The notes beneath the pieces were generated by a model, which worked only from the letters and a program-made list of their open reading frames with translations, was not told the DNA's origin and did not search any database. DNA of 64,000 nucleotides. It comes from an uncultured Chitinophagaceae bacterium. GTDB taxonomy: Bacteria; Bacteroidota; Bacteroidia; NS11-12g; UBA9320. Of this stretch, positions 1 through 64,000 are shown in pieces. The position numbers were made by a program, and so were the translations under genes. The number at the start of each line of letters is the position of its first letter. The first letter of the stretch is position 1. The stretch covers positions 26,148 to 90,147 of the forward strand of contig CAZYJD010000001.1 of assembly GCA_964647785.1 (NCBI GenBank), written 5' to 3'.

Positions 1-948
1 TTCCATCAAATCCATCAACAATTGGTTATGGTCGATGGCCAGGTTCACTTCTTCAAACATCGGGGCACATTCATACTGCCCCGGAGCAACTTCGTTATGG
101 CGGGTTTTCAATGGGATCCCCAATTTCAAGGCCTCAACTTCCAACTCATACATGAAGTTAAAAACGCGATCCGGTATGCTGCCGAAGTAATGGTCTTCCA
201 TTTGCTGGCCCTTAGCAGGCGCATGCCCAAACAGTGTGCGATCGCTCATTACAAGATCAGGACGCGCATGGTACATGGCACGATCGATCAGAAAATACTC
301 TTGCTCAATGCCCAAAGAAGCTGAAACCTTGTTTACCTGCGGATCGAAAAAGCGGCAAACATCTGTGGCGGCTTTATCCACCAGATTGAGTGATTTCAAC
401 AAAGGCGCCTTGTAATCAAGCGCTTCCCCATTGTAGGATACAAATATGGTTGGAATGCAAAGGGTTTTTCCCGAAGTATTCTCGTAAATAAAGGCAGGAG
501 AACCCGGATCCCATGCAGTATAACCGCGGGCTTCGAAAGTGTTTCTCAATCCACCACTTGGCAGGCTGGATGCATCGGGTTCCTGTTGAACGAGGGAGCT
601 CCCTGAAAACTTTTCAATGGCCATTCCATCTTCAGGCTCGTAAAATGAATCGTGCTTTTCGGCAGTTGATCCTGTCAGCGGCTGGAACCAATGCGTATAG
701 TGAGAGGCACCTTTTGAAATGGCCCAGCGCTTCATGCCTGCGGCTATGTGATCGGCCACATCACGATCAATGGTTTTGCCTTGCTCCATGGCCTCTTTAA
801 CTGCGTTGTAAGCTTCCTTGCCTAGGAAGGTACGCATGGAACGATCGTTGAAAACATTGGTGGCAAAATACTCCGATACATTTTCAGAGGGCACATTCAC
901 TGGTACAGACTTACGTGCTTCGAGAATTTCGAGGGCTTTGAATCGCAT
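1..948 (-). CDS. glnA: Glutamine synthetase type III (GSIII), N-terminal ~316 codons; gene continues past window start
   Basis: Minus-strand ATG at 948 reads open to the window edge. The translation [28 protein letters not shown]...[21 protein letters not shown]...[10 protein letters not shown] matches the Bacteroides-type GSIII N-terminus closely. It is absent from the ORF track because there is no in-window stop. Confidence 0.85.
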
Positions 949-1038
949 AATTCCGGCTTGATTTAGCTACAAACTTACACTTTCGACTTTGAAATAATTG
1001 GAGGTACCCCCCGAAGGCTTGCGCACAATTTTTTCACA

Positions 1039-2112
1039 TCAGGCCAAACCACCCGCCTTCATTTTCTCCATGTTTTCTGCCATCTTCAAAGCATCCATAA
1101 ATTCCTGTAAATCTCCATTCAATACTTCCTGAAGATTGTAGAGGCTCAAATTGATGCGGTGGTCGGTAACCCTGCCCTGCGGAAAATTGTAGGTTCTGAT
1201 TTTTGCGGAACGATCGCCCGTTGAAACCAATGATTTTCGCTGGGCTGCCACCTCAGATTGCTTCTTCTCAAGTTCTTTTTCGTAAATGCGAGATCGAAGA
1301 ATACTCAGTGCTTTTTCATAATTCTTGATTTGTGAACGTCCCTCCTGACATTCAACCACGATGCCGGTCGGAAGGTGTGTGAGACGAACAGCAGATTCGG
1401 TTTTATTCACGTGTTGTCCCCCTGCCCCTGAAGAACGATAGGTGTCTTTCTTGATATCCTTGTTGTCGATATGCACATCCACTTCATCAGCTTCCGGCAA
1501 AACGGCGACGGTGGCGGCTGAAGTATGCACCCTACCTTGGGATTCTGTTTCCGGAACCCTTTGAACGCGATGCACGCCCGACTCAAACTTGAAAACTCCG
1601 TAAGCATCCGGCCCATTCACATGAAAAACCACCCGGCTAAATCCTCCAACTGATCCTTCCATGAAATCATCCACCTCAAATTGAAAACCCTTTTCCTGCG
1701 CATAGCGCTGATACATTCTGAACAAATCACCCGCAAAAAGACTGGCTTCATCTCCCCCGGTTCCGGCCCTTATTTCTACGATGGCATTTTTATTATCTTC
1801 AGGATCTTTGGGAATCAACATCAGTTTAATTTCCTGATCGAGTAGCGTTTTTTTGTCTTGCAGCTCGTCCAATTCATCACGCGCCATTGACTTCAACTCA
1901 TCATCTTCATTGCCGGCCAATATCTGCCGGGCCTCATCCATCGATTGCAAAAGTGTTCGATAGGTGTGATATGCCTCAACAATTTCTTTCAGATCACTGT
2001 ATTCTTTGTTCAGCCTGGCGAACTGCTTCATATCAGAAGCAACTTCAGGACTGCTTAACAATTCCTCTACCTGACGGTAACGCGCGTATATGGCCTCCAG
2101 TTTATCGAGCAT
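1039..2112 (-). CDS. prfA: Peptide chain release factor 1
   Basis: 357 aa with GGQ motif ([23 protein letters not shown]), [23 protein letters not shown] (the RF1-type PxT region) and a typical RF1 N-terminus. Confidence 0.9.
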
Positions 2113-2138
2113 GCTCTTCTTTCAAGGCTGCAAAGGTA

Positions 2139-2939
2139 CTAATATGCGTAAATGCACAGGCTATCTGCGCTTTGGATGTAGAGACGGTTTTTTTGAACAC
2201 GCAAGCTGCGCTTTGAAGACAAGGCGGGCAAAGCCATCTTCTTCCCAAATATGGCATTGAAATCGAGCCTCTCCAGGCTGTCTCCTTCAAACAGATACCA
2301 TTCACTGCCAAAGGACTGCACTGACTTCCATTTGCCGGGCATACTGAATTTATAGTTCGCATAAATATCGAAAACCACCACGCCATAAGCCGTATCCAAC
2401 ATGATGATTTGCTTGCCATCTTCTTCCATATATACCGGTGATATCGTCCTTCCAGTAAGACTTCTGATGTTTCCGCTCTGCAGCTGAAGCTCAAGTTGCT
2501 TGCTGTACTTTTTCAACTGCAAATCTTGTTGGTCAAAAAGCCAGATGCCGTTGTCATAACTTCTGGCCAAACAGGATATGGCATTGCTACCCGTTCGATT
2601 TAAATCGAGCTGACCGCGCACACCCAATTGGTTATCGAGCAACAGCAGCACATTTTGCTCACGATAGAAGGCGTATAATTCCATGGGGTTGCTTGCATCG
2701 AGTGACGCCAAAGGCCCGAACCCCCTGAAGCTGTTTGAAATCAACAGCTTGCCATCACGGTTGTATTTCTCAATGCTTTGGTCTTGATTCAAGACATATA
2801 ATTGCCCCAATTGATCGGTGGTGATTGCACCGTTCATGACCCGAAGCGATTTTATCAGGCGCAAATCTGAAGGCCCCTTGAATGCCAGTAAACCCATTAC
2901 CAGCAAAACTTGCGATATCATTTTTCCCGCCTTATTCAT
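2139..2939 (-). CDS. Hypothetical exported protein; start chosen at internal Met MNKAGKMISQVLLVMGLLAF (signal-peptide-like)
   Basis: Long ORF with a hydrophobic N-terminus after an internal ATG at 2939. The upstream extension overlaps the neighbouring gene. No recognisable catalytic motif. Confidence 0.5.
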   Translation of the reverse strand: MNKAGKMISQVLLVMGLLAFKGPSDLRLIKSLRVMNGAITTDQLGQLYVLNQDQSIEKYNRDGKLLISNSFRGFGPLASLDASNPMELYAFYREQNVLLLLDNQLGVRGQLDLNRTGSNAISCLARSYDNGIWLFDQQDLQLKKYSKQLELQLQSGNIRSLTGRTISPVYMEEDGKQIIMLDTAYGVVVFDIYANYKFSMPGKWKSVQSFGSEWYLFEGDSLERLDFNAIFGKKMALPALSSKRSLRVQKNRLYIQSADSLCIYAY

Positions 2940-3672
2940 ATTGCAAGAGCTGCAACTCCTTTCCATTCCAATAGGCATAACGGTTGTCGCTAACCCATTC
3001 TCCAAGATTCATGTAACGACTGCTTTCAGCAAAGGGTATATCCAATGCCAGGTGGCGATGACCGAAGATATAGAAATCAAAATGTTCTTTTGCTTCTTTC
3101 GCTTTACAGAATTGCAAAAGCCACTCATTGGGTTCGTCAAATACTTCCTCGCGGTTTTCATTGGCCAAACGACTTCGTTTGCTGAAATAATTGGCCACTT
3201 TCATGCCCAGGTCCGGATGTATCCACCGAAAGAGCTCCTGAGCCAATTTGTTTCTGAAAAGCTTACGCAACACTTTGTAGGTGCGATCTCCCGGCCCTAA
3301 CCCATCTCCGTGATGGATGAAAAAACGCTTTCCATCCCAACTGGTTTCCCATTCATCGCTGTACATTTTCACGCCCATCTCCTCTTGCAAATATTTGAAC
3401 ATCCACATATCGTGATTGCCGCGAAACATGTGAATCTGTATGCCTTGATCGCTCAATTCTGCGAGTTTTCCAAGCAAGCGCACATAACCTTTTGGCACCA
3501 CCTGGCGATACTCAAACCAAAAATCGAACAGATCCCCCAAAATGATGATTTCAGTGGCATTCTGGCCCACCGAATCCAACCAGCGAACCAGTTTTTTTTC
3601 GCGTTTAAGACTGCTTTGCCGATCGGGAACCCCTAGATGGATATCGGAAACGAAATAAACGTGATTGGACAT
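2932..3672 (-). CDS. LpxH-family metallophosphoesterase (UDP-2,3-diacylglucosamine diphosphatase-like)
   Basis: Calcineurin-like motifs in order: DIHLG ... ILGDLFDFW ... GNHD ... HHGD ... GHRH. Length 246 aa is typical of LpxH. Confidence 0.75.
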   Translation of the reverse strand: MSNHVYFVSDIHLGVPDRQSSLKREKKLVRWLDSVGQNATEIIILGDLFDFWFEYRQVVPKGYVRLLGKLAELSDQGIQIHMFRGNHDMWMFKYLQEEMGVKMYSDEWETSWDGKRFFIHHGDGLGPGDRTYKVLRKLFRNKLAQELFRWIHPDLGMKVANYFSKRSRLANENREEVFDEPNEWLLQFCKAKEAKEHFDFYIFGHRHLALDIPFAESSRYMNLGEWVSDNRYAYWNGKELQLLQYE

Positions 3673-3675
3673 CTT

Positions 3676-5624
3676 TTACTGAACGCTCAGCTTTAAGCTG
3701 CGATAAACTCCTTTTCCTTTCAAGTGAATCAAATACATACCAGCATTCCAGCTTCGTGTATCGATTGTCTTTTGGTCGTATGCCGATGCACTCGTAAAGG
3801 TTTGTCGATGCACTTCTCTTCCATGAATATCAGTAGCTATGAGTTCAAGTGCTACCCCTTGAAGGTTTTCAACTTCGAGACTCAATTCATTTCGGGCCGG
3901 GTTTGGCCATGCCCTGAAAGCAGCCGTTTCATGTGTTGCCTCATCGGTGTTGAGAGAATAGCTGCTGGTGAAATAATATTCGAGGCTCTTCCCAAAATCA
4001 GGGTTGAGCAGCTCGAGAACAGGGCCATTCGGTTGGCGGAAACGCAAAAAACCGGTTCCCACCTGCGGGATGAGCGGGTAAGCCAAACCAAAGCCTTCTT
4101 TGGTGTTCACGCTAAGTTTGTAGCAGCCTGGATTGAGGTTGAGTTCATCGTTGAACAATTCTCCTCCGGCCATATTGCTTTTTTCATAAACGGTGTTTCC
4201 GTTTTCATCGGTAATTCTCAACTCCACATCGCCTGCAAGGTTGTTGTTTCTCCACCATATGCCCACTTTGCCGGGCAAAGTTTTAGGAATAACAAAACGG
4301 CTTTGCAGCTCATCGTTTTGCGTGTTTTCATCCAGCTGCCCATTGGGTCTTTCAACCCTTGCGGTGAATACCGGATCGGACTCCATGCCTTCCCAATCCC
4401 AAATTTTAAAGGGCAGGTCAATTATTTCGCTTTCCATGAAGGCAAGATTTCCTCGCCAGGTAAAACGGATTTGATTGCCCCCTTTTACCCCATACCAAAC
4501 AGTGCATTCCGTGAGGGCTTCACTTCCTTTATTGCGTATTTTAATTTTGGGTTGGGCACAGGTTGGGTTGATTCTTTTGTGCAACTCCCAATTGCTGGGT
4601 GCCAAAATATCTTCAACCTCTGCATCATAACGAAAGGAGATGTCGCCATATTCGATCAAATGGAGGCTCACCACATAGTTTCCACTGCCCTGTCCTGTAT
4701 TGTCGGCCGGAACTGGCTCTACCCCGTAATCTATCACTGCTTCTTCTTTGCCGCTCAGCCAAGGCGTGAGATCAAAATTGTAATCGGGCACGGGCGCACC
4801 GGGGCACCAACCTGCCCGTGGAGGAGCCCAGTTTCCACCTTGATCAATGATTGGGTTGAGTGCGCATTCATCGTTTTGCCAAATGTCCCATTCGAGTCGC
4901 TGAACACCATCAATGGCAATGTTGTGCTTTTTATTGGCCCATTCACAGCAGTGAATCTTATTGCTTGCAGGATCATAAGTTCCATTATGGCCATGGCCGG
5001 TTATACGGGTAATAAGTTTATAACCCTTGGTATCAGGCATCAGCTGAACAGTATCGGCCTTAAAATGGGTGTCATCGGCTACAAATTTGTATTGCCTCGA
5101 CTCCTTGTTGCGCATGAAATGCACTTTTTTCACTGGGCGGGGAGGGGTGCCAGGAATGAAGGCAAATTTTAAATCAATCAACTCCTGGGTGTTTCCGGCA
5201 CTCAAGGTTACAAGATCGTGCAGTACCGGAGCGTAATCCGTTACATCGTAAATCCATCGAAACCCTTCAGGCCCCAAGTCCAACCCAATGCCATAAGGGG
5301 TGATGAAACGCCCTATCTCATATTGGTTCACCACCCAATTGGTATCAATTTTTCCAACGGTATCGTACAGAATGTTGTAAGTAAGATAATCCCATTCGCC
5401 ACAAGCAAATTGATCTCTGGTGGTTCTCGGGTCGCATTTCAGGGTGTAGTACATGAGTATTTTCTCCCAACTTTTGCCTTCTTCAGGGAATTGCCAGCTT
5501 CCTTTTCTTTTGGTAATGTCTTCAAAGCTGAGGGTTTGCACCCATACGGTATCCTGCGCCCTAACAATGATGCTGGACATGAATAAGATGAACAAGAAGA
5601 AATGGTTCAGTTTTATTTGCATAT
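3676..5624 (-). CDS. Peptide-N-glycosidase F (PNGase F)-like protein with an N-terminal extra domain and a T9SS C-terminal sorting domain
   Basis: Internal motifs EIGRFITPYGIGLDLG and GNWAPPRAGWCPGAPVP match PNGase F (EIGRFITPYW; GNWAPDRAGWCPGMAVP). The C-terminus AWPNPARNELSLEV...GMYLIHLKGKGVYRSLKLSVQ is a type-A T9SS CTD. Start set at the signal-peptide Met MQIKLNHFFLFILFMSSIIVRAQ. Confidence 0.8.
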
Positions 5625-5677
5625 CAAATGGTTTAAACAACAAAGATACAAGAGAGGTATATAATGCCGATAAGGGC

Positions 5678-8455
5678 TTAGTGTGCTTCCAACCAGTTTT
5701 TGCCCCAGCCCGACTCAACCAATACCGGAACTTCTAAAGGCAAAGCCTCCTTCATTTCCTTGAGTACCATGGCCTCCAAGGCTTCTTTCTCATCCAAAGG
5801 CACATCGAACAAGAGTTCATCGTGCACCTGAAGGGTCATCTTGGAGCGAAAACCACCTTCGCGCAATTTGCGATTGATCCGAATCATGGCCAACTTGATC
5901 ATATCTGCTGCTGTTCCCTGTATGGGGGCATTGATGGCGTTTCGCTCGGCAAAACCCCGTACGGTTTGATTGGCAGAATGAATGTCGCGGATGATGCGTT
6001 TGCGACCTATGAGGGTTTGTACATACCCATTGACCCTGCAGGAAGCGATGGTGTCATCCATATAATTTCGAATGCCCGGGAACTGCTCAAAATATGCATC
6101 GATGATTTCTTTGGCTTCCGAGCGCGAAATATCTACCCGCTGTGAAAGACCGAAGGCTGAAATGCCATAAATGATACCGAAATTCACCGTTTTGGCTTTT
6201 CTACGCATATCGCTATCCACCTCGTCAAGCGCCACACCAAAAACCCTGGCTGCGGTTGCCCGGTGAATATCCAAGCCCTTTTTAAAGGCCTCCATCATCC
6301 CTTCGTCTTTGCTAATGGATGCTATTATGCGCAATTCGATCTGAGAATAATCGGCCGACAACAGCAAGTGATTGTCATCTGCCGGAATGAATGCCTTTCT
6401 GATTTCTCTGCCTTTATCGGTGCGGATGGGGATGTTCTGAAGATTGGGATTGTTGGAACTCAAACGGCCGGTTGCCGCCACTGCTTGATTAAATGAAGTA
6501 TGCACGCGCCCCGTTCGCTCATTCACAAGTAACGGAAGAGTGTCTACGTAAGTGCTTTTCAATTTCTGCACTTCACGGTACTCAAGCACCAAGGCCGGCA
6601 ATGGATGCTTCTCTTTTAAACCCTGTAAAATTTCTTCCCCTGTCTGATATTGTCCGGTTTTGGTTTTCTTGGCCTTGGCATCCAGCTTAAGGTGATCAAA
6701 AAGCACCTCTCCCAATTGTTTGGGCGAAGCCACATTGAATTTGAGTCCCGCGGCTTCGTAAATTTGATTTTCAAGCGAATCTGCTTCTTGTTGAAGTTCA
6801 GAAGAATATTGGTGAAGAAAATCTGAATCGATGCGAACCCCATTGCTCTCCATTTCTGCAAGCACCTCCACCAATGGCATTTCCACCTGGTCAAAGACCT
6901 TTCGAACTTCCAATTCATCCAAAAGTGGGGAAAGTTTTTTCTGCAACTGGAGGGTGATGTCGGCATCCTCTCCTGAGTATTCTGCAGCTTGATCGAGTGG
7001 CACTGTTTCAAAGCCCAGCTGGTTCTTTCCCTTTTTACCAATAAGGCTTTCTATGGATATGGGCTCGTATTGCAAATAGTGCCTTGCGAGAAAGTCCATG
7101 TTGTGCCTTTGGTCAGGTTCTATCAAGTAATGGGCAAGCATGGTATCGAACGCGGGGGTCTTTACTTCGATGCCATAGCGCTTGAGTACCAACATATCGT
7201 ATTTTAAGTTTTGGGCCACTTTCAGAATCTTTTCGTTTTCAAAAAGCGGTTGAAATGCAGCTAAAATTGCCCGGCTCTCTTCAAAATCAAGGCCAGTAGG
7301 AATGTAATAGGCTTCTCCTTCTTTGCAACTGATGGCCAAACCCAGGATGTCGGCCTCCAGGGCATTGAGGGAGGTCGTTTCCGTATCGAAACAAAACACC
7401 TGCTCTTTTTGCAGTTGGGCAATCAAATTGGTGCGCTCTTCTTCGGTGCTCAGCAGATGATATTGGTGATCAACCATTGCGATGTTGCGCAATGCTGCGG
7501 GGCTTTCTTGTGCTTCATTGTTGGAAGGGTTTGCTGCGGGTGCCGGGCTGCTGAACAAATCTCCCTGAACGGCTGCAGCCTGAGGCTCACCCAGCACTTT
7601 CTTGGCCAACGTCCTGAATTCAAGTTCATTGAAAATATCCTGAATGCGTTTGGCATCAGGAGGTTCACAAGTCAAATCTTTTTCATCAAATGCAATGGGT
7701 ACATCCAACAGGATGGTGGCCAGCTTTTTAGAAAGGAAAGCTTGTTCTTTAAAGGCAATGAAGTTTTCTTTCATTTTGCCTTTCAACTCATCGATGTGCT
7801 CATAAATCCCTTCCATGCTCTGGTATTCGGCGATGAGTTTTTTGGCCGTTTTTTCTCCAACTCCTGGCACTCCGGGGATGTTATCCGAGCTATCTCCCCA
7901 CAAACCGAGTATATCAATCACTTGGCTCGGGTGTTCAATGGACCATTTTTTCTTTACTTCTTCCACCCCCAGTATTTCAATGCCATTGCCCATGCGCGAA
8001 GGCTTGTACATATAGGTGTGTGGGCTTACCAATTGAGCAAAATCCTTATCGGGGGTCATCATATAAGTGGTGTAACCGGCTTCTTCGGCCTTGCGCGCCA
8101 AGGTGCCAATGATATCATCCGCCTCGTAGCCATCTTTGGTGATGACGGGTATTCTAAAGGCCTTGATGATTTCGAATACGTAAGGGATGCTTTTGGACAA
8201 GTCTTCGGGCATTTCCTCACGTTGGGCTTTGTAAGCAGGAAAAATTTCATGCCTTTCGGTGGGTGCGGATGTATCAAAAACCACAGCAATATGGCTGGGT
8301 TTTTCTTTTTGCATCAAATCAAGCAGGGTGTTGGTGAAACCAAACATGGCCGAGGTATTCAGCCCCGTGCTGGTGATTCTTGGGTTGTTGATGAAAGCAA
8401 AGTACGCCCGGTACACCAGGGCCATTCCGTCGAGAAGGAAAAGTCGTTTATCCAT
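5678..8455 (-). CDS. polA: DNA polymerase I
   Basis: 925 aa with an N-terminal 5'-3' exonuclease, a 3'-5' exo domain and a polymerase domain carrying DYSQIELRIIA and KTVNFGIIYG motifs. Confidence 0.97.
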   Translation of the reverse strand: MDKRLFLLDGMALVYRAYFAFINNPRITSTGLNTSAMFGFTNTLLDLMQKEKPSHIAVVFDTSAPTERHEIFPAYKAQREEMPEDLSKSIPYVFEIIKAFRIPVITKDGYEADDIIGTLARKAEEAGYTTYMMTPDKDFAQLVSPHTYMYKPSRMGNGIEILGVEEVKKKWSIEHPSQVIDILGLWGDSSDNIPGVPGVGEKTAKKLIAEYQSMEGIYEHIDELKGKMKENFIAFKEQAFLSKKLATILLDVPIAFDEKDLTCEPPDAKRIQDIFNELEFRTLAKKVLGEPQAAAVQGDLFSSPAPAANPSNNEAQESPAALRNIAMVDHQYHLLSTEEERTNLIAQLQKEQVFCFDTETTSLNALEADILGLAISCKEGEAYYIPTGLDFEESRAILAAFQPLFENEKILKVAQNLKYDMLVLKRYGIEVKTPAFDTMLAHYLIEPDQRHNMDFLARHYLQYEPISIESLIGKKGKNQLGFETVPLDQAAEYSGEDADITLQLQKKLSPLLDELEVRKVFDQVEMPLVEVLAEMESNGVRIDSDFLHQYSSELQQEADSLENQIYEAAGLKFNVASPKQLGEVLFDHLKLDAKAKKTKTGQYQTGEEILQGLKEKHPLPALVLEYREVQKLKSTYVDTLPLLVNERTGRVHTSFNQAVAATGRLSSNNPNLQNIPIRTDKGREIRKAFIPADDNHLLLSADYSQIELRIIASISKDEGMMEAFKKGLDIHRATAARVFGVALDEVDSDMRRKAKTVNFGIIYGISAFGLSQRVDISRSEAKEIIDAYFEQFPGIRNYMDDTIASCRVNGYVQTLIGRKRIIRDIHSANQTVRGFAERNAINAPIQGTAADMIKLAMIRINRKLREGGFRSKMTLQVHDELLFDVPLDEKEALEAMVLKEMKEALPLEVPVLVESGWGKNWLEAH

Positions 8456-8582
8456 GGGGCTGTAAAGATAGGAAAAGCCCGCTGCCCTTAAGCCAGGGTG
8501 GGCAAATCTTCATCGCGATACGGCATCAACCCATCTCCACACAATTAAAAAAAGCCAAAAGTCACATGGTGGTGAGTGGCCC

Positions 8583-9569
8583 CTACTTATCCGTATTGTA
8601 GAGATCAATGATCCACCACCATTTCCAATACGCCCCTGAAAATTCATTGTTCTTCGCAACCCATGATGGGTATACGCCGATTTCCCATCCACTGAGGTTG
8701 TTTTTGTATTCGGGCATGTTGGCCACACCAAGGCGCAGACCGAAACGGTTTTTCTGTAAGTAGCCGGCTTCCAGATCATCGCCTTCAACCACTTGGGTAC
8801 TGCCATTTTTCTCCATCGCTCTAAGATCGAGAACAGGAGCATACATTAAATCGAAGTAATAAGACTTGTGCTTTCGGGCAATTTTTTCTCCAATATCGAG
8901 CTCGGTAATGTTGGCCACAAGGTCCCACATTTTGTTGATGCTTGCTCCGGCATAGATGCAGACACTGTTCATATTGGTGTAAGGCTTACCGCTGTATTCC
9001 GGCCAATTTGTATTTCCTCCCGGAATGCCCTCCATTGAAACCACAGTGCTTCTCATCAAGGCCCCTGCTCTTGCCATCAATTGATAACGTTTATCCGCAA
9101 AAGCACCATCGATGTAATTGTTCATATCCGTTCCACCGGTATTCAGCCAGATTTTTACCGGTCGATTCTCGCGATCAATGCGCAGCAGTTTAAGGGATAA
9201 ATTCGCATCGGCATAAAAGAGCTTGGCCGGCTCGTAATCGTTGAAATATCCATTTTCAGGTGCGCTCAATCTGTTTCCCGAGGCAGCAAGCCATGCACCA
9301 TCCAACACCCCCTTGTAATAAGGTGTTTGAACACGCGCCTGAAACATGAGGTTTTGTTTGATATGAAAAAACACATAAGCACCCAAGCCTACCGCAAAAC
9401 CATTGGTTGCGTTAAGGTCAAGGAAGATGGGTTCAAACCCCAAATAAAACGAGCTTGCAGCCTTGGATGGATCATTGCTCACTTCTTCATATTCCAAGTC
9501 TTGGGCACTTAAGTCGCTATGGAAAAACAAAGGAAGAATTACGAAAAAGGGGAGCAGAGCATTTTTCAT
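8583..9569 (-). CDS. Hypothetical outer-membrane/secreted protein (paralog of the 9625..10662 gene)
   Basis: Signal peptide MKNALLPFFVILPLFFHSDLSAQ. Beta-rich composition. Shares motifs YYFDLMYAPV / NRFGLRLG with the divergently transcribed neighbour. Confidence 0.55.
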   Translation of the reverse strand: MKNALLPFFVILPLFFHSDLSAQDLEYEEVSNDPSKAASSFYLGFEPIFLDLNATNGFAVGLGAYVFFHIKQNLMFQARVQTPYYKGVLDGAWLAASGNRLSAPENGYFNDYEPAKLFYADANLSLKLLRIDRENRPVKIWLNTGGTDMNNYIDGAFADKRYQLMARAGALMRSTVVSMEGIPGGNTNWPEYSGKPYTNMNSVCIYAGASINKMWDLVANITELDIGEKIARKHKSYYFDLMYAPVLDLRAMEKNGSTQVVEGDDLEAGYLQKNRFGLRLGVANMPEYKNNLSGWEIGVYPSWVAKNNEFSGAYWKWWWIIDLYNTDK

Positions 9570-9624
9570 GGTCACTTTTATGTCATGACGAAAATATATA
9601 ATTTTACACAAAAATCGGCCCATC

Positions 9625-10662
9625 ATGAAGCGTTTTGCATACCTAATTCTCTTATTTTTAGGAACCTACAGTGCAGCGATGGCGCAAGAAGTACGCTACA
9701 AAATCAAGCGAGATAACCCAGAAGATGTAAAAAACCTGATCATTCATCTTGACCCCTGGTTTGCCGATGTTTATTTCACCAACTTGGCCATGGGTTTTTC
9801 AGCACGGGCCGATTGGTTGATCAACAAGGTGGTGGACGTCAGCGTTGAGTGGCGCCGACCCTATTTTGATATGAATTGGCTGGAAGCCAGTACTTACAAA
9901 CTAGCCGATGAGGTAGGCGGTGCTGACATGAAAGACATGGCTTATATGCCACAAAACGGCTTTTCACAATACACCTACTTAGAACCCACCATTCGCCTGC
10001 ACTTGAGCGATAAGATCAAAGAAACCAACCACCACTTGGTGCTTTCAAAATCCAGCTACAGCTCGGGAAATAATAACTACAGCAACACCCAGTTCATCAA
10101 TGTACCTGGAAAATCGAGAAAAATTGTTTCGTTTGAGGGAGCTGCGTGTTGGCTGGATGTGCCGGTGCTGTATAAAGGGTTGTTCAATAGCAACCCTTCT
10201 GATTTTCAGCTTGTACACAAAGAAACCGGTATTGTTTTGCCCGCCACGGAAGATTTTGGAGGAACCATGATGCGCACCCTCACCTTCATCGGCGGATTCT
10301 CATTTCAACGCCTTGACAACCTGAAAGCACTGACCGATAAATACGGTGTGAAATATTCAACGGCATGGACCAATTTCTATTTCGATGTACTGTATGCACC
10401 CGTTGTCAATTTTGACCATGTGGTTGACGATCAGGGTTTGAAATATGAGGTAACCAACCAAAAGGTGAACCGCCTTGGATGGAGATTGGGCTACGCCTTA
10501 AAAAACACCAAAGGAACGGCCCTTTCCATGAAATTTAATGTGGGCAACAGACCGGGCTTTGAAGGCGATAACCCCTATTTCGGATCGCGTTTTTACATGG
10601 ACTTTAACTTTGGGGTATCCATTGCCAACAAAGTGAAACGCTCAACTGAAGAAAAGAAATAA
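9625..10662 (+). CDS. Hypothetical outer-membrane/secreted protein (paralog of 8583..9569)
   Basis: Signal peptide MKRFAYLILLFLGTYSAAMAQ. Motifs FYFDVLYAPV / NRLGWRLG are shared with the neighbour gene. Confidence 0.55.
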   Translation: MKRFAYLILLFLGTYSAAMAQEVRYKIKRDNPEDVKNLIIHLDPWFADVYFTNLAMGFSARADWLINKVVDVSVEWRRPYFDMNWLEASTYKLADEVGGADMKDMAYMPQNGFSQYTYLEPTIRLHLSDKIKETNHHLVLSKSSYSSGNNNYSNTQFINVPGKSRKIVSFEGAACWLDVPVLYKGLFNSNPSDFQLVHKETGIVLPATEDFGGTMMRTLTFIGGFSFQRLDNLKALTDKYGVKYSTAWTNFYFDVLYAPVVNFDHVVDDQGLKYEVTNQKVNRLGWRLGYALKNTKGTALSMKFNVGNRPGFEGDNPYFGSRFYMDFNFGVSIANKVKRSTEEKK

Positions 10663-10742
10663 GGATACCTAAAATCACAAAAGTCCCATCTGAAAAGCAG
10701 GTGGGATTTTGTGTCTTTTTCATTAAAAACGAACTTTGATGC

Positions 10743-11534
10743 ATGGGTTGGAGAAATCTCTTTAAGCACAATGAACCAACGAAAGGCATTGGTTTGGCTC
10801 TCGGGGGTGGTGCGGTTTTGGGTGCGGCGCATATTGGTGTACTGCGGGCCATAGAAGAGAGTGAAATTCCCATCAGTTACATCAGCGGCACAAGCATTGG
10901 TGCTTTGGTGGGAGCCTTTTATGCCTTTGGCAAAAGTTGGGAAGAGATTCACCACATCAGTAAAAAGTTGAATTGGATTGATGTTTCCACCCTTTCTCTC
11001 AATCGCTATGGTCTGCTCAGCAATGAAAAAATGGGACTCTTATTGGAGAAGCACCTCGGTAAAGTGAACATTGAAGATGCCAAAATTCCTTTTAACGCTG
11101 TGGCTTGCAACATTGCCAAAGGAGAAAAAGTTGTGCTTCAAAAGGGTTTGCTGAGCCGAGCAGTAACGGCCAGTGCAAGCATTCCGGGAATTTTTCATCC
11201 GGTGGAAATAGAAGGACAATTGCTGGTGGATGGGGGCATCATTGAAAATGTACCGGTAGCTACTGCAAGAGCCATGGGAGCCGAGTATGTGATCGCTGTT
11301 GACCTAAACTCTACGCAGCAACCCGGGCGGCCGGAAAATATACTCTCAGTCTTGCTAAATAGTTTTCACTACGTGATGAAAGAAGCGGTGAAGAAACAAA
11401 CCGAAGCGGCTGATTTGTTGCTAGAGCCCGATCTTTCAGCTTACAACTGGACCGATACCGATCATGTAGAAGCCCTGGTTCAAAAAGGGTATGAAGAAGC
11501 ACTCCCACCACTGCATCACCTCATGCAACTTTAA
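10743..11534 (+). CDS. Patatin-like phospholipase
   Basis: GLALGGGAVLGAAHIGVL oxyanion/glycine-rich loop, GTSIG (GxSxG nucleophile elbow) and a later DGG motif. Confidence 0.85.
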   Translation: MGWRNLFKHNEPTKGIGLALGGGAVLGAAHIGVLRAIEESEIPISYISGTSIGALVGAFYAFGKSWEEIHHISKKLNWIDVSTLSLNRYGLLSNEKMGLLLEKHLGKVNIEDAKIPFNAVACNIAKGEKVVLQKGLLSRAVTASASIPGIFHPVEIEGQLLVDGGIIENVPVATARAMGAEYVIAVDLNSTQQPGRPENILSVLLNSFHYVMKEAVKKQTEAADLLLEPDLSAYNWTDTDHVEALVQKGYEEALPPLHHLMQL

Positions 11535-12127
11535 AAATTGCCTGTTACCCGAACAACAATTTCATTTCTTCGATTGAGCAAACGAAAAGGAGGATTGTAG
11601 GCCAATAGCGTAAATTTTCCATCATGCGAAACACCTTCTTTTTCAAGCAATCGTTGAAGCTTTTTGCTGTATTTCTCTATTCTGCGCTCTGTTGCCCAAC
11701 CACCAAAGCGAATGGCAGCCAGCGTTTCGGATGGTTGCTCTTCAAATTGAACCAATTGGTTGTTGGGTGCCGGTAAGTCGTTCAATTGCATGCCCTCTGG
11801 AAAGCGAAACTTCATGACCATATTCGAATCTGTAACCTGCATGGCAACCGGACTGGTCATGGCTATTTTCTCCCCGCGCTGGTTGTTGCCAAAAATATAA
11901 GATGCGAGCGTTCGAAACCCCTTTGAACTGGCTGTGCGGAATGGCTCCGACTGCATTTCCACACGACTGTAGAGTGCTGCTTCGTATAACCGGATTTCAA
12001 AATTCTTAAACTTTTTAAGCACCTTATAAGGCGCCTGCTCGGTATGATCACTGCTTTGTTTCGAACCTATTTGTGCAATGGCTGAAAGGGAAATGACCAA
12101 AACTGCGATGATGAGTATTGTTTTCAT
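11531..12127 (-). CDS. SOUL/HBP-family heme-binding protein, secreted
   Basis: Signal peptide, then YEIRLYEAALYS...SKGFRTLASYIFGNN..., typical of SOUL heme-binding family proteins. 198 aa. Confidence 0.65.
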   Translation of the reverse strand: MKTILIIAVLVISLSAIAQIGSKQSSDHTEQAPYKVLKKFKNFEIRLYEAALYSRVEMQSEPFRTASSKGFRTLASYIFGNNQRGEKIAMTSPVAMQVTDSNMVMKFRFPEGMQLNDLPAPNNQLVQFEEQPSETLAAIRFGGWATERRIEKYSKKLQRLLEKEGVSHDGKFTLLAYNPPFRLLNRRNEIVVRVTGNF

Positions 12128-12369
12128 GTGAATTTTAATATTAAACAGGCGGGGTGAACAAAACGTTCTTGTTGGCCCCTTATTTTCAAATTACACAACT
12201 TCAGGGCACGACCAACTGCATGATTTGTTCAATGGGTAAATATCCGTTCTGATATGCCCCCCAATAAACTCGTTAGAAAAATTAAGATGCTTTTTCAGTG
12301 TGCTGGTTTGCATATAGAAAAATCCTTCGCCCATTTTTCTATATTTGGCAGTATGAAAATTTAAACCCT

Positions 12370-13311
12370 ATGAAAAAAACTTTTACTTCCCTTTTAGTAT
12401 TAATCACCTTCACAGCCTTCGGGCAGAACAAAAAAGAACAAATTGCCATTTTGAGTGCAAGGGTTGACAGCTTATTTCAGGCCCTGAATACTGAAAAAAG
12501 CGAACGAGCAAGCACAGAAAAGGAGATGCAATCTCAAATATCACTGCTTCAAAGTCAATTGACCAATGAGCAGAATGAAAAGAAAACCGTGGAAGCAAAT
12601 CTTGCACTGCGCACCCAAGAACTAAGCAGCCAGAAAGAAGAAAATCAGAACATTACGGCTCTGCTCAATGAAACGGAAAAAGCGCGTTTAGCTCTAGAGG
12701 AAAAATACAACAACACCTCTGCGCAGTTATCGGAAACGGAAAAAGCGCGTTTAGCTCTGGAGGAAAAATACAACAACACCTCTGCGCAGCTTAAGGAAAC
12801 GGAAAATGAACGCATGGCGCTGGTAGAAAAGTACAACACCACTTCCGAAGAACTGATTGAACAAATCAATCAAAATGAAACGCTTGTGGCATTGCAGCAA
12901 AAGACCATGGAAGCCATGAAAGAAAAAGATCTTCTCATTGAAGAATTAACCGACCACAACTCTTCTCTCTCAGATCAGCTTGCATCGCTGAATGAACCTG
13001 AATACCAACCAGAAGATGCAATGATCTATGATAATGAAGAGGCCAACGATGGTGGATCCAATGCAGGAAATCCCAAGTGGGATAAGGTGCTGGATGATTA
13101 TGAGAACTACGTTGTTGAATACGCCAAGTTCTATAAAAAAGCCATGAGTGGCGATATGTCTGCCATGTCAAAATATCCGGCCCTCATGGAAAAAGCCACC
13201 AACTTATCCAAAAGTCTTGAAGGGGCCCAAAACAGCAATGATTTGAGCCAAAAGCAAATGAATCGCTTCATTCAAATTCAAGGCAAGTTCATGGAAGCTG
13301 TGGGCTATTAA
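12370..13311 (+). CDS. Secreted coiled-coil protein with 21-aa tandem repeats
   Basis: Signal peptide MKKTFTSLLVLITFTAFGQ. Heptad-like Q/E/L-rich sequence. ETEKARLALEEKYNNTSAQL repeated three times. Confidence 0.6.
   Translation: MKKTFTSLLVLITFTAFGQNKKEQIAILSARVDSLFQALNTEKSERASTEKEMQSQISLLQSQLTNEQNEKKTVEANLALRTQELSSQKEENQNITALLNETEKARLALEEKYNNTSAQLSETEKARLALEEKYNNTSAQLKETENERMALVEKYNTTSEELIEQINQNETLVALQQKTMEAMKEKDLLIEELTDHNSSLSDQLASLNEPEYQPEDAMIYDNEEANDGGSNAGNPKWDKVLDDYENYVVEYAKFYKKAMSGDMSAMSKYPALMEKATNLSKSLEGAQNSNDLSQKQMNRFIQIQGKFMEAVGY
12670..12858 (+). repeat. 3 tandem copies of a 63-bp in-frame repeat inside the coiled-coil gene
   Basis: Units begin at 12670, 12733 and 12796 (gaaacggaaaaagcgcgtttagctct(a/g)gaggaaaaatacaacaacacctctgcgcag...). 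The third copy is degenerate. Confidence 0.85.
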
Positions 13312-13341
13312 CGAGAAGCTTAAAAAGTCCTTTTAAACCAA

Positions 13342-13396
13342 GGGTGCAAGAATGTCCGCATCAGCAATTGATGGTCATTTTTGCACCCTTTTTTTA
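13342..13396 (+). terminator. Rho-independent terminator-like hairpin between convergent genes
   Basis: agggtgcaagaatgtcc...ggtcatttttgcaccct followed by a TTTTTTT run. The stem is long and imperfect with a large loop. Confidence 0.5.
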
Positions 13397-13549
13397 TGCT
13401 TGCTCATTGGCTGGTTTTGATCTGATTCCAAGCACGCTTTTAATGTGGTCAGCTCGCTTTGTCTTTGCATTCAAAACGTACTTGGGTCTTATTACCTCTG
13501 AACAAGGCTGGCATTCATGAAGTTTCTTCGCAGCATGAATCATTTGAAA

Positions 13550-15460
13550 TCATTCATGCAGGTAAGTTATACCATCCGTAGGTCTCGAATAATTGATGTT
13601 GGGGTAGGAATAGGTTGGGAAACCATTGCTCGTGGTGAATTCACCCGACTGTAACCGAATTCTGCGATATCTCGATTTCAACTCAGCGCTCACCCGAACA
13701 TTTGCAGAGCTGAACCTTGAAATATACAAACCCTTGGTATCTAGCCACCAATATTCTGAACCAAAGGTAAAAAGCAATTTACCCTGCGAAATGCCAATGA
13801 AATTATACAAAGGTGGAGGATCCCAAGATGTGCTGCCGGCATCGACCATTCTGGATTTCTTTGTGAGTACATCATACACCTTCAGCTGACGATAATAACC
13901 CGAACTCGTGCCTTTGCTGATGTATACCTTATTCTCATAAATTATTTGATGATCATCAATAACCACCGGATTGTAACCCTGCTGCACAGGTACTGTTTTA
14001 GTGGTAGGAAAAAGGGTGTCTTTTGTATATTTCCATATCCTTGCACCGATTAATATGAACGAATCATTGATGATTTGGGGGACAATATTTAACCTTGATC
14101 CTTTGTCCGGGTTTTTCAAGCTGAACATTGCATCTCGGGCACGGCTGTAAAACGAAACATCACCGGCTTCATAAAAACATTTGCCTCCACCGCAACGCCA
14201 AAGATCTCCATCATTCAACCGGATCATATTTCCATAATGATCTATGACTTGGCCGAGGCTTGAGAAATTGCCCACTTTGAGGTCAGCCGAGTCCAAATGC
14301 CCCACATTCGAGTTCACGTAGAAATAAGGGTATCGCATTAAAATATTGTTGCTGTTCAATTTCTTGTTTGCATAAGCGGTATCCACCCGACCCGAGGGCT
14401 GCTTTTTAAGAATAAAGGTGTCAACTCGGTAATAGGCCGTATCTGCCTCTAACCACAACAAAGCACCCGATAAGTTATAATCCACTCCAAACCACATATC
14501 CGGAATTGTCCCGTTTTGTCCACTGCCACCCCCCGAGTTGGTAATAAAGGCTTTAACTGCCTCTAAAGGAACCTTGCCTCCTCCATTGCTCAATACAAGG
14601 GTGTCATTGATGAGCGCAATGCGCTGTATCTCATTGGTGCTATCGTTGTCCAGATTCTTCGGAAAATTCAGCTTTACCGCATTGCCATTCGATATCTCAA
14701 GACTGTCGCCTTTTACTGATAAGGTTTGCAATTCATTGCTGGGATCATTGTCCAGATTGGCAGGAAAATTCAGCTTCACGGTATTGCCATTTGATATGCC
14801 TAGACTATCTCCATTCACTGAAAGCGTTTGCAATTCATTGCCCGGATCATTGTCGAGATTGGCTGGAAAATTCAGCTTCACGGTATTTGCTCCGGAGATC
14901 GATAGGCTGTCGCCCTGTATGGCCAGCGATTGAATCTCATTGCCCACCACCGTATCGCGATCCCTGTTGCTTAAATAGGTGATTTTATCCGTCACGACGG
15001 CAATGGCACTGTCCGTTTGATTCGACATACTTTGCTCCGAGAAAAAGGCGTAAGGCACCGACCAAAACTTTTCCAATGAAGTGAGGGTGTAAGTGTTGTC
15101 ATTGTTAAAATCAATTTCCACTTGAAGGTGGGCTGTTCCCAATTCCCATGGGATGGCTTCAAAATCACCTGAAATGACCGTTCCCTGCCCTATGATGAGG
15201 TTAAAAACCCCGTATGCATCGGTGTTCGTTTCGTGGTATTCCTGATAGCTTTGTGTGCCATTGGGATATTGATCGAAAATGGTGAAACGCACCTTGATGG
15301 CTTTGTTGGACCAATAGACCGATTGGGGGTTTTCACCCGCCACGGAATAAGACCCATCCTTTACTGCCACCGCTTGGTAGGCAATTCCCTGCGGTGTATT
15401 CTGCGCTTGCACAGAAAAAGCAAGCGCGAAGCCAATGAGTAGAAGTTTTATTCTTTTCAT
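13550..15460 (-). CDS. Repeat-containing secreted/surface protein, paralog A (636 aa)
   Basis: Signal peptide MKRIKLLLIGFALAFSVQAQ. The N-terminal ~150 aa are identical to paralog B. 34-aa tandem repeats (NELQTLSVNGDSLGISNGNTVKLNFPANLDNDP). A unique ~330-aa C-terminal domain. Confidence 0.7.
   Translation of the reverse strand: MKRIKLLLIGFALAFSVQAQNTPQGIAYQAVAVKDGSYSVAGENPQSVYWSNKAIKVRFTIFDQYPNGTQSYQEYHETNTDAYGVFNLIIGQGTVISGDFEAIPWELGTAHLQVEIDFNNDNTYTLTSLEKFWSVPYAFFSEQSMSNQTDSAIAVVTDKITYLSNRDRDTVVGNEIQSLAIQGDSLSISGANTVKLNFPANLDNDPGNELQTLSVNGDSLGISNGNTVKLNFPANLDNDPSNELQTLSVKGDSLEISNGNAVKLNFPKNLDNDSTNEIQRIALINDTLVLSNGGGKVPLEAVKAFITNSGGGSGQNGTIPDMWFGVDYNLSGALLWLEADTAYYRVDTFILKKQPSGRVDTAYANKKLNSNNILMRYPYFYVNSNVGHLDSADLKVGNFSSLGQVIDHYGNMIRLNDGDLWRCGGGKCFYEAGDVSFYSRARDAMFSLKNPDKGSRLNIVPQIINDSFILIGARIWKYTKDTLFPTTKTVPVQQGYNPVVIDDHQIIYENKVYISKGTSSGYYRQLKVYDVLTKKSRMVDAGSTSWDPPPLYNFIGISQGKLLFTFGSEYWWLDTKGLYISRFSSANVRVSAELKSRYRRIRLQSGEFTTSNGFPTYSYPNINYSRPTDGITYLHE
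14560..14960 (-). repeat. In-frame 102-bp tandem repeat array (about 3 good copies plus degenerate flanking copies) in paralog A
   Basis: Unit starts at 14623, 14725 and 14827 on the + strand (tttgcaattcattgc...ggaaaattcagcttcacggtattgcc...). Period 102 bp = 34 aa. Confidence 0.85.
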
Positions 15461-15471
15461 TTGATGTAGAT
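14850..15471 (-). repeat. Segmental duplication copy 1 (about 620 bp; the last ~430 bp are 100% identical to 16423..16853)
   Basis: Direct comparison of the two stretches. Offset 1382 bp. Identity includes the start codon and the 11 bp upstream of it. Confidence 0.9.
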
Positions 15472-15504
15472 CATTTGAATATAAACGCCCTTAAGGCTGA
15501 TAAA

Positions 15505-16842
15505 TCAAAACTGAATGATTGCAAATCCTCTGGCATAGGGCGGTGCACAACAGTCAGGCACTTCATTCCCCACATAACCATTGGGTATGTAGGCGGGAAT
15601 CACCAATGCTTTGTAATCGTAGCCTATGACACTTCCATTTGTTCCGCGAGCTCCTGCCCTGGCGCAACCACCGGGACAATAGGCATTTCCTCCATTTCCT
15701 CCTCCCTCGGCATAATAATTTCCGAAATAGGTGTTGGTTGAATTGGTTTTTACATCCCCAATGGTTATCGCATAACTTTGTCCTGGAACAACAGTGATGG
15801 TATCTCTGAGGTAACCACCATTGCCACCAACCCCACCATTTGCTTCAGAATTCGTTGAATTGTTGCAATACCCATTGCAATATGCTCTGTTGCCATTTTT
15901 ACCTCCCCCTCCCCAGAGTTCAATGATGATGCGATTCACTCCTTGAGGACATTTCCAAAGCGTGTCTGAATCAAACCCTATAAACCGGCCGCTTGAAAGA
16001 AAAGTGGTGGTATCCTGATAATTTCTGATGTAATCGTTGATGTCTTGCAATGCAATGTTGCCCCCACCATGACTCAAGCGGATGGTGTCATTTGTTAGTA
16101 CAATCCGCTGTAACTCATTGGTACTATCGTTGTCCAAATTCTTTGGAAACAATAACTTCACAGTATTGCCATTCAATATCTCAAGACTGTCGCCTTTTAC
16201 CGATAATGTTTGCAGTTCATTGCCCGGATCATTGTCGAGATTGGCTGGAAAATTCAGCTTCACGGTGTTCGCTCCGGAGATCGATAGGCTGTCGCCCTGT
16301 ATGGACAGCGATTGAATCTCATTGCCCACTACTGTATCGCGATCCCTGTTGCTTAAATAGGTGATTTTGTCCGTCACCACTGCAATGGCACTGTCCGTTT
16401 GATCCGTTACGCTTTGCTCTGAGAAAAAGGCGTAAGGCACCGACCAAAACTTTTCCAATGAAGTGAGGGTGTAAGTGTTGTCATTGTTAAAATCAATTTC
16501 CACTTGAAGGTGGGCTGTTCCCAATTCCCATGGGATGGCTTCAAAATCACCTGAAATGACCGTTCCCTGCCCTATGATGAGGTTAAAAACCCCGTATGCA
16601 TCGGTGTTCGTTTCGTGGTATTCCTGATAGCTTTGTGTGCCATTGGGATATTGATCGAAAATGGTGAAACGCACCTTGATGGCTTTGTTGGACCAATAGA
16701 CCGATTGGGGGTTTTCACCCGCCACGGAATAAGACCCATCCTTTACTGCCACCGCTTGGTAGGCAATTCCCTGCGGTGTATTCTGCGCTTGCACAGAAAA
16801 AGCAAGCGCGAAGCCAATGAGTAGAAGTTTTATTCTTTTCAT
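15505..16842 (-). CDS. Repeat-containing secreted/surface protein, paralog B (445 aa) with a glycine-rich Cys-containing C-terminal domain
   Basis: Same signal peptide and N-terminal 150 aa as paralog A. Three 34-aa repeats. C-terminus WGGGGKNGNRAYCNGYCNN...GGVGGNGGY...EGGGNGGNAYCPGGCARAGARG...CCAPPY. Start ATG overlaps the stop of the upstream gene (ATGA). Confidence 0.7.
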   Translation of the reverse strand: MKRIKLLLIGFALAFSVQAQNTPQGIAYQAVAVKDGSYSVAGENPQSVYWSNKAIKVRFTIFDQYPNGTQSYQEYHETNTDAYGVFNLIIGQGTVISGDFEAIPWELGTAHLQVEIDFNNDNTYTLTSLEKFWSVPYAFFSEQSVTDQTDSAIAVVTDKITYLSNRDRDTVVGNEIQSLSIQGDSLSISGANTVKLNFPANLDNDPGNELQTLSVKGDSLEILNGNTVKLLFPKNLDNDSTNELQRIVLTNDTIRLSHGGGNIALQDINDYIRNYQDTTTFLSSGRFIGFDSDTLWKCPQGVNRIIIELWGGGGKNGNRAYCNGYCNNSTNSEANGGVGGNGGYLRDTITVVPGQSYAITIGDVKTNSTNTYFGNYYAEGGGNGGNAYCPGGCARAGARGTNGSVIGYDYKALVIPAYIPNGYVGNEVPDCCAPPYARGFAIIQF

Positions 16843-16853
16843 TTGATGTAGAT
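16232..16853 (-). repeat. Segmental duplication copy 2 (pairs with 14850..15471)
   Basis: See copy 1. Includes the last 11 bp of the upstream small CTD gene (atctacatcaaatga). The same relic is found upstream of paralog A. Confidence 0.9.
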
Positions 16854-17297
16854 GAGTTTTTTACTGTAAACGCGATGATCGGCAAGGGTGAGATGAATGG
16901 TGTACAAACCCGATGAAAAATTCTTCATGGATATGCGTTTAGCCCAACCCTGGTAACAGGTTTTACCAAACACATCCACCACCACCACATCGGTATAGGT
17001 TTCATTTGTTTCGATGTTCACCCAATCGGAAGTTGGATTGGGGTAAATGCTCAACTGTATGTCTTCGAGCATGGATTGAGGTCGCAAATGAAGAAAGGGT
17101 TTTGTTTGTATGCTCCGTCCGTCACTGAATTTATTTGCATTCACAACAGGAGAAGAAACCGGGTTAAAGGCCACCACGGCTGTTTTGCCCGAAACTGAAG
17201 AACCAAAGGAGCCAATGGCAGATCGTGCAATTTTCTGTGCGTCGGCCTCACTGCAAAGCAAAGTGAAGACCATTAGAAAGAATGCTGTGCTTCTCAT
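16839..17297 (-). CDS. Small T9SS C-terminal-sorting-domain protein (152 aa)
   Basis: Signal peptide MRSTAFFLMVFTLLCSEADAQ. C-terminal IYPNPTSDWVNIETN...SGLYTIHLTLADHRVYSKKLIYIK matches the type-A T9SS CTD pattern. 4-nt overlaps with both neighbouring genes. Confidence 0.7.
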   Translation of the reverse strand: MRSTAFFLMVFTLLCSEADAQKIARSAIGSFGSSVSGKTAVVAFNPVSSPVVNANKFSDGRSIQTKPFLHLRPQSMLEDIQLSIYPNPTSDWVNIETNETYTDVVVVDVFGKTCYQGWAKRISMKNFSSGLYTIHLTLADHRVYSKKLIYIK

Positions 17298-17917
17298 TGG
17301 TGAATTTCTATTCTAAGACCCAATGAAAGCTGATTGATTCTCAATTCATCTGCATCTAAATCAGCATTTGACAGCATATAGGCGTATGAAACATAAGGAT
17401 GGATGGCCAAATGATCTGCAGCATAGCCTGCAAAATTGATTTCGCCACCTAGGAAAAAGTTGGTTTTGGTGAACAACTCTTCTGTTTTGCTAACCGCCCC
17501 ATTCACCATTTGCGAGGATGCCGTTAGAAAGCTGTAAGAAGGCACTATGGCAAACGACTGAATGAAGAATTCCCGGGGTGTTTCCTTGCCCTGTGAAAGC
17601 GGCAATGCATAGCGTATGGGAAGGTCGAGTTTTAATGAAGAGTGGGTGAATGAAGTGCTCAATTCGCTGTTTACTGCGCTGGCTTGCACCGTAGAGGCAC
17701 TGAGCAATGTGGAGACCGACAATTTCTTGAGATCACCAAAAAACAACCCAATGCGGGTGTCTGCATGGTAGTGGCAATCATAGTTCAGTTCACCATTTGT
17801 TCCGCTGAACTGCACCTGAGGCTGGCTCAGGCCCTGATAAAATTGCAGGCCTATTTTTTGGGCAAAAGTGCCCAAAGATCCTAAAAGCAGTAGACCCACC
17901 ATTATACTTTTCTTCAT
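17294..17917 (-). CDS. Small outer-membrane beta-barrel protein (porin/OmpA-like family)
   Basis: 207 aa with a signal peptide, alternating hydrophobic beta-strand pattern, aromatic-rich strands and a C-terminal EIHQ. First gene of the operon. Confidence 0.6.
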   Translation of the reverse strand: MKKSIMVGLLLLGSLGTFAQKIGLQFYQGLSQPQVQFSGTNGELNYDCHYHADTRIGLFFGDLKKLSVSTLLSASTVQASAVNSELSTSFTHSSLKLDLPIRYALPLSQGKETPREFFIQSFAIVPSYSFLTASSQMVNGAVSKTEELFTKTNFFLGGEINFAGYAADHLAIHPYVSYAYMLSNADLDADELRINQLSLGLRIEIHQ

Positions 17918-18039
17918 CTGACAAAAATATTGAAAACCGCCAGATTGCCAATGAATGGCGCTTTGGGTGGGCTAATGCTCTTATAAAGTAGCACATGCAG
18001 ATGAGAAAATGACGAGGACCTAAGATGTACAATTGAAAT

Positions 18040-18066
18040 AAACCAAAAGCGCCCCTTCAAAGGGGC
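18040..18066 (-). terminator. Hairpin terminator downstream of the 18094..18522 gene
   Basis: gcgccccttcaaaggggc with a T-run on the minus strand after the stem (cttttggtttatttc). The hairpin is also followed by T's on the + strand. Confidence 0.55.
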
Positions 18067-18093
18067 ATTTTTGATTTTAAGTTAGGTAAATGT

Positions 18094-18522
18094 TCAGATG
18101 GAAGTCCTTAATTTTCCATTCCGAGCGACATAGAATAAACCAATGATAGGAAGTAAACTAACAATCATCAACGGAATTGGAGGATGCGCAGAAGAACCCA
18201 TCATTAAACTAATGAAATCTGGAAGCGTCCAAGCTAGATGCAAAATCCCTAACAAAAATGTTGCTGCTTTTAAAGAACTTAATTCTTTCAACGTCAGGGC
18301 ATATATGGTTGCAGCCAAATAACCTGCCATGATGAATGCAAATACAAAGAGCATGGTATCTAGAATGGCTATTGCACCAGCATTTTTAGCAAGACCTTCG
18401 ACACCCATATCTGCTATCATCATTTCTTTCATTTCACCGCCGCTCATCGCAAGGAATAAAGGAATAGACTGCAACAGATCTAAGATTAATGTTAGGACTA
18501 AAATGTTTTTAAAGTTTTTCAT
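18094..18522 (-). CDS. Small integral membrane protein (about 4 TM), paralog 1
   Basis: 142 aa, mostly hydrophobic helices. Shares a PPIPLMIVSLLPI-type motif with the next gene. Confidence 0.55.
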   Translation of the reverse strand: MKNFKNILVLTLILDLLQSIPLFLAMSGGEMKEMMIADMGVEGLAKNAGAIAILDTMLFVFAFIMAGYLAATIYALTLKELSSLKAATFLLGILHLAWTLPDFISLMMGSSAHPPIPLMIVSLLPIIGLFYVARNGKLRTSI

Positions 18523-18559
18523 AGTTGTGATTTGTTTGTTGTAATTCTTGAAGTTTTTC

Positions 18560-18955
18560 TCAAACTCTGTTAGACTCTTTTCTCATAGAAATCACGCTAA
18601 GCGCTATAAAAAAACCAAAGAGGACAAGAGCAGGAATTGGTGGTTGTAGTCCTGGCCATTGAACCATCGCATTAAATGCTTGTAATAATACGACCCCACT
18701 CATGGCAATAATTCCTTTAAAAAGATTTATAGCAAAATCTCCTGAGCTATTTCGCAATAAAAGTACCATAATGCCCACACCGAGGGCAACAGAGGCCAAT
18801 GCTTGATGCATAGCTGTTCCAACATCCAATGCCTGTTTCGATAATTCAATACCAGCAAATGCTTGAGATGTAATTTGTTCTGCACCAAGGAAAAATCCAA
18901 TTCCTTGCAGTGCCAATAATCCACCAATGATGGACAAGGATAAATTTGATTTCAT
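18560..18955 (-). CDS. Small integral membrane protein (about 4 TM), paralog 2
   Basis: 131 aa, hydrophobic. PPIPALVLFGFF motif parallels the neighbour. Confidence 0.55.
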   Translation of the reverse strand: MKSNLSLSIIGGLLALQGIGFFLGAEQITSQAFAGIELSKQALDVGTAMHQALASVALGVGIMVLLLRNSSGDFAINLFKGIIAMSGVVLLQAFNAMVQWPGLQPPIPALVLFGFFIALSVISMRKESNRV

Positions 18956-19461
18956 AAATAAAATTCTTTAAGACGCTCACAAGGTAGGTGATTCTAAGTA
19001 GCTAACGGATCAATTAAAAAATGTCTTTTTACAAGGCGTTGAAATGGTAGAACAAACTCAAACCAAAATTCAACAACTACTTCCAAGAAGTATATGGACC
19101 ACACTTGGTTTCCTTTTACAGAAAAACATTTGAAATGGATGAGGTGTATTTAGAGGACTTGGAATGGATGTTCAAAGACGGATACGATGTTCAACGAATC
19201 CTCCAAGACCTTCGATCTCTGATTGAATGAGAAGAGAATAGGTGAAAGTATCTGTCGGTTCACAACAACCCCTTCAGGTAAAACTTGGAGGGGTTTTTAC
19301 ATTTACAAGTGTTTCATTGGAGGTTACTCACGACCCGTTTTGTCAAGAGATTCACCCTGTTTAAATCTAAGTTTTTCCCCAATTTGTTCTACACTTTGTT
19401 CTGTAAATTTCAAAAACTCTTTTTTGGTAAATATCTTAATATTTTGATAATCAATATTTTG

Positions 19462-19533
19462 TGGTCCCGCCAGGAATCGAACCTGGATCTAAAGTTTAGG
19501 AAACTTCTATTCTATCCGTTGAACTACGGGACC
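19462..19533 (-). tRNA. tRNA-Arg (anticodon CCT)
   Basis: Minus-strand sequence GGTCCCGTAGTTCAACGGATAGAATAGAAGTTTCCTAAACTTTAGATCCAGGTTCGATTCCTGGCGGGACCA folds as a cloverleaf. Acceptor GGTCCCG/CGGGACC, anticodon loop TTCCTAA, T-arm CCAGG-TTCGATT-CCTGG. Confidence 0.85.
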
Positions 19534-19566
19534 ATTGCAAGGGCAAAAATAATAAACCGCCTTGCC

Positions 19567-21567
19567 TTAGCGTATCACGCTGCCATTTTCGGCATCGGGC
19601 TGGGGTTCTACAAACATGAGCCGCCCATCGGCATTTTCTGAGAGTAAAATCATGCCTTGTGATTCCACCCCTCTGATTTTGCGGGGCGCCAAATTGGCCA
19701 AAAGCATCACCTTTTTACCAACAAGCTCCTCGGGTTCGAAATGCTCTGCGATGCCCGAAACCACGGTGCGCTCATCCAAACCCGTATCGAGCCTGAACTG
19801 CAACAACTTATCGGCCTTGGCAACTTTTTGGGCTTCGAGTATGGTGGCCACGCGTAAATCCATTTTCATGAAGTCGTTGAAAGTGGTCTCTGCTTTGGCT
19901 GCAGGCAGCACGGGGCCCTCTGCTTTGGGTTTGGCCAATTTTTCCAACTGCTGCCCGATGAGCTCGTCTTCCACTTTGGTGAACAACAAACTGCTCTCCG
20001 CTATGGCGTGACCGTTTTGCAGCGCTTCATCTGCAGAAAGGTTGAGCATGTTCAGCATTTTTTGAGCGGTTTGGGGCAAAAATGCCCTCGCCTCCAACGC
20101 AAACAAACGGCACAGCTCCAAGCAAATGCGCAGGGTATCGGCCACGGCTGCTTCATCGGTCTTGATGAGCTTCCAGGGTTCTTTTTCAGTGATGTATCGG
20201 TTGCCTAATCGCGCAATATTCATCAGCTCTGCCTGCCCTTCCCTGAATTGATATTTGCCCAGGCAATGGTTCATTTTTTCAGCATGGGCCTTGGCTTCAG
20301 ACAAGATGCTTTCGGCTTCGGCCGTGGCTTTTAATTCGGGCACCTTGCCACCAAAATATTTATGGGTGAGCACCATCACGCGGTTCACAAAATTGCCGAG
20401 AATGGCCACCAGCTCATTGTTCACCCTTGCCTGATAATCTTTCCAGGTGAAATCGGCATCTTTGGTTTCAGGTGAAATGGCAGTGAGCACATAACGCAAC
20501 TCGTCTGTTCGGCCGGGCAGATCCTCAAGGTATTCGTGCAGCCAAATGGCATGGTTGCGACTGGTAGAAATTTTTTGTCCTTCAAGGTTTAAAAACTCAT
20601 TGGCGGGCACATCTTCCGGCACAATGAATTCTCCCAGCTCATGCAAAATGGCCGGGAAAATGATGCAGTGAAACACGATGTTGTCTTTGCCGATGAAATG
20701 CACCAAACGGGTGTTGTCATCCTTCCACCATTTCTCCCAGTCGTCGGTGAGTTCGCGCGTGGCACTGATGTAGCCGATGGGTGCATCGAACCAAACGTAC
20801 ATCACCTTTCCCTCGGCGCCTTTCAGTGGCACGGGCACCCCCCAATCTAAATCGCGGGTCATGGCCCTGGGTTTCAGACCGTCGTTCAGCCAGCTTTTGC
20901 ATTGTCCGTACACATGGCTTTTCCAATGCTTGTGGTCTTCTACATACCGATCGATGAAACGCTCTTGCAATCGATCCAAGGGCAAATACCAGTTCTTGCT
21001 TTGTTTCAATACCGGCTTGCTGCCGCTGATGGCCGAGCGTGGATTTTTAAGTTCCATGGGGCTCAGCGTGGCCCCGCATTTCTCGCACTGATCGCCATAG
21101 GCATCGGGGTTTCCGCAGCGAGGACATTCGCCCATGATGTAGCGATCAGCCAAAAACTGCGCCGCTTCTTCATCGTAATATTGCTCGCGCGTTTCTTCGT
21201 CGAAGCCGCCTTTTTCGTACAGTTTCAAAAAAAGTTCGCGGGCGGTTTGATGGTGTATGTCATGGGTGGTTCGCGAGAAAACATCAAACTCCAGCCCAAA
21301 TGCTTTCAACGATTCACTGATGAGCGAACTGTATTCATCCACCACTTGCTGCGGGGTTTTGCCTTCTTTTCGCGCCTTCATGGTAATGGCAACCCCATGC
21401 TCATCCGTTCCGGAAACAAATAAGATTTCCTCGCCCTTCAGGCGCAAATGCCGCGCGTAAATATCAGCCGGAAGCAAACAGCCCGCAAGGTGCCCGATGT
21501 GAATGGGGCCATTGGCATAAGGCAAGGCTGCAGTAACCAGGGTGCGGCCAGCGGTAGATTTTGTCAT
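19567..21567 (-). CDS. metG: Methionyl-tRNA synthetase with a C-terminal tRNA-binding (EMAP/Trbp111-like) domain
   Basis: HIGH motif (PIHIGHLAG), zinc knuckle CPRCG...CEKCG, KMSKS-like KISTSRN, and the C-terminal [14 protein letters not shown]...GVESQGMIL domain. Confidence 0.97.
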
Positions 21568-21753
21568 GGAGCAAAGGTAATTGGCTTTGAATTTACAGCG
21601 AGCGAAAGTGGTTTTAAAATTCTCAGCGCTGAAGGCCGTATGAAAAAAGCAGACCGAGGGCCATGGATGAAGTTGTTTTATCCGGGAGCGATGTTTTTTA
21701 TTTCATTGTAATTGCAAGCAAACCCAACCCCCAATTTTCTGTTATAGCTTGCA

Positions 21754-22509
21754 ATGAAAAACCTGCATGCCAGATCATTCTTGTTGCCGTGCATCCTATT
21801 GATAACCCTGTATATGACCTCTTCTTTTCAACCCAAAGCCTCAGACCCAGTGAAAAACATCGCAGCCAATGACCCCATACAAATTGATGTGTGGAGTGAT
21901 ATGGTGTGCCCTTTTTGTTACATCGGGAAAAAGAAACTCGAAAAGGCCATCCGTGAGTTGGATGCTTCAGATCGGGTAAAAATTTACTGGCATAGCTTTC
22001 AGCTCGATCCTGAAATGGAAGCAGGCAAAGGCGTACCCGCCATCCAACAATTGATTGAGAAAAAAGGCATCGCAGAAACGCAGCTTAAGGCCATGTACGA
22101 CCAGTTGCGCCAAAGCGGTGAGCCTTATGGCATTGACTTTCAGTTTGAAAAATGCATTTCATTCAACACCCGCGATGCGCATCGCATTTGGCAATGGACC
22201 AAAAGCCTGAACAAAGATTCTGCCTGGAAAGAACGTGTGATGCATGCTTATTTCAGCGAAGGAAAAGACCTCTCATCACATGAAAGCCTCTTAGAAATCG
22301 CACAAGAAATTGGACTCGACAGCACCAAAACAACCGCCATTCTGGAATCAAATGCCTTTGGTTCACAAGTGGATGAAGACCGCTACCTGGCACAACAACT
22401 GAATATCAGAGGTGTTCCATTCTTTATCATCAACCGCTCGGCTGCCATCTCAGGAGCACAAGATGATCGGGTTTTTCTGCAGGTGCTGAAAAAAGCACTC
22501 GACAACTGA
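21754..22509 (+). CDS. DsbA-family thiol:disulfide oxidoreductase (FrnE/HCCA isomerase-like)
   Basis: IDVWSDMVCPFCYIGKKKLE contains a CPFC active-site motif in a DsbA-like context. Confidence 0.8.
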   Translation: MKNLHARSFLLPCILLITLYMTSSFQPKASDPVKNIAANDPIQIDVWSDMVCPFCYIGKKKLEKAIRELDASDRVKIYWHSFQLDPEMEAGKGVPAIQQLIEKKGIAETQLKAMYDQLRQSGEPYGIDFQFEKCISFNTRDAHRIWQWTKSLNKDSAWKERVMHAYFSEGKDLSSHESLLEIAQEIGLDSTKTTAILESNAFGSQVDEDRYLAQQLNIRGVPFFIINRSAAISGAQDDRVFLQVLKKALDN

Positions 22510-22584
22510 CAACCATCAGTTTGTTATTTTTATTTAAACTTAGTCTAAATAAGAATTTGGTTTTTATCTTCGCACCTTCAAACG

Positions 22585-23718
22585 TTGAAGCGCATGAAGA
22601 AGATTATGATGTTGTTTTCCCTGGCGGCCATTGTTGGGTTGAGCTCTTGTAGCGAGGAAACAACCCAACCTCAGGCAACACTCCAACTCCCTTCCACCTA
22701 TGATGCAAAGAACTTTGAGCGCAATGCAGGGGAGCAAATAGGACTTATAAATCGGTTGAACACCCTTGTATCGGAGGCCAAAAAAGGAAGATCCGCAGGC
22801 GTGGCGGTTGATTATTCCAACCTTTTATCCTTGTACAGCGCAAACCAACCATCCCTTCAAAGCACCACCACCAGCTTTTACAATGAACTTCTCATTGGCA
22901 ATGAGGGCTATTTGAACCAATTGGCGCTTGCCAGTGGTGACACCTTTAATCCGGTTATGCCCAACATCCATGGCGGAGTTTATGGTGGCTATCTGTTTGA
23001 TGAAAATGGGTTGGAGCCTGAGCAGCTGATTGAAAAAGGATTGTTCGGAGCCTTCTCATACCACCAGGCGAGCATGTTGTTGGAAGAGCTGAATGAAGAA
23101 ACCGCAGATCAGGTGCTTGCCTTATTTGGTGCAAACCCCTCATTCCCCAATACCCCCACGGCAGGCAATGCTGCCAATCCGGATATGCACATGGCCAATT
23201 ACGCAGCGAGGCGCAGCGATATCAACAACAACAACAGCTTGTACCGACAAATGGAACGGGCTTTCATTCAATTGCAAGCTGCCGCCAAGGCCGGCGATGA
23301 TTTTGCCGCTGAACGGAATGAGGCCATTTCACAAATAAAAACCATCTGGGAACGGATCAATGCCGCCACCATCATCAATTATTGCCACAGCGTTATTGCC
23401 GGCATGAGCGCAACCAATCCCACCGAAGCCCAGAAAGCATCAGCCTTGCATGCCGCCTCTGAAGCCATCGGGTTCCTTCAGGGATGGAAAACCCTTCCTC
23501 AAAAGCACAAAATCATTACCGATGCACAAATCGATCAGTTGCTGGCACTCTTTTTGGCGGATGCGGGCAATGAAGCGCTTCATGAACTGGCTGTTCAACC
23601 TGAGAGCGTTTTACCAAACTTCATTCAGGCAATCGACCTGCTGAAAAGTATTTACGGCTTTAGCGCCGAAGAAATTGAAAGTTTTAAAACCAACTACGTC
23701 AGTTCTCAAAACCGCTAA
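22585..23718 (+). CDS. Lipoprotein, imelysin-associated (DUF4856-like)
   Basis: Lipoprotein signal MKRMKKIMMLFSLAAIVGLSSC. Helical composition. Immediately upstream of an imelysin-like gene, as in the conserved Bacteroidetes cluster. Assignment is from recall of the family architecture, not from a search. Confidence 0.45.
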   Translation: MKRMKKIMMLFSLAAIVGLSSCSEETTQPQATLQLPSTYDAKNFERNAGEQIGLINRLNTLVSEAKKGRSAGVAVDYSNLLSLYSANQPSLQSTTTSFYNELLIGNEGYLNQLALASGDTFNPVMPNIHGGVYGGYLFDENGLEPEQLIEKGLFGAFSYHQASMLLEELNEETADQVLALFGANPSFPNTPTAGNAANPDMHMANYAARRSDINNNNSLYRQMERAFIQLQAAAKAGDDFAAERNEAISQIKTIWERINAATIINYCHSVIAGMSATNPTEAQKASALHAASEAIGFLQGWKTLPQKHKIITDAQIDQLLALFLADAGNEALHELAVQPESVLPNFIQAIDLLKSIYGFSAEEIESFKTNYVSSQNR

Positions 23719-23723
23719 ACACC

Positions 23724-24836
23724 ATGGGTAAAAGAGTCGGGCTTTATACCGCATTGCTGATTTTCAGCTTTTTTTCTCTGAGCCTCAGCTCATGCCAGGA
23801 AGAAAATCCGGGTGAAGAACTCGGCTTCAACAAAAACGCCTTCCTACTGCATCAGGCCGATGAAATCATCCTTCCCGCATTTCAGCAACTGCATACATCG
23901 GCCAATGAGTTGTTCCGTGCTCTGGACTCTTTTTGCCAAGCACCTGATTCTGTCCGGCTCATGCATGCCCGAGAAATATGGTGGAACACCTATCGCTATT
24001 ACTTAGGGGTGAGCGCATTCAATTTTGGTCCTGCCGCGGCTGAAGGGCTGCAAAAAGACCTCTCCGAAGAAATCGCCATCTTTCCTATAGATGCGGTGGC
24101 CATCGAACAAAAGATCGAAAGCGGAAATTTTGCCCTCAACGACTTTAAACGGGATAGCAGGGGGCTCTTAACCATTGAATATTTACTGTTTCATAATTCT
24201 GTAAATCAAACCATTGAAGATTTTAATTCAAGTAATAGAAGAGATTACACTTTGCAGGTATCAACCCAAGTGAAAGAAAGGATTTTTGCCGTTTTGCAAC
24301 GCTGGAACAACTCGTATAGGCAAGCCTTCATATCCAACAATGGCTCTGGAGCAGGCTCATCGGTTAGCTTGTTGTACAATGCCTTCGTACAATCTTTTGA
24401 AGCCACCAAGAACTTCCGCCTCGGGGTTCCATTGGGGCTGAGAGCAGGTCAAAATGGCGCAGAACCCCAAAGGGTTGAATGCCTATACAGCGGAAAAGGT
24501 GCCGAGGCTTTGCAAATTCAATTGAAAACGCTCTACGGCATATATGAGGGTCAAAGCCTGTTATCAGATCACAACAGCCTGGGTTTTAAAGCCTATTTAT
24601 TGTCGGTATACGGTGGTCCGCAACTGGTGAACGAAACTGAGGCATCGTATGAAAACATCGTAAATCAGCTGAATGAACTGAATAGAAATTCTGGTTTGGA
24701 TGTTCAAATTCAAACCGACCCCTTAGCGCTGAAGGCATTGCATACTTCTCTGCAAAAACACACACGCTTTTTTAAAAGCGATATGTCTTCCTTGCTGGGC
24801 ATTGCCATCACCTATGTAAGCGGCGATGGTGACTAA
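23724..24836 (+). CDS. Imelysin-like (IrpA/peptidase M75 family) lipoprotein
   Basis: Lipoprotein signal ...FSLSLSSC. HxxE-containing segment LMHAREIWWNTYRY. Size about 370 aa. Sits next to HTTM and TonB-receptor genes. Confidence 0.5.
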   Translation: MGKRVGLYTALLIFSFFSLSLSSCQEENPGEELGFNKNAFLLHQADEIILPAFQQLHTSANELFRALDSFCQAPDSVRLMHAREIWWNTYRYYLGVSAFNFGPAAAEGLQKDLSEEIAIFPIDAVAIEQKIESGNFALNDFKRDSRGLLTIEYLLFHNSVNQTIEDFNSSNRRDYTLQVSTQVKERIFAVLQRWNNSYRQAFISNNGSGAGSSVSLLYNAFVQSFEATKNFRLGVPLGLRAGQNGAEPQRVECLYSGKGAEALQIQLKTLYGIYEGQSLLSDHNSLGFKAYLLSVYGGPQLVNETEASYENIVNQLNELNRNSGLDVQIQTDPLALKALHTSLQKHTRFFKSDMSSLLGIAITYVSGDGD

Positions 24837-26178
24837 GTACAAAACTTTGCTGAACAAACCGATTCCCTCCTCCAGTCTGGCTTTCTTCCGCTGGATATTC
24901 GGGCTCATGATGCTCATCAGCAGCTTGCGCTTTTGGATGAAGGGGTGGATCCCCACACATTTCACTGAAACCAAACTGCAATTCAAATATTTTGGATTTG
25001 AATGGGTGGAGGTGCTTCCCCTGCCCATGATGTATGCCTTGCACGCTCTGCTCATCGGTGCCTCCATCGCCTTTATGCTCGGTTGGCACTACCGAATTGC
25101 CGCCGTGTTGTTGTTTCTGAGCTTCACTTATTTGCAACTCATTGACTTAACCTACTACCTCAACCACTATTATTTTATAAGCCTTGTAAGCCTGCTGATG
25201 ATCTTTTTGCCGGCAGCCCATTTTTACGCCCTGGATGTGAAAAGCGGCCGAGTGGCTGAAATGAAAGAAGTGCCCGCATGGACGGTTTGGAGCATCAAAG
25301 GCCTGTTGGGCATTGTTTACGTCTATGCTGGTCTGGCCAAAATTCAACCCGAATGGTTGCTGGAAGCGCTTCCGCTCAGGATATGGTTGCCCGCCCATGC
25401 TGAAATGCCCCTCTTGGGTCCGCTTTTTGGCTGGGAATACAGTCCTTGGTTGTTCAGCTGGGCAGGCATGCTCTTCGATTGCAGCATTTTCTTTTTCCTG
25501 CTCTGGAAACGCAGCCGAATCATGGCATATGTTGCCGTTTTGCTCTTTCACGGCATCACCGGCATGCTGTTTCAAATTGGCATCTTTCCGATGGCCATGA
25601 TCTTGAGTACCCTCATTTTCTTTTCTGCCAAACTTCACGAGCTGCTGCTTCAAAAGCTGTGTGCATTTTGCATTCCTGAAAGGGCGCAAACCCCAATGGT
25701 CCGCAAAAAAAACTGGCATCTGAAGGGTGCCGGACTCGCCCTCTGGTCGGTCTTTTTTGCCTTTCAACTGCTTTTTCCATGGAGGTATTTGCTCTATCCC
25801 GGTGCTCATTTCTGGACCGAAGAAGGCTATCGATTTGGTTGGCGGGTGATGCTGGTGGAAAAAAGTGGGAATGCCGACTTTTTCATTCGTGAACACGGCA
25901 AACAAAGTGAACAACTGGTGCAGAATGCTGACTTTTTAAGCCGGCATCAGGAAAAACAGATGGCCTTTCAACCCGATATGATTCTACAATACGCCCATTG
26001 GCTGCAAAAGCACTACCAAAAAATGGGCATGAATATCGACCGAATACGAGCCGAAGTGTATGTAACCCTCAATGGTCGCGCGAGCAGACTCTTGATTGAC
26101 AGCAGTCAAAACCTGCTTGAGTTAGAAGACAACTGGCAACACAAAAATTGGATTTTACCCCATCCCGATGTCCGTTAA
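24826..26178 (+). CDS. HTTM-domain (vitamin K-dependent gamma-carboxylase-like) membrane protein
   Basis: N-terminal LAFFRWIFGLMMLISSLRF followed by multiple TM helices. 450 aa. Start overlaps the upstream gene by 11 nt. Confidence 0.75.
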   Translation: MVTKYKTLLNKPIPSSSLAFFRWIFGLMMLISSLRFWMKGWIPTHFTETKLQFKYFGFEWVEVLPLPMMYALHALLIGASIAFMLGWHYRIAAVLLFLSFTYLQLIDLTYYLNHYYFISLVSLLMIFLPAAHFYALDVKSGRVAEMKEVPAWTVWSIKGLLGIVYVYAGLAKIQPEWLLEALPLRIWLPAHAEMPLLGPLFGWEYSPWLFSWAGMLFDCSIFFFLLWKRSRIMAYVAVLLFHGITGMLFQIGIFPMAMILSTLIFFSAKLHELLLQKLCAFCIPERAQTPMVRKKNWHLKGAGLALWSVFFAFQLLFPWRYLLYPGAHFWTEEGYRFGWRVMLVEKSGNADFFIREHGKQSEQLVQNADFLSRHQEKQMAFQPDMILQYAHWLQKHYQKMGMNIDRIRAEVYVTLNGRASRLLIDSSQNLLELEDNWQHKNWILPHPDVR

Positions 26179-28639
26179 AGCGCAACACATAAAGAAACCA
26201 TGCCAAGGCGCCGGCATGCTCTGGGTTTTGTTGGGTATGCTGATGTTTCCGAACCTCCGCAGCAGTGCACAACAAATACAAGGACTTGTTTTGGGCAAAG
26301 AAGGCAAAGCCCTTGCCAATGCCACACTGATACTCAAAGGACCCACCGTACGCATGAGCTACGGCGATGAAGATGGAACCTTTATTTTCAAGGATGTTGC
26401 CCCAGGCCGATGGCTACTCGTTGCCATGGCAAAGGGCTACGAACCCAATAAAATGGATGTATTGATTAAAGAGGGTGAAAGCCTGCAACTTCAAATCAGC
26501 CTCATTCAGTTGGAATACGAATTTGAATCGGCTGAAGTAAGGGCCCGCAGAGAGCGGCACTTCGGAATCCGCAAGATGCGCCCCATCGAAGACTTTGGGA
26601 TCTACGATGCAAAAAAAACAGAATTGATACTGCCCGATCAGCAATTGCAAAACAAGGCCACCAACAATGCCCGACAAACGTATTCAAAAGTCGTGGGGCT
26701 GAATATTTGGGAATCAGATGGCGGCGGACTTCAATTGGGCATTGGGGGCAGAGGACTGAGCCCCGATAGGTCTTCCAATTTTAATATGCGGCAAAATGGC
26801 TATGACATTTCTGCCGATGCCCTGGGCTACCCCGAAAGTTATTACACCCCACCGCTGGAAGCCATTCAACAAATTGAAATCATCCGGGGCGCTGCCTCAC
26901 TGCAATACGGAACCCAGTTCGGTGGCATGATCAACTTTCGGATGAAAGAAGCTGACAGCACTGAAAAATGGCGCTTGGAAAGCCGGCAAACCGCAGGCAG
27001 CTGGGGTTTCTTCAACAGCTCTAACAGCCTTGCCCTTAGCGGTAAAAAATTCAGTACTTACGCTTATTATCAATACAAAAGAGGCAATGGCTGGCGCGAA
27101 AACAGCGACTTTAATGCCCATACCGCCTATTGGCATTTAAAGTACTCCGGTCAAAAACTATGTTTAAACAGCAATGTAACGCATATGTCGTACCTTGCTC
27201 AACAAGCAGGTGGGCTCACCGATCGTTTGTTTGAAGAAAATCCGCGGCAATCCTTGCGACCTAGAAATTGGTTTCAGATCAACTGGAATTTGTTTTCGTT
27301 GAGTGCAGACTACCATTTCAGCAAAAACACCCGGCTCAATGTGCGAAATTTTGCACTGCTTGCCTCCCGCCATTCACTCGGCAATCTCGAGCGCATCAAT
27401 GTAAGTGATGCCACGGTTGAAAACAGAACCCTCATCAGTGGTCGGTTCTTGAACTTTGGCAATGAAACCCGATTGATACACACCTTCAACCCCAGGCATA
27501 CCATACTGGCCGGCATGCGCTTATACGATGGCCATTCAACAGCCATTCAAGGAGACGCCAACGGAAGTGCTAAGGCTGATTTTCAATTGCTTTCTCCCGA
27601 AAACCCTGAGGGTTCTAATTATGCATTCTCCAATCTTAATGGGAGCTTTTTTGTGGAATATTTATGGCAGATCCACCCCAAATGGAGTGTAACACCGGGG
27701 CTTCGTATAGAGTCTATTGAAACCGCTTCCGATGGCTATTACCGACAGCGGGTGTTTGATTTTGCAGGCAATCTCATTGCCGATAAGCGGGTGGAAGAAC
27801 AATCAGAAAGAACCCGAAATTTTGCCCTTGGCGGCCTGGGGATGAGTTTCCGCCCCAATTACCGGCATGAGTTCTATGGCAATTTCAGCCAAAACTATCG
27901 CGCCATCAATTTCAGCGACTTGCGCATTGTGAATCCAAACTTTCAAATTGATGACAACATTCAAGATGAACGCGGGTACACCATCGACCTCGGGTATCGC
28001 GGAATCTTGGGACAAAAACTTCGCTTGGACGGAGGACTGTTTTATTTGGCCTACAACAACAAAATCGGGCAAATGCTCAAAAGTGATCAACCTCCGCTTT
28101 ACCTCGATTATCGCCTGCGCACCAATATTTCAAGGGCTCGAAGCATGGGGGCTGAATTGCTCATTGAAACAGAACTCAACGAATGGATCAAAACGAAAAA
28201 CCTTCAGCACCGATGGGTTGTGTTCACCAATCTAGCCTTTACCGATGCTCGTTACATCGGGTCAGAAGACCGAAGCATTGAAGGGAACAAAGTAGAAATG
28301 GTGCCCTCATTTATTGGCAGAGCCGGCCTTCAATACACACATAAAAACTTGATGATGGCCATACAATACCACTATGTGCACGAACATTTCAGCGATGCCA
28401 GCAATGCCGTGCAAACCAGTACTGCCGTTGAAGGCATCATACCCTCTTACCAAATTGCTGACCTGAGCATACAGTACCAGCGAAAAAACTGGCGGGTTGA
28501 ATGCAGCATCAATAACCTGCTCAATGCGCATTATTTCACAAGGAGAGCCGTATCTTATCCCGGACCGGGCATCATACCTGCCGATGGCAGAGGGTTCTAC
28601 CTCACCTTGGCTTATATCACCGCAAAAAAGAGCAGTTGA
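26168..28639 (+). CDS. TonB-dependent receptor with an N-terminal carboxypeptidase-regulatory-like domain
   Basis: Signal peptide (alternative start MLWVLLGMLMFPN at 26216). CarbopepD-like GLVLGKEGKALANATLILKG. Plug and barrel motifs (IEIIRGAASLQYG). About 820 aa. Start overlaps the HTTM gene stop. Confidence 0.85.
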   Translation: MSVKAQHIKKPCQGAGMLWVLLGMLMFPNLRSSAQQIQGLVLGKEGKALANATLILKGPTVRMSYGDEDGTFIFKDVAPGRWLLVAMAKGYEPNKMDVLIKEGESLQLQISLIQLEYEFESAEVRARRERHFGIRKMRPIEDFGIYDAKKTELILPDQQLQNKATNNARQTYSKVVGLNIWESDGGGLQLGIGGRGLSPDRSSNFNMRQNGYDISADALGYPESYYTPPLEAIQQIEIIRGAASLQYGTQFGGMINFRMKEADSTEKWRLESRQTAGSWGFFNSSNSLALSGKKFSTYAYYQYKRGNGWRENSDFNAHTAYWHLKYSGQKLCLNSNVTHMSYLAQQAGGLTDRLFEENPRQSLRPRNWFQINWNLFSLSADYHFSKNTRLNVRNFALLASRHSLGNLERINVSDATVENRTLISGRFLNFGNETRLIHTFNPRHTILAGMRLYDGHSTAIQGDANGSAKADFQLLSPENPEGSNYAFSNLNGSFFVEYLWQIHPKWSVTPGLRIESIETASDGYYRQRVFDFAGNLIADKRVEEQSERTRNFALGGLGMSFRPNYRHEFYGNFSQNYRAINFSDLRIVNPNFQIDDNIQDERGYTIDLGYRGILGQKLRLDGGLFYLAYNNKIGQMLKSDQPPLYLDYRLRTNISRARSMGAELLIETELNEWIKTKNLQHRWVVFTNLAFTDARYIGSEDRSIEGNKVEMVPSFIGRAGLQYTHKNLMMAIQYHYVHEHFSDASNAVQTSTAVEGIIPSYQIADLSIQYQRKNWRVECSINNLLNAHYFTRRAVSYPGPGIIPADGRGFYLTLAYITAKKSS

Positions 28640-30328
28640 TTACCTCCGCTTTCTTTTGCGCTCGATGCCGGGCGCTTCTATATCTTCGAGCTTTTCAATG
28701 AACACCGGCATGCCTTTGTATTTGGCTTTTTTAAAGGATTTACTGATCTGATCTTGGCGACCTTTCTCAATCTCCACCATGCTGTAATTCTTCTCAATTT
28801 GAATGCGACCAATGCGCAGCTTCTTATCGCGGGTGTGCTCGTTGATCACCCCCATGATCACCGCTGCATTCATGCGTTCTTTAGCCCCTAAGCTGATGGC
28901 GTATTGTTCAAACTGATCGCCTCTCCCACCTGCTTTACCTTTTTTTGAAGATTTGCCGGAACCTGAATGCCTTGCTTCGCGATCGTTGTCTTTTAAACCG
29001 GTTTGCCCCGCACCCTTATTTAAATCAGGAACTGCCTTGTAGAACTTGAGCAAACGCGAGAATTCAAGGTGAAAAATCCGCGCAATTAGATCTTCCTTAT
29101 CCATCCACTCCAATTGGCGAATAACCTGTTGGTAGGCTGCCTTGTCATCCTCATGCATGATGGTATGTTCAATTTCATTCACCAAAGAGGCCAGTCGTTT
29201 TTGAATGATGTCATCTCCTGATGGCACCTTTTTGTATTCGAAGGGACGTTTTGCAAGGCGCTCAATATGTCTGAGCTTGCCTTTTTCTTTCATGTGAATG
29301 ATGGAAATGGAAATGCCTTTTCTCCCTGCTCGCCCGGTTCTTCCGGAGCGATGAATGTACACTTCAGGATCATCAGGCAAGTTGTAATTGATCACATGGC
29401 TGATGTCATAAATATCCAACCCCCTGGCGGCCACATCTGTAGCCACGAGCATTCGAAGGCTCCGTTCGCGGAATCGCTTGATCACGTCATCGCGCTGACC
29501 CTGCGCTAGATCTCCGTGCATGGCCTCGGCATTGTAGCCCATTTGAATCAGCTTGGCTGCTACTTCGCGCGTTTCCACCTTGGTGCGGCAAAAGATGATT
29601 CCGTAAATATCCGGTTCAACATCAATGATTCTGCGCAAGGCTTCAAAGCGATCGCGGGCGTGCACCAGAAAGTATTCGTGCGAAACATCTTCATTGCCGG
29701 CATTGCGCTGACCCACCGAAATCTCCATGGCATCATGCATGTACTCTTTGGAAATGTGCTGAATTTCTGATGGCATGGTTGCAGAAAACAACAAGGTTTG
29801 CTTATCAGACGGGGTATCTCGCAAGATTTCATCCAAATCTTCCTTGAAACCCATGTTCAACATTTCATCGGCTTCATCAAATACCAGATAACTGATGTTG
29901 TCAATTTGCAGTGCCCCTCTTTCAATCAAGTCGCGTGTTCTTCCGGGAGTGCCCACCACTATTTGAGAGCCATCGCGTAGCTTGTTCATTTGTGTAACAA
30001 TGGAAGCACCGCCGTATACCGCTGTGATTCTAAGCCTGCTGTATTTGCTGAATTGCTGCAGGTCATTGCTGATTTGCAGACAAAGCTCGCGTGTTGGACA
30101 AAGTACCAAGGCCTGCACCTTGAGCACGGAAGGGTCTGTTTTGTGCACCAGCGGCAAACCAAACGCTCCGGTTTTGCCCGTTCCTGTTTGCGCTAAAACA
30201 ACCAAATCTTTTCCTTCTTCCAGAATGGCAGGAATGGCTTTTTCCTGCACAGGGGTGGGCTGCTCAAATCCGAGGTCCTTCACCGCCTGAAGAACTTCGG
30301 GCTTCAGCCCCAATTGATCAAAAGACAT
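28640..30328 (-). CDS. DEAD-box ATP-dependent RNA helicase with a C-terminal DbpA-type RNA-binding domain
   Basis: Q-motif/PTPVQ, AQTGTGKT, DEAD, SAT and HRSGRTGRAGRKG motifs. Basic GR-rich linker. C-terminal RRM-like domain. Confidence 0.95.
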   Translation of the reverse strand: MSFDQLGLKPEVLQAVKDLGFEQPTPVQEKAIPAILEEGKDLVVLAQTGTGKTGAFGLPLVHKTDPSVLKVQALVLCPTRELCLQISNDLQQFSKYSRLRITAVYGGASIVTQMNKLRDGSQIVVGTPGRTRDLIERGALQIDNISYLVFDEADEMLNMGFKEDLDEILRDTPSDKQTLLFSATMPSEIQHISKEYMHDAMEISVGQRNAGNEDVSHEYFLVHARDRFEALRRIIDVEPDIYGIIFCRTKVETREVAAKLIQMGYNAEAMHGDLAQGQRDDVIKRFRERSLRMLVATDVAARGLDIYDISHVINYNLPDDPEVYIHRSGRTGRAGRKGISISIIHMKEKGKLRHIERLAKRPFEYKKVPSGDDIIQKRLASLVNEIEHTIMHEDDKAAYQQVIRQLEWMDKEDLIARIFHLEFSRLLKFYKAVPDLNKGAGQTGLKDNDREARHSGSGKSSKKGKAGGRGDQFEQYAISLGAKERMNAAVIMGVINEHTRDKKLRIGRIQIEKNYSMVEIEKGRQDQISKSFKKAKYKGMPVFIEKLEDIEAPGIERKRKRR

Positions 30329-30387
30329 GAAATGTGTATTAGATTAATTTTTGAAGCTGCAAAGATACGCCAATGCAGCATTGCTTG

Positions 30388-31164
30388 TTAAGAAAGTATT
30401 CCGGCCGCAATGGCAAGCCCCATGAGCAACAACAAATAACCCACCACCTGATGGAGCATATGCAGGCTCATTTTTCTCAATAGCTGCTTACCGAGCATGG
30501 CACCTCCAAAAGCAGATAAACAAGCAACAAGCAAGTAGGTGCCTTTCTCCTGAAAACCGGCGTGGTAATATTTATCAAAGTAAACCGCCAGCCTGCTCAA
30601 ATCAACCAAACAGGCAATGGCAATGCCGGTTGCGATATAGGCCTGCTTGCTCAGGTTCAAACGAATGAGGAAGGCGCTTCGCAATGCCCCTTGATGACCG
30701 GAAAGTCCACCAAAAAAACCGCTGAGCAGCCCACCCAAACTCAACCATCGATCAGAGAATTGCTGGCCCTTTAAGGCAGGCATGAGCTCATACAGTGCAA
30801 AAAAGGAAACCAATGAACCAATGACCAGTTGAAGCAAACTTACATCAAAGCGATGTGCGGCCCAATGCCAACTGAACAGCACATTTCCCTGTCCGAGACG
30901 TATCATGAGCCAGGCTCCGAGAAATGCCGCCGGTATGGCCGGTAAGCCAAAACGAAACAAAACGTTGCGCGATAAATTGCGGCCAATCAGCCCCATCTTA
31001 AACAAATTGTTCAGCAAATGAACCACCCCAGTTAAAGCAACAGCTTGGTCAATGGGAAAAAAGACCGCAAAAACCGGTGTGAGCAATGTTCCCAAACCAA
31101 AGCCTGAATAAAAGGTGAGTAAGGAGGCAAAAAAGGCCACGGCTGCGATCAATACATAATCCAT
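30388..31164 (-). CDS. TauE/SafE-family sulfite/anion exporter (membrane protein)
   Basis: Polytopic membrane protein with two internal repeats. Start chosen at MDYVLIAAVAFFASL, which gives an ATGA overlap with the upstream CDF gene. Confidence 0.75.
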   Translation of the reverse strand: MDYVLIAAVAFFASLLTFYSGFGLGTLLTPVFAVFFPIDQAVALTGVVHLLNNLFKMGLIGRNLSRNVLFRFGLPAIPAAFLGAWLMIRLGQGNVLFSWHWAAHRFDVSLLQLVIGSLVSFFALYELMPALKGQQFSDRWLSLGGLLSGFFGGLSGHQGALRSAFLIRLNLSKQAYIATGIAIACLVDLSRLAVYFDKYYHAGFQEKGTYLLVACLSAFGGAMLGKQLLRKMSLHMLHQVVGYLLLLMGLAIAAGILS

Positions 31165-32174
31165 CACCGTTCGGTTTGGTGTTTGGCATTGGAAAGCACC
31201 CTTTCGATGGTCCAATTGAGGCGGGCTTCTTGGGCGTGTTTTCTTTCTTTACAACCAGATAGTGCACAAATTTTACAAGATGCTTCCACGCAGGGATCCG
31301 TGTGGATGAAGAGCTCTACCTGCTCTGTGAATGCCTCATTCATGATTTCTTCGATTGCATCCACTGCATTATGCGCCTTGCGGATGCTGTAGTACCAGGG
31401 AAGGGTTAAATGTGCGTCTATGTGAAAGCTATGGGCATAGCGTATGATTCGGAGATTGTGAAAATCTACCCATTCATCTTTTCGTCTTTGCTCCATTATC
31501 TCCACCACCTTCTCCAGCAAGTCTTCATCTGCTTCATCCATGATGCCCGACATGGCCGAGCGAATAATGGTATGGGCCGAGCGAATGATCAACAAACCAA
31601 AAACGACGGCCACCGCTGAATCCAGCCATTGCCATCCGGTGAAAGAAACAGCGAACAAACCAGCAAACACTCCCAGTGTAGTGAACGCATCTGCCTGCAG
31701 ATGTTTTCCGCCTGAAATCAAAACAGGACTGCTGGCCTGGCGCCCTTTTCTCGTGCTCCATGCACCTAAGAGATAATTCAAGACTGCTGTGATTGCGATG
31801 ATGAGCATACCCATATCCAAACCTTTCAGCTCTTTGGGCACAATCAAATGGTAAACCGCTTCATAAATGATGAGCAAGCCGGCAAAAAGGATGAGCAAGC
31901 CTTCGAAACCGCTGCTGAGAAACTCTACCTTTCCATGTCCGTAAGGGTGATTGCGGTCTTTAGGCCGCATGGAAAAACGAAGGCTATAGAGGCCGAGAAA
32001 AGCGGTAACGATATTGATAATGCTTTCCAGTGCATCGCTTAAAATGGCAACGGAACCAGTGAGATAGTAGGCCACCATTTTTAACAAGAAGAGCAAAACG
32101 CCCACCCCTACCATAAGGCGCTGAATTCCAAAGGCCTCTTTAGAATTTTCGATATGTGTATGTCGTCCGCCCAT
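31164..32174 (-). CDS. Cation diffusion facilitator (CDF) family metal efflux transporter
   Basis: ILSDALESIINIVTAF...HPYGHGKVEFLS signature. Six TM plus a cytoplasmic C-terminal domain with a His/Cys-rich tail. Confidence 0.85.
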   Translation of the reverse strand: MGGRHTHIENSKEAFGIQRLMVGVGVLLFLLKMVAYYLTGSVAILSDALESIINIVTAFLGLYSLRFSMRPKDRNHPYGHGKVEFLSSGFEGLLILFAGLLIIYEAVYHLIVPKELKGLDMGMLIIAITAVLNYLLGAWSTRKGRQASSPVLISGGKHLQADAFTTLGVFAGLFAVSFTGWQWLDSAVAVVFGLLIIRSAHTIIRSAMSGIMDEADEDLLEKVVEIMEQRRKDEWVDFHNLRIIRYAHSFHIDAHLTLPWYYSIRKAHNAVDAIEEIMNEAFTEQVELFIHTDPCVEASCKICALSGCKERKHAQEARLNWTIERVLSNAKHQTER

Positions 32175-32222
32175 TCCGGCAGAAAGCCTTTATTTTTGCT
32201 GCCGCAAGTTAGTTAGATTCAT

Positions 32223-33515
32223 ATGGCTTTCAAACCCCAATATAACCTCATCGAAGAGCTCAAATGGAGAGGACTCCATCATCAGGACATACCGGGAACC
32301 GAAGAACTGCTCATGAAAGAGCAGGTGAAGGGATATGTTGGTTTTGATCCCACGGCTGATTCGCTGCACATTGGAAATATGGTGCCCATTATGCTATTGG
32401 TGCATCTTCAAAGGGCAGGACACATCCCCATTGCGCTGGTAGGAGGTGCCACCGGAATGGTGGGCGATCCCAGTGGTAAAAGCAGCGAAAGAAACCTACT
32501 TGATTTGGATACCATCCAACACAACCTCAATTGCCAGAAAAAACAGCTGGAGTCTTTTCTCAACTTTAATTCTGACAACGCCGCCGAGGTGGTGAACAAT
32601 TACGATTGGTTCAAAAACTGGGGCTTTCTTGAATTCATTCGCGATGTGGGCAAACACATCACCGTGAGTTATATGATGTCTAAAGACTCGGTTCAAAACC
32701 GCCTTGAAGGTGGCCTTTCATTCACCGAGTTCAGCTACCAGCTGGTGCAGGGATATGATTTTTACCATCTGTACAGCGAAAATGGAGTGAAACTGCAAAT
32801 GGGCGGAAGCGATCAGTGGGGCAATATTGTTACCGGTACCGAACTCATCAGAAGAAAAGCCGGTGGAGAGGCATTTGCGCTTACCGCACCACTGCTCACC
32901 AAAGCAGATGGTTCGAAATTCGGCAAATCAGAAGGTGGCAATGTTTGGCTCGATCGCAAAAAAACCAGCCCTTACAAATTTTATCAGTTCTGGCTGAATG
33001 TGAGCGATGAAGAAGCAGAAAAACTCATTAAAATATTCACGCTGCTGGAAAAGTCGGCAATCGATGCGCTCATTGCCCAACACCGCGAAGCCCCGCATCT
33101 AAGAATTCTGCAAAAAGAACTCGCCAAAGAAGTGACCACCATGGTGCACTCAGAGAAAGACTACGAACAGAGCGTGGAAGCCAGTGAAATTCTGTTCGGC
33201 AAAAGCACCACCGAAGCACTGAAAACACTGGATGAAGAAGTACTCCTCTCTGCGCTCGATGGGGTTCCGATTTTCGAAATCAGCACCAATCTGCTCAACG
33301 GCGATTTAAGCCTGATTGACCTTTTATCAGTGGAAACAGCGGTGTTCCCAAGCAAAGGAGAATGCAGAAAGATGATTAAAAACGGTGGATTGAGCATCAA
33401 TAAAGAGAAAATGCAGGATGAAAACCAAAACCTGCATGCCGACATGCTCATCAACAACAAATTTATCTTGGTTCAAAAAGGAAAGAAAAACTATTACCTC
33501 ATTAAACTGGCGTAG
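32223..33515 (+). CDS. tyrS: Tyrosyl-tRNA synthetase
   Basis: HIGH-type motif [15 protein letters not shown]-type KFGKSEGG, and a C-terminal S4 domain. Confidence 0.97.
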
Positions 33516-33523
33516 GGTTTAGG

Positions 33524-34528
33524 TTACCAGTGCATGAGGGCACTGGCCCAGGTAAAGCCGCTTCCAAATGCAGCCAGGCAAACCAAATCGCCTTCCTTCA
33601 GTTTACCCTGCTCCCAGGCTTCGGTCAATGCAATGGGAATGGATGCAGCGGTGGTATTGCCGTATTTCTGAATATTGTTAAACACCTGATCATCTGTAAG
33701 ACCTAAGGTTTTTTGAATGAATTGAGCAATTCTCAAATTAGCTTGGTGTGGTACGAGCAACTTGATGTCTGAAGTGCTATAATCATTTTGATTGAGCGCT
33801 TCCATGATTACTTCAGGAAAACGGGTAACCGCATGTTTGAATACGTAATTGCCATTCATATATGGGAAGTACGAAACATCTTCGGGATCATTTTCTGCGA
33901 TGATCTCATTGACCCAACGCGAAGTGGCAGGTGCCAGCAAGGCCAGTTCTTTGGCGTACTTGCCTTCAGAATGAAGATGGGTGCTCAAAATGCCTCGTCC
34001 GCTTTCTTCGGTGGCAGAAACAATGGCCGCTCCGGCGCCATCTCCAAAAATCACACTCACCCCTCTTCCCCGATCATTTTTTTCCAAGCCTCCGCTATGG
34101 TATTCACTGCCAATGACCAATATGTTTTTGTACATGCCGGTTTTGATGTACTGATCTGCTACTGATAGCGCGTATACGAAACCGCTGCACTGGTTCCTCA
34201 CATCCAAGGCCCCAATGGTATCTAGCCCAAGCGCTTCCTGCACCTGAACGCCCGGACCCGGGAAATAATAGTCAGGACTCAGGGTGGCAAAAATGATGAA
34301 ATCGATGTCAGATTTATCCATCTCTGCTCTTTCGATAGCCTGGAGAGCTGCCTTTACGCCCATGCCGCTGGTGGTGTCTTCACCAGGTTTCACCCATCTT
34401 CTCTCTTTGATACCTGTGCGTTCTTGTATCCACTCATCATTGGTATCCATCAATTGAGACAGATCGTGATTGCTTACCACCTGATCAGGCACATAGTATC
34501 CCAACCCTTTAATTATTGATCTCGGCAT
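33524..34528 (-). CDS. fabH: 3-oxoacyl-ACP synthase III
   Basis: Catalytic Cys context NQCSGFVYAL. His/Asn region HQANLRI...AFGSGFTWASALMHW. Start chosen at MPRSIIKGLGYYVP. Confidence 0.93.
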   Translation of the reverse strand: MPRSIIKGLGYYVPDQVVSNHDLSQLMDTNDEWIQERTGIKERRWVKPGEDTTSGMGVKAALQAIERAEMDKSDIDFIIFATLSPDYYFPGPGVQVQEALGLDTIGALDVRNQCSGFVYALSVADQYIKTGMYKNILVIGSEYHSGGLEKNDRGRGVSVIFGDGAGAAIVSATEESGRGILSTHLHSEGKYAKELALLAPATSRWVNEIIAENDPEDVSYFPYMNGNYVFKHAVTRFPEVIMEALNQNDYSTSDIKLLVPHQANLRIAQFIQKTLGLTDDQVFNNIQKYGNTTAASIPIALTEAWEQGKLKEGDLVCLAAFGSGFTWASALMHW

Positions 34529-34602
34529 ATTTATTTTTTGTAAAAATAACGATTGCTTCATTTCAAATGTTCAATGTCAACAAGAGTCAATACCTTTGAC
34601 AT

Positions 34603-35439
34603 GTGTTTAGACCTGGAGTACACAATCATTTAAGAGCACTCAGAAAAGCAGATCACGGTTGGTATCTGGGAAACGAGCAGGAAAGCGTTCTCTTGCCCAA
34701 TCGTTACGCCCCTGAAGATCTCCAGGAAGGAGACCGGCTGAGGGTGTTTCTGTATTTCGACTCAGAAGACCGCTTGATTGCCACCACCCTGGAACCCCTC
34801 ATTCGCTGTGAGGAGTTTGCGGTGCTTGAATGTATTGATGTGAATGACAAAGGTGCATTCATGGACTGGGGACTGCCCAAAGACCTCTTGATTCCGGTTA
34901 GGGAGCAGGAAACGCCGCTTAAAAAAGGCGAAAAATACGTGGTGTATATGTACCTCGATGAAAGCTCGAATCGACTAGTGGGAAGCACCCGATTGCGCAA
35001 ATATCTGGAGGCTTTCAATGGTGAATGGTCAGAAGGCGATGAAGTGGAGGCACTGTTATATTCTGAAACAGATCTGGGATGGAATGCCGTTGTCGAAGGC
35101 CGTTTTGCCGGCTTGCTCTACCACAATAAAATCAGTCGTGTGGTTCAAAGAGGATCTGCCCTCAAAGTGCTGATTGAGAAAATACGGGATGATGGGAAAC
35201 TCGATCTGGCCATGAACGCTCAGGGGTATGAACGCATCAGTACTGAAGCAGAGCGCCTGCTGGAACTCATTCGCCGAAACAATGGTTTTCTGAATCTGCA
35301 TGATAAAAGTTCTCCTGAAGAGGTGAGAAAGATAGCAGGAATGAGCAAGAAAACCTTCAAAATGGCAGTTGGGCAATTGTATAAAAAACGACTCATTGAA
35401 TTAAGTCCTGAAGGAATATCCCTCATAGAGCAAGCTTAA
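34603..35439 (+). CDS. CvfB/YitL-family S1-domain RNA-binding protein
   Basis: About 280 aa with repeated S1-like segments (GWYLGNEQESVLLP..., GAFMDWGLPKDLLIP...) and a C-terminal winged-helix-like region. Confidence 0.7.
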   Translation: MFRPGVHNHLRALRKADHGWYLGNEQESVLLPNRYAPEDLQEGDRLRVFLYFDSEDRLIATTLEPLIRCEEFAVLECIDVNDKGAFMDWGLPKDLLIPVREQETPLKKGEKYVVYMYLDESSNRLVGSTRLRKYLEAFNGEWSEGDEVEALLYSETDLGWNAVVEGRFAGLLYHNKISRVVQRGSALKVLIEKIRDDGKLDLAMNAQGYERISTEAERLLELIRRNNGFLNLHDKSSPEEVRKIAGMSKKTFKMAVGQLYKKRLIELSPEGISLIEQA

Positions 35440-35708
35440 TGGAACGCTGGAAACTAGTGATAAGAGGTAAAGTTCAGGGGGTATGGTATCGCGCCAATTG
35501 TCGTGAAAAAGCCATTGAACTGGAATTAAGCGGATTTGTTCGAAATGAAGGGGATGGTTCCGTTTATGCAGAAGGTCAGGGTACCCCTCAGGCGCTGAAT
35601 GAATGGAAAAAGTGGTGTGAACAAGGGCCTGCCCTTGCAAGGGTTGTTCAGGTAGAATTCGATGTTCTGCCATGTATCAAGGAAGAAGGGTTTCATATTC
35701 TAAGGTGA
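35439..35708 (+). CDS. acyP: Acylphosphatase
   Basis: 89 aa with VIRGKVQGVWYR (the VxGxVQGVxFR signature) and GFVRNEGDGSV. Confidence 0.9.
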   Translation: MERWKLVIRGKVQGVWYRANCREKAIELELSGFVRNEGDGSVYAEGQGTPQALNEWKKWCEQGPALARVVQVEFDVLPCIKEEGFHILR

Positions 35709-35950
35709 TAAACACGTATTCCGTTCTTTGCTGAATGCCGTTAGAGTTATCCTCGGGCTGAGCGTTTTACGATAGAAGAATACACCTACATGATGATTGT
35801 GATCATCGCTTCGATGGTTCCAGTGATTTCTGTTCTACTTTTTAGAAAGTACAGGAAGAAGTACGTTAAATGGTTTGCATTGGGAATTCATTGAAATTTC
35901 AAACCCAATGTCTGAAGATAGCAAAGTCATTTCCTGAACCATCCATTTCC

Positions 35951-38578
35951 CTAATGGGCTATATTTAATCTCTGGGTATACAACTGATGCTGATGATGTA
36001 TGTGAATGATATACGTTCCGGTATTCAGCTGACTTATATCCAAATTACCAGGCAGTATCTTTTGCAAGGTTAACACCCTGCGCGCCAACAGGTCGTAAAT
36101 CTGAATTTCAGCTTCACCACTGAGACCAACGATTTGAATAACTGAGCTGGCAGGATTGGGATAAACATTGATGGGTTCCTGTTGGCGGGTTTCAAGACTG
36201 TTCGTGCGCACACTTTCAAAAAACCAGCTATCACTCCATGGACCTACAAGATCAGGGCGCCGTGCCCGCACCCGCCAATAATAACGAGTACCTTGATTCA
36301 AGTTGGTAAATGCCACTGCCGTGCTTGTGGGATTACCTGTTGCCACCAAATTGGTGAAATTGCTATTGGTAGAAACCTGTATGTCGTATGACTGAGCTGT
36401 GTTAACACCAAACCAGACCAGATTTACCCCTGCAAGAGGGATGTTGCTTGCTCCATTAAAAGGTCGAGACAATTGAGGTTTAGAAAGTTGGGGGGCGGCC
36501 ACCGTGCTAAAACGATGGATAAGAGACCAGGATGATGTATCCCGGGTGTGAAATGCTCTTGCTCTCCAGTAATAAGTTGAACCATGATCGAGATTGACCA
36601 CTTTTTCTGAAGGGTCTCCCTTGCTGAGGGTTTGAATGCCAGCTGTACTCAGGTTGGAATCTTTTGCTATTTGATACTCATAGGTGTAATCATCATCTGA
36701 ACCCTGTATGCCCCAGTCAAGTTTGGGGTTGATAACCACATTTTGTGCATCATTCGCCGGGGAGCTAAGCCAGGGTCGCTGTGTGGTGGTGAAACTCCTG
36801 CTGATGGACCATTGGCTGCTATCCCTGTCTGTAACACAACGCGTTCTCCAGTAATATCTCGTCTCGAAATTCAACTCTCCGGGCAATTCTACCTGAATAT
36901 ATTGCGGTTGAAAATCATCTGGTTCATGTAGGGCAGAACCGAATTGCTTTAGAGGAGAATTAAACGCCATGCTTGTATCCAACTCCCAATGAACGCTATC
37001 ACTCCCATCTACTCCCACAATCAAGGCATTTGTCTGCGTGCCAATGCCTATGAAATTATCAGGTGGGAAATGAGGTAGAGGTCCGGATTTGGTTCTAAAG
37101 GTAACGGGGATGGTGGATTCAGAAGTGTCGGAATATCTGATTGCAAACACCCGGTACACATAATCCTGATCATACTTGAGGTCAACAAAGGTGCTATTCC
37201 ATATGCCGGAAACGTTTTCGAACGTATCAACCACAATGGCTTCATCAGAAAGGGCGATATTAAACTGCTTTCCAGTATCTATTTGTAACAAATATGCCGT
37301 GGCCCACGAAGCCTGAATGAATCTGATGTTCACGCGGATATTATGATCTGCGGTATTGTTTCTCGGAGATGGCGGATCTATTCTCAATTGCCCGGTAAAT
37401 GTGCGAAACTGAAACTCTGACCATTTTGAAGTATCAGTATCGTGCATGCCGCGTACTCGCCAGAAATAGGGTCTGTTCAAATACAGTGTGTCCGGTAAAG
37501 TCATTCTATCTTCAGCAAGTGTGCTGTCTTTGAGAATCACAGCAAAATCCGCGTTTTCTGAGAGCTGAAACTGATACCTCATTCCGGATCGGTTGTCCCA
37601 TCTAAACTGAACCACCAGTGACTGGAGGCTGCCATTGTTTTGAGGGAACACAAATGTGAAATCTTCGCTCACAAAAAATGAATCCACCACAGACCAATCA
37701 GATTTCTGATTACCAAATACGCCCCTTATACGCCAGTAGTACCATTCACCAAAATACAGGTTTCTTAAAGTGTCTCTCCTGGAGTATCTGTCGAGTATTT
37801 TGCTTTTGCTTTCCGTTGATGAGAAATCTCTTTGGGTATCCAATTGCAATTCAACTTCCGCCAACCCCATATCAGGCCATTGAACAACTGATTGCGGGTC
37901 TGATGACTTGCCCACCTTGAAGATCTCAGGCACCGTTTTGATGGTATATTTCCAAATGGGCGACCAATCCAGGGTGTCTCCAAACTTATTCACCGCTGTT
38001 GCACGCCAGTAAATGGTTTTACCATAGGTAAAATAATTGCTGTCTATCAAAGCACGGTCGTTAGATGTCCGTCGAACAAAGGATGAACTGTTCATCGTAT
38101 TGACAGTATCCATCTCGAAAATATAAGTGACCGGTTCATCTGAGGTAAGTGAAATAACCCTGAGAGATGTAAGAGGCCCTTCAACATTATTCTGCGGAAA
38201 GTTCAATTCACAGCTTTCAAGCACAGTAAAATTGAACGCACTGGACCAACCAGATGTATCGGTACTATTGAAACAACGTGTCCGCCAAAAATAGGTCTGT
38301 CCCTTCCTCAATGTGCCTGACGTGGCACTGCGTGAAGAACTGTTGCCTGAAGAGAAGACGGATGTTACCATAGGGCTGTTAAAAGCCGAACTGGTGTCAT
38401 ATTGATATTCGTAGCCCGTCGCACCGCTAACGCTGGTAGCGAGAAATGTAACATCAAAACGCTTGAGTGTGATGTTTGATATGGGTACGGAGGGACTCGG
38501 GCGACTCAAATTTGCCCGGGAAGAAAAAACCGCTCCAAACAAAACCAAAAGGAGCGCGAAAAAGCGAGTGGCCATCAT
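35951..38578 (-). CDS. Large T9SS-secreted protein with multiple fibronectin-III-like repeats
   Basis: Signal peptide MMATRFFALLLVLF. At least 8 repeats ending in the (Y/F)(Y/F)WR(A/T/V)R motif. C-terminal VYPNPASSVIQIVGLSGEAEIQIYD...GTYIIHIHH T9SS CTD. Confidence 0.75.
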   Translation of the reverse strand: MMATRFFALLLVLFGAVFSSRANLSRPSPSVPISNITLKRFDVTFLATSVSGATGYEYQYDTSSAFNSPMVTSVFSSGNSSSRSATSGTLRKGQTYFWRTRCFNSTDTSGWSSAFNFTVLESCELNFPQNNVEGPLTSLRVISLTSDEPVTYIFEMDTVNTMNSSSFVRRTSNDRALIDSNYFTYGKTIYWRATAVNKFGDTLDWSPIWKYTIKTVPEIFKVGKSSDPQSVVQWPDMGLAEVELQLDTQRDFSSTESKSKILDRYSRRDTLRNLYFGEWYYWRIRGVFGNQKSDWSVVDSFFVSEDFTFVFPQNNGSLQSLVVQFRWDNRSGMRYQFQLSENADFAVILKDSTLAEDRMTLPDTLYLNRPYFWRVRGMHDTDTSKWSEFQFRTFTGQLRIDPPSPRNNTADHNIRVNIRFIQASWATAYLLQIDTGKQFNIALSDEAIVVDTFENVSGIWNSTFVDLKYDQDYVYRVFAIRYSDTSESTIPVTFRTKSGPLPHFPPDNFIGIGTQTNALIVGVDGSDSVHWELDTSMAFNSPLKQFGSALHEPDDFQPQYIQVELPGELNFETRYYWRTRCVTDRDSSQWSISRSFTTTQRPWLSSPANDAQNVVINPKLDWGIQGSDDDYTYEYQIAKDSNLSTAGIQTLSKGDPSEKVVNLDHGSTYYWRARAFHTRDTSSWSLIHRFSTVAAPQLSKPQLSRPFNGASNIPLAGVNLVWFGVNTAQSYDIQVSTNSNFTNLVATGNPTSTAVAFTNLNQGTRYYWRVRARRPDLVGPWSDSWFFESVRTNSLETRQQEPINVYPNPASSVIQIVGLSGEAEIQIYDLLARRVLTLQKILPGNLDISQLNTGTYIIHIHHQHQLYTQRLNIAH

Positions 38579-38638
38579 TATTCGAAGGTATTTGATTTTA
38601 TGAGAACAAACCCTGATCAATGCCAGAACAGGGTAAAA

Positions 38639-40522
38639 TCAATTCTCTTCTTTTTCACTCAACTCCATCCACCTCAGCAGTTTCTCATCAATCAACTCAT
38701 GGATGCTTTGAATTTCCAGACCGATTCTGGTCAACTCCTCGTGATCATTCTCTGGCCTGCTCAAACCTTCCTCCAATTCGGTTTTCTTTTTTTCCAACTC
38801 GGGTATTTCCTGATCCAATTGTTCCAGCTCTCGCTGTTCGTTGTATGAGAGTCTTGCCTTCCTTTTTTCAGGTCTTGCAGCACTTTCCGCTACCTTCACA
38901 ACAGCCTCTGCTTTCTCAGCCTCTTCCAGTTCCTGCTGAAGCCGGTATTCGCTATAGGTGCCATTGAAATCCTGAACCTCTCCCTCTCCTTGAAAAATAA
39001 ACAGATGATCAACCAGCATGTCCATAAAATATCGGTCGTGCGACACCATGAGCAGACATCCTCCATAAGTCATGAGAAAGTCTTCCAGTTTGCTCAGAGT
39101 AATCAGGTCCAGATCATTGGTGGGCTCATCGAGAATGAGGAAATTTGGATTTTTCATCAAGACCGTAAGCAAAAACAACCTTCTCTTTTCACCTCCACTT
39201 AGTTTGCTCACAAAGGTGTGCTGCATGGGCGGGGGGAAAAGAAAGTGATTCAGCAGTTGACTGGCGGTAACTTTTCGGCCATCGCTCATTTCAATCACAT
39301 CGGCTATATCGCGCAGTACTTCAATAACCCTTTTATCTTCTTTGAGTTGAAGGCCTTGCTGGCTGTAGTAACCAAAAACCAGGGTGTCTCCACGGTTAAT
39401 TTTGCCGCTGTCTGCCAGTTCTAGGCCGGTTAAAACATTTAGCAAGGTTGATTTCCCACTGCCATTGCGCCCTACAATGCCAATGCGTTCTCCTTTTTTA
39501 AACGTATAATCAAATCCCTTCAGCAACGATTTATCGCCATAGGACTTGTACAATTTCTTCAACTCCAGAACCTTGCCACCAATGCGGTTCATTTTCACAT
39601 CCAACACCAACTCCTGCTCGGGTTTTTTGCCCAGGGATTTTTCCTTCAGCGCATAAAAAGCTTCGATTCTCGACTTCGACTTGGTGGTTCGCGCCTTGGG
39701 CATGCGCCTGATCCACTCCTGTTCCTTGCGCATGAGTTGACGGGCCTTTTCAGCATCCACCCGATACACCTCTTCTCGCTCGGCCCGCTTCTGCAAAAAG
39801 TAGCTGTAATTGCCGCGATGATGATAAAGTTTTCCATCGCTCAACTCCAAAATATGGTTGCACACCCGGTCGAGAAAATAGCGGTCGTGGGTCACCATTA
39901 AAAGGGTGATGCGCGTTTGTGACAAATAGTTCTCCAACCACTCGATCATCTCAATGTCGAGATGGTTGGTTGGCTCATCCAACAGAAGAATTTCAGGCTG
40001 ATCCAGCAAAGTGAGTGCCAGTGCCAGTCGTTTTTTCTGCCCGCCGCTCAGCGATTCAATGGCCTGTGCAAATTCTCTGATGCCAAACAAACTCAACAGC
40101 TCTTCGGCTTTGCGCTCGTAATCCCAAGCATCGAGGCGATCCATTTCTGCCATGGCAAGCTCCACCTCCTGCTGATTCTTTGCACTGAACTCTTCCGACT
40201 GCTGTTCAACCGCATTCTCGTAAGCGCGTATGGCATCCAAAACATGCGTTTGGGCGTGTTTAATGAGCTGGGCAATGGTGCTAAAATCAGTAAAATCAGG
40301 CTCCTGCGGCAAGTATCCAATGCGCAGCCCCTCTCGGGTACTTACATGACCCCGATCCGCTTCATCTTTCCCTGCCAGTATTTTCAGCAGGGTGCTTTTG
40401 CCGGTTCCATTATTGGCAACCAAAGCCATTTTGTCGCCCTTGCTCAAGCCGAAGCTCAAACCACTGAACAAAACCCGTTCACCAAGGTCGCGATGAAGGT
40501 TTTCTGCTGATAAATAATTCAT
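38639..40522 (-). CDS. ABC-F family ATPase (Uup/YheS-like) with a C-terminal coiled-coil
   Basis: Two ABC domains (GKSTLLKILAG / LSGGQKKRLALA; GSGKSTLLNVL / LSGGEKRRLFL). No TM segments. C-terminal ELEQLDQEIPELEKKKTELEE. Confidence 0.93.
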   Translation of the reverse strand: MNYLSAENLHRDLGERVLFSGLSFGLSKGDKMALVANNGTGKSTLLKILAGKDEADRGHVSTREGLRIGYLPQEPDFTDFSTIAQLIKHAQTHVLDAIRAYENAVEQQSEEFSAKNQQEVELAMAEMDRLDAWDYERKAEELLSLFGIREFAQAIESLSGGQKKRLALALTLLDQPEILLLDEPTNHLDIEMIEWLENYLSQTRITLLMVTHDRYFLDRVCNHILELSDGKLYHHRGNYSYFLQKRAEREEVYRVDAEKARQLMRKEQEWIRRMPKARTTKSKSRIEAFYALKEKSLGKKPEQELVLDVKMNRIGGKVLELKKLYKSYGDKSLLKGFDYTFKKGERIGIVGRNGSGKSTLLNVLTGLELADSGKINRGDTLVFGYYSQQGLQLKEDKRVIEVLRDIADVIEMSDGRKVTASQLLNHFLFPPPMQHTFVSKLSGGEKRRLFLLTVLMKNPNFLILDEPTNDLDLITLSKLEDFLMTYGGCLLMVSHDRYFMDMLVDHLFIFQGEGEVQDFNGTYSEYRLQQELEEAEKAEAVVKVAESAARPEKRKARLSYNEQRELEQLDQEIPELEKKKTELEEGLSRPENDHEELTRIGLEIQSIHELIDEKLLRWMELSEKEEN

Positions 40523-40584
40523 AAAGACGGGGTTATAAGCGACTTAACCCCGAGTGGGGTAGGTACGGGCAAATTGGGGTGCGT

Positions 40585-42999
40585 TTACATTTCCGGGTAA
40601 AGGGCAGGATTGTATTCGCTCATCATGGCATAAATGGTTTCAAATACATCATCTGCATTCGACTTGCTGAAATAATCTCCATCGGTTCCGTAGGCCGGAC
40701 GGTGCTCCTTAGCGGTAATGGTTCTGGGTTCAGCATCGAGGTAATAGTATCCTTTCTGTTCTTCCAACACCTTTTGCATCATATAAGCCGTGGCCCCACC
40801 GGGCACGTCTTCATCCATGAACACCACCTTGTTGGTTTTCTTCAAAGATTCAACAATATGGTGCCCCGTGTCAAACGGAATGAGGCTTTGCACATCAATC
40901 AACTCCACGGAAATACCCTTTTCCTCCAGCATTTCTATCCCTTCTTCGGCAATACGAACGCAAGAACCATAGGTAATCAGCGTTACGTCGCTGCCTTCTT
41001 TCAGAACTTCAGGAATACCCGGTTTAAGGGTGTATTCAGACAGGTTATCAGGCATGCGCTCTTTCAGTCGATAGCCGTTCAAACACTCCACAATCAACGC
41101 GGGCTCATCGCTTTTGAGCACTGCATTGTAAAAGCCTGCCGCCTGAACCATGTTTCTGGGAACCAGCACATGCATGCCGCGAACAGCATGAATGATCATT
41201 CCCATGGGAGATCCACTGTGCCAAATCCCCTCGAGTCTATGCCCCCTGGTGCGAATGATCAACGGTGCTTTTTGCCCCCCTTTGGTGCGGTACTGCAAGC
41301 TCGCAATATCATCGCTCATGATTTGAAGCGCGTACAACAAATAATCGAGATATTGAATCTCAGCAATGGGTCGCAAGCCTCTCATGGCGGCGCCAATTGC
41401 TTGGCCCACAATGGTAAGCTCTCTGATGCCGGTATCGGTGATTCGAACCTCACCGTACTTCTCCTGCAATCCTGCAAAACCTTGATTCACATCGCCTATT
41501 TTTCCAACATCTTCACCGAATGCGACAATACGCGGATCGCGCTCCATGGCGCCATCGAACAATTTCTGTAGAATCTCAAAGCCATTCAAAAGCTTACTCT
41601 GCTCAGAAAAGCTGGCTTCAACCGCTTCTACCTTTGAAAGGCTGTGGTCAGATTCAGAATACAAATGGCTGTCATATCGGTCTTCATTGAGTTGTAAGTA
41701 TGCATCCAACCACTGTTTATAAGTAGCACGTTGCGAAAACTCTTCTCCTATGGTGATTCGCAATGCTTTGCGTGCCGTTTTTACAAGGTCTTTTCTAATG
41801 GGGTCCATTGTGCTCTTGAGCTCAGCTGCTGCTGCACGAATGGCGTCGGCATGTGAAGAGGCTGCCGCCAATAGGTCCATTTGAGACAAAAGCTCATCTA
41901 GTTCGCTGCGTATTCCGCTGCGGTATTCTTCCCAAGCGGCTTTGCGTTCGTTCTTAACATGCTCGTTGGCTTCTTTTTCTATCTCATCCAGAGCATCTTC
42001 TGTACTCAGGCCCGATGAAACAATCCATTCGCGCATCTTTTTAATACAATCGTGCTCCTCCTCCCACTGCAAGCGCTCCTTGCTCTTGTAACGCTCATGA
42101 GAACCGGAAGTGCTGTGTCCCTGCGGTTGGGTGATTTCCGTAACGTGTATAATTACGGGAATATGTTCTTCTCTGCTCAGTTTCACGGCCTTGGTGTATG
42201 TTTTTACCAGCTCAGGATAATCCCATCCCTTAACTGAATAGATTTCGAAGCCCTTGCCGTATTTATCAGTTTGAAAACCACTGAGTATCGATGACAAATT
42301 CTCTTTGGTGGTCTGATATTTTGCCGGCACGGATATCCCATATTCATCGTCCCATATGCTCATGCAAAAAGGAACCTGCAACACCCCTGCAGCATTGATG
42401 GCTTCCCAAAATCCTCCTTCACTGGTGCTGGCGTTTCCGATCGTGCCGAAAGCAACCTCATTTCCATTCACTGAAAAATCGGTCATGCCGCCCAGCGCTG
42501 GATTGTTTCGATAGAGCTTGGAAGCCCAAGCAAGCCCAAGCAATCGCGGCATTTGGCCTGCTGTTGGTGAAATATCTGCTGAAGAGTTATACTGATCCGT
42601 TTGGCTTAACCAATGGCCATTTTCATCTAAAAAACGGGTGGCAAAATGCCCATTCATGCTGCGACCTGCTGAGGCGGGTTCGGCCTGGGGATCGGGGGTG
42701 GCGTAAAGCTGTGCGAAGAACGCCCTGACATTGCTAATGCCCAATGCAAACATGAACGTCTGATCACGGTAATATCCGGAGCGAAAATCACCTTTTTGAA
42801 ATGCCTTTGCCATGGCCAACTGTGCGACCTCTTTTCCATCACCGAAAATGCCAAATTTCGCTTTGCCTGTTAACACTTCTTTACGACCTGTTAAACTGGC
42901 CTGACGACTTTGATAGGCTATTCGGTAATCGCGTAGAACTTCCTGAATGAAATCCTCCTTGCTGATGGCCTTTTTCTTTTCTCTTGCCATTTCACTCAT
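40585..42999 (-). CDS. Fused 2-oxoacid (likely branched-chain) dehydrogenase E1 component alpha/beta
   Basis: 804 aa. N-terminal TPP-binding alpha region (GNASTSEGGFWEAINAAGV) and C-terminal transketolase-like beta region (GEDVGKIGDV...). Confidence 0.8.
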   Translation of the reverse strand: MSEMAREKKKAISKEDFIQEVLRDYRIAYQSRQASLTGRKEVLTGKAKFGIFGDGKEVAQLAMAKAFQKGDFRSGYYRDQTFMFALGISNVRAFFAQLYATPDPQAEPASAGRSMNGHFATRFLDENGHWLSQTDQYNSSADISPTAGQMPRLLGLAWASKLYRNNPALGGMTDFSVNGNEVAFGTIGNASTSEGGFWEAINAAGVLQVPFCMSIWDDEYGISVPAKYQTTKENLSSILSGFQTDKYGKGFEIYSVKGWDYPELVKTYTKAVKLSREEHIPVIIHVTEITQPQGHSTSGSHERYKSKERLQWEEEHDCIKKMREWIVSSGLSTEDALDEIEKEANEHVKNERKAAWEEYRSGIRSELDELLSQMDLLAAASSHADAIRAAAAELKSTMDPIRKDLVKTARKALRITIGEEFSQRATYKQWLDAYLQLNEDRYDSHLYSESDHSLSKVEAVEASFSEQSKLLNGFEILQKLFDGAMERDPRIVAFGEDVGKIGDVNQGFAGLQEKYGEVRITDTGIRELTIVGQAIGAAMRGLRPIAEIQYLDYLLYALQIMSDDIASLQYRTKGGQKAPLIIRTRGHRLEGIWHSGSPMGMIIHAVRGMHVLVPRNMVQAAGFYNAVLKSDEPALIVECLNGYRLKERMPDNLSEYTLKPGIPEVLKEGSDVTLITYGSCVRIAEEGIEMLEEKGISVELIDVQSLIPFDTGHHIVESLKKTNKVVFMDEDVPGGATAYMMQKVLEEQKGYYYLDAEPRTITAKEHRPAYGTDGDYFSKSNADDVFETIYAMMSEYNPALYPEM

Positions 43000-43056
43000 A
43001 AGGCTGCAAAAATAATCAAATTGACAGCGCCGAAGGGATGATTTACGCTGCTGTTA

Positions 43057-43791
43057 TCAGCTTTGAAACAAGCTTCTCGCTTCGAGCAATTCGCTCAGAA
43101 ATTTTGGCCTCATTTCGATGGCATTGCCCACCACCAACACATCTGCCCCACTTTGCCATGCTGAGTAGGCCTGCTCGGCGCTGCGTATACCTCCGCCAAC
43201 GATCAAAGGAAGCTCAAGCATCTTCTTAACTGCGCGAATCATACCATCGCTTACTGCTTGCTCTGCTCCGCTGCCGGTATCCATGTAAATCAGCTTCATC
43301 CCCAATTGCTGAGCTGCCAAAGCTGTGCTAACTGCAAGGCCCGGCTTGTTGTTCGGCAATGGAAAGCTCTGGCTTACATAATGCGCGGTGGTGCTTGACC
43401 CGCCATCGATGAGCATGTAAGCAGTCGGAATGATTTCAAGACCGCTTCTGTGCAATTCCATCGAAGCTTCTACATGTCGCCCTATCAACAAATCTGGATT
43501 GCGCCCTGAAACCAAACTTAAAAGTAAAAAGGCATCCGCTTCTGAGCTGATATGCGATGGCGATGATGGGAAAATAATACAGGGGTTGTTGCTCCTTTTC
43601 TTGATGCGCTTGATGCTTTCTTCGATGCTTCCGCTAAAAACCAAACTTCCACCGATCAACCATATGTCTGGTTCTCCAGACAAAATAATTTTGTCCAGCT
43701 GTTTTTCATCCGAATGATCAGGATCTATCAAAACAGCCAACTGTTTGGATGCCAGCAGTTTCTGATTTTGAAAAAGTTTTAATATGCTCAA
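43057..43791 (-). CDS. Geranylgeranylglyceryl phosphate synthase family protein (PcrB/GGGPS homolog)
   Basis: TIM-barrel PcrB-like sequence LIGGSLVFSG...YMDTGSGAEQ...PLIVGGGIRS...VVGNAIE. Confidence 0.8.
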   Translation of the reverse strand: MSILKLFQNQKLLASKQLAVLIDPDHSDEKQLDKIILSGEPDIWLIGGSLVFSGSIEESIKRIKKRSNNPCIIFPSSPSHISSEADAFLLLSLVSGRNPDLLIGRHVEASMELHRSGLEIIPTAYMLIDGGSSTTAHYVSQSFPLPNNKPGLAVSTALAAQQLGMKLIYMDTGSGAEQAVSDGMIRAVKKMLELPLIVGGGIRSAEQAYSAWQSGADVLVVGNAIEMRPKFLSELLEARSLFQS

Positions 43792-44041
43792 TATCAGATA
43801 TTTAATTGCAATTGTTTGGCTATCAGACGCTTGAACCTTTCTTCAAAGATGCAATTATTTCCTTTAAATAATTGTTATCAACAGCCAGAGTTCTGTAAAT
43901 CCAAAAAGAAATCTCGATCAAAAAAAACGGGTGTGGAAAAGTGCAATTGTAAGTGGAGGGTCAGCAAAAATATCTTTGATCCAAAAACCCCCTAAAAGTT
44001 TTCAGGGGAGACTATAAAACGTAAGAATAAGAAGAAATGCT

Positions 44042-47000
44042 ATGAGCCAAAACAAGAACTTTACCTATCCGAAAAATGGTCTGAAATTCAAAAGATATTT
44101 CACCAGCGATAAGAAGAGTCCATACGAGCTGTTCAAATATGAATTTCGCTCCTCTGTGATCAAGAATCCTACGGGAGATGTTGTTTTTGAGATGAATAAT
44201 GTGGAAGTGCCCGAAGGGTGGTCACAGGTTGCCACCGACATTCTTGCACAGAAATATTTCAGAAAAGCCGGTGTTCCTCAGGAAGATGGAAGCGACGGAT
44301 CTGAGCATTCAATCAAACAGGTTGCTCATCGCCTGGCTGATACCTGGCGCTTTTGGGGAGAGAAATACGGATATTTTTCATCCAAAAAAGATGCACAAAT
44401 TTTTTATGAAGAGTTGGTCTTTAGCATCATGGCTCAAAATGCTGCCCCCAATTCTCCACAGTGGTTCAATACAGGACTGCACCACATTTACGGAATCAAA
44501 GGAAAACCACAGGGACATTACTATTGTGACCCCAAGAGTGGTCAGCTGAAAAAATCTACTTCGGCTTATGAAAGGCCCCAACCACACGCATGCTTCATCC
44601 TTTCAGTAGATGATGATTTGGTGAACGATGGCGGTATCATGGATCTTTGGGTTCGCGAGGCTCGTATCTTTAAATATGGATCAGGAGTAGGAACCAACTT
44701 CTCCAAGATTAGAGGGGCCAATGAAAAACTTTCAGGCGGCGGACAGTCCAGTGGTTTGATGTCGTTTCTTAAGATAGGTGACCGCGCGGCCGGTGCCATT
44801 AAGTCGGGAGGAACCACGCGTCGTGCAGCCAAAATGGTATGCCTCGACCTGGACCACCCGGAAGCCATGGAATTCATCAACTGGAAAAAAGATGAAGAAC
44901 GCAAAGTAGCCGCGCTCATTCAAGCCGGTTACTCATCGCACTATGAAGGAGATGCCTATCAAACGGTATCCGGACAAAACTCCAACAACTCTGTTCGTAT
45001 TCCGGACAGCTTCTTTAAAACCCTCGACCAAGACGGCGAGTGGGAATTCAAGGCCAGAACCAATGGCCATGTCATGGCAAGCAAGCCCGCTTCTGAAGTT
45101 TGGGATGCCATTGCCGATGCAGCATGGGCGTGTGCTGATCCCGGTGTTCAATATGACACCACCATCAATGAGTGGCATACTTGCCCGGCCGGTGGTCGAA
45201 TCAACGCTTCCAACCCCTGCTCGGAATACATGTTCCTCGACAATACGGCCTGTAACTTGGCATCCATCAACCTTGTAAAATTCTTTGACGCCAACAGCCT
45301 TCGCTTTGATGTGGAAGGGTTTGAATTTACCTCCAGACTTTGGACCACCGTGCTGGAGATTTCCGTTTTGATGGCACAATTCCCTAGCAAAGAAGTGGCC
45401 CAACTGTCATACGACTACAGAACCCTTGGCCTCGGTTATGCCAACCTCGGTTCTGTTCTTATGATGAGTGGTATTCCATACGACAGCGAAAGAGCCGTGG
45501 CTATTTGTGGTGCGGTAACGGCAATCATGACTGGAACTGCCTATGCTACATCTGCTGAAATGGCTTCTTTCCTCGGACCATTCGCACGCTACGAAGAAAA
45601 TAGCGATAACATGCTCCGCGTTATGCGAAACCATCGCTATGCAGCATACAATGCCACCGACAATTACGAAGGTCTGAGCACCAAAGCTCAGGGCATCAAT
45701 CCAACCCATTGCCCCGATTACTTGCTCAGTGCCGCCTGCAACGCATGGGATAAGGCCGTACAATGGGGCGAAAAACACGGTTACCGAAATGCTCAAACAA
45801 CCGTTATTGCCCCCACCGGAACCATTGGTTTGGTAATGGATTGCGATACCACCGGTATTGAGCCTGACTTTGCCCTCGTTAAGTTCAAAAAACTTTCCGG
45901 TGGCGGCTATTTCAAAATCGTGAACAACTCGGTTCCAAAAGCACTGAAAACCCTTGGTTATTCATCTGAAGAAATCAATGATATCGTCAACTACGCAAAA
46001 GGCCACGGAACACTGAAAGGCGCTCCATTCATCAATTACGATTCTTTGAAAGCCAAAGGGTTTGACGATGCAGATATTGAAAAAATTGACGTGGGATTGC
46101 CTGCAGCCTTTGAAATTCAGAATGCCTTCAATCACTGGACTCTTGGCGATGCCACCATGCAAAAACTTGGTTTTGCAGTAAACGAATACACCAAACCCAA
46201 TTTCAATCTGCTCAAGTCTCTTGGATTTACTGCAAGAGAAATCAATGAGTGCAACAATTATGTATGTGGCACCATGACCGTAGAAGGCGCTCCGCATTTG
46301 AACGAAGAGCACCTGCCGGTATTTGATACTGCCAACAAGTGTGGCAAAATCGGTACGCGCTACATTCACGCCCACGCCCACATTAAAATGATGGCAGCAG
46401 CACAGCCATTCATCTCCGGAGCCATTTCAAAAACCATCAACCTGCCAAACGAGGCAACCGTGGATGATATCAAGTCTTGCTACCGACTGAGTTGGGATCT
46501 AGGCCTTAAAGCCAATGCTCTCTATCGCGATGGTTGTAAATTGTCCCAACCACTCAACAACAAATCAGATGAGGAAGAAGAAGACGAAAAGATCGACGCA
46601 GTAGAAAAGGTGGTTGGCGTAGCCGGCGACATCAAAGCCGAAGACATCACTCCTGAGATGGTGCTCGATGCTGCCGTTCGAATCATTAACGCCTCAACTG
46701 ATACCACCTTTAAGCGCCAGCTTTCTCGTATCGTGGAAAGAAAACGCCTACCCCAAAAACGAAGAGGTTTTACCCAAAAAGCCAAGGTGGGTGGACAAAC
46801 CATGTTTGTAAGAACCGGTGAATATAATGATGGAACCCTGGGAGAAATCTTCATCGACATCCACAAAGAAGGGGCCACCTTCCGCTCGTTGATGAACTGC
46901 TTCTGTATAGCCGTTTCGGTTGGTCTGCAATACGGTGTACCGCTTGAAGAGTACGTAGATAAATTCACCTTCACCCGCTTCGAACCATCGGGTATGGTTG

Positions 47001-47377
47001 AGGGTCATGACAACATCAAGAATTCTACCTCCATCATCGATTTCATCTTTAGAATGCTCGGTTTTGAATACCTCGGAAGAACGGATCTCGTGCAAATTCC
47101 TCCCAAGAAGGAAGATGCACCAGCTGGACAAGCTTCAGCAACGGCTGAAGTTCAACCAACTAAGCCCGCTGTTCCGAACCCCGTGAGCATTGAAAAACAA
47201 AATGACGCTGCTGGTGGAAGTGCATCTGCTCAAGCCAGAGGTGCTAGTGGTTTAGAAGAATATTTTGAGGGCCTACAAAGCGATGCTCCCGCTTGCGATG
47301 TATGTGGACATATGACCGTGAGAAGCGGCACCTGTTATAAATGTACCAATTGCGGCAACTCTTTGGGTTGCAGCTGA
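44042..47377 (+). CDS. nrdJ: Ribonucleotide reductase class II (adenosylcobalamin-dependent), long form with a C-terminal Zn-ribbon
   Basis: [21 protein letters not shown] active-site region. [19 protein letters not shown]-terminal CDVCGH...[13 protein letters not shown]. Confidence 0.9.
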
Positions 47378-47410
47378 TACATTCATTTTGAATTGAATAA
47401 GGAATGCATT

Positions 47411-47440
47411 GAGCCGGCCAAAAGCCGGCTCTTGTATTTT
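47411..47440 (+). terminator. Rho-independent terminator after nrdJ
   Basis: gagccggccaaaagccggctc hairpin followed by ttgtatttt. Confidence 0.75.
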
Positions 47441-47492
47441 GGTGGCAATCGAACTGATTTAATTGATAACTTTGCTCAGCACAGCCATTGAA

Positions 47493-48587
47493 ATGAATCG
47501 CTCCATCTTGCTCATAATCCTGACGATCTACCTGTGCTTTCCCTCTCAGGCACAACAAAGGGCACCCAAATATGAGTTGGGCATTGCTGCTCATCCTGGT
47601 TTTTTGATGGCACATCAACAGAGCATGCTCGCTATGCAGGCCCATACAGTAGGTATCGAAATGCAATTCAGCAAGCGACTTTTTTCTCAAGGCTCTTGGT
47701 CTGAAGCATATCGACACCCGCAAATTGGCATCAATGCCTTGTATATGAATTTAGGAAATGAGCGCATCAACGGGCACGTATTTGCCCTCATGCCTAATTT
47801 TCAATTTGCTCTGGGTGGAACAAAAGATGCACATTGGGCCTTTCGTATGTCGACAGGGCTGGGCTGGGTTAGTAAAGTGTTTGATCTTGATAATAACCGC
47901 AAAAACCTCGCAATGAGCTCACATTTGAATGGAGGAATGCAATTATCTCTATTCTACAACAAGAAACTGGGTGAACAAGCGCTGATTAAATCAGGTATGA
48001 TTGTGACCCACTTCTCCAATGCAAGTGCAAGGGTTCCCAACCTGGGCATCAACATGCCCTCTCTTTATCTGGGGGTAAGCGGCTTGCTTCAACCCACCGA
48101 TCCCGGCAAATTGAAAGCAGAAAAACCTCTGAACCGTGGGTTATGGAATGCCTATGCGGCCTATGCCAATAAGCAACTCGACATGAGCAACCCAAGAACA
48201 TTTAATATTTTTTTGCTGGGCTGTAAACGCTTGTTGCCCACCCAAAAAGACCAGCGCTATTACCGATTTGGTGCAGATTTATTCTTTGATGCACAACACC
48301 TGTACAACCTTTACCCGGACAGAACCGATTACAAAGGTAGAATGGATGAACTTACCGAAGTTTCTATCACCGCGGGTTATCAAATGGGCATTTCGAGAAT
48401 TGATTTTTTTGCTGATCTAGGGGTTTATCTCTATCGCCCTTCTGATTTTAAACCTGCTTTTTTCCAGCGCCTCGGCTTCAATTGCCACCTGAGCAATCAG
48501 TGGTTTGCCCACTTGGCGTTGAAAACACATTACGCCACTGCTGATATTTTTGAATGGGGAGTGGGCTATAAATTAGGCAAGCCATGA
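47493..48587 (+). CDS. Outer-membrane acyloxyacyl hydrolase / PagL-like lipid A deacylase family protein
   Basis: Signal peptide MNRSILLIILTIYLCFPSQAQ. VTHFSNASA matches the PagL catalytic HxSNAG-type motif. Beta-barrel-like composition. Roughly twice the usual PagL length. Confidence 0.5.
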   Translation: MNRSILLIILTIYLCFPSQAQQRAPKYELGIAAHPGFLMAHQQSMLAMQAHTVGIEMQFSKRLFSQGSWSEAYRHPQIGINALYMNLGNERINGHVFALMPNFQFALGGTKDAHWAFRMSTGLGWVSKVFDLDNNRKNLAMSSHLNGGMQLSLFYNKKLGEQALIKSGMIVTHFSNASARVPNLGINMPSLYLGVSGLLQPTDPGKLKAEKPLNRGLWNAYAAYANKQLDMSNPRTFNIFLLGCKRLLPTQKDQRYYRFGADLFFDAQHLYNLYPDRTDYKGRMDELTEVSITAGYQMGISRIDFFADLGVYLYRPSDFKPAFFQRLGFNCHLSNQWFAHLALKTHYATADIFEWGVGYKLGKP

Positions 48588-49330
48588 AAAGTAAGCTTAT
48601 CATATGGCCCATCTTGCTTATGTTGGCGTTTACCGCATGTCGGAAAGAGCAATGGAACGACTGTTTTACAGGAGCCGGTGAAGTGCGCACCATTGAGCGA
48701 ATCATCGATGATTTTCACACCCTTGACATTTCTGATGCATTTGACATCATACTCATTCAAGACAGCAGTCGGCCTCCTTTCATTCAAATAGAAGGACCTA
48801 AAAACCTATTAGAAGGGGTGGTAACAGAAACCCAAAATGGCATCTTAAGCATACAAAATACCAATATCTGCAACTTTGTTCGATCGTTTGATGTTCACAT
48901 TAAGCTCACCATCAATATCCATTCACTCGATGCCATTTACGCCATTGGCAATTCAACCATTCAATCAACCGATACACTCCAACTCGACAAACTTTTATTG
49001 TCTCAGTCAGCTACCAATGAGTTTTATTTAAACGTTCATGCAAATGAAATTACTGTCCAATCAATCGATGCCGGTGAGTTCTTGCTTGAAGGAAAATCGA
49101 AGAGTTTAAAAGGGTCTTTGGAAAGGGTAAGTGAATTGGATGCAAGGAATCTGGTCTGTGAAGATGTATTGATCGACTCACATACCCCACTTGACCTATT
49201 CGTTCACGGAACTCGTGTGGTGTTTGTAAAAATATTTAACCGCGGAAATATTTACTATCAGGGAACGCCCTCTGAAAAACTAGAACTGAATGAGAAAACG
49301 GGAAGTGGTCAGTTGTTGCCCTTGCCATGA
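48584..49330 (+). CDS. Lipoprotein, DUF2807 / head-GIN-domain-like
   Basis: Lipoprotein signal ...LAFTAC. Beta-solenoid-like periodic sequence. Confidence 0.45.
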   Translation: MKSKLIIWPILLMLAFTACRKEQWNDCFTGAGEVRTIERIIDDFHTLDISDAFDIILIQDSSRPPFIQIEGPKNLLEGVVTETQNGILSIQNTNICNFVRSFDVHIKLTINIHSLDAIYAIGNSTIQSTDTLQLDKLLLSQSATNEFYLNVHANEITVQSIDAGEFLLEGKSKSLKGSLERVSELDARNLVCEDVLIDSHTPLDLFVHGTRVVFVKIFNRGNIYYQGTPSEKLELNEKTGSGQLLPLP

Positions 49331-50423
49331 AAAACATGGCGATATCGCAAGTACAATTCAGTAATTACATCTCCTTGACCTTCCTTCAAATCGTGAATGT
49401 ATTGCACTCGACCCATAAAAGAAAGATGGGCAGAAAGCGGGCGTTCATATCCCAATCTGGCCATGGCCACGTTCCGAATAAAAAAAAGTCGATCAGGACT
49501 TTCATCTGAAACCGAATGAAAAACTGGGTCGCCTAAGGTGGACTGAAACTGATACGAATCCCAGTAATTCATCATCAAATTGAGGTACTTCCATTTGAAA
49601 TTCAAGGAGGCATACGTACCATTTCCATCGATGAAACTATCCACCACAAACCTCGATTCATCAAGGTAATAAGTGCCATAAACCTGCAAATCGATGTTTT
49701 GCAATTTCGATTTAAGCGGGCGGTATTTGATTTGGCCCCCAATGGCCGTATTGTATATACTTTGAACTGGATCCGGAGATGCATCGATCTCGCCCCCCTT
49801 GTGTTGGGCCATCATTTGCACCGGTAATACCAATTGCCAGTTTGGTTTATTCAAAAGGGTGAGTTTTGTGTGCATTCCCGCAGTAAAAACTTCTTGAAAA
49901 GGAGAAGCAGGATAAATCATTTTGCGCCAATCAACCCAAACATCAGCTTTTAAAATGCGATGATCAATGAGGTACTGTATGCCATTTTCTATGGGATCAT
50001 TTAGTACATTCTCAAAATCGTAAAGGGGTTCTATGAGTTCATGGGACAAATTTCCCTGAAGGGTGCCAATGATGAATTGATGCATTCCCTTTTGATATTT
50101 CATTTGAAATACCGGCTCTAAAGCCTGTGGAAATGATCCTCCAAAATCATTTCGCAGGTAGACCCCAAATTGCAAACTGAAGGAAGAATCCGCCCGGTAA
50201 TTTACACTTGGCAAAAACTGATAACCCATATAGGTGCGCCCCTCCTTCAAAAGGTTTGCATATTCTGTATTTCGTGCAAAGCCCAGACTGTAAAGACCAA
50301 AAGAGATTTTACCCGGCTTCAAAAGAACCTGCTCATGACCCATTCTAAACATTTGATTGTTCAGCTGAGCGTTGGCTAATGTAGACAACGAAAGAAGTAA
50401 AATGAGCAATCTGAAGTGCATGA
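49309..50423 (-). CDS. Hypothetical outer-membrane protein
   Basis: Start chosen at the signal-peptide Met MHFRLLILLLSLSTLANAQ. Beta-rich and aromatic-rich. Confidence 0.5.
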
Positions 50424-50500
50424 CTTTCTTCAAGCGTACGAAAATAGAGCTAATTTGCCTACATAAGCCTTTGGAACAATAATTGAACACCTTCCAATAA

Positions 50501-51304
50501 ATGAAACCCATGAAGCATCTGATCATTTTAATGGCATGTCTAAGTCTGGGAACAATAGAGGCCAACACCAGTGGAACTTTTCGTTATAGAACCCTTCAAA
50601 ACAATGCCTTTGGCTTCGGTGAAGAACTAAATTTCAGGGTTCACTATGGTTTCATCAATGCCGCCAACGTAAAAATAAAAGTAGGCACCCAACCGGTAAC
50701 CATTAATGATCGGCCTACCTACCACATTACCGCATTTGGAAAAACGCTTCCGTCATTTGACTGGGCCTACCGGGTTCGAGATCATTTCGAATCATACGTT
50801 GATATGGAAAGCATTGCGCCCCTCAAATACTTCAAATATGTGCAGGAAGACGATTACAAAGATGTAGACTTGGTCTATTATGATCACGCCGACCGTTCCT
50901 TGAGAGGTAAAAAACAGGACATGGACAATTTGCCTGAATACGTTCAGGATATCGTTTCTTCTATCTACTATGCACGCAATATCGACTTTAGAAATGCCAA
51001 ACCCGGTCAAAGCTGGCCCATCAATGTTTACCTGGATCAGAAAGTTTACCAGCTCGATTTCAAATTTATGGGAGAAGAAGTTGTTAAATCTGATGTCGGA
51101 AAAATCCGTTGTTATAAAATTAAACCAAGACTTGTGGTAGACCGGGTTTTCAAAGACGAAGATGATATGACGGTTTGGGTGAGTGCTGACCAGAACAAAT
51201 TACCCGTTCGCATTGAAACCGGTTTGTTTGTTGGGAGCATCCGATGTGATCTTACTTCATATAAAAACCTTAAAAACCCGCTTAGCTCTCTGGTGAAAAA
51301 ATAA
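50501..51304 (+). CDS. Secreted hypothetical protein (DUF3108-like)
   Basis: Signal peptide MKHLIILMACLSLGTIEA. Size and composition are typical of Bacteroidetes DUF3108 proteins. Assignment is from memory. Confidence 0.4.
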   Translation: MKPMKHLIILMACLSLGTIEANTSGTFRYRTLQNNAFGFGEELNFRVHYGFINAANVKIKVGTQPVTINDRPTYHITAFGKTLPSFDWAYRVRDHFESYVDMESIAPLKYFKYVQEDDYKDVDLVYYDHADRSLRGKKQDMDNLPEYVQDIVSSIYYARNIDFRNAKPGQSWPINVYLDQKVYQLDFKFMGEEVVKSDVGKIRCYKIKPRLVVDRVFKDEDDMTVWVSADQNKLPVRIETGLFVGSIRCDLTSYKNLKNPLSSLVKK

Positions 51305-51323
51305 CCTGAACGCTCACCGAAAC

Positions 51324-51773
51324 TTAGCTTCTCAATTTATCGAGCAAAGCATTCAGTTGTTTGCACTCTTTTTTACTTAGGTTGTATAACAGAGCATCCA
51401 TCTGGGTAGTTGATTCATTCATTGCTGAAAGCACCATTCTGCCTTTTTCAGTTAACTCAAGCACGCTTTTTCTTTTATCTTCTTTGCCTGATTTTTTAAT
51501 CACCCATCCCTTTTCAACGAGCCTGCCAATCATCCTACTCGTATCTGCTTGCTTATCGGGCATAGCCTCCTTAACACTGCCAATGGTTGCCGGCTCGTCA
51601 ACATGCCGCTCAATGCTCTTGAGGGTTTGGTATTGCTGCCAGGTCATGCCATGCTTTCGAATCAATTCCTCAATGGCATTCTGTAGCCATTGACTGCTAA
51701 ATAAAATATTCAGCATGGCCTTATGCCAAGGTGAATTGAATGCTTCAATACCCAATTCTTTTTTCAACTTCAT
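51324..51773 (-). CDS. MarR-family transcriptional regulator
   Basis: 149 aa with a winged HTH (TWQQYQTLKSIERHVDEPATIGSVKEAM...TSRMIGRLVEKGWVIK). Confidence 0.85.
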   Translation of the reverse strand: MKLKKELGIEAFNSPWHKAMLNILFSSQWLQNAIEELIRKHGMTWQQYQTLKSIERHVDEPATIGSVKEAMPDKQADTSRMIGRLVEKGWVIKKSGKEDKRKSVLELTEKGRMVLSAMNESTTQMDALLYNLSKKECKQLNALLDKLRS

Positions 51774-51831
51774 GGAACGAAGATAAGCCTAGCCACACCC
51801 TTTTTGCATTACTAAATGTTTAAACATGCAG

Positions 51832-53544
51832 CTATTTTAATCTTGCCCTTGTCTTGGCCACAAGCTTTTGCGATTTTAGTTCATACACCTCATCGCAATT
51901 GGCCAAGACATCAGCATGGTGACTCACTAAGACAATGGTTTTCCCCTCTTTAGCCAATGATTTCAGATTCATCATCACCTGCTGTTCTGTTGCTTTATCC
52001 AGAGCGTTGGTTATTTCATCCAACAAAAACAAACTCGCCCCTTTGTATAAGGCCCTTGCCAGTGCAATACGCTGCATCTGACCTCCGGAAACCATGGTGC
52101 CATGCTCTCCAACGGCGGTTTCTATGCCATCAGGCAAAGCCGTCACCCAATCTTTCAATTGACTTTTTTCAATGGCTGCCAGGAGTTTATTCTCATCAAC
52201 ACCATGGTATCGATCCGTAAAACCAATATTGATTGCAATGCTGTCATCAGACAAAAAAACTTTTTGTTCAACGTAAGCCACCATTTGGTGATAGTTTTTT
52301 ATTTGATCAGATGACAGCGGCTTTCCGTCAATGCTAATCTCTCCTGATACGGGTGGATACAATGCTGCCAAGATATGCAACAAGGTGCTCTTACCCCCAC
52401 CGGAAGAACCGGTTATTCCAATGATTTTGCCCTTGGGGATGATGAGATTCAAATCATTAAGAAGAGCCTGGTCTTGAGAGGGGTACCCAAAGCGAATGGA
52501 TTTAAGCCTGATCTCATTTTCAAACTCCAAAGGCGAAGCAACAGAGGTTTCTGGTTGAATGGAAGATTCAGCTGTTACCGGTTTTACAAAAAAGTCGAGT
52601 ACATACGAATTCAATTGCATTTGGCTGTATCCCCCTATGATGCGGTTGATACTCGGAATTATTCTAAAAGCGACCGCGCCGAAAACCGCAATGGTCATCA
52701 ACTGATTCTCTTCTCCTGAACTGAAATAAATGATCATGAACAAAGCGAGCACCGCGGTAAACTCCATTAACCTAAATGGCAAATGGGCATGACCAATGTT
52801 ATAAGTAATCTTAATGCGCTTAAACTGATCTAAGTACTCGGTAAAAAAACGAGCATGCCGCTCAAGAAGGCCATTCAGCAGTAACTCGCTATACGCTTGT
52901 AAATACTCAAAAGAGTTTCGCATCATCATCGCTTTTGTCTCGTTCATTTCTTTTGAGATGCGCTGGATTTTCCGGTGATTATAGTACAACAAAAAGAACG
53001 CAATAGGCATGATTCCGAGCAATAAGAACAAGCTGATTTGCGGATAAAACCACAAAAGAAGGAACAAAAGTCCTGTGAGAACCAAGAACTCCGCCAATAG
53101 TGAAACCGCAGGTATGAGCAAACCCTCAACAGCAACGAGCATTACCGAGTTCAATTCATGCAAGCTTTGAGGGGTGTTCTTGCGACTGAAAGCAGCCGGG
53201 CCTGCCAAAGCATAGCTCTGGTATTTCTTCATGCTCATCTCCAAACCGGATTGTTGCAACCTTTTAAGTAGTTCATTTTGAATGACCAAATTGAACACCG
53301 CCTTTAAGAAGAAAATCAGGGCCAATAAGGGTATGGTCTCTTCCGGCTTCCAAACTTTTCCAGCGTATTCAATGAGGCCACTCGTGCTTTTTTGAAGAAA
53401 AACAACCAATAATGATAAGGCCGAAACATCAAGTATGGCCGCAACAGCTGTTAAAAAAACCAGGAAAAACAACACGCTTTTGCTCAGAGGTATCTCCGCG
53501 CGATAGAGCTTGCCCAGCAAACGTATTAAAACACTGTCTTTCAA
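51832..53544 (-). CDS. ABC exporter, fused permease-ATPase (MsbA-like)
   Basis: Six-TM N-terminal domain. Walker A GSSGGGKST. Signature SGGQMQRIALARAL. Walker B LFLLDE. Confidence 0.9.
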   Translation of the reverse strand: MKDSVLIRLLGKLYRAEIPLSKSVLFFLVFLTAVAAILDVSALSLLVVFLQKSTSGLIEYAGKVWKPEETIPLLALIFFLKAVFNLVIQNELLKRLQQSGLEMSMKKYQSYALAGPAAFSRKNTPQSLHELNSVMLVAVEGLLIPAVSLLAEFLVLTGLLFLLLWFYPQISLFLLLGIMPIAFFLLYYNHRKIQRISKEMNETKAMMMRNSFEYLQAYSELLLNGLLERHARFFTEYLDQFKRIKITYNIGHAHLPFRLMEFTAVLALFMIIYFSSGEENQLMTIAVFGAVAFRIIPSINRIIGGYSQMQLNSYVLDFFVKPVTAESSIQPETSVASPLEFENEIRLKSIRFGYPSQDQALLNDLNLIIPKGKIIGITGSSGGGKSTLLHILAALYPPVSGEISIDGKPLSSDQIKNYHQMVAYVEQKVFLSDDSIAINIGFTDRYHGVDENKLLAAIEKSQLKDWVTALPDGIETAVGEHGTMVSGGQMQRIALARALYKGASLFLLDEITNALDKATEQQVMMNLKSLAKEGKTIVLVSHHADVLANCDEVYELKSQKLVAKTRARLK

Positions 53545-53547
53545 AGA

Positions 53548-54408
53548 CTATTTTATCTGTTGCAACAGGTAATCTCCATAACCACTCTTCTTGAGAGGTT
53601 CTGCGAGCTTTCTGAGTTGATCTGCATCGATGAATTTCATACGATAGGCCACTTCTTCTATGCATCCTATTTTCAGCCCTTGCCGCTGCTCTATGACCTG
53701 AACAAAGGTTCCGGCCTGCATGAGGCTATTGAATGTTCCGGTATCGAGCCAGGCCGTTCCGCGCTTCAATATCCCAACTTTGAGTTTCTGTCGTCGGAGG
53801 TACTCTTTATTCACATCGGTAATTTCATATTCGCCACGTGCCGAGGGTTGGAGGTTTTTAGCAATTTCGATCACCTCATTGTCGTAGAAATACAAGCCGG
53901 GCACAGCGTAATTGGATTTTGGCTTAGCGGGCTTTTCTTCAATCGATAAAGCATTCATCTCCTCATCAAAGTCAACCACCCCATATCGCTCAGGGTCAGA
54001 AACATGGTAGGCAAAAATGACTCCTCCGTTGGGGTTTCTGTTCTCGAGTAGCAAGTCTTGCAGCTCTAAGCCGAAGAAAATATTGTCTCCGAGAATCAAA
54101 GCCACCTTGTCATCGCCTATGAAGTCTTCCCCTATCACAAAGGCCTGAGCAAGTCCGTTGGGCACTTCCTGAACCGCATAGCTAAATTTACATCCGAGCT
54201 GGCTTCCATCACCCAAAAGTTTTTCGAAATTTGGTAAATCGTGAGGGGTAGAAATGATCAGAATCTCATTGATACCGGCCATCATTAAAGTTGATAACGG
54301 GTAATAAACCATGGGCTTATCATACACCGGCATCATTTGTTTGCTCATGGCCAGTGTAAGCGGATGAAGTCGTGTGCCGGACCCACCGGCCAAAATAATT
54401 CCTTTCAT
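53548..54408 (-). CDS. rfbA: Glucose-1-phosphate thymidylyltransferase
   Basis: [18 protein letters not shown]...[18 protein letters not shown]. Confidence 0.95.
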
Positions 54409-54418
54409 TTTTTTAGTT

Positions 54419-55465
54419 TTATCTGTTCTGGTATAACCGATCATAATACTGCATGTAAGCACCGCTAGTTACATGCTCGAGCCATTCTCCATTTTTTAAA
54501 TACCAATCGATGGTTTTTTCCAGTCCTTCTTCAAATTCTAATGAGGGGGTCCAACCCAACTCATTCATCAATTTGCTGCTATCAATCGCATAGCGGAAAT
54601 CATGGCCCTGTCGGTCGGTTACATAGCTAATGAGCTTAGCAGAGCTGCCCTGTTCTCTTCCAAGTTTTCGATCCATGATGCTGCACATTAAGTGTATCAG
54701 GTCAATGTTCTTCCATTCGTTGTTCCCACCGATGTTGTAAGTCTCTCCCGATTTGCCTTGATGGAAAATGACATCAATGGCACGGGCATGGTCGTTTACC
54801 CACAGCCAATCGCGCACATTTTCACCCTTGCCATAAACCGGCAAAGGCTTGTTGTTTTTAATGTTGTTGATGAACAATGGAATGAGTTTCTCCGGAAATT
54901 GATGGGAACCGTAATTGTTTGAACAGTTGGATAACACCACTTTCAAACCATAGGTTTCATGATAAGCGCGCACAAAATGATCAGAGGCCGCTTTGGATGC
55001 TGAGTAGGGGGAGTTGGGATGATAGGGGGTCTGCTCAGTAAATTTCCCTTCTTCTCCCAGTGCCCCATACACTTCATCGGTAGAAACATGATAGAAAATT
55101 CCATTGCGAGCAGCTGCCTTTTCTCGAAATGCCTGCAACAAAATAACCGTACCCAACACATTGGTTTCAACAAACTCCAGCGGGTTGAGGATTGAGCGAT
55201 CAACATGCGACTCTGCCGCGAGATGAATCACCGAATCAATGGGATGGGTATTAAAAATCGCTTCGATTTCAGTCCGATTGGTAATGTCTGCCTTGATGAA
55301 GGTGTAGTTGGATTTGCCCTCCACGTCGCGCAGGTTTTCGAGGTTACCAGCATACGTGAGTTTATCGAGATTGTAAAGATGATAGTCGGGGTAGGTGTTT
55401 ACCATGTGCCGAACTACGTGCGAGCCTATGAAACCCGCCCCACCTGTGATTAAAATATGTCGCAT
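54419..55465 (-). CDS. rfbB: dTDP-glucose 4,6-dehydratase
   Basis: [13 protein letters not shown] Rossmann motif and the YSASKAASD catalytic YxxxK. Confidence 0.95.
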
Positions 55466-55466
55466 T

Positions 55467-55871
55467 TTATAGTTGTTCTACCCGAATAAGTTTGATGTCA
55501 AAAATAAGTGTTGTGTTGGGCGGAATGACTCCCTGGTACCCCCTTTTTCCATAGGCCAAGTGTGGGGGGATGATAAAACGGTAAAAGCTTCCCTCTTTCA
55601 TGAGTCGAATGCCTTCTTCCCATCCGCTTATGACTTCTCCACGACCACTAACAAATGTAAATACCCCATCAGATTGATCAAACACAGTTCCGTCTTCAAA
55701 ATATCCGATGTATTGTACGTGAATCTTTCGGTTGGCGTAAACCCTTTCTCCTTCTCCCACTTTCATGGGTATGTATACCATTCCGCTCGAGGTTCGCAGG
55801 GTATCACCGGGATCTGCAAATGCGCCCGCCGAAACTCCGAAGAATAAGATCAAAAACAATATCCTTTTCAC
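55467..55871 (-). CDS. FKBP-type peptidyl-prolyl cis-trans isomerase, secreted
   Basis: Signal peptide. FKBP domain (VHVQYIGYFEDGTVFDQS...GEVISGWEEG...PPHLAYG). Confidence 0.9.
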   Translation of the reverse strand: MKRILFLILFFGVSAGAFADPGDTLRTSSGMVYIPMKVGEGERVYANRKIHVQYIGYFEDGTVFDQSDGVFTFVSGRGEVISGWEEGIRLMKEGSFYRFIIPPHLAYGKRGYQGVIPPNTTLIFDIKLIRVEQL

Positions 55872-56713
55872 TGCTTTTCTGCTTGAATTTCAATTTCTGA
55901 AACAATGGTGGTGTATGGGGGAATATAGGCGCTACCTCTTTCTCCCAGGGCGTGTTCAAATGGAATAATGGCTCTTACCTTATCTCCGTAATGGCACAAA
56001 GTTAAAAGCCTGCTGAGACCCGGTATGTGTTGCTGGCTTCCCACCTTAAAACCCACCCAATCATCGGGATTTGAACGGGCAATCATTTTTCCTTCCAGGG
56101 TTTGATAGTGGTATTTCATTCGTATGCTATCACCAACAGAAATAGCACGGCTCAGGCTGTCTTGCTTCATCCATTCAAACTTGATGCCGGTGAGCGTGTC
56201 AGTTACAACCGTCCACTTTTTTTCTTCAATGAATGATTCCATTTGTTCCAGCTCAAACTCAAACATGGTCATTTTATGCTGATAAGGGTTCATGATGTCC
56301 TTCACACGAACAAAAAATCTGATTTCATCATCAGGCTTAAGGTAAGTAGGAAGACCGAGCTTAAATGATCGGTTGTAAAAAGAATCAGCCACAATTTTAA
56401 ATGCCATGCTATCGCCAACATGCATCAAAGACAAGGCATGGTGAAAATCGCCCGGATAAACTTCCTCATTTCGCTCGAACTTCAGTTTCCGACCCAATTG
56501 TCGGGTATCCAGAAAAACAGAATCGTCCGGACGCATGGCTTGCACTTCCAACAGATAAATATCTCCTTTCTCTCCGGCCTTTCCATCTTCGGCTCTTTCG
56601 TAGAAGTGATACTGCAATCCTTTTTCGCTGGTTTGGTACGTTACTTTCTTTTGGCAGGAGATACCTGCCAACAAAAGAAGAGCCTGAGTGCTCACAAGTA
56701 ATGATTTCTTCAT
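55868..56713 (-). CDS. FKBP-type PPIase lipoprotein with an N-terminal extension (GldI-like; speculative)
   Basis: Lipoprotein signal MKKSLLVSTQALLLLAGISC. C-terminal FKBP fold (IRMKYHYQTLEGKMIARSNPDDWVGFKVGSQQHIPGL...IPFEHALGERG). Confidence 0.75.
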   Translation of the reverse strand: MKKSLLVSTQALLLLAGISCQKKVTYQTSEKGLQYHFYERAEDGKAGEKGDIYLLEVQAMRPDDSVFLDTRQLGRKLKFERNEEVYPGDFHHALSLMHVGDSMAFKIVADSFYNRSFKLGLPTYLKPDDEIRFFVRVKDIMNPYQHKMTMFEFELEQMESFIEEKKWTVVTDTLTGIKFEWMKQDSLSRAISVGDSIRMKYHYQTLEGKMIARSNPDDWVGFKVGSQQHIPGLSRLLTLCHYGDKVRAIIPFEHALGERGSAYIPPYTTIVSEIEIQAEKQ

Positions 56714-57732
56714 GATGCCAATATTTTATCCTTATAAACGGGCAATAACTCAAGAAATTTTTGGGTGGTTTCTTCCAAGCTCATTTCACTTGCCCCACCA
56801 GAAGCGTTCAGATGGCCGCCTCCATTGAAGTGCTCTGAGGCAAACTCGTTGCATGCAAATGTTCCCTGTGAGCGAAATGACATTTTTACCAGCTTGGTGC
56901 GATCGATGATTAAGACAGAAAACACCACCCCATCGATGCCAAGTCCGAAATTGACAAAACCTTCAGTATCTCCTGTTTGAACATCAAATTCTTGCAATTC
57001 TTCTCGGCTGAGGGTCACCAATGCTGTTTTGTATTCTTCAAACACCTGTAGCTTTTTGTACAAGACATAGCCCATCAAACGGCTCCTTTTTAGGCTAAAG
57101 TGGTCATACACCCTTTGGTGAGCAAGAGCGTGATCCATCCCGGTATCAATGAGATGAGCTACTTTTCGGTGGGTAGAGGCCCCTGCGCTGTTGAAACGAA
57201 AAGATCCGGTATCAGTCATCATGCCCGTGTACAAACAGTTTGCAACATGCTTATCAACCAAATGAAGCCAACCGCCAGCCTCGATAAAATCAAAGATCAA
57301 CTCCGCCGTGCTGCTGGTATCGATGGTCCAAAGGCGGTAGTCTTCAAACCCTTTGGGCTCGCGATGATGATCAATGAGGATTTTGGTGGCTTTTGATTCT
57401 CGCACAACATCCCCGAATTCATTGATTCTGCTAAGATCATTAAAATCCAAACAAAAAATCATGTCGGCTTCATGTGCAAGGGTAGATGCCTGATCTTCAT
57501 GTCCTTCATAAATCAGCACCTCTTCATGTCCGGGAAGCCAATGAAGAAAAACAGCATAATCGGAGGGCGTAATCACTCGAACGCTATGCCCAAGTTTTTC
57601 GAGTATTGCGTACAAGGCCAAACTCGAACCCATTGCATCGCCATCCGGCTTATGGTGGGTGGTGATCACTATCTTGAGCGGTGCTTGCTGCTCGAGTTGA
57701 TGATAAATAAGGCTAAGTTCGTTTTGTGACAT
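56710..57732 (-). CDS. nrnA: DHH-family phosphoesterase (NrnA-like oligoribonuclease/pAp phosphatase)
   Basis: DHH motifs ITTHHKPDGDAMGS and DHH. Confidence 0.85.
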   Translation of the reverse strand: MSQNELSLIYHQLEQQAPLKIVITTHHKPDGDAMGSSLALYAILEKLGHSVRVITPSDYAVFLHWLPGHEEVLIYEGHEDQASTLAHEADMIFCLDFNDLSRINEFGDVVRESKATKILIDHHREPKGFEDYRLWTIDTSSTAELIFDFIEAGGWLHLVDKHVANCLYTGMMTDTGSFRFNSAGASTHRKVAHLIDTGMDHALAHQRVYDHFSLKRSRLMGYVLYKKLQVFEEYKTALVTLSREELQEFDVQTGDTEGFVNFGLGIDGVVFSVLIIDRTKLVKMSFRSQGTFACNEFASEHFNGGGHLNASGGASEMSLEETTQKFLELLPVYKDKILAS

Positions 57733-57807
57733 CTGAATTTTCTGTCAAAGGTCGTAAAAATGGGGCGATCCCTCTATTTTTGCCGCTGTTTTTAGAAACA
57801 AGCCATC

Positions 57808-58227
57808 ATGACAGGAAACATCACATTCACCATTATCAAGCCTGATGCCGTTGCCAACGGTCATACAGGAAAAGTTATTGACGACATCATTGCAGGAGGT
57901 TTTGGCATCGTTGCCATGAAGTACATGAAACTGAGCCAAGAACAAGCCGGTGCATTCTATGCCGTTCACAAGGAAAGACCTTTTTACAACGATCTCGTTT
58001 CATTCATGACCTCAGGTCCTGTGATTGTCGCAGTTTTGAGCAAAGAAAACGCTGTTGCGGATTTCAGAAACCTCATTGGTGCAACAGACCCAAGCAAAGC
58101 CGAAGCAGGAACGATTCGTGCAAAATATGCCAAAAGCATCGACGCCAATGCCATCCACGGATCGGATAGCGACGAGAATGCTGCTATTGAAGCATCTTTC
58201 TTTTTCTCTGCCATCGAGCGTTTCTAA
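57808..58227 (+). CDS. ndk: Nucleoside diphosphate kinase
   Basis: FTIIKPDAV...NAIHGSDS (active-site His). Confidence 0.97.
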
Positions 58228-58251
58228 TCTTTGATCGACAAAATATCAGCA

Positions 58252-58277
58252 AGGGGGCCTTTTTGGCCCCTTTTTTG
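58252..58277 (+). terminator. Rho-independent terminator after ndk
   Basis: agggggcctttttggcccc followed by ttttttg. Confidence 0.8.
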
Positions 58278-58337
58278 TTCTAATAGCTGTGGCTTTTAAT
58301 AAAGCCCTTATTTTCGAAGACTGAGACTCAAAACAGA

Positions 58338-60428
58338 ATGTGGATGAATATAAAAAAGACGTTGGCCATTATCGTTCCATTGGCGCTTATTGGAACCGGA
58401 TTCTATTTCAAAAAACTAGAAAAAAACGATGAAATTCTGGTTCGCGCCATTTTCGAAAACCTCAAAAATTTTCATTACAGTCCGCCAACCATTGACGATG
58501 AATTTTCCAAAAAAGCTTTTGGCGAGTACGTAAAAAACATAGACAACAATAAGCGTTTTCTACTTCAAGAGGATATTGATTACCTCAACAAGTATCAGCT
58601 CTTTATTGATGATATGATTCAAAGTGGCACTTACTCACTCATGGATGAGATGTCAGATATCATGAAAAAACGTATCGATCTCTGTGAATCTTTTGCTGAC
58701 GAAATTTTATCGAGCCCTTTTGATTTTGAGCGCAATGAATCCGTTGACTTTGGCGAAGATTTACCCTGGGCAAAAAATGAAAAGGAGTTGAAAGAAAGAT
58801 GGCGCAAATTTTTGAAATACAGCACCATGACCCGCTTGGCATCCTACCTTAAAACACAAGAAGATGCCCAAGCTCAAAACGATAGCAGCGTTCGCATTCA
58901 ACCTTACGATTCACTCGAAGCAAAGGCAAGAAAAATGGTGGCTCAAAACCAAACAGATTGGTTCAAACGGTTAAGAAAAATGGACCGCAAAGACCAAATG
59001 AATATTTATCTAAACTCTCTTACTTCCCTGTTCGACCCTCACACCAACTACTTTCCCCCGAGCGATAAAGACAACTTTGACATCGGGATTACCGGAAGGT
59101 TGGAAGGGATTGGCGCACGTCTGCAAGAAAAAGATGGCTACATTCAAATAGTGGATGTTGTTCCCGGCGGACCGGCAGCCATGCAAGGCGAATTGAAAGC
59201 GAAAGACATCATTTTAAAAGTTGCACAAGAAAATGAAGAAGCCGTAGAAATTGTTGATTGGAAAATTGACAATGCCGTAAAAATTATCAGAGGACCAAAA
59301 GGCTCGGTGGTAACACTCACGGTTAAAAGCCCTGACGGGATAATCAAAGATATTGCCATTACACGCGATGTGGTTGTTTTGGAAGAGACCTATGTCAAAT
59401 CATCGGTTATGATGGATGATGATCAAGTGAAAATTGGTTACATCTATCTCCCCGGATTCTATACCGATTTCACCGGAAATGGTGGAAGAACCAGCTATCA
59501 GGATGTAAAAAATGAGCTGATTAAACTCAAAGAAGAAGGGGTTGAAGCCATTGTTTTCGACCTGAGAAACAACGGTGGAGGAAGTTTGCAAGATGTAGTG
59601 GATATGGCAGGCTTATTCATTGATAAGGGCCCTATTGTGCAGGTAAAATCGAGATTTGGATCGCCCTATGTTATGAGCGACAAAAACAGAGGCATACTCT
59701 GGGATGGTCCATTGGTTGTGATGGTGAATGAGTTCAGTGCGTCTGCATCTGAAATTTTTGCAGCTGCCTTGCAAGATTACGGTCGTGCATTGGTTGTGGG
59801 GTCACATACCACCCATGGAAAAGGAACAGTGCAACGATTCATCAACCTGAATGAAACACTTAGAAGCCCTGATGCCCAAGACTTGGGGGCCATTAAAGTT
59901 ACCATGCAGAAGTTTTATCGCATCAACGGTGGTGCCACCCAACTCAAAGGAGTTACACCTGATATCATCTGGACCGACAACTACACCTACATACCCACGG
60001 GCGAAAAGGAACAAGATTTTCCACTGCAATGGGATCAGATTGAACAAGCAGAATATGAGAAACTCAGTGGCTATCTGACAAAAATGGATGCCATTAAAAA
60101 GAAAAGCGCCGCAAGAACCTCCGGATCTGATATTTTCAACGCCTTTGAGGAAAACGCTCAGCGATGGAAAGCGCAAAGCGAAAGGGATGCGTTTCCACTC
60201 AAATTAAGTGAATACCGTAAGGATTTAGAGAACAGAGAAAAGGTGAACAAGCAGTTTGAAGAAAAAATAAAACCCATTGAGGCCTTCGATTTGAAAGTGC
60301 TAAAGTCTGATCTTAAAGACATTGAATCTGATAGTCTCAAATTGAAGCGCATGAATGACTGGCATAAGGGCCTGAAAAAGGATGTTTACCTTTACGAAAC
60401 CCTACAGGTTGCTGAGGACTTACTGTAA
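58338..60428 (+). CDS. Carboxy-terminal processing (tail-specific) protease, family S41
   Basis: PDZ region (GPAAMQGELKAKDIILKV). S41 catalytic region (DLRNNGGGSLQDVVDMAGLF; ...SASASEIFA). 696 aa. Confidence 0.9.
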   Translation: MWMNIKKTLAIIVPLALIGTGFYFKKLEKNDEILVRAIFENLKNFHYSPPTIDDEFSKKAFGEYVKNIDNNKRFLLQEDIDYLNKYQLFIDDMIQSGTYSLMDEMSDIMKKRIDLCESFADEILSSPFDFERNESVDFGEDLPWAKNEKELKERWRKFLKYSTMTRLASYLKTQEDAQAQNDSSVRIQPYDSLEAKARKMVAQNQTDWFKRLRKMDRKDQMNIYLNSLTSLFDPHTNYFPPSDKDNFDIGITGRLEGIGARLQEKDGYIQIVDVVPGGPAAMQGELKAKDIILKVAQENEEAVEIVDWKIDNAVKIIRGPKGSVVTLTVKSPDGIIKDIAITRDVVVLEETYVKSSVMMDDDQVKIGYIYLPGFYTDFTGNGGRTSYQDVKNELIKLKEEGVEAIVFDLRNNGGGSLQDVVDMAGLFIDKGPIVQVKSRFGSPYVMSDKNRGILWDGPLVVMVNEFSASASEIFAAALQDYGRALVVGSHTTHGKGTVQRFINLNETLRSPDAQDLGAIKVTMQKFYRINGGATQLKGVTPDIIWTDNYTYIPTGEKEQDFPLQWDQIEQAEYEKLSGYLTKMDAIKKKSAARTSGSDIFNAFEENAQRWKAQSERDAFPLKLSEYRKDLENREKVNKQFEEKIKPIEAFDLKVLKSDLKDIESDSLKLKRMNDWHKGLKKDVYLYETLQVAEDLL

Positions 60429-61844
60429 TCGCAACCTCCACTCTTTGGGATAATAGTTGTTCAAACGGTTTCCTGCATTTTTCAGCCAGCCCAGTGGAAG
60501 TGCACCATAACTGGCCAACACCCACTTTTGTGCGCCCTCCACTGTGGGGAGTGCATTTTTTCTCAGGTAATTCAGGGCTTGGTCTTTCTCCAAATCCAAG
60601 CTTCCAAATGCATCGGCTGCCAAATGAAGACTCATGGCAAAATCATGCGACCACTGAAAGTCTCTGCCTTTTTCCTCTCCCATTGGCGTTCCTTTTCTAA
60701 GCAGCTTTATTTCTTCAGCAATAAGAGCGGCTTGCGAAACAAAGGCTTCCGGAAAAAGATAGGGTTTGTTGTATTCATCCCTCAAGATCACCAAATGTTC
60801 TGCATTTGAACGCAAACAAACTCGATGCAATTTTTTGTCTACCGTTATCCTGCTTGAGGTTCTTGTTTTTACTTCCTTCTCAGCAGAAGTTTTTCGAACT
60901 GCGGCAATAAAAAAACCTTCAGCTTTTGAACGATGCGGCCAGGTTCGATAGCTATCTATACCCTCCATCGATCTGTGATCAACCCCCCAAGCAAGTTCTG
61001 GCAAACCAACCGCTTCCGCACCAGCTTGATCAATCAGGTGCATTAAGGACCGTTCATCCTCCATATTGTTAAACGTGCATGTGCTGTAAATTAGATACCC
61101 CCCTTCTTTCAGGCAAGGCCAAGCATCCTGCAGGATTCTTTTTTGGCGCAAATGACAATGTTCAACTTGATCCGTTCCCCAATGCGATCTTGCCATGGGA
61201 TCTTTCCTGAACATGCCTTCTCCCGAACAGGGTGCATCTACGACCAACACATCAAACAAACCATTCAAACGCGAGAAGTCTCGAGGGTCGTTCTGGCTAA
61301 CCAACACATTGGCATATCCCCATTTTGTAACATTTTCTAACAGTGAAGCTGATCTGCTTTTTATGACCTCATTGCTTATAAGCAGACCCCGGTGATTGAG
61401 CAAGGAGAGCAAATGTGTTGATTTACCACCGGGAGAAGCACACAAATCAAGCACCAGCGGTTGATCTGGCAATGATAATTGATCCCAAACTTGTTCAAGC
61501 AACATCGATCCGGCTTCCTGAACATAATACGCACCGGCATGAAAATTAGGATCAAGCGCAAAAAGCGGGCGCTCATTTAAGTACCGGCCGCTTTTACACC
61601 ATGCAACAGATTCTTCTTCCCCAAAGAGAACACTTCCTTTCTCGGGGTGAATCCTGAGGGAAACAGGCGATACCTGCTCCAGGACCTCCTTTAAAAGATT
61701 CTGCTCATCAGCACTCAAAAGCTTGTCCAAACTCTTTAAGAAATCTTGGGGTAAGGCCGTCATAGGTATTGGTTGCAAATATGGGTGCAAAGTGCGTATT
61801 TTGCCCACCATTTCTGAAAGAGCCGTAGAAATCGATGGTTTCAA
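60420..61844 (-). CDS. RsmB/RsmF-family rRNA (cytosine-C5) methyltransferase
   Basis: SAM-binding LDLCASPGGKSTHL. Catalytic DAPCSGEGMFRKDP and TCT motifs. Confidence 0.85.
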   Translation of the reverse strand: MKPSISTALSEMVGKIRTLHPYLQPIPMTALPQDFLKSLDKLLSADEQNLLKEVLEQVSPVSLRIHPEKGSVLFGEEESVAWCKSGRYLNERPLFALDPNFHAGAYYVQEAGSMLLEQVWDQLSLPDQPLVLDLCASPGGKSTHLLSLLNHRGLLISNEVIKSRSASLLENVTKWGYANVLVSQNDPRDFSRLNGLFDVLVVDAPCSGEGMFRKDPMARSHWGTDQVEHCHLRQKRILQDAWPCLKEGGYLIYSTCTFNNMEDERSLMHLIDQAGAEAVGLPELAWGVDHRSMEGIDSYRTWPHRSKAEGFFIAAVRKTSAEKEVKTRTSSRITVDKKLHRVCLRSNAEHLVILRDEYNKPYLFPEAFVSQAALIAEEIKLLRKGTPMGEEKGRDFQWSHDFAMSLHLAADAFGSLDLEKDQALNYLRKNALPTVEGAQKWVLASYGALPLGWLKNAGNRLNNYYPKEWRLRLQ

Positions 61845-61865
61845 TTCTGGCTTTTTTAAGAAAGC

Positions 61866-61939
61866 GGGCCTATAGCTCAGTTGGTTAGAGCACCTGACTC
61901 ATAATCAGGTGGTCCCTGGTTCGAGCCCAGGTGGGCCCA
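61866..61939 (+). tRNA. tRNA with CAT anticodon (elongator Met, or Ile2 if lysidinylated)
   Basis: GGGCCTATAGCTCAGTTGGTTAGAGCACCTGACTCATAATCAGGTGGTCCCTGGTTCGAGCCCAGGTGGGCCCA folds as a cloverleaf with anticodon loop CTCATAA. The anticodon stem is not initiator-like. Confidence 0.85.
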
Positions 61940-61975
61940 CTCTGAAATGCTCCTTTAGGGGCATTTTTAGTATAA

Positions 61976-62050
61976 GGGCAATTAGCTCAGTTGGTTTAGA
62001 GCATTACCTTGACAGGGTAGGGGTCACTGGTTCGAATCCAGTATTGCCCA
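61976..62050 (+). tRNA. tRNA-Val (anticodon GAC)
   Basis: GGGCAATTAGCTCAGTTGGTTTAGAGCATTACCTTGACAGGGTAGGGGTCACTGGTTCGAATCCAGTATTGCCCA folds as a cloverleaf with anticodon loop TTGACAG. Confidence 0.85.
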
Positions 62051-62067
62051 CTTATACACATTCTTCA

Positions 62068-62589
62068 TCATCCCAACTCCACTTTCTTGCCTACGGTTTC
62101 CTCGTAGAAGTGATGCAATCTAAAGGTTTGTTCTGCCCCCAGTTTTTGCCCAAACTGCGCAATGATGTAAAGCACCAATGCCACCAAAGCCAATACGGGA
62201 ATCAGCCAAAGCAGCCATGTTTCCTTGCCAAGAATGCGATAAGAATAGCCGATGATACCGGCAAAAACAGCCGCAATTCCAAGTACCAGATAACTCATGG
62301 CAAAAAAAGTCCAAACCGAAGGGTCCGGACCGTAGAGGCCCCTTACCAAAGTTCCTCCTCCCGATTCACTCTCCCGCTCTTCGAGACTGATGGTCAACTG
62401 AGGCGACCAGAAATGACGCTCATCAACAGGTATCTTTAAAATGATGTGGCCCGGTCTGAATACCCCACTACAAGAGCAGAGTTCCTTTTCGTGTTCTATT
62501 CGATCGCGGAACAGTTTCTCCATCTCTTGGGCGCCCGAGCGGAATTGTTGTTGAAAACGAGGTCTGATTCTAAAACTGCTCATACGCAA
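62068..62589 (-). CDS. Hypothetical membrane protein (soluble N-terminal ~90 aa plus 2 TM helices)
   Basis: 173-aa ORF. C-terminal half has two clear hydrophobic helices. No recognised motif. Confidence 0.45.
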   Translation of the reverse strand: MRMSSFRIRPRFQQQFRSGAQEMEKLFRDRIEHEKELCSCSGVFRPGHIILKIPVDERHFWSPQLTISLEERESESGGGTLVRGLYGPDPSVWTFFAMSYLVLGIAAVFAGIIGYSYRILGKETWLLWLIPVLALVALVLYIIAQFGQKLGAEQTFRLHHFYEETVGKKVELG

Positions 62590-62694
62590 ATTTTACCGAA
62601 GAAAGATATTTGGGCTGAAAGAAAAAATGGCCCGGTAAAAAATCAGGCCGGACTGATCCGACCTGAAATCTTGATTAACCTGCGCAATCCCAGC

Positions 62695-64000
62695 TTAGAA
62701 AGTCATGTTCAATGACATGACAAAATTCCTTCCAGCGCCGGAGATTCCTGAGCTGTATGGCCTGTATCTGCGATCGGTTATGTTTTCCAATCCCGCGCCC
62801 AGGCGGAAACTTTCATTCAGTTGAATCATACTTTTAAAATTGAGAATTATCCATGAAGGTGCATAGGTGTTTCCCTCTGTATCAAGAGCGTAGATTTCCG
62901 TTTTGCCCTGCTCCTCTATTGCCAGGTTTTTGTGGCTTCTTTCGGCCTGAAAAGGCGCATTCAACTCCAGACTCAACCGCTTATTGCGATAACCCAGGCG
63001 ACCAATACCATAGATGGGTGCTGCATGCCTCGATGCACTCACCCTTCCGTCATCCAGTTCTTCTTCTCCTTTTTGATAGCTCAAATCTGCAGATGCGTAC
63101 CAACCCGAAGGCAATCTCAATTCAGCATTGGCCTGAATACCGAACACATTTGCCATGGCTGCATTTTGTATGGACTGTACTTGGCTGAGCTGCCCCTGGT
63201 ATAAAATGCTGTCCAAGCCATTGAGGGTGGCATTTCGTCTCACCAAAGCATGGTCGAGATAGGTGTAAAAAACAGAAACCTCCATCTTGAACAGGTCGCT
63301 GAAAACTTTTGCCACGGAAATATCTGCATTCCAGGCGTATTCGGCAGCCAGAGATGGATTCGGTATGGTTACCGCACCGGGTTCAGAATCAAAAACCTTA
63401 CCCATATCATCTACATTGGGCGATCGGAATGCCGTACTCATATTTGCCCTTACAATCCAGTTTTTCCCAGGTCGGTATACCGCCCCTGCAGAACCGGTTA
63501 AAGCCCCCTTGTCCAATTGAGCTGAAGTAAATGGGAAGGGGTAGAAACTGGTATCAAAATCAGCACTCAAGCCGTAATAAGCATAGCGAAAACCCCCTTG
63601 AAGGGTCCATTTCCGATTCATTCGAAATTCATTGTTCATATACAGGGAGGCCGTTGACCAAGTTGCCTGAGGGTATCTCGAAGGCCCCAGCTGTACATCG
63701 GAGTTCAAAATATTCTGAATTTCACCGGTGCTGTTAACATCATTCAACACTGCTTCTGCCCCGTAATACAAGGTATTTCTTTTGCCGGTCGACTTGCTGA
63801 AATCAAGGTTCACCGACCAGGCAATGACCTTTTCGGTTTGCAAATTCCTCATGCTATCATTGAGGTTTCGGTCGATTCTGCTCTCTTCAAAACGCTGTCT
63901 GGCAAACTTTGCACTCATCAGGTCAAATGCCTTCGTTTTTCGCTGATGCTCAATGCTGAGTAGCTGCATGCCCCAGATTTGCGGACCATAACTCCATTCG
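62695..64000 (-). CDS. TonB-dependent receptor, C-terminal barrel portion (gene start lies beyond the window end)
   Basis: Ends ...RNFVMSLNMTF with a terminal aromatic residue. Barrel-strand periodicity. The ORF is open to the window edge. Confidence 0.75.
   Translation of the reverse strand, partial: EWSYGPQIWGMQLLSIEHQRKTKAFDLMSAKFARQRFEESRIDRNLNDSMRNLQTEKVIAWSVNLDFSKSTGKRNTLYYGAEAVLNDVNSTGEIQNILNSDVQLGPSRYPQATWSTASLYMNNEFRMNRKWTLQGGFRYAYYGLSADFDTSFYPFPFTSAQLDKGALTGSAGAVYRPGKNWIVRANMSTAFRSPNVDDMGKVFDSEPGAVTIPNPSLAAEYAWNADISVAKVFSDLFKMEVSVFYTYLDHALVRRNATLNGLDSILYQGQLSQVQSIQNAAMANVFGIQANAELRLPSGWYASADLSYQKGEEELDDGRVSASRHAAPIYGIGRLGYRNKRLSLELNAPFQAERSHKNLAIEEQGKTEIYALDTEGNTYAPSWIILNFKSMIQLNESFRLGAGLENITDRRYRPYSSGISGAGRNFVMSLNMTF

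What the first reader, a model, noticed from the sequence alone, without database searches (positions are those of the whole stretch)
3676..5624. PNGase F homolog exported by the T9SS
Motifs EIGRFITPY and GNWAPPRAGWCPG match the PNGase F catalytic domain. The protein also has a ~200-aa N-terminal extra domain, as in 'type II' PNGase F, and a T9SS type-A CTD. Bacterial N-glycanases are uncommon. A T9SS-delivered one implies extracellular or surface deglycosylation of host or environmental N-glycoproteins.
Basis: partly seen in the sequence, partly recalled or inferred. Interest (0 to 1): 0.5.

Follow-up and report, generated by a model that had tools for sequence, protein, structure and literature searches.

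The report
T9SS-exported PNGase F-family N-glycanase homolog
This gene encodes a secreted bacterial enzyme of the PNGase F family, which cuts whole N-linked sugar chains off glycoproteins. It carries the export tag of the Bacteroidota type IX secretion system, and it is a genuine but fairly ordinary member of a large, already recognised enzyme family.

Summary

The catalytic Asp (D78), Glu (E227) and Arg (R269) are present. They are almost invariant across about 250 family sequences. Residues 568-648 are a type-A T9SS sorting domain.

One claim is wrong. There is no ~200-aa N-terminal domain and no type II (PNGase F-II) resemblance. The PNGase core starts right after the signal peptide. The extra ~240 aa are two C-terminal Ig-like beta-sandwiches (326-557) placed before the sorting domain.

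This architecture is common. At least 1113 homologs and 303 species genomes carry it, mostly uncultured aquatic Bacteroidota. T9SS-tagged PNGase F-family enzymes (PNGaseL, PNGaseDo) were characterised in 2025.

The most likely function is Sec export, then T9SS export, then extracellular or surface removal of N-glycans from eukaryotic glycoproteins. Activity and specificity are untested. Verdict: new member of a known kind, low-to-moderate interest.

The parts
3676..5622 (-). Complete CDS, 648 aa plus stop: PNGase F-family protein with a T9SS CTD
   Evidence: ORF listing and translation. The ATG at 5622 lies 55 nt after the polA stop. Homolog P0001 (94% identical) is called with the same 648-aa extent on 4 contigs.
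5641..5648 (-). TATCTTTG, a match to the Bacteroidota -7 promoter box (TAnnTTTG), 18 nt upstream of the ATG
   Evidence: Read directly from the sequence. This is a consensus match only. The consensus comes from my own knowledge and function was not tested.
5557..5622 (-). Sec signal peptide, aa 1-22 (MQIKLNHFFLFILFMSSIIVRA|QD)
   Evidence: The sequence has a hydrophobic core followed by V-R-A|Q. The AF2 model shows an N-terminal helix at 6-17 with low pLDDT. Homologs share ..A|QDT.. at the same place. No signal-peptide predictor was available, so this is inferred.
5146..5556 (-). PNGase F-like N-terminal jelly-roll domain (aa 23-159). Contains C63-C74, W77-D78-Y79 (catalytic Asp codon 5389-5391) and EIGRFITPY (5293-5319).
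4648..5145 (-). PNGase F-like C-terminal jelly-roll domain (aa 160-325). Contains H210 (4993-4995), catalytic E227 (4942-4944), R269 (4816-4818) and GNWAPPRAGWCPG (4798-4836).
   Evidence: Pfam PF09113 E=3.7e-10, 40.2 bits against a cutoff of 25. Conservation: E227 243/249, R269 246/249, H210 241/249, W272 247/249.
4288..4647 (-). Accessory beta-sandwich 1 (aa 326-445), Ig/Fn3/CARDB-like
3952..4287 (-). Accessory beta-sandwich 2 (aa 446-557)
   Evidence: AF2 model. The tandem of aa 326-566 is found in 1645 clusters at 50% identity. In these it almost always lies directly after a PNGase-like core and before a CTD.
3922..3951 (-). Flexible linker (aa 558-567)
   Evidence: pLDDT is below 50 for residues 558-567.
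3679..3921 (-). T9SS type-A C-terminal sorting domain (aa 568-648), with PNPA (573-576), GMYLI (628-632) and a KLSVQ end

Best explanation
The gene encodes a secreted peptide-N4-(N-acetyl-beta-glucosaminyl)asparagine amidase of the PNGase F superfamily. Its catalytic module resembles type I PNGase F.

Proposed route and action:
1. The N-terminal signal peptide takes the protein through Sec into the periplasm, where it folds and its disulfides (C63-C74, C253-C273) form.
2. The C-terminal type-A sorting domain is recognised by the type IX secretion translocon and carries the protein across the outer membrane.
3. The sorting domain is then removed. The enzyme is either released or tethered to the cell surface.
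4. Outside the cell, the two side-by-side jelly-roll domains bind the chitobiose core of an N-glycan. The binding residues are W77-D78-Y79 on one loop and H210/E227 on another.
5. D78, E227 and R269 hydrolyse the Asn-GlcNAc amide bond. This releases the intact glycan and converts Asn to Asp.
6. The two Ig-like sandwiches act as a spacer and/or a substrate-binding arm.

The likely biological role is foraging. The enzyme would strip N-glycans from eukaryotic (algal, protist, fungal or invertebrate) glycoproteins so that glycans and peptides become accessible.

Shown here: homology, predicted fold, conservation of active-site residues, and presence of the sorting domain. Inferred: signal peptide cleavage, actual secretion, enzymatic activity, substrate range, and the role of the accessory domains.
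For: Homology to the full PNGase F fold:
- phmmer E=1e-22 and family profile E=2.3e-37.
- hhalign 99.8% probability over 274 columns at 31% identity.

Active site:
- D60->D78, E206->E227, R248->R269, W59->W77, Y85->Y110, W207->W228 and W251->W272.
- Conservation across about 250 family sequences: D78 198/199, E227 243/249, R269 246/249, H210 241/249.
- The two apparent substitutions (R61->Y79, W191->H210) fit the superfamily rule in PMC12381499: 'aromatic-D-positive/aromatic' plus 'histidine and glutamic acid', with PNGase F itself the exception.
- D60 and E206 equivalents are essential even in distant zebrafish Ngly2 (PMC12753239).

Precedent:
- All six diverse superfamily members tested in PMC12381499 had PNGase activity on at least some substrates. 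Two of them carry T9SS signals.

Export:
- CTD hits are above the curated cutoffs.
- The window holds two more type-A CTD proteins, at 35951-38620 and 16839-17297. This organism therefore uses T9SS sorting domains.
Against: - No enzymatic or secretion data exist for this protein or any close relative that I could identify.
- PF09112 (the N-domain model) is below its gathering score.
- The hairpin that in PNGase F carries E118 and W120 is 5 residues shorter here. It carries a family-specific N144-x-Q146-E147 instead. Whether E147 takes over the role of E118 could not be checked without model coordinates.
- The C204-C208 disulfide of PNGase F is not conserved.
- The genomic context is housekeeping (polA, an lpxH-like phosphoesterase, prfA). 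No glycoside hydrolases or SusC/D lie nearby, either in the window or in 83 related loci.
- No T9SS machinery gene was found among the window ORFs that were scanned.
Confidence: 0.75

Rival explanations
1. The protein has the same fold and catalytic machinery but a different substrate. It could be an amidase for non-canonical glycoconjugates, such as core-modified algal or protist N-glycans, bacterial or archaeal N-linked glycans, or free glycosylasparagine or glycopeptides only. It would then show little or no activity on the standard N-glycoproteins cleaved by PNGase F.
For: - The glycan-contacting hairpin is remodelled in a way that is invariant across the family. It is 5 residues shorter, W120 is absent and N144/Q146/E147 are conserved.
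- Specificity varies widely among superfamily members, and most tested enzymes could not cut mammalian complex glycans.
- An M14-like carboxypeptidase lies directly upstream in 26 of 83 related loci. This could hint at glycopeptide processing.
Against: - The residues that contact the chitobiose core in the superfamily consensus (aromatic-D-aromatic, His+Glu, W272) are all present. The canonical GlcNAc-GlcNAc-Asn linkage therefore remains the simplest substrate.
- The M14 adjacency is restricted to one lineage (Crocinitomicaceae/Fluviicola) and is absent from the window.
Confidence: 0.17
2. The protein is a non-catalytic PNGase-fold lectin or adhesin displayed on the cell surface by the T9SS. 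The jelly-roll pair and Ig-like domains would only bind glycans.
For: - The architecture (beta-sandwich domains plus a CTD) resembles many T9SS surface adhesins.
- There is no glycan-utilisation gene context.
- PNGase F mutants are used as glycan-binding reagents (my own knowledge).
Against: The catalytic D78, E227 and R269 are near-invariant across about 250 sequences that share only 30-50% identity overall. That pattern indicates selection for catalysis rather than binding alone.
Confidence: 0.05
3. One reading: a type II PNGase F (PNGase F-II-like) with an N-terminal bowl-like domain of about 200 aa.
Against: - The PNGase core begins 1-3 residues after the predicted signal peptide cleavage site.
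- There is no sequence hit to PNGase F-II at E<=1 with either the single sequence or the family profile.
- The additional domains are C-terminal.
Confidence: 0.01

Closest known systems
PNGase F (Elizabethkingia meningoseptica; PDB 1PNF, 1PGS, 3PMS)
   Same: - Two tandem eight-stranded jelly-roll domains, aligned end to end (F residues 4-300).
- 29-31% identity.
- Catalytic D60, E206 and R248 are conserved, as are W59, Y85, W207 and W251.
- Two of the three disulfides are conserved.
- The mature N-terminus is at an equivalent position.
   Different: - R61->Tyr and W191->His.
- The E118/W120 hairpin is 5 residues shorter, with N-x-Q-E instead.
- The C204-C208 disulfide is not conserved.
- About 240 aa of C-terminal Ig-like domains and a T9SS CTD are added. 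These are absent from PNGase F, which is a 314-aa mature protein.
PNGaseL (Flavobacterium akiainvivens) and PNGaseDo (Draconibacterium orientale), Bakshani et al. 2025, PMC12381499
   Same: - Both are PNGase F-superfamily enzymes from Bacteroidota with C-terminal T9SS secretion signals.
- PNGaseDo is described as having three beta-sheet accessory modules after the catalytic module. This matches the layout found here if the CTD is counted.
- The active-site rule given in that paper (aromatic-D-aromatic/positive; His+Glu) fits this protein.
   Different: Their sequences and accessions were not available in the held text. Orthology could therefore not be tested. Those enzymes have measured activities and this one has none.
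PNGase F-II (E. meningoseptica; PDB 4R4X, 4R4Z) and PNGasePm (7ZGN)
   Different: - They have an N-terminal bowl-like domain, which is absent here.
- They require core alpha-1,3-fucose, which sits in a dedicated pocket.
- They give no detectable sequence similarity in phmmer or hmmsearch at E<=1.
Zebrafish Ngly2 (acid PNGase; PDB 9LWG)
   Same: - PNGase F-type domain with the same catalytic Asp and Glu, shown to be essential by mutagenesis.
- Histidines replace PNGase F's chitobiose-binding residues, as with H210 here.
   Different: It is a eukaryotic lysosomal homodimer with N-terminal thioredoxin-like and PA domains. It has no T9SS CTD and shares only 20% identity.

Membership tests
PNGase F superfamily (Pfam PF09112 + PF09113 / IPR015197; EC 3.5.1.52) | Two side-by-side eight-stranded antiparallel beta jelly-roll domains | tested here: met
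PNGase F superfamily (Pfam PF09112 + PF09113 / IPR015197; EC 3.5.1.52) | Catalytic Asp (PNGase F D60) within an aromatic-Asp-aromatic/positive loop | tested here: met
   W77-D78-Y79. D is present in 198/199 family sequences that include this segment. The rule is from PMC12381499 and the D60 role from PMC12753239.
PNGase F superfamily (Pfam PF09112 + PF09113 / IPR015197; EC 3.5.1.52) | Catalytic Glu (E206), with His (or Trp) on the same side of the first GlcNAc, and Arg (R248) | tested here: met
   E227 243/249, H210 241/249, R269 246/249. The role of R248 is from my own knowledge (Kuhn et al. 1995) and was not re-read here.
PNGase F superfamily (Pfam PF09112 + PF09113 / IPR015197; EC 3.5.1.52) | Scores above the curated Pfam thresholds for both domain models | tested here: inconclusive
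PNGase F superfamily (Pfam PF09112 + PF09113 / IPR015197; EC 3.5.1.52) | Equivalent of E118/W120 contacting the chitobiose | tested here: inconclusive
   E118 aligns to the variable T145 and W120 aligns to the invariant E147. The hairpin is 5 residues shorter.
PNGase F superfamily (Pfam PF09112 + PF09113 / IPR015197; EC 3.5.1.52) | Hydrolysis of the Asn-GlcNAc amide bond of N-glycoproteins | not testable with these tools
   Needs a recombinant enzyme assay.
Type II PNGase F (PNGase F-II) | N-terminal bowl-like (NBL) domain of about 200 aa preceding the catalytic module | tested here: not met
   The catalytic module starts at aa 23-26, immediately after the signal peptide. The model shows no N-terminal domain.
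Type II PNGase F (PNGase F-II) | Closer similarity to PNGase F-II than to PNGase F | tested here: not met
T9SS cargo with a type-A C-terminal domain | A beta-sandwich of about 70-80 aa at the extreme C-terminus matching TIGR04183/PF18962 | tested here: met
T9SS cargo with a type-A C-terminal domain | N-terminal Sec signal peptide | tested here: met
   Judged by inspection only. The sequence has a basic and hydrophobic N-terminus and a VRA|Q site, and the A|QDT junction is conserved in homologs. No dedicated predictor was available.
T9SS cargo with a type-A C-terminal domain | T9SS machinery encoded in the same genome | not testable with these tools
   None was found among the window ORFs scanned. 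Indirect support comes from two further type-A CTD proteins in the same 64 kb and from the taxonomic placement of relatives in Bacteroidota.
T9SS cargo with a type-A C-terminal domain | T9SS-dependent export and CTD removal | not testable with these tools
   Needs a secretome comparison of wild type against a T9SS mutant.

The most novel reading that the evidence does not exclude
This widespread but unassayed subfamily may have a glycan specificity different from PNGase F. Its distinguishing features are a type I-like core, a shortened and family-invariant N-x-Q-E hairpin in place of E118/W120, and a dedicated tandem of Ig-like modules. Long-form paralogs carry a ~500-aa LamG-containing insert nested in the N-domain. 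The subfamily could, for example, tolerate or require core modifications typical of algal, protist or invertebrate N-glycans. That would make it an ecologically important route of glycoprotein turnover by aquatic Bacteroidota and a possible new glycobiology reagent.
Probability: 0.3. Interest if true: 0.4.

Novelty: new member of a known kind. Interest (0 to 1): 0.22.

Why it matters
If the protein is active, free-living aquatic Bacteroidota would commonly export an N-glycanase through the T9SS. The family was found in at least 303 species genomes. This would add a deglycosylation step to models of how these bacteria recycle eukaryotic glycoproteins.

The subfamily could also supply PNGases with useful specificities, as PNGaseL did. 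The concept itself is not new, however. A PNGase F-type enzyme with a T9SS signal is already published, so this protein mainly extends a known family.

Tried and rejected
- The finding's coordinates (end 5624) give a frame full of stops. I corrected the end to 5622.
- My first numbering attempts were wrong because of `mafft --keeplength` and `hmmalign --trim`. I redid them.
- I guessed that the 1111-aa and 374-aa ORFs at 44042-48587 might be PorU and PorV. They are a B12-dependent ribonucleotide reductase and a PagL-like protein.
- I looked for a conserved glycan-utilisation neighbourhood by clustering ORFs from 83 related loci. Only lineage-restricted neighbours appeared: an M14-like peptidase in 26 loci, an FAD oxidoreductase in 17, and an lpxH-like phosphoesterase in 13. 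No GH or SusC/D genes were found.
- I tried to obtain the PNGaseL and PNGaseDo sequences or accessions from the paper, but none are held. A search for 'PNGase Bb' found no paper.
- Foldseek against AFDB was unavailable.
- Model coordinates are not exposed, so the 3D position of E147 relative to E118 could not be checked.
- Weak Pfam hints for the accessory region (CBM_2 E=0.099, FlgD_ig E=0.16) were rejected as not significant.

Full report
**Observation**

The region holds one long ORF on the minus strand, with its stop at 3676-3678. The mechanical ORF starts at a TTG at 5718, inside the 3' end of polA. The credible start is the ATG at 5622-5620, 55 nt after the polA stop.

The finding's end coordinate (5624) is 2 nt off and translates out of frame. 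The product is 648 aa. A 94%-identical homolog (P0001) is called with exactly this extent on four metagenomic contigs.

- EIGRFITPY at aa 102-110 (window 5293-5319).
- GNWAPPRAGWCPG at aa 263-275 (window 4798-4836).

**Is it a PNGase F homolog beyond two motifs?**

Yes. Every method agrees.
- phmmer against all PDB sequences finds only PNGase F: 1PNF E=1.1e-22, query 39-292 against chain 27-271.
- A profile of 49 family members raises this to E=2.3e-37. It also detects zebrafish Ngly2 (3e-11) and the B. fragilis putative PNGase 3KS7 (3e-4).
- hhalign of the family profile against PNGase F gives 99.8% probability, E=4.8e-28 and 274 aligned columns. The alignment covers PNGase F residues 4-300 of 314 and query residues 23-323.
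- Pfam PF09113 is above its gathering score. PF09112 is only weak.

**Active site**

I recalled the PNGase F sequence from memory and verified its numbering against the PDB alignment. The mapping onto the query is as follows.

| PNGase F | Query |
|---|---|
| D60 | D78 |
| E206 | E227 |
| R248 | R269 |
| W59 | W77 |
| Y85 | Y110 |
| W207 | W228 |
| W251 | W272 |
| C51-C56 | C63-C74 |
| C231-C252 | C253-C273 |

Conservation was counted over 266 family sequences, made up of the best 120 homologs and 145 further cluster representatives at 50% identity:
- D78: 198/199
- E227: 243/249
- R269: 246/249
- H210: 241/249
- W272: 247/249

D60 and E206 are the accepted catalytic residues. Their equivalents are essential even in zebrafish Ngly2 (PMC12753239).

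Two differences from PNGase F are R61->Y79 and W191->H210. Both are the norm for the superfamily. Bakshani et al. describe an 'aromatic-D-positive/aromatic' loop and a 'histidine and glutamic acid' loop, and note that PNGase F is the exception with Trp (PMC12381499).

One real difference is the hairpin that carries E118 and W120 in PNGase F. Here it is five residues shorter and carries a family-conserved N144-x-Q146-E147. Whether E147 substitutes for E118 could not be tested without model coordinates.

There is no N-terminal extra domain. The predicted signal peptide (aa 1-22...VRA|QD) is followed directly by the PNGase core. Q23-D24-T25 align with residues 2-5 of mature PNGase F. From my own knowledge, the A|Q junction fits the Bacteroidota 'Q-rule' for signal peptidase I substrates.

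PNGase F-II, which defines type II, gives no sequence hit at E<=1.

The additional sequence is C-terminal:
- A low-confidence linker at aa 558-567.
- The sorting domain at aa 568-648.

**T9SS sorting domain**

The window also encodes two more type-A CTD proteins:
- An 889-aa Fn3/Ig protein at 35951-38620.
- A 152-aa mini-cargo at 16839-17297.

No T9SS machinery gene was found among the ORFs I scanned, so the presence of the apparatus is inferred.

**Family and context**

The protein belongs to a large family.
- 1113 proteins match at E<1e-5.
- Relatives occur in 303 species-representative genomes. Nearly all are uncultured Bacteroidota: Crocinitomicaceae, Fluviicola, Cryomorphaceae, Saprospiraceae, Chitinophagaceae, plus some Ignavibacteria and Kapabacteria.
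- One cultured carrier is Fluviicola chungangensis MAH-3.
- The best genome match is only 52% identical (UBA6491).

The Ig-like tandem alone retrieves 1645 clusters at 50% identity. In 132 of the best 150 it follows a PNGase-like core and precedes a CTD. Most of the rest look like N-terminally truncated fragments. Two proteins carry repeats of the first sandwich only.

Most annotations are 'hypothetical' or 'T9SS type A sorting domain-containing protein'. One protein is annotated 'peptide-N-glycosidase F-related protein'.

The neighbours in the window are housekeeping genes: polA, an lpxH-like metallophosphoesterase, and prfA. The same order occurs in the 94% relative. Clustering ORFs from 83 related loci found no glycoside hydrolases or SusC/D. 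The only conserved neighbours were lineage-restricted, including an M14-like carboxypeptidase directly upstream in 26 loci.

A TAnnTTTG-type -7 box (TATCTTTG, 5648-5641) lies 18 nt upstream of the ATG. This is a consensus match only.

**Mechanism proposed**

1. Sec export.
2. Periplasmic folding.
3. CTD-dependent passage through the T9SS, followed by CTD removal.
4. Release into the medium or tethering to the cell surface.
5. Extracellular hydrolysis of the Asn-GlcNAc amide bond of N-glycoproteins by the D78/E227/R269 site.
6. The Ig-like tandem acts as a spacer or a substrate-binding arm.

The fold, the active-site conservation and the sorting domain are shown here. Export, activity and specificity are inferred.

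Support by analogy comes from PMC12381499. All six phylogenetically diverse PNGase F-superfamily proteins tested there were active on at least some glycoproteins. Two of them, PNGaseL and PNGaseDo, carry C-terminal T9SS signals. PNGaseDo has three beta-sheet accessory modules, a layout that sounds like this one. I could not obtain their sequences, so orthology is untested.

**Rivals**

- Same chemistry but a non-standard substrate range (0.17). This is suggested by the remodelled hairpin.
- A non-catalytic lectin or adhesin (0.05). This is unlikely given near-invariant catalytic residues at 30-50% overall identity.
- The type II reading (0.01). The alignments have refuted it.

**Novelty and verdict**

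It is a new, unassayed member of a known kind.
- The PNGase F superfamily is large. The cited study downloaded 1897 InterPro entries.
- T9SS-tagged members have been published and assayed.
- The present architecture is common in environmental Bacteroidota.

Interest is low to moderate (0.22). The most novel reading still open is that this subfamily has a distinct glycan specificity of ecological or reagent value (probability about 0.3).

Noticed in passing
Homologs P0004-P0120 (e.g. P0015, P0046); hairpin equivalent to window protein aa 88-99 (window 5326-5361, minus strand): Long-form relatives (~1100-1170 aa) have the N-terminal segment with CGEWDY at aa ~20-90. EIGRFITPY appears only at aa ~590-600. 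A ~500-aa insert containing a LamG-like jelly-roll (PF13385) is therefore nested inside a hairpin of the PNGase N-domain, and the catalytic Asp is retained. A ~745-aa intermediate form and one fusion to an endonuclease/exonuclease/phosphatase domain (P0103) also exist.
   Followed up: partly
window 35951-38620 (-): A second T9SS type-A CTD protein (889 aa). It has an Fn3/Ig-like domain just before the CTD, and its N-terminal ~740 aa have no Pfam assignment.
   Followed up: partly
window 13550-17917 (-): A run of four same-strand genes for signal-peptide proteins. The two that were scanned (13550-15460 and 15505-16842) have no Pfam match. The run includes a very small (152 aa) protein at 16839-17297 that is little more than a signal peptide plus a T9SS type-A CTD. 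Start and stop codons overlap between neighbours, which suggests an operon.
   Followed up: partly
window 22585-28639 (+): A cluster of a DUF4856 protein, an imelysin (Peptidase_M75), an HTTM / vitamin-K-dependent gamma-carboxylase-like membrane protein, and a TonB-dependent receptor. It looks like a probable iron-uptake cluster.
   Followed up: no
window 8583-9626 (-) and 9625-10662 (+): Two divergently oriented ~345-aa proteins with signal peptides and no Pfam hit. Their ORF ends overlap by 2 nt. The same pair sits next to polA in the 94% relative (L001).
   Followed up: no
Loci L013, L024, L025, L029 and others (26 of 83 related loci): In the Crocinitomicaceae/Fluviicola lineage, an M14-like zinc carboxypeptidase (~567 aa) lies immediately upstream of the PNGase-like gene on the same strand. 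An FAD-dependent oxidoreductase lies downstream in 17 loci. Neither is present in the window.
   Followed up: partly
window 44042-47377 (+) and 47463-48587 (+): A B12-dependent (class II) ribonucleotide reductase NrdJ, followed by a PagL-like lipid A deacylase-domain protein.
   Followed up: no
Loci L012, L046, L060; protein P0114: A few family members sit in MAGs labelled Armatimonadota, Akkermansia, Hyphomicrobiales or Moraxellaceae. Because they carry T9SS CTDs, these are probably mis-binned Bacteroidota contigs.
   Followed up: no

What the first reader, a model, noticed from the sequence alone, without database searches (positions are those of the whole stretch)
13550..17917. Four-gene minus-strand surface operon: OM beta-barrel, small T9SS-CTD protein, and two tandem paralogous repeat proteins
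The genes are tightly coupled: both the 17294/17297 and the 16839/16842 junctions are ATGA-type overlaps. The order is a 207-aa beta-barrel OMP, a 152-aa protein whose only recognisable feature is a T9SS sorting CTD, and then two large signal-peptide proteins. The two large proteins share an identical N-terminal domain but have unrelated C-terminal modules and no CTD of their own. I do not recognise this architecture as a described system. One candidate reading is an outer-membrane platform/anchor with exchangeable surface 'heads', such as an adhesin, S-layer-like or receptor-binding module. The terminator upstream at about 18040-18066 suggests the operon has its own promoter.
Basis: partly seen in the sequence, partly recalled or inferred. 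Interest (0 to 1): 0.7.

Follow-up and report, generated by a model that had tools for sequence, protein, structure and literature searches.

The report
Mosaic surface-fibre cassette with T9SS adaptor
A marine Bacteroidota genome carries a tightly packed four-gene cassette: a small outer-membrane barrel, a tiny protein carrying a type IX secretion tag, and two fibre proteins with the same base and different tips. It probably builds cell-surface fibres with swappable tips, and it points to a previously undescribed way of exporting and anchoring them.

Summary
Four minus-strand ORFs (207, 152, 445 and 636 aa) lie at 13550-17917, with two ATGA overlaps, a terminator hairpin upstream and another downstream.

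- **152-aa protein:** a type A T9SS CTD preceded by a roughly 55-residue region that is itself conserved.
- **Two large proteins:** signal peptide, a 121-aa beta-rich N-domain identical between them, 34-residue stalk repeats, then unrelated tips. One tip is a phage-like glycine-rich domain and the other is beta-propeller-like. Neither has a CTD.

The N-domain is a remote homologue of the Bdellovibrio "mosaic adhesive trimer" (MAT) N-domain (NF053851; 14 of 14 mature domains hit, all checked are below the curated cut-off).

The order OMP, then CTD protein, then one or two fibres recurs in every related marine metagenome locus that is long enough, in unrelated flanks. 119 homologues carry 19 tip types. 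Distant members of the small CTD family (22-27% identity) also sit directly upstream of N-domain fibre genes, including in cultured Aureispira, Chondrinema and Fulvitalea.

Best reading: MAT-like mosaic surface fibres, with the small CTD protein acting as a trans T9SS export and anchoring adaptor and the barrel as a membrane dock. The fibre identity is well supported. The adaptor mechanism is inferred.

The parts
17918..18067 (-). Upstream boundary. A bidirectional terminator hairpin at 18050-18067 ends the preceding gene. It is followed by a 132-nt promoter region holding a sigma-70-like site (17951-17924) and TATTTTTG just before the ATG.
   Evidence: Scan. Sequence. The TAnnTTTG reading as a Bacteroidota -7 element comes from my own knowledge and was not tested.
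17294..17917 (-). 207-aa 8-stranded outer-membrane beta-barrel. The signal peptide is residues 1-19, with cleavage TFA|QK. The strands are long (17-20 residues), and the loop at about residues 105-118 is variable.
   Evidence: - AF2 model: pLDDT 81.8.
- No Pfam or NCBIfam family at E<=1.
- 26 homologues, all from marine metagenomes.
16839..17297 (-). 152-aa small T9SS cargo, proposed as the adaptor.
- Signal peptide: residues 1-20 (ADA|QK).
- Conserved N-region: residues 21-~80 (QKIARSAIGSFGSS...IQTKPFLHLR), nt 17058-17237.
- Type A CTD: residues 84-149, within nt 16842-17057.
   Evidence: - PF18962 6.6e-10 and TIGR04183 5.5e-6, both above cut-off.
- Family alignment A4.
- An HMM built from the N-region alone finds the Aureispira, Chondrinema and Fulvitalea proteins.
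15505..16842 (-). Fibre 1, 445 aa.
- Signal peptide: residues 1-19.
- N-domain: residues 20-140 (nt 16423-16785).
- Stalk: residues 141-272, with 3 x 34-aa NE[IL]Q repeats (nt 16021-16326).
- Tip: residues 273-445 (nt 15508-16026), glycine-rich (18.5% Gly).
   Evidence: - General.
- The tip is 67% identical to the P0027 tip, which matches Pfam PF21722 Gly_rich_2.
- PHROG tail-fibre families 863 and 6202.
- NF053851 at E 2.6e-5.
15461..15504 (-). 44-nt spacer between the two fibre genes. It holds a relic copy of the 3' end of the CTD gene together with its ATGA junction (TTCAAATGATCTACATCAAATG).
   Evidence: The 11 nt upstream of both fibre ATGs are identical.
13550..15460 (-). Fibre 2, 636 aa.
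- Signal peptide: residues 1-19.
- N-domain: residues 20-140 (nt 15041-15403), DNA-identical to that of fibre 1.
- Stalk: residues 141-310, with 4 x 34-aa repeats (nt 14537-14944).
- Tip: residues 311-636 (nt 13553-14530), beta-propeller-like.
   Evidence: - AF2 model: N-domain pLDDT 74-96, stalk mostly below 50, tip 75-95.
- 23 homologues share this tip.
13334..13396 (.). Downstream boundary. An inverted repeat (24-nt arms, 15-nt loop) with T-runs on both sides, shared with the convergent gene 12298-13311.
   Evidence: I1. Sequence.

Best explanation
The cassette builds cell-surface fibres of the MAT type, in which a conserved cell-proximal N-domain carries exchangeable distal tips.

**Shown**
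- Both fibre proteins have a Sec signal peptide.
- Both have an N-domain remotely homologous to the Bdellovibrio MAT N-domain.
- Both have a repetitive stalk.
- Their tips are unrelated: one is a phage-type glycine-rich domain, the other is beta-propeller-like.
- Across relatives the base is constant while the tips are shuffled.

**Shown, linkage**
- Upstream, and translationally coupled, lie an 8-stranded outer-membrane barrel and a 152-aa protein. After signal-peptide removal that protein is a roughly 60-residue conserved region followed by a type A T9SS CTD.
- This small-protein family sits next to N-domain fibre genes across Bacteroidota.

**Inferred, mechanism**
1. The fibres are exported to the periplasm by Sec and trimerise there.
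2. Their N-domains bind the N-region of the small protein.
3. The small protein's CTD takes the complex through the T9SS.
4. The CTD is then removed and the new C-terminus of the small protein is fixed to the surface. In Porphyromonas this step is done by the PorU sortase, which links cargo to anionic LPS.
5. The barrel serves as an additional or alternative dock in this clade.

**Why the tag would be on a separate protein.** T9SS anchors its cargo by the C-terminus. These fibres must present their C-terminus outwards, so an in-cis CTD would orient them the wrong way.

**The two tips** would give two binding specificities from one operon.
For: **Fibre identity**
- NF053851 Bdello_MAT_N is the only family hit consistently: 22 of 50 full-length relatives (best E 1.3e-7) and 14 of 14 mature N-domains without signal peptide (best E 1.2e-11).
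- The stalk has low monomer confidence while both end domains are confident.
- Relatives carry collagen triple-helix stalks, which are obligate trimers, or Peptidase_S74.
- There are 19 tip clusters among 119 homologues.
- The fibre 1 tip matches phage tail-fibre families.

**Linkage**
- OMP, CTD protein and fibre abut on one strand in all loci long enough: 4 fibre-seeded loci and 27 OMP-seeded loci. The one exception, L031, looks like a decayed cassette or a misassembly.
- Flanking genes differ between loci.
- 3 of 3 distant small-CTD family members that I sampled are followed by an N-domain fibre gene, with hmmsearch E-values of 6.5e-36, 6.7e-13 and 4.2e-44.
- 3 of 6 plasmid-borne N-domain genes in cultured Aureispira, Chondrinema and Fulvitalea are directly preceded by a family member.
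- L042 repeats the trio with an OMP_b-brl_2 barrel.
- No fibre carries a CTD: 0 of 50.
- ATGA coupling is present.

**Cellular rather than viral base**
- There was no match to the N-domain in 50,697 phage records (queried with a distant Bacteroidota homologue, the L039 N-domain) or to the clade's N-domain alignment in IMG/VR.
Against:
- As far as I know, piggy-back transport of a CTD-less partner through the T9SS has not been demonstrated. Two targeted literature searches found nothing.
- Many N-domain fibres have no adjacent small CTD gene (L037-L039, L045-L047). Any adaptor must therefore also act in trans, or those fibres use another route.
- The barrel is absent from most distant pairs, and the L042 barrel is not detectably homologous to this one (hhalign probability 0.6%). 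Its role may be clade-specific.
- The MAT similarity is below the curated cut-off (24 against 60 bits for the window proteins).
- Bdellovibrio is not known to have a T9SS (my own knowledge).
- Trimerisation and surface exposure are both inferred.
Confidence: 0.5

Rival explanations
1. The fibres are surface adhesins as above, but the small CTD protein is not their carrier or anchor. It could be an independently secreted accessory, such as a periplasmic or extracellular assembly factor, a cap, or a regulator of fibre length. In this reading the fibres cross the outer membrane by another, unknown route and are held by the 8-stranded barrel alone.
For: - Many N-domain fibres in other Bacteroidota have no adjacent small CTD gene.
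- Bdellovibrio MATs reach the surface (PMC10769870), and that organism is not known to have a T9SS (my own knowledge).
- The barrel has unusually long strands, as in NspA and OmpX-type proteins that project above the membrane.
Against: - An 8-stranded barrel has no pore that a fibre could pass through.
- The barrel is missing from most distant CTD-fibre pairs, whereas the small CTD protein is the constant partner.
- ATGA coupling links the CTD gene directly to the first fibre gene.
Confidence: 0.22
2. The cluster is phage-derived. It would be a remnant of a prophage or tailocin receptor-binding module, with fibres that belong to a particle rather than to the cell surface.
For: - The fibre 1 tip matches PHROG tail-fibre families and relatives match Pfam Gly_rich_2.
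- Relatives carry Peptidase_S74, Phage Tail Collar or collagen modules, and some are annotated as tail fibre proteins.
Against: - No phage structural, lysis or integration genes flank the cassette in any locus.
- All four proteins have Sec signal peptides with Gln at +1.
- There was no match to the N-domain in 50,697 phage genomes (queried with a distant Bacteroidota homologue, the L039 N-domain) or to the clade's N-domain alignment in IMG/VR.
- The partners are an outer-membrane barrel and a T9SS cargo.
Confidence: 0.04
3. The fibres are not adhesins but delivery or contact weapons, or prey- and host-capture devices, analogous to the role of MATs in Bdellovibrio predation. In this reading the tips recognise other cells.
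For: - Homology to the MAT N-domain.
- The same gene pair occurs on a plasmid of Aureispira, a genus known for contact predation (the predation is my own knowledge).
- Tip diversity resembles receptor-binding arms races.
Against: - No toxin, enzyme or immunity gene lies in or next to the cassette.
- The carriers are free-living marine Bacteroidia MAGs with no known predatory habit.
- Both tips look like binding modules only.
Confidence: 0.12
4. The tandem duplicate with a perfectly identical 431-nt start is an assembly artefact, and the genome has only one fibre gene.
For: A 99.5-99.9% identical metagenome scaffold (L001) has a run of N exactly where fibre 1 lies.
Against: - The exact 445-aa and 636-aa proteins are each on record from several independent samples.
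- Tandem pairs with 77-100% identical N-regions occur in three other distinct loci, L002 (also recovered from a second sample as L003), L012 and L013; the L002 contig is 1.4 Mb.
- Divergence between the copies begins at codon 141, with mostly synonymous changes.
Confidence: 0.03

Closest known systems
Bdellovibrio bacteriovorus MAT (mosaic adhesive trimer) chimeric fibre proteins (Caulton et al. 2024, PMC10769870; NCBIfam NF053851)
   Same: - Signal peptide followed directly by a conserved beta-rich N-domain of about 120-130 aa, with remote sequence homology.
- A long repetitive stalk.
- Diversified, swappable C-terminal tips, including phage-like ones and, in relatives, S74 ones.
- Several paralogues with one shared base.
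   Different: - Different phylum.
- Similarity is far below the curated cut-off (24 against 60 bits for the window proteins).
- The fibres are much shorter (445 and 636 aa, against the roughly 850-1,150 aa implied by the construct numbering in that paper).
- Here they are genetically tied to an outer-membrane barrel and a T9SS-tagged small protein. For MATs the surface partner of the N-domain is explicitly unknown.
T9SS type A cargo and its surface attachment (PorU/PorV/PorZ/PorQ attachment complex, A-LPS linkage)
   Same: The 152-aa protein has a Sec signal peptide and a type A CTD above the Pfam and TIGRFAM cut-offs. It should therefore be exported and processed like other type A cargo.
   Different: - Its passenger is only about 60 residues with no recognisable functional domain.
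- The proteins that look like the real payload, the fibres, have no CTD. This implies use of the signal in trans, which is not an established T9SS mode.
Type B CTD cargo with adjacent PorP/SprF-like barrels (SprB-SprF, PG1035-PorP; PMC9143113)
   Same: A T9SS cargo gene sits next to a dedicated outer-membrane barrel gene that is proposed to hold the cargo on the surface.
   Different: - PorP and SprF are 14-stranded FadL-type barrels, and their cargo has a type B CTD.
- Here the barrel has 8 strands and no PorP_SprF match, and the CTD is type A.
Trimeric autotransporter adhesins (type Vc)
   Same: The logic of head, stalk and membrane anchor, with modular, exchangeable heads on a repetitive trimeric stalk.
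   Different: - In those adhesins the anchor is a C-terminal barrel domain in the same polypeptide and the head is N-terminal.
- Here the polarity is reversed and the barrel is a separate protein.
- There is no sequence similarity.
Phage tail fibres and receptor-binding proteins (Gly_rich_2 PF21722, PHROG 863/6202, Peptidase_S74, Tail Collar)
   Same: Tip modules are shared with phage fibres. Evolution is mosaic, by tip exchange.
   Different: No match to the base (N-domain) was found in the phage or IMG/VR searches. The proteins have Sec signal peptides and cellular partners.

Membership tests
MAT chimeric fibre family (NF053851 / PMC10769870) | A conserved beta-rich N-domain of about 130 aa immediately after the signal peptide | tested here: met
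   - Residues 20-140 are beta-rich, with pLDDT 74-96.
- NF053851 is hit by 14 of 14 mature N-domains (best E 1.2e-11; window protein 2.6e-5).
- It is also hit by 22 of 50 full-length relatives.
MAT chimeric fibre family (NF053851 / PMC10769870) | Score at or above the curated NCBIfam cut-off of 60 bits | tested here: not met
   24.1 and 22.9 bits for the two window proteins. They are remote homologues, not members by the curated rule.
MAT chimeric fibre family (NF053851 / PMC10769870) | Diversified C-terminal tips on a constant base, with S74 and non-S74 subtypes | tested here: met
   - 19 tip clusters among 119 homologues.
- A Peptidase_S74 relative in L037.
- Collagen, Tail Collar and Gly_rich_2 tips.
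MAT chimeric fibre family (NF053851 / PMC10769870) | Trimeric fibre displayed on the cell surface | not testable with these tools
   The evidence is indirect only. The stalk has low monomer confidence, and relatives have collagen triple-helix stalks.
T9SS type A cargo | Sec signal peptide plus a C-terminal type A CTD (PF18962 / TIGR04183) | tested here: met
   For the 152-aa protein: 39.6 bits against a cut-off of 27, and 26.3 against 23, at residues 84-149.
T9SS type A cargo | The same feature, tested in the two fibre proteins | tested here: not met
   No CTD family at E<=1 in either fibre. None in 50 relatives at E<=0.01.
PorP/SprF barrel with type B CTD cargo | A 14-stranded FadL-type barrel (PF11751) next to a type B CTD protein (TIGR04131) | tested here: not met
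   The barrel has 8 strands. There is no PorP_SprF or type B CTD match.
Small 8-stranded outer-membrane barrels (OmpA-N, OmpX, OmpW, NspA class) | Eight antiparallel transmembrane strands preceded by a signal peptide | tested here: met
Small 8-stranded outer-membrane barrels (OmpA-N, OmpX, OmpW, NspA class) | Membership of a curated sequence family (Pfam OMP_b-brl, OMP_b-brl_2, OmpW and similar) | tested here: not met
   0 Pfam or NCBIfam hits at E<=1. hhalign against the OMP_b-brl_2 protein of L042 gives probability 0.6%.
Phage tail fibre or prophage module | Presence in phage genomes, or flanking phage structural genes | tested here: not met
   - N-domain: no match among 50,697 phages (query: the L039 N-domain) or IMG/VR (query: the clade alignment A6).
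- No phage genes flank the cassette.
- Only the fibre 1 tip is phage-like.

The most novel reading that the evidence does not exclude
The small CTD protein is a trans-acting T9SS adaptor. Its roughly 60-residue N-region clamps the conserved N-domain of CTD-less trimeric fibres, carries them through the translocon, and after CTD removal becomes their covalent surface anchor.

This would be the first case of piggy-back secretion through the T9SS. It would also identify the cell-surface partner of the MAT-type N-domain, at least in Bacteroidota.
Probability: 0.3. Interest if true: 0.8.

Novelty: new variant of a known kind. Interest (0 to 1): 0.62.

Why it matters
- **A tractable lead on an open question.** Mosaic fibres with a constant base and swappable tips were described only recently, in Bdellovibrio. 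How their base is held on the cell was left open. Here the homologous base is genetically welded to two candidate partners, which makes the question directly testable in Bacteroidota that can be cultured (Aureispira anguillae, Chondrinema litorale, Fulvitalea axinellae).
- **A possible extension of T9SS function.** If the small protein proves to be a carrier, the T9SS would be known to export complexes using a tag supplied in trans.
- **Annotation.** Thousands of Bacteroidota proteins now called "hypothetical", "collagen-like" or "tail fiber" would be explained as one family of surface fibres. Their variable tips probably govern attachment to particles, algae, hosts or other cells in the ocean.
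- **Metagenome assembly.** The identical N-domain repeats break short-read assemblies at these loci.

Tried and rejected
- **Direct family searches.** Pfam, NCBIfam and PHROG gave nothing for the barrel or for the fibre 2 tip.
- **PDB sequence searches.** Searches with both fibres and with an N-domain profile found nothing meaningful.
- **Fold searches.**
  - The afdb50 library was unavailable. A structural comparison of the N-domain with AlphaFold models of Bdellovibrio MATs could therefore not be made.
- **Collection scans.**
  - I spent the single genome-contig scan on one barrel sequence, and it returned only a 95% identical MAG contig. An alignment query would have been a better use.
  - Seeding plasmids from the small CTD protein returned only itself.
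  - A7 was too divergent for a pattern scan.
- **Readings considered and rejected.**
  - A PorP/SprF-type partnership: wrong barrel size and wrong CTD type.
  - A lipoprotein reading of the small protein: the Cys in LLCS is not conserved in orthologues.
  - A prophage origin.
  - An assembly artefact for the duplication.
  - An S-layer.
- **Other negatives.** No riboswitch or other Rfam element lies in the cluster. Literature searches for a described equivalent found none.


Full report
**1. What is in the sequence**

Four ORFs lie head to tail on the minus strand: 17294-17917 (207 aa), 16839-17297 (152 aa), 15505-16842 (445 aa) and 13550-15460 (636 aa).

- Both upstream junctions are true ATGA overlaps.
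- The last two genes are 44 nt apart, with no terminator-like site between them.
- A G+C-rich hairpin with T-runs on both strands at 18050-18067 separates the cluster from the preceding gene.
- A 24-nt-arm inverted repeat at 13334-13396 closes it against a convergent gene.
- All four products begin with a signal peptide whose predicted cleavage leaves Gln at +1 (TFA|QK, ADA|QK, VQA|QN). That Gln is invariant or nearly so in the family alignments. From my own knowledge this is the usual pattern for exported Bacteroidota proteins.

**2. The individual proteins**

*The 207-aa protein.*
- It matches no Pfam or NCBIfam family.
- With 22 homologues as input, AlphaFold2 gives a confident model (pLDDT 81.8, pTM 0.75) with eight long antiparallel strands.

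*The 152-aa protein.*
- It has a type A T9SS sorting domain above both curated cut-offs, at residues 84-149.
- An exhaustive HMMER search showed that residues 21 to about 80 are also conserved. They define a family of proteins about 150-170 aa long with the signature AQxIxRxxIxSxGxS ... GE/GQ ... QGFxQP.

*The 445- and 636-aa proteins.*
- They are identical over residues 1-144 and share 34-residue NE[IL]Q...LDNDx stalk repeats, three and four copies respectively. After that they are unrelated.
- At DNA level the first 140 codons plus 11 nt upstream are identical. Divergence begins abruptly at codon 141, with 9 synonymous and 4 non-synonymous codon differences up to codon 207.
- The 11 upstream nucleotides are a copy of the 3' end of the CTD gene. 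The second gene's head was therefore copied from, or converted by, the first.
- In the AlphaFold2 model of the 636-aa protein, the N-domain (24-133) and the C-terminal domain (about 330-590) are confident. The stalk is not, which is what one expects for an obligate oligomer modelled as a monomer.
- The 445-aa tip is 18.5% glycine. It is 67% identical to the tip of P0027, which matches Pfam Gly_rich_2. It also hits two PHROG tail-fibre families directly.
- Neither fibre, nor any of 50 relatives, has a CTD.

**3. The fibres belong to a known kind**

- The only family that the N-domain hits is NCBIfam NF053851, [quoted passage not shown]. The window proteins score E 2.6e-5 and 24 bits, against a cut-off of 60.
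- The hit is reproducible. It occurs in 22 of 50 full-length relatives (best E 1.3e-7). It occurs in 14 of 14 mature N-domains with the signal peptide removed and drawn from across Bacteroidota (best E 1.2e-11).
[quoted passage not shown] It describes a trimeric fibre and diversified tips with or without an S74 chaperone-protease. [quoted passage not shown]
- The same plan is seen here.
  - 119 homologues sharing the N-domain carry 19 unrelated tip clusters.
  - Orthologous tips are about 35% identical where N-domains are 62-72% identical.
  - A profile search finds 3,380 N-domain proteins across Bacteroidota, many followed by collagen repeats. One is followed by Peptidase_S74 and others by a Phage Tail Collar.
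- Collagen stalks imply trimers.
- No match to the N-domain was found in 50,697 phage genomes (queried with a distant homologue) or to the clade alignment in IMG/VR. The base is therefore cellular, even though some tips are phage-like.

**4. The accessory genes are the new part**

*Close relatives.*
- Starting from the fibre, four loci show the same order: barrel of about 200 aa, CTD protein of about 152 aa, then fibre or fibres. One is a near-identical scaffold and three are diverged. The diverged loci lie in entirely different flanks.
- Starting from the barrel, a metagenome scan returned 27 loci. In every one long enough, the CTD gene abuts the barrel gene and a fibre N-domain abuts the CTD gene, on one strand.
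- The single exception, L031, looks like a decayed cassette or a misassembly. Its barrel ORF lacks the 3' end and is followed by an ORF matching the last ~130 residues of a fibre 2-type tip.
- Tandem fibre pairs recur in L002 (again in L003, the same sequence from a second sample), L012 and L013, with N-region DNA identity of 77-100%.

*Distant relatives, seeded from the small CTD protein.*
- I sampled three family members with 22-27% identity to the window protein (alignment A4). All three are directly followed by an N-domain fibre gene (L040, L041) or by a barrel and then a fibre (L042).
- The L042 barrel matches Pfam OMP_b-brl_2. It shows no detectable homology to the window barrel.

*Distant relatives, seeded from the N-domain.*
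- Three of six N-domain genes on plasmids of cultured Bacteroidota are directly preceded by a small "T9SS type A sorting domain-containing protein". The hosts are Aureispira anguillae, Chondrinema litorale and Fulvitalea axinellae. An HMM built only from the N-region recognises all three proteins.
- The other three plasmid genes, and three chromosomal fibre genes, have no such neighbour.

The small CTD protein is thus a recurrent, probably dedicated, partner of the fibre base. The barrel is a partner in this marine clade and in at least one other lineage. Not every fibre gene has its own copy of either.

**5. How it most likely works**

*Shown.* Sec signal peptides on all four proteins, a T9SS signal on the small protein only, a conserved base with variable tips, and tight genetic coupling.

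*Inferred.*
- The fibres trimerise after Sec export. Their N-domains bind the roughly 60-residue N-region of the small protein. Its CTD takes the complex through the T9SS.
- After CTD removal the small protein becomes the surface tether. In Porphyromonas type A cargo is linked to anionic LPS by PorU (PMC9143113).
- The barrel offers a membrane dock.
- The appeal of this model is topological. The T9SS fixes cargo by the C-terminus, but these fibres must present their C-terminus outwards, and in S74 relatives they cleave it off. An in-cis CTD would therefore be incompatible with their function, and a separate adaptor for the N-terminal base solves the problem.

*Weaknesses.*
- No interaction has been tested.
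- I found no precedent for piggy-back T9SS transport.
- Fibres without an adjacent adaptor exist.
- Bdellovibrio is not known to have a T9SS (my own knowledge).

I put about 0.75 on "MAT-like mosaic surface fibres" and about 0.3-0.4 on the adaptor mechanism. The combined explanation is rated 0.5.

**6. Rivals**

- **Independent accessory.** The small protein is secreted on its own and the barrel is the sole anchor. This is plausible, but the barrel is the less constant partner and cannot itself export a fibre.
- **Prophage or tailocin remnant.** This is contradicted by the flanks, the signal peptides and the absence of the base from phages.
- **Prey- or host-capture device.** This is not excluded. 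It rests on the analogy with Bdellovibrio and on the Aureispira case.
- **Assembly artefact for the duplication.** Both exact proteins are recovered from several independent samples. Tandem pairs occur on other contigs, one of 1.4 Mb. The 99.5-99.9% identical scaffold L001 does carry an N-gap at this spot, which shows that short-read assemblers stumble here.

**7. Novelty and verdict**

The fibres are a new, phylum-wide branch of a recently described kind. The conserved pairing with a small T9SS-tagged protein, and here also with an 8-stranded barrel, is to my knowledge undescribed, and the held literature supports that. I classify the finding as a new variant of a known kind.

Interest is moderate to high. 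It offers a concrete candidate for the unknown anchor of MAT-type fibres and a testable case of trans-acting T9SS targeting, but every mechanistic step still needs experiment.

The source organism is an uncultured marine Bacteroidota. The nearest named contig is a "Sphingobacteriia bacterium" MAG, and relatives are labelled Bacteroidia MAGs.

Noticed in passing
window 12298-13311 (+): A 337-aa signal-peptide protein with tandem coiled-coil-like repeats (ETEKARLALEEKYNNTSAQL; the DNA repeat lies around 12670-12842). It is convergent with the cassette and shares its terminator hairpin.
   Followed up: no
window 35951-38620 (-): An 889-aa protein made of about eight repeats of roughly 90 aa, each ending in a YYWRxR-like motif, with its own T9SS CTD. 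It is the only other CTD detected in the window by tblastn.
   Followed up: no
L001 5890-5989 (equivalent to window 15472-16798): A 99.5-99.9% identical ENA metagenome scaffold has a run of N exactly where the 445-aa fibre gene lies. The 431-nt identical N-domain repeat breaks short-read assembly, so tandem fibre genes are probably under-counted in MAGs.
   Followed up: partly
window 15461-15504: The spacer between the two fibre genes contains TTCAAATGATCTACATCAAATG. This is a relic copy, possibly two, of the CTD-gene stop / fibre start ATGA junction. It marks the duplication or gene-conversion breakpoint 11 nt upstream of the ATG.
   Followed up: partly
L031 1-923: An apparently decayed cassette (or a misassembly). 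The barrel ORF lacks its 3' end and is followed by an ORF matching the last ~130 residues of a fibre 2-type tip. The CTD gene and most of the fibre are missing.
   Followed up: partly
L045 3917-4810, L046 3426-4364, L047 3399-4313: On plasmids of Flammeovirga, Chondrinema and Fulvitalea, an N-domain protein of about 300 aa (annotated tail fiber protein, phage tail protein or hypothetical protein; a Phage Tail Collar domain was confirmed in the Flammeovirga one) is each time followed by a giant protein of more than 2,700 aa with a LamG-like jellyroll fold. This is a second, different conserved partnership for the same base.
   Followed up: partly
L037 6001-8190: In a Sphingobacteriales genome, three consecutive ORFs carry an N-domain with collagen-like Gly-X-Y repeats, a 163-aa repeat segment, and a Peptidase_S74 segment. 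This is probably one S74-type fibre split by frameshifts or by gene calling, and it mirrors the S74 subfamily of Bdellovibrio MATs.
   Followed up: no
L042 6001-9574: The same trio in a different order: small CTD protein, then a 207-aa OMP_b-brl_2 barrel ending in ...LAFAF, then an 808-aa N-domain fibre with collagen repeats. This barrel has no detectable homology to the window barrel, which suggests independent recruitment or very fast divergence.
   Followed up: partly
window 18094-18522 and 18560-18955 (-): Two adjacent small polytopic membrane proteins (142 and 131 aa) with no family assignment lie just upstream of the cassette. They are also present in L001. They are separated from the cassette by the terminator hairpin, so they are probably unrelated to it.
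   Followed up: no

Follow-up and report, generated by a model that had tools for sequence, protein, structure and literature searches.

Probable recombinational homogenisation of the 5′ block shared by two adjacent fibre-like surface protein genes in an uncultured marine Bacteroidia bacterium

Two neighbouring genes for predicted fibre-like surface proteins, located in a window of 64,000 nucleotides (the whole stretch of DNA analysed) from an uncultured marine Bacteroidia bacterium, were found to carry an identical 433-bp block at their 5′ ends. We consider it likely, with a probability of roughly 0.75, that recombination between these paralogs homogenises the N-terminal handle, that the same block allows loss and gain of tip cassettes, and that the products are modular fibre-like surface proteins. 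The parts of this explanation observed here are the identity itself, the mosaic boundaries and the lack of silent-site constraint in the window, together with handles that in several lineages cluster by genome, tips common to different lineages, and haplotypes in other samples that lack gene B.

Identification of a perfect repeat at the 5′ ends of two fibre genes

Both fibre genes are ORFs on the minus strand. Gene B (15505..16842) encodes a protein of 445 aa consisting of a signal peptide, an N-domain, a helix, three 34-aa repeats and a glycine-rich tip, and gene A (13550..15460) encodes a protein of 636 aa in which the same handle precedes four 34-aa repeats and a tip, about 330 aa long, that resembles a beta-propeller. 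The 34-aa repeats correspond to 102-nt arrays on the same strand, with four units in A at 14534..14941 (TRF period 102 at 14642-14945; repeat family D1) and three units in B at about 16018-16323, as placed by a protein alignment showing a one-unit indel relative to A.

By direct string comparison, positions 15039-15471 and 16421-16853 were identical base for base, forming a direct repeat of 433 bp with an offset of 1382 bp; this confirmed the original prediction of perfect identity between 15041..15471 and 16423..16853, and added 2 bp to the run. The identity is that of the assembled consensus, in which a graph-based assembler may thread one repeat node twice and so hide very few SNPs. A general repeat search gave only the 300-nt family D1, and not the 433-bp pair as such. 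Block copy 1 (16421..16853, minus strand) consists of the last 11 bp of a CTD gene and B codons 1-141; block copy 2 (15039..15471, minus strand) comprises A codons 1-141 preceded by 11 bp (15461-15471) that are a non-coding relic of the 3′ end of the CTD gene. In both genes these codons span the signal peptide and the entire N-terminal beta-sandwich domain. Within codons 1-141 there is one nucleotide difference between A and B, which is silent and lies in codon 141, just outside the perfect run; amino-acid identity continues through residue 144. The claim that the start codon, signal peptide and about 145 codons are shared thus holds for codons 1-141 at the nucleotide level and for residues up to 144 at the protein level. 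The 11 bp before the ATG (atctacatcaa) are common to both copies, also in agreement with the prediction: in copy B they belong to the end of the 152-aa CTD gene (last codons IYIK-stop, with the ATGA overlap), and in copy A they are non-coding, situated after the 33-nt spacer that follows the B stop codon. By sequence comparison this spacer (15472..15504, minus strand), which leads from the B stop codon to the second block, is unique, and its first 11-16 nt recur at the ends of contigs L010 and L011.

Ungapped similarity between A and B runs on to 14744/16126, giving 729 bp at 94.65% identity, and beyond the 102-nt (34-aa) repeat-unit indel it extends to about 14600/16084. The similar region is about 770 bp long in B and about 870 bp in A, which corrects an earlier estimate of about 620 bp. 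The diverged continuation in A (14744..15038, minus strand), 87% identical to B 16126-16420, codes for the linker helix and the first 34-aa repeats. Past the shared region no similarity between A and B was detectable by tblastn, as expected from the claim that the two genes are unrelated downstream of the repeats.

The transition between the two parts of this region is abrupt. No difference was observed in 433 bp, followed by 39 differences in the adjacent 296 bp (13%); at this flanking divergence 57 differences would be expected in the block. When the 39 differences were permuted over the 729 columns, a clean run of at least 433 was obtained in 0 of 200,000 permutations (p<5e-6), and the analytic bound was 2e-14, indicating that the identity is not due to chance. 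Because the perfect block abuts 296 bp of 13%-diverged sequence, gene conversion or recombinational homogenisation is favoured over recent whole-gene duplication. Recent duplication or ongoing gene conversion had been proposed at the outset; of these, recombinational homogenisation stands, and a single whole-gene duplication fits less well.

Concerted evolution of the handle

In other genomes, the N-domains of paralogs mostly group by genome and the tips by type. Within-locus identity over the first 450 nt was 98.7% in the window, 91.6% in L027, 91.6% in L006, 89.8% in L028 and 88.9% between g2 and g3 of L029, and for the L027 paralogs no other genome exceeded 70%. The window N-domains are 99% identical to each other and 72% to both paralogs of the L002 lineage. 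This lineage carries the same B-type then A-type gene order, and its tips match those of the window by type, at about 35% (A-type) and 37% (B-type) aa identity for the tips proper and at 37-43% aa when a looser 250-residue window was used. Judged by these identities, the A-type and B-type tips are old. With the handle homogenised at the nucleotide level and the tips old, the handle would thus evolve in concert and the tips would keep separate, older histories. In L006, internal tracts of 98-99% identity lie within an 85% background. Two exceptions to the grouping by genome were observed: L002_g1 shows greater similarity to L012 than to its own paralog L002_g2, and in L029 the g1 handle shares only 67% identity with the g2 and g3 handles. 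Between L027_g1 and L002_g2 the tips are 79% identical, the N-domains 65%, the CTD proteins 40% and the OMPs 51%, a pattern that on sequence comparison is one of tip exchange.

Contigs L010 and L011 represent a relative about 95% identical to the window (95% ANI) with the order CTD, block, B tail. The A and B blocks of the window are 100% identical to each other, and that of B is 95% identical to its ortholog, from which it differs at 21 nt in 18 changed codons (14 silent, 4 replacement). Because this ortholog differs at 21 sites, with 14 of 18 changed codons silent, nucleotide-level selection fails to account for the identity. Both window copies have the base A at block position 231 (window 16612 and 15230), as in B-linked blocks, and the A-linked blocks of L001 and L030 have G; this single site fits conversion from B to A. 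The window is the one strain recovered with both copies assembled, to which the search for shared strain-specific variants is thus confined.

Concerted evolution by gene conversion is known for tandem or dispersed bacterial paralogs such as tufA/tufB of Salmonella, the opa and pil genes of Neisseria and the emm-like genes of streptococci. As in those cases, paralogs within the window genome are closer than orthologs (here in the block only), the tract border is sharp and silent sites are homogenised. The present case differs in that a 5′ module alone is homogenised, the 3′ modules are non-homologous and the tract ends at a domain boundary; here the repeats would also mediate presence or absence of a cassette.

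Loss and gain of tip cassettes

The N-domain heads about 18,500 clusters (at 50% identity) with highly varied C-termini. A constant N-terminal handle with alternative C-terminal cassettes, as foreseen in the original prediction, holds across hundreds of homologs. Recombination between the two copies had also been predicted to be able to delete the intervening module. Four contigs from four other samples (L030, L031, L032 and L033) have no B gene: in them the block and A tail follow directly on the CTD gene, with the ATGA overlap. This is exactly the predicted deletion product, and suggests that such deletion occurs; an ancestral state or an assembler path through the repeat is also possible. 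L001, assembled independently and sharing 99.6-99.8% identity with the window, is interrupted exactly at the block: the contig on the left stops 55 nt into it, and the contig on the right starts with its first base. Neither of two scans of the JGI metagenome collection recovered the junction between spacer and block; the first gave 0 matches and the second 5 unrelated chance matches.

The recombination mechanism is an ordinary one. The letter-perfect identity was probably left by homologous recombination that took place recently between the paralogs, through gene conversion or unequal crossing-over. The 11-bp CTD relic before A indicates a CTD-proximal origin for the segment that was duplicated or converted. 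A crossover between the blocks would remove B and leave CTD-block-A, and a reciprocal or Campbell-type event would add a cassette. Homogenisation may be favoured if the handle must fit a shared partner encoded upstream (CTD152 and/or OMP207, described below). The blocks would thus provide portable homology for cassette loss and gain, so that tip repertoires vary between strains. One homogenised 433-bp block would serve both as a conserved plug and as a recombination substrate by which binding tips are added, removed and exchanged, and the repeat offers a clean natural example of modular surface proteins in which one end stays compatible while the other diversifies. Short-read assemblies are broken by blocks of this kind, so MAGs probably under-count tip repertoires.

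Alternative explanations for the identity

The identity could reflect youth alone, if a single very recent event, for instance integration of a B cassette (block, B tail and spacer) into an ancestral CTD-block-A locus or one tandem duplication, took place and nothing is ongoing. The B-less arrangement in four samples could indeed be ancestral, the 11-bp relic marks one discrete junction, and zero differences fit any event at less than about 0.3% divergence (P(0)=0.27 at the divergence between the window and L001). We regard this reading as doubtful, however. The region adjacent to the block is homologous to its counterpart and yet 13% diverged, indicating that two diverged copies predate homogenisation of the block; L002, a distant lineage, also has the B-type then A-type tandem; homogenised paralog handles are present in several lineages independently, including the tracts of L006; and a cassette arriving from another strain would yield chimeric, not identical, blocks. 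Assembly artefact, by use of one repeat node twice for true copies that are no more than similar or by tandem misjoining of CTD-B and CTD-A haplotypes of a population, is unlikely. The window apparently derives from a metagenome-assembled contig, the 433-bp repeat is longer than short reads and k-mers, the close relative L001 is broken exactly at the block, and the spacer/block junction was not recovered elsewhere in the JGI collection. Nevertheless, a junction between spacer and relic needs real reads across it, and the left contig of L001, an independent sample, ends one k-mer (55 nt) into the block, which on the usual behaviour of de Bruijn assemblers is read as entry into a second block. 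Furthermore, tandems of B-type and A-type genes are unambiguous in L002 and L004 (two independent assemblies), with handles 87% identical, and a few collapsed SNPs would still leave near-identity against the 13% flank.

Programmed variation by a shufflon, an invertible cassette, phase variation or a diversity-generating retroelement (DGR) is very improbable. A constant 5′ part with variable 3′ cassettes does resemble pilin and tail-fibre shufflons, and in one related locus (L012) a tyrosine recombinase adjoins the module. In the window, however, the copies are direct and not inverted, no inverted repeats of at least 30 nt were found in 13000-20000, no recombinase is encoded in the operon or its immediate neighbours, and each gene is a complete ORF with a start codon of its own; the inverted repeats and site-specific recombinase of a shufflon are thus lacking in these regions. 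The repeats, having zero mismatches, show no adenine-biased TR/VR mismatches, and they are located at the 5′ ends and are not a 3′ adenine-variant pair of the kind found at a DGR target. Finally, the block coincides with a complete and strongly conserved protein domain, with about 50 invariant columns across 61 homologs, as would be expected if the nucleotides were kept identical without recombination, by purifying selection acting on the handle or on a regulatory or RNA element embedded in it. This explanation is effectively refuted by the comparison of orthologous blocks at 95% ANI given above and deserves next to no weight: selection at the protein level cannot freeze about 140 silent sites, and the identity reaches into the non-coding 11 bp.

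Relationship of the N-domain to MAT fibres

A search with the N-domain gave 18,550 cluster representatives, in which it nearly always occupies residues 1-145 of proteins of 170-1760 aa. The tips seen among homologs include Gly_rich_2, beta-propeller-like, PTL_trimer, collagen with DUF7151, and Peptidase_S74 modules, so that the family of the window proteins has the mosaic architecture of a conserved N-terminus with unrelated tips. Proteins A and B scored 22.9 and 24.1 bits against the model NF053851 Bdello_MAT_N (E 6e-5 and 3e-5; residues 12-96 on model positions 3-78 of 162), below its cut-off of 60 bits. The model was matched at E<=0.01 by 24 of the 61 homologs, the best at 6e-6, and at the cut-off by 0 of 61. 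A distant relative, P0205 (phmmer E 5e-37 to the window N-domain), passes with 65.7 bits. Because A and B fall below 60 bits while this relative passes, sequence comparison places the window N-domain as a remote homolog of Bdello_MAT_N and not as a member of the family.

In Bdellovibrio bacteriovorus, MAT (mosaic adhesive trimer) fibres combine an invariant N-domain with variable tips subject to 'tip swapping' (Caulton et al. 2024, PMC10769870). That report describes the cell-surface anchor of the MAT fibres as still unidentified; it does not report homogenisation of the handle at the nucleotide level and makes no mention of gene conversion (Caulton et al. 2024). The window proteins resemble MAT fibres in the Sec signal, the invariant extreme N-terminal domain, the repetitive shaft, the unrelated and swappable tips (which resemble phage fibre domains) and the several paralogs per genome; N-domain sequence similarity is weak but consistent, with a transitive link via P0205. 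They differ in being shorter (445-636 aa vs about 600-1100), in having a shaft of 34-aa repeats in place of the beta-prism repeats known from MAT structures, and in their host, which is no described predator but an uncultured marine member of the Bacteroidia. The operon partnership with an outer-membrane beta-barrel and a mini-protein carrying a CTD of the type IX secretion system (T9SS) is likewise not described for Bdellovibrio. Bdellovibrio is not known to have a T9SS.

We infer that A and B are trimeric surface adhesins of the MAT type. A trimeric fibre has indirect support by analogy with relatives of the N-domain, which carry collagen triple-helix and S74 modules, both obligate trimers. 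The AF2 model of B was confident only for the N-domain beta-sandwich (residues 25-133), and in monomer AF2 models the fibre shaft had pLDDT<50. Neither A nor B matched a PDB sequence at E<=1, and an exact look-up of protein B gave no record. The tip of B appears to resemble a glycine-rich phage tail fibre: its homologs P0002 and P0008 score above the cut-off of Pfam PF21722 Gly_rich_2, and B residues 268-405 gave weak matches to tail-fibre PHROGs. Foldseek hits to viral models named as baseplate, tail fibre or glycine-rich were discounted, with TM-scores of 0.1-0.2 on a low-confidence model. In mosaic phage tail and tailocin fibres, too, a conserved N-terminal anchor doubles as recombination substrate and tips are exchanged horizontally, and the weak PHROG and Gly_rich_2 matches of the B tip add to this likeness; the window genes, in contrast, are chromosomal and encode Sec signal peptides. 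A prophage origin was rejected, as no phage or tailocin structural genes are nearby and B has no tblastn match among 50,697 phage genomes. The N-terminal family, which is large and not curated by Pfam, links the MAT fibres of Bdellovibrio to abundant uncultured marine Bacteroidia.

Organization of the operon

The fibre genes follow two conserved genes on the same strand, and the order OMP207, CTD152, then one to three fibre genes is conserved among related loci. The first gene (17294..17917, minus strand) is an ORF for a secreted protein of 207 aa, OMP207, with a signal peptide ending ...TFA|QK. It is probably a small outer-membrane beta-barrel, as judged from its orthologs, 11 of 15 of which match Pfam PF13505 OMP_b-brl (best E 1.8e-5); the window copy misses E<=1, and a PDB profile search gave nothing meaningful. 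The second gene (16839..17297, minus strand) encodes CTD152, 152 aa, in which a signal peptide is followed by a conserved passenger (about 60 aa, with residues invariant over 14 loci) and a T9SS type-A C-terminal sorting domain. The latter matches PF18962 Por_Secre_tail (6.6e-10; 39.6 bits vs a cut-off of 27) and TIGR04183 (5.5e-6), both above cut-offs. No T9SS CTD was matched in A or B themselves, the CTD being present only on the separate 152-aa protein. All three signal peptides appear, as read from the sequence, to be cleaved before Gln, which is typical of secreted proteins of Bacteroidota (the 'Q-rule'). Surface display of A and B is predicted from their signal peptides and from these operon partners.

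In almost all loci with upstream sequence OMP207 immediately precedes the CTD gene, and the 4-nt overlap of the two genes was present wherever both ORFs could be delimited. ATGA overlaps tie CTD152 both to OMP207 upstream and to fibre gene B downstream, and fibre genes A and B are probably co-transcribed. A literature search gave no description of a Bacteroidia operon of OMP207, CTD152 and fibre genes. This three-gene operon couples fibres to a T9SS-sorted mini-protein, a candidate cell-surface anchor for MAT-type fibres. Compared with ordinary T9SS type-A cargo, the operon does encode a bona fide Por_Secre_tail CTD protein; the fibres, however, are without CTD, and the short passenger of CTD152 suggests an adaptor or anchor rather than an enzyme or an adhesin. 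A further, less likely reading is that OMP207 and CTD152 form a dedicated T9SS-dependent platform for export and anchoring, to which the CTD-less fibres dock or on which they hitch-hike via the handle, compatibility with the adaptor driving homogenisation. The T9SS would then export the CTD152 passenger, which would become attached to the cell surface. If this is true, the module would be a plug-and-play surface display system with tips traded between marine Bacteroidia strains. A weak candidate promoter for the operon was detected by consensus scan at 17924..17951 (minus strand); upstream of it, a terminator-like hairpin (18067-18050) closes the preceding gene.

Identical 5' ends of two tandem fibre genes

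Two fibre genes, B (16842..15505, ORF of 445 aa) and A (15460..13550, ORF of 636 aa), are arranged in tandem on the minus strand. By direct comparison, the sequences 15039-15471 and 16421-16853, at an offset of 1382 bp, were found to be identical over 433 bp with zero mismatches, in agreement with the original prediction that the 5' ends of these adjacent paralogs are identical base for base. The predicted extent needed slight correction: this block, including 11 bp upstream and codons 1-141, lies within an ungapped similarity of 94.65% over 729 bp (14744-15471 versus 16126-16853), and past a 102-nt indel the similarity extends to about 14600/16084. One silent difference was located in codon 141, immediately beyond the perfect run, and 13 nucleotide differences in codons 142-200; beyond residue ~300 of A and ~272 of B the proteins are unrelated, as had been predicted. 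With 39 differences among 729 columns, a clean run of 433 was obtained in 0 of 200,000 permutations (bound 2e-14), and at the divergence of the adjoining 296 bp the block should contain 57 differences, against 0 observed.

The 11-bp sequence atctacatcaa precedes the ATG of both genes, and its proposed double nature was also borne out: in front of B it is coding, forming the C-terminus of the upstream 152-aa gene, whose TGA overlaps the ATG of B, and in front of A it is a non-coding relic preceded by a 33-nt spacer. The relic indicates that the copied segment came formerly from the position proximal to this CTD gene. In the related locus L002, the 16-nt spacer catctaaatacatcaa (9985-10000) ahead of the second fibre gene is closer to the window relic (15461-15471) than to the 3' end of the L002 CTD gene, cttattaa. 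Judged from this likeness, the relic or junction may be old, or may be under functional constraint, for instance for translation re-initiation.

Origin of the identity

Near-identical copies may be made identical by an assembler; the B-A linkage in this lineage is known from the window contig alone, and the junction between spacer and block was absent from the search of the JGI collection. This junction, however, requires genuine spanning reads, and unambiguous tandems of B-type and A-type genes are present in L002 and L004. An independent assembly (L001), 99.6-99.8% identical to the window, carries a 100-N scaffold gap exactly at the block, the left contig stopping 55 nt inside it and the right contig beginning at its first base, a break pattern that we read as a repeat with two entries. 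We consider an artefact very improbable, and both the observation and the interpretation of the original prediction to be supported.

Two contigs with the CTD and B genes (L010 and L011) represent a relative that shares about 95% identity with the window; within the block they differ from the window at 21 sites (14 silent and 4 replacement codons), which is the level of divergence of the remaining locus. Constraint as the cause of the identity is therefore excluded. Very recent duplication or ongoing gene conversion had been proposed as origins. A fresh whole-gene duplication was ruled out by the sharp step from 0% to 13% divergence; this abrupt change indicates that two copies, diverged beforehand, were overwritten recently.

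The variable C-terminal tips are old: A shares 34-38% identity with the A-type tips found in other lineages, and B about 37% with B-type tips; the gene order in L002 is B-type and then A-type, as in the window. For the common N-terminal handle, likeness was observed mainly within loci. The pair of N-domains in the window share 99% identity, against 72% with each of the L002 paralogs. In the initial 450 nt, the L027 paralogs share 91.6% identity, with 70% or less to every other genome; identity within the locus is likewise 91.6% for L006, including tracts of 98-99%, 89.8% for L028, and 88.9% for the second and third genes of L029. Exceptions are the first genes of L002 and L029; at the nucleotide level, the handle of the latter shares only 67% identity with those of its two neighbours, indicating that homogenisation sometimes leaves out the CTD-proximal copy. 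Tips are sometimes better conserved than handles: between the first L027 gene and the second L002 gene, identity is 79% for the tips and 65% for the N-domain (40% for the CTD mini-protein and 51% for the outer-membrane protein of the same operons). N-domain identity correlates with that of the CTD (r = 0.94) and outer-membrane (0.92) proteins over 45 non-independent locus pairs, for which linkage alone would also suffice. The non-constraint of the block, the age of the tips, the handle likeness within loci and the discordance between tips and handles together indicate that the handle undergoes concerted evolution by homologous recombination and that tips move between lineages. The identity itself is produced by ordinary recombination between tandem paralogs.

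Probable loss or gain of the B cassette

Deletion of the intervening module by recombination between the copies had been anticipated, and a matching arrangement was found in four contigs from four other samples (L030, JGI 3300043420; L031, JGI 3300010389; L032, SRR29986457; L033, SRR29965075). All carry the CTD gene, ATGA overlap, block and A tail without the B gene, and are colinear with the window apart from the absent 1382 bp. This arrangement is either the exact product of a crossover between blocks or the substrate for cassette insertion. In L030, identity to the window is 95% over the part for the outer-membrane and CTD proteins (1-628) and 99.2% over the block plus A (629-2826), the switch falling within ~55 bp of the block start; this mosaic stems either from recombination between strains at the block or from chimeric assembly of the metagenome contig. 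Exchange of tip cassettes is visible in other samples.

Fibre proteins and their operon

Both A and B begin with a signal peptide (…SVQA/QN), N-terminal domain, helix and 34-aa repeats (consensus NEIQTLSxxGDSLSISxGNTVKxxFPxNLDNDxx), three in B and four in A. The N-domain was modelled with confidence by AlphaFold as a beta-sandwich (residues 25-133, pLDDT 70-94), and no Pfam model matched it. Against Bdello_MAT_N, the NCBIfam model for the N-domain of the mosaic adhesive trimer (MAT) fibres of Bdellovibrio, A and B scored weakly (23-24 bits; cut-off 60), and membership in that family proper was rejected by this curated threshold. Sub-cut-off matches were observed in 24 of 61 homologs. A phmmer search of the full library with the N-domain alone gave 18,550 cluster representatives (4,018 with E<=1e-10); in nearly all, the domain occupies residues 1-145, with protein lengths of 170-1760 aa. 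The distant members that were sampled have shafts of collagen triple helix and Peptidase_S74, DUF7151 or Gly_rich_2 tips, in line with the predicted constant handle with alternative C-terminal cassettes. One of them (P0205, 916 aa) exceeds the Bdello_MAT_N cut-off and is a handy bridge between the Bacteroidia and Bdellovibrio families; six separate stretches of it match the N-domain, and it ends in a FlgD_ig-type domain. From these sequence relationships we conclude that A and B belong, as short representatives, to a very large MAT-like superfamily whose modular fibre proteins are probably trimeric. For MAT fibres, Caulton et al. (PMC10769870) described variable tips, 'tip swapping' and an invariant N-domain that lies close to the cell surface, the anchor being stated as still unknown; by this description, A and B resemble them in both the invariant N-domain and the exchangeable tips. 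A and B would likewise be surface-located and trimeric.

Upstream of B, 4-nt ATGA overlaps connect the genes for OMP207 (17294-17917, minus strand, 207 aa), a putative outer-membrane beta-barrel, CTD152 (16839-17297, minus strand, 152 aa), in which a signal peptide and a conserved passenger of ~60 aa (residues about 21-80) precede a T9SS type-A sorting domain, and B. The OMP_b-brl family was matched by 11 of 15 OMP207 orthologs (best 1.8e-5). Nearly all related loci for which upstream sequence is available contain this trio, with the overlaps kept wherever ORFs could be delimited, and all hits came from uncultured marine Bacteroidia. CTD152 or OMP207 may serve as anchor or exporter. This MAT-like fibre operon coupled to a T9SS-sorted mini-protein is widespread in marine Bacteroidia and seems not to have been described before. 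Signal peptide cleavage appears to fall directly before Gln in 4/4 operon proteins (…FA/QK, …DA/QK, …QA/QN), which fits the 'Q-rule' of Bacteroidota, giving pyroglutamate N-termini.

One to three fibre genes occupy the fibre position: 506+701 aa in L002, 654/670+477 aa in L006, 671+463 aa in L027, a fragment plus 642+334 aa in L028, and three tandem genes (920-5516) in L029. In L028, a 122-aa ORF (7636-8004), possibly a truncated fibre gene, separates the CTD gene from the first full fibre gene, one tip corresponds to Pfam PTL_trimer (PF26696), and a 1511-aa Laminin_G_3/Lectin_C protein (12060-16595) is encoded downstream. Two modules on different contigs, L019 and L021, belong to the same MAG (SRP219642_co3_85).

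Genomic neighbourhood

No phage genes were found near the operon, and a search of 50,697 phage genomes with B was negative. The surroundings of the trio vary from locus to locus, and such different neighbourhoods hint that the module may be mobile in an island-like way. In L012, whose contig stops just past the first fibre gene, a tyrosine recombinase gene (7621-8868; Phage_integrase, PF00589) adjoins the upstream side. In the window, the two genes just upstream of the operon (18094-18522 and 18560-18955) encode small membrane proteins, and tRNA-Arg(CCT) (19461-19533, minus strand) is located between them and metG. Convergent with A, a gene at 12298-13311 (plus strand) encodes a 337-aa secreted coiled-coil-like protein without Pfam match; it contains a 63-nt tandem repeat (12670-12842, 86% identity), at which the scaffold L001 has a second 100-N gap.
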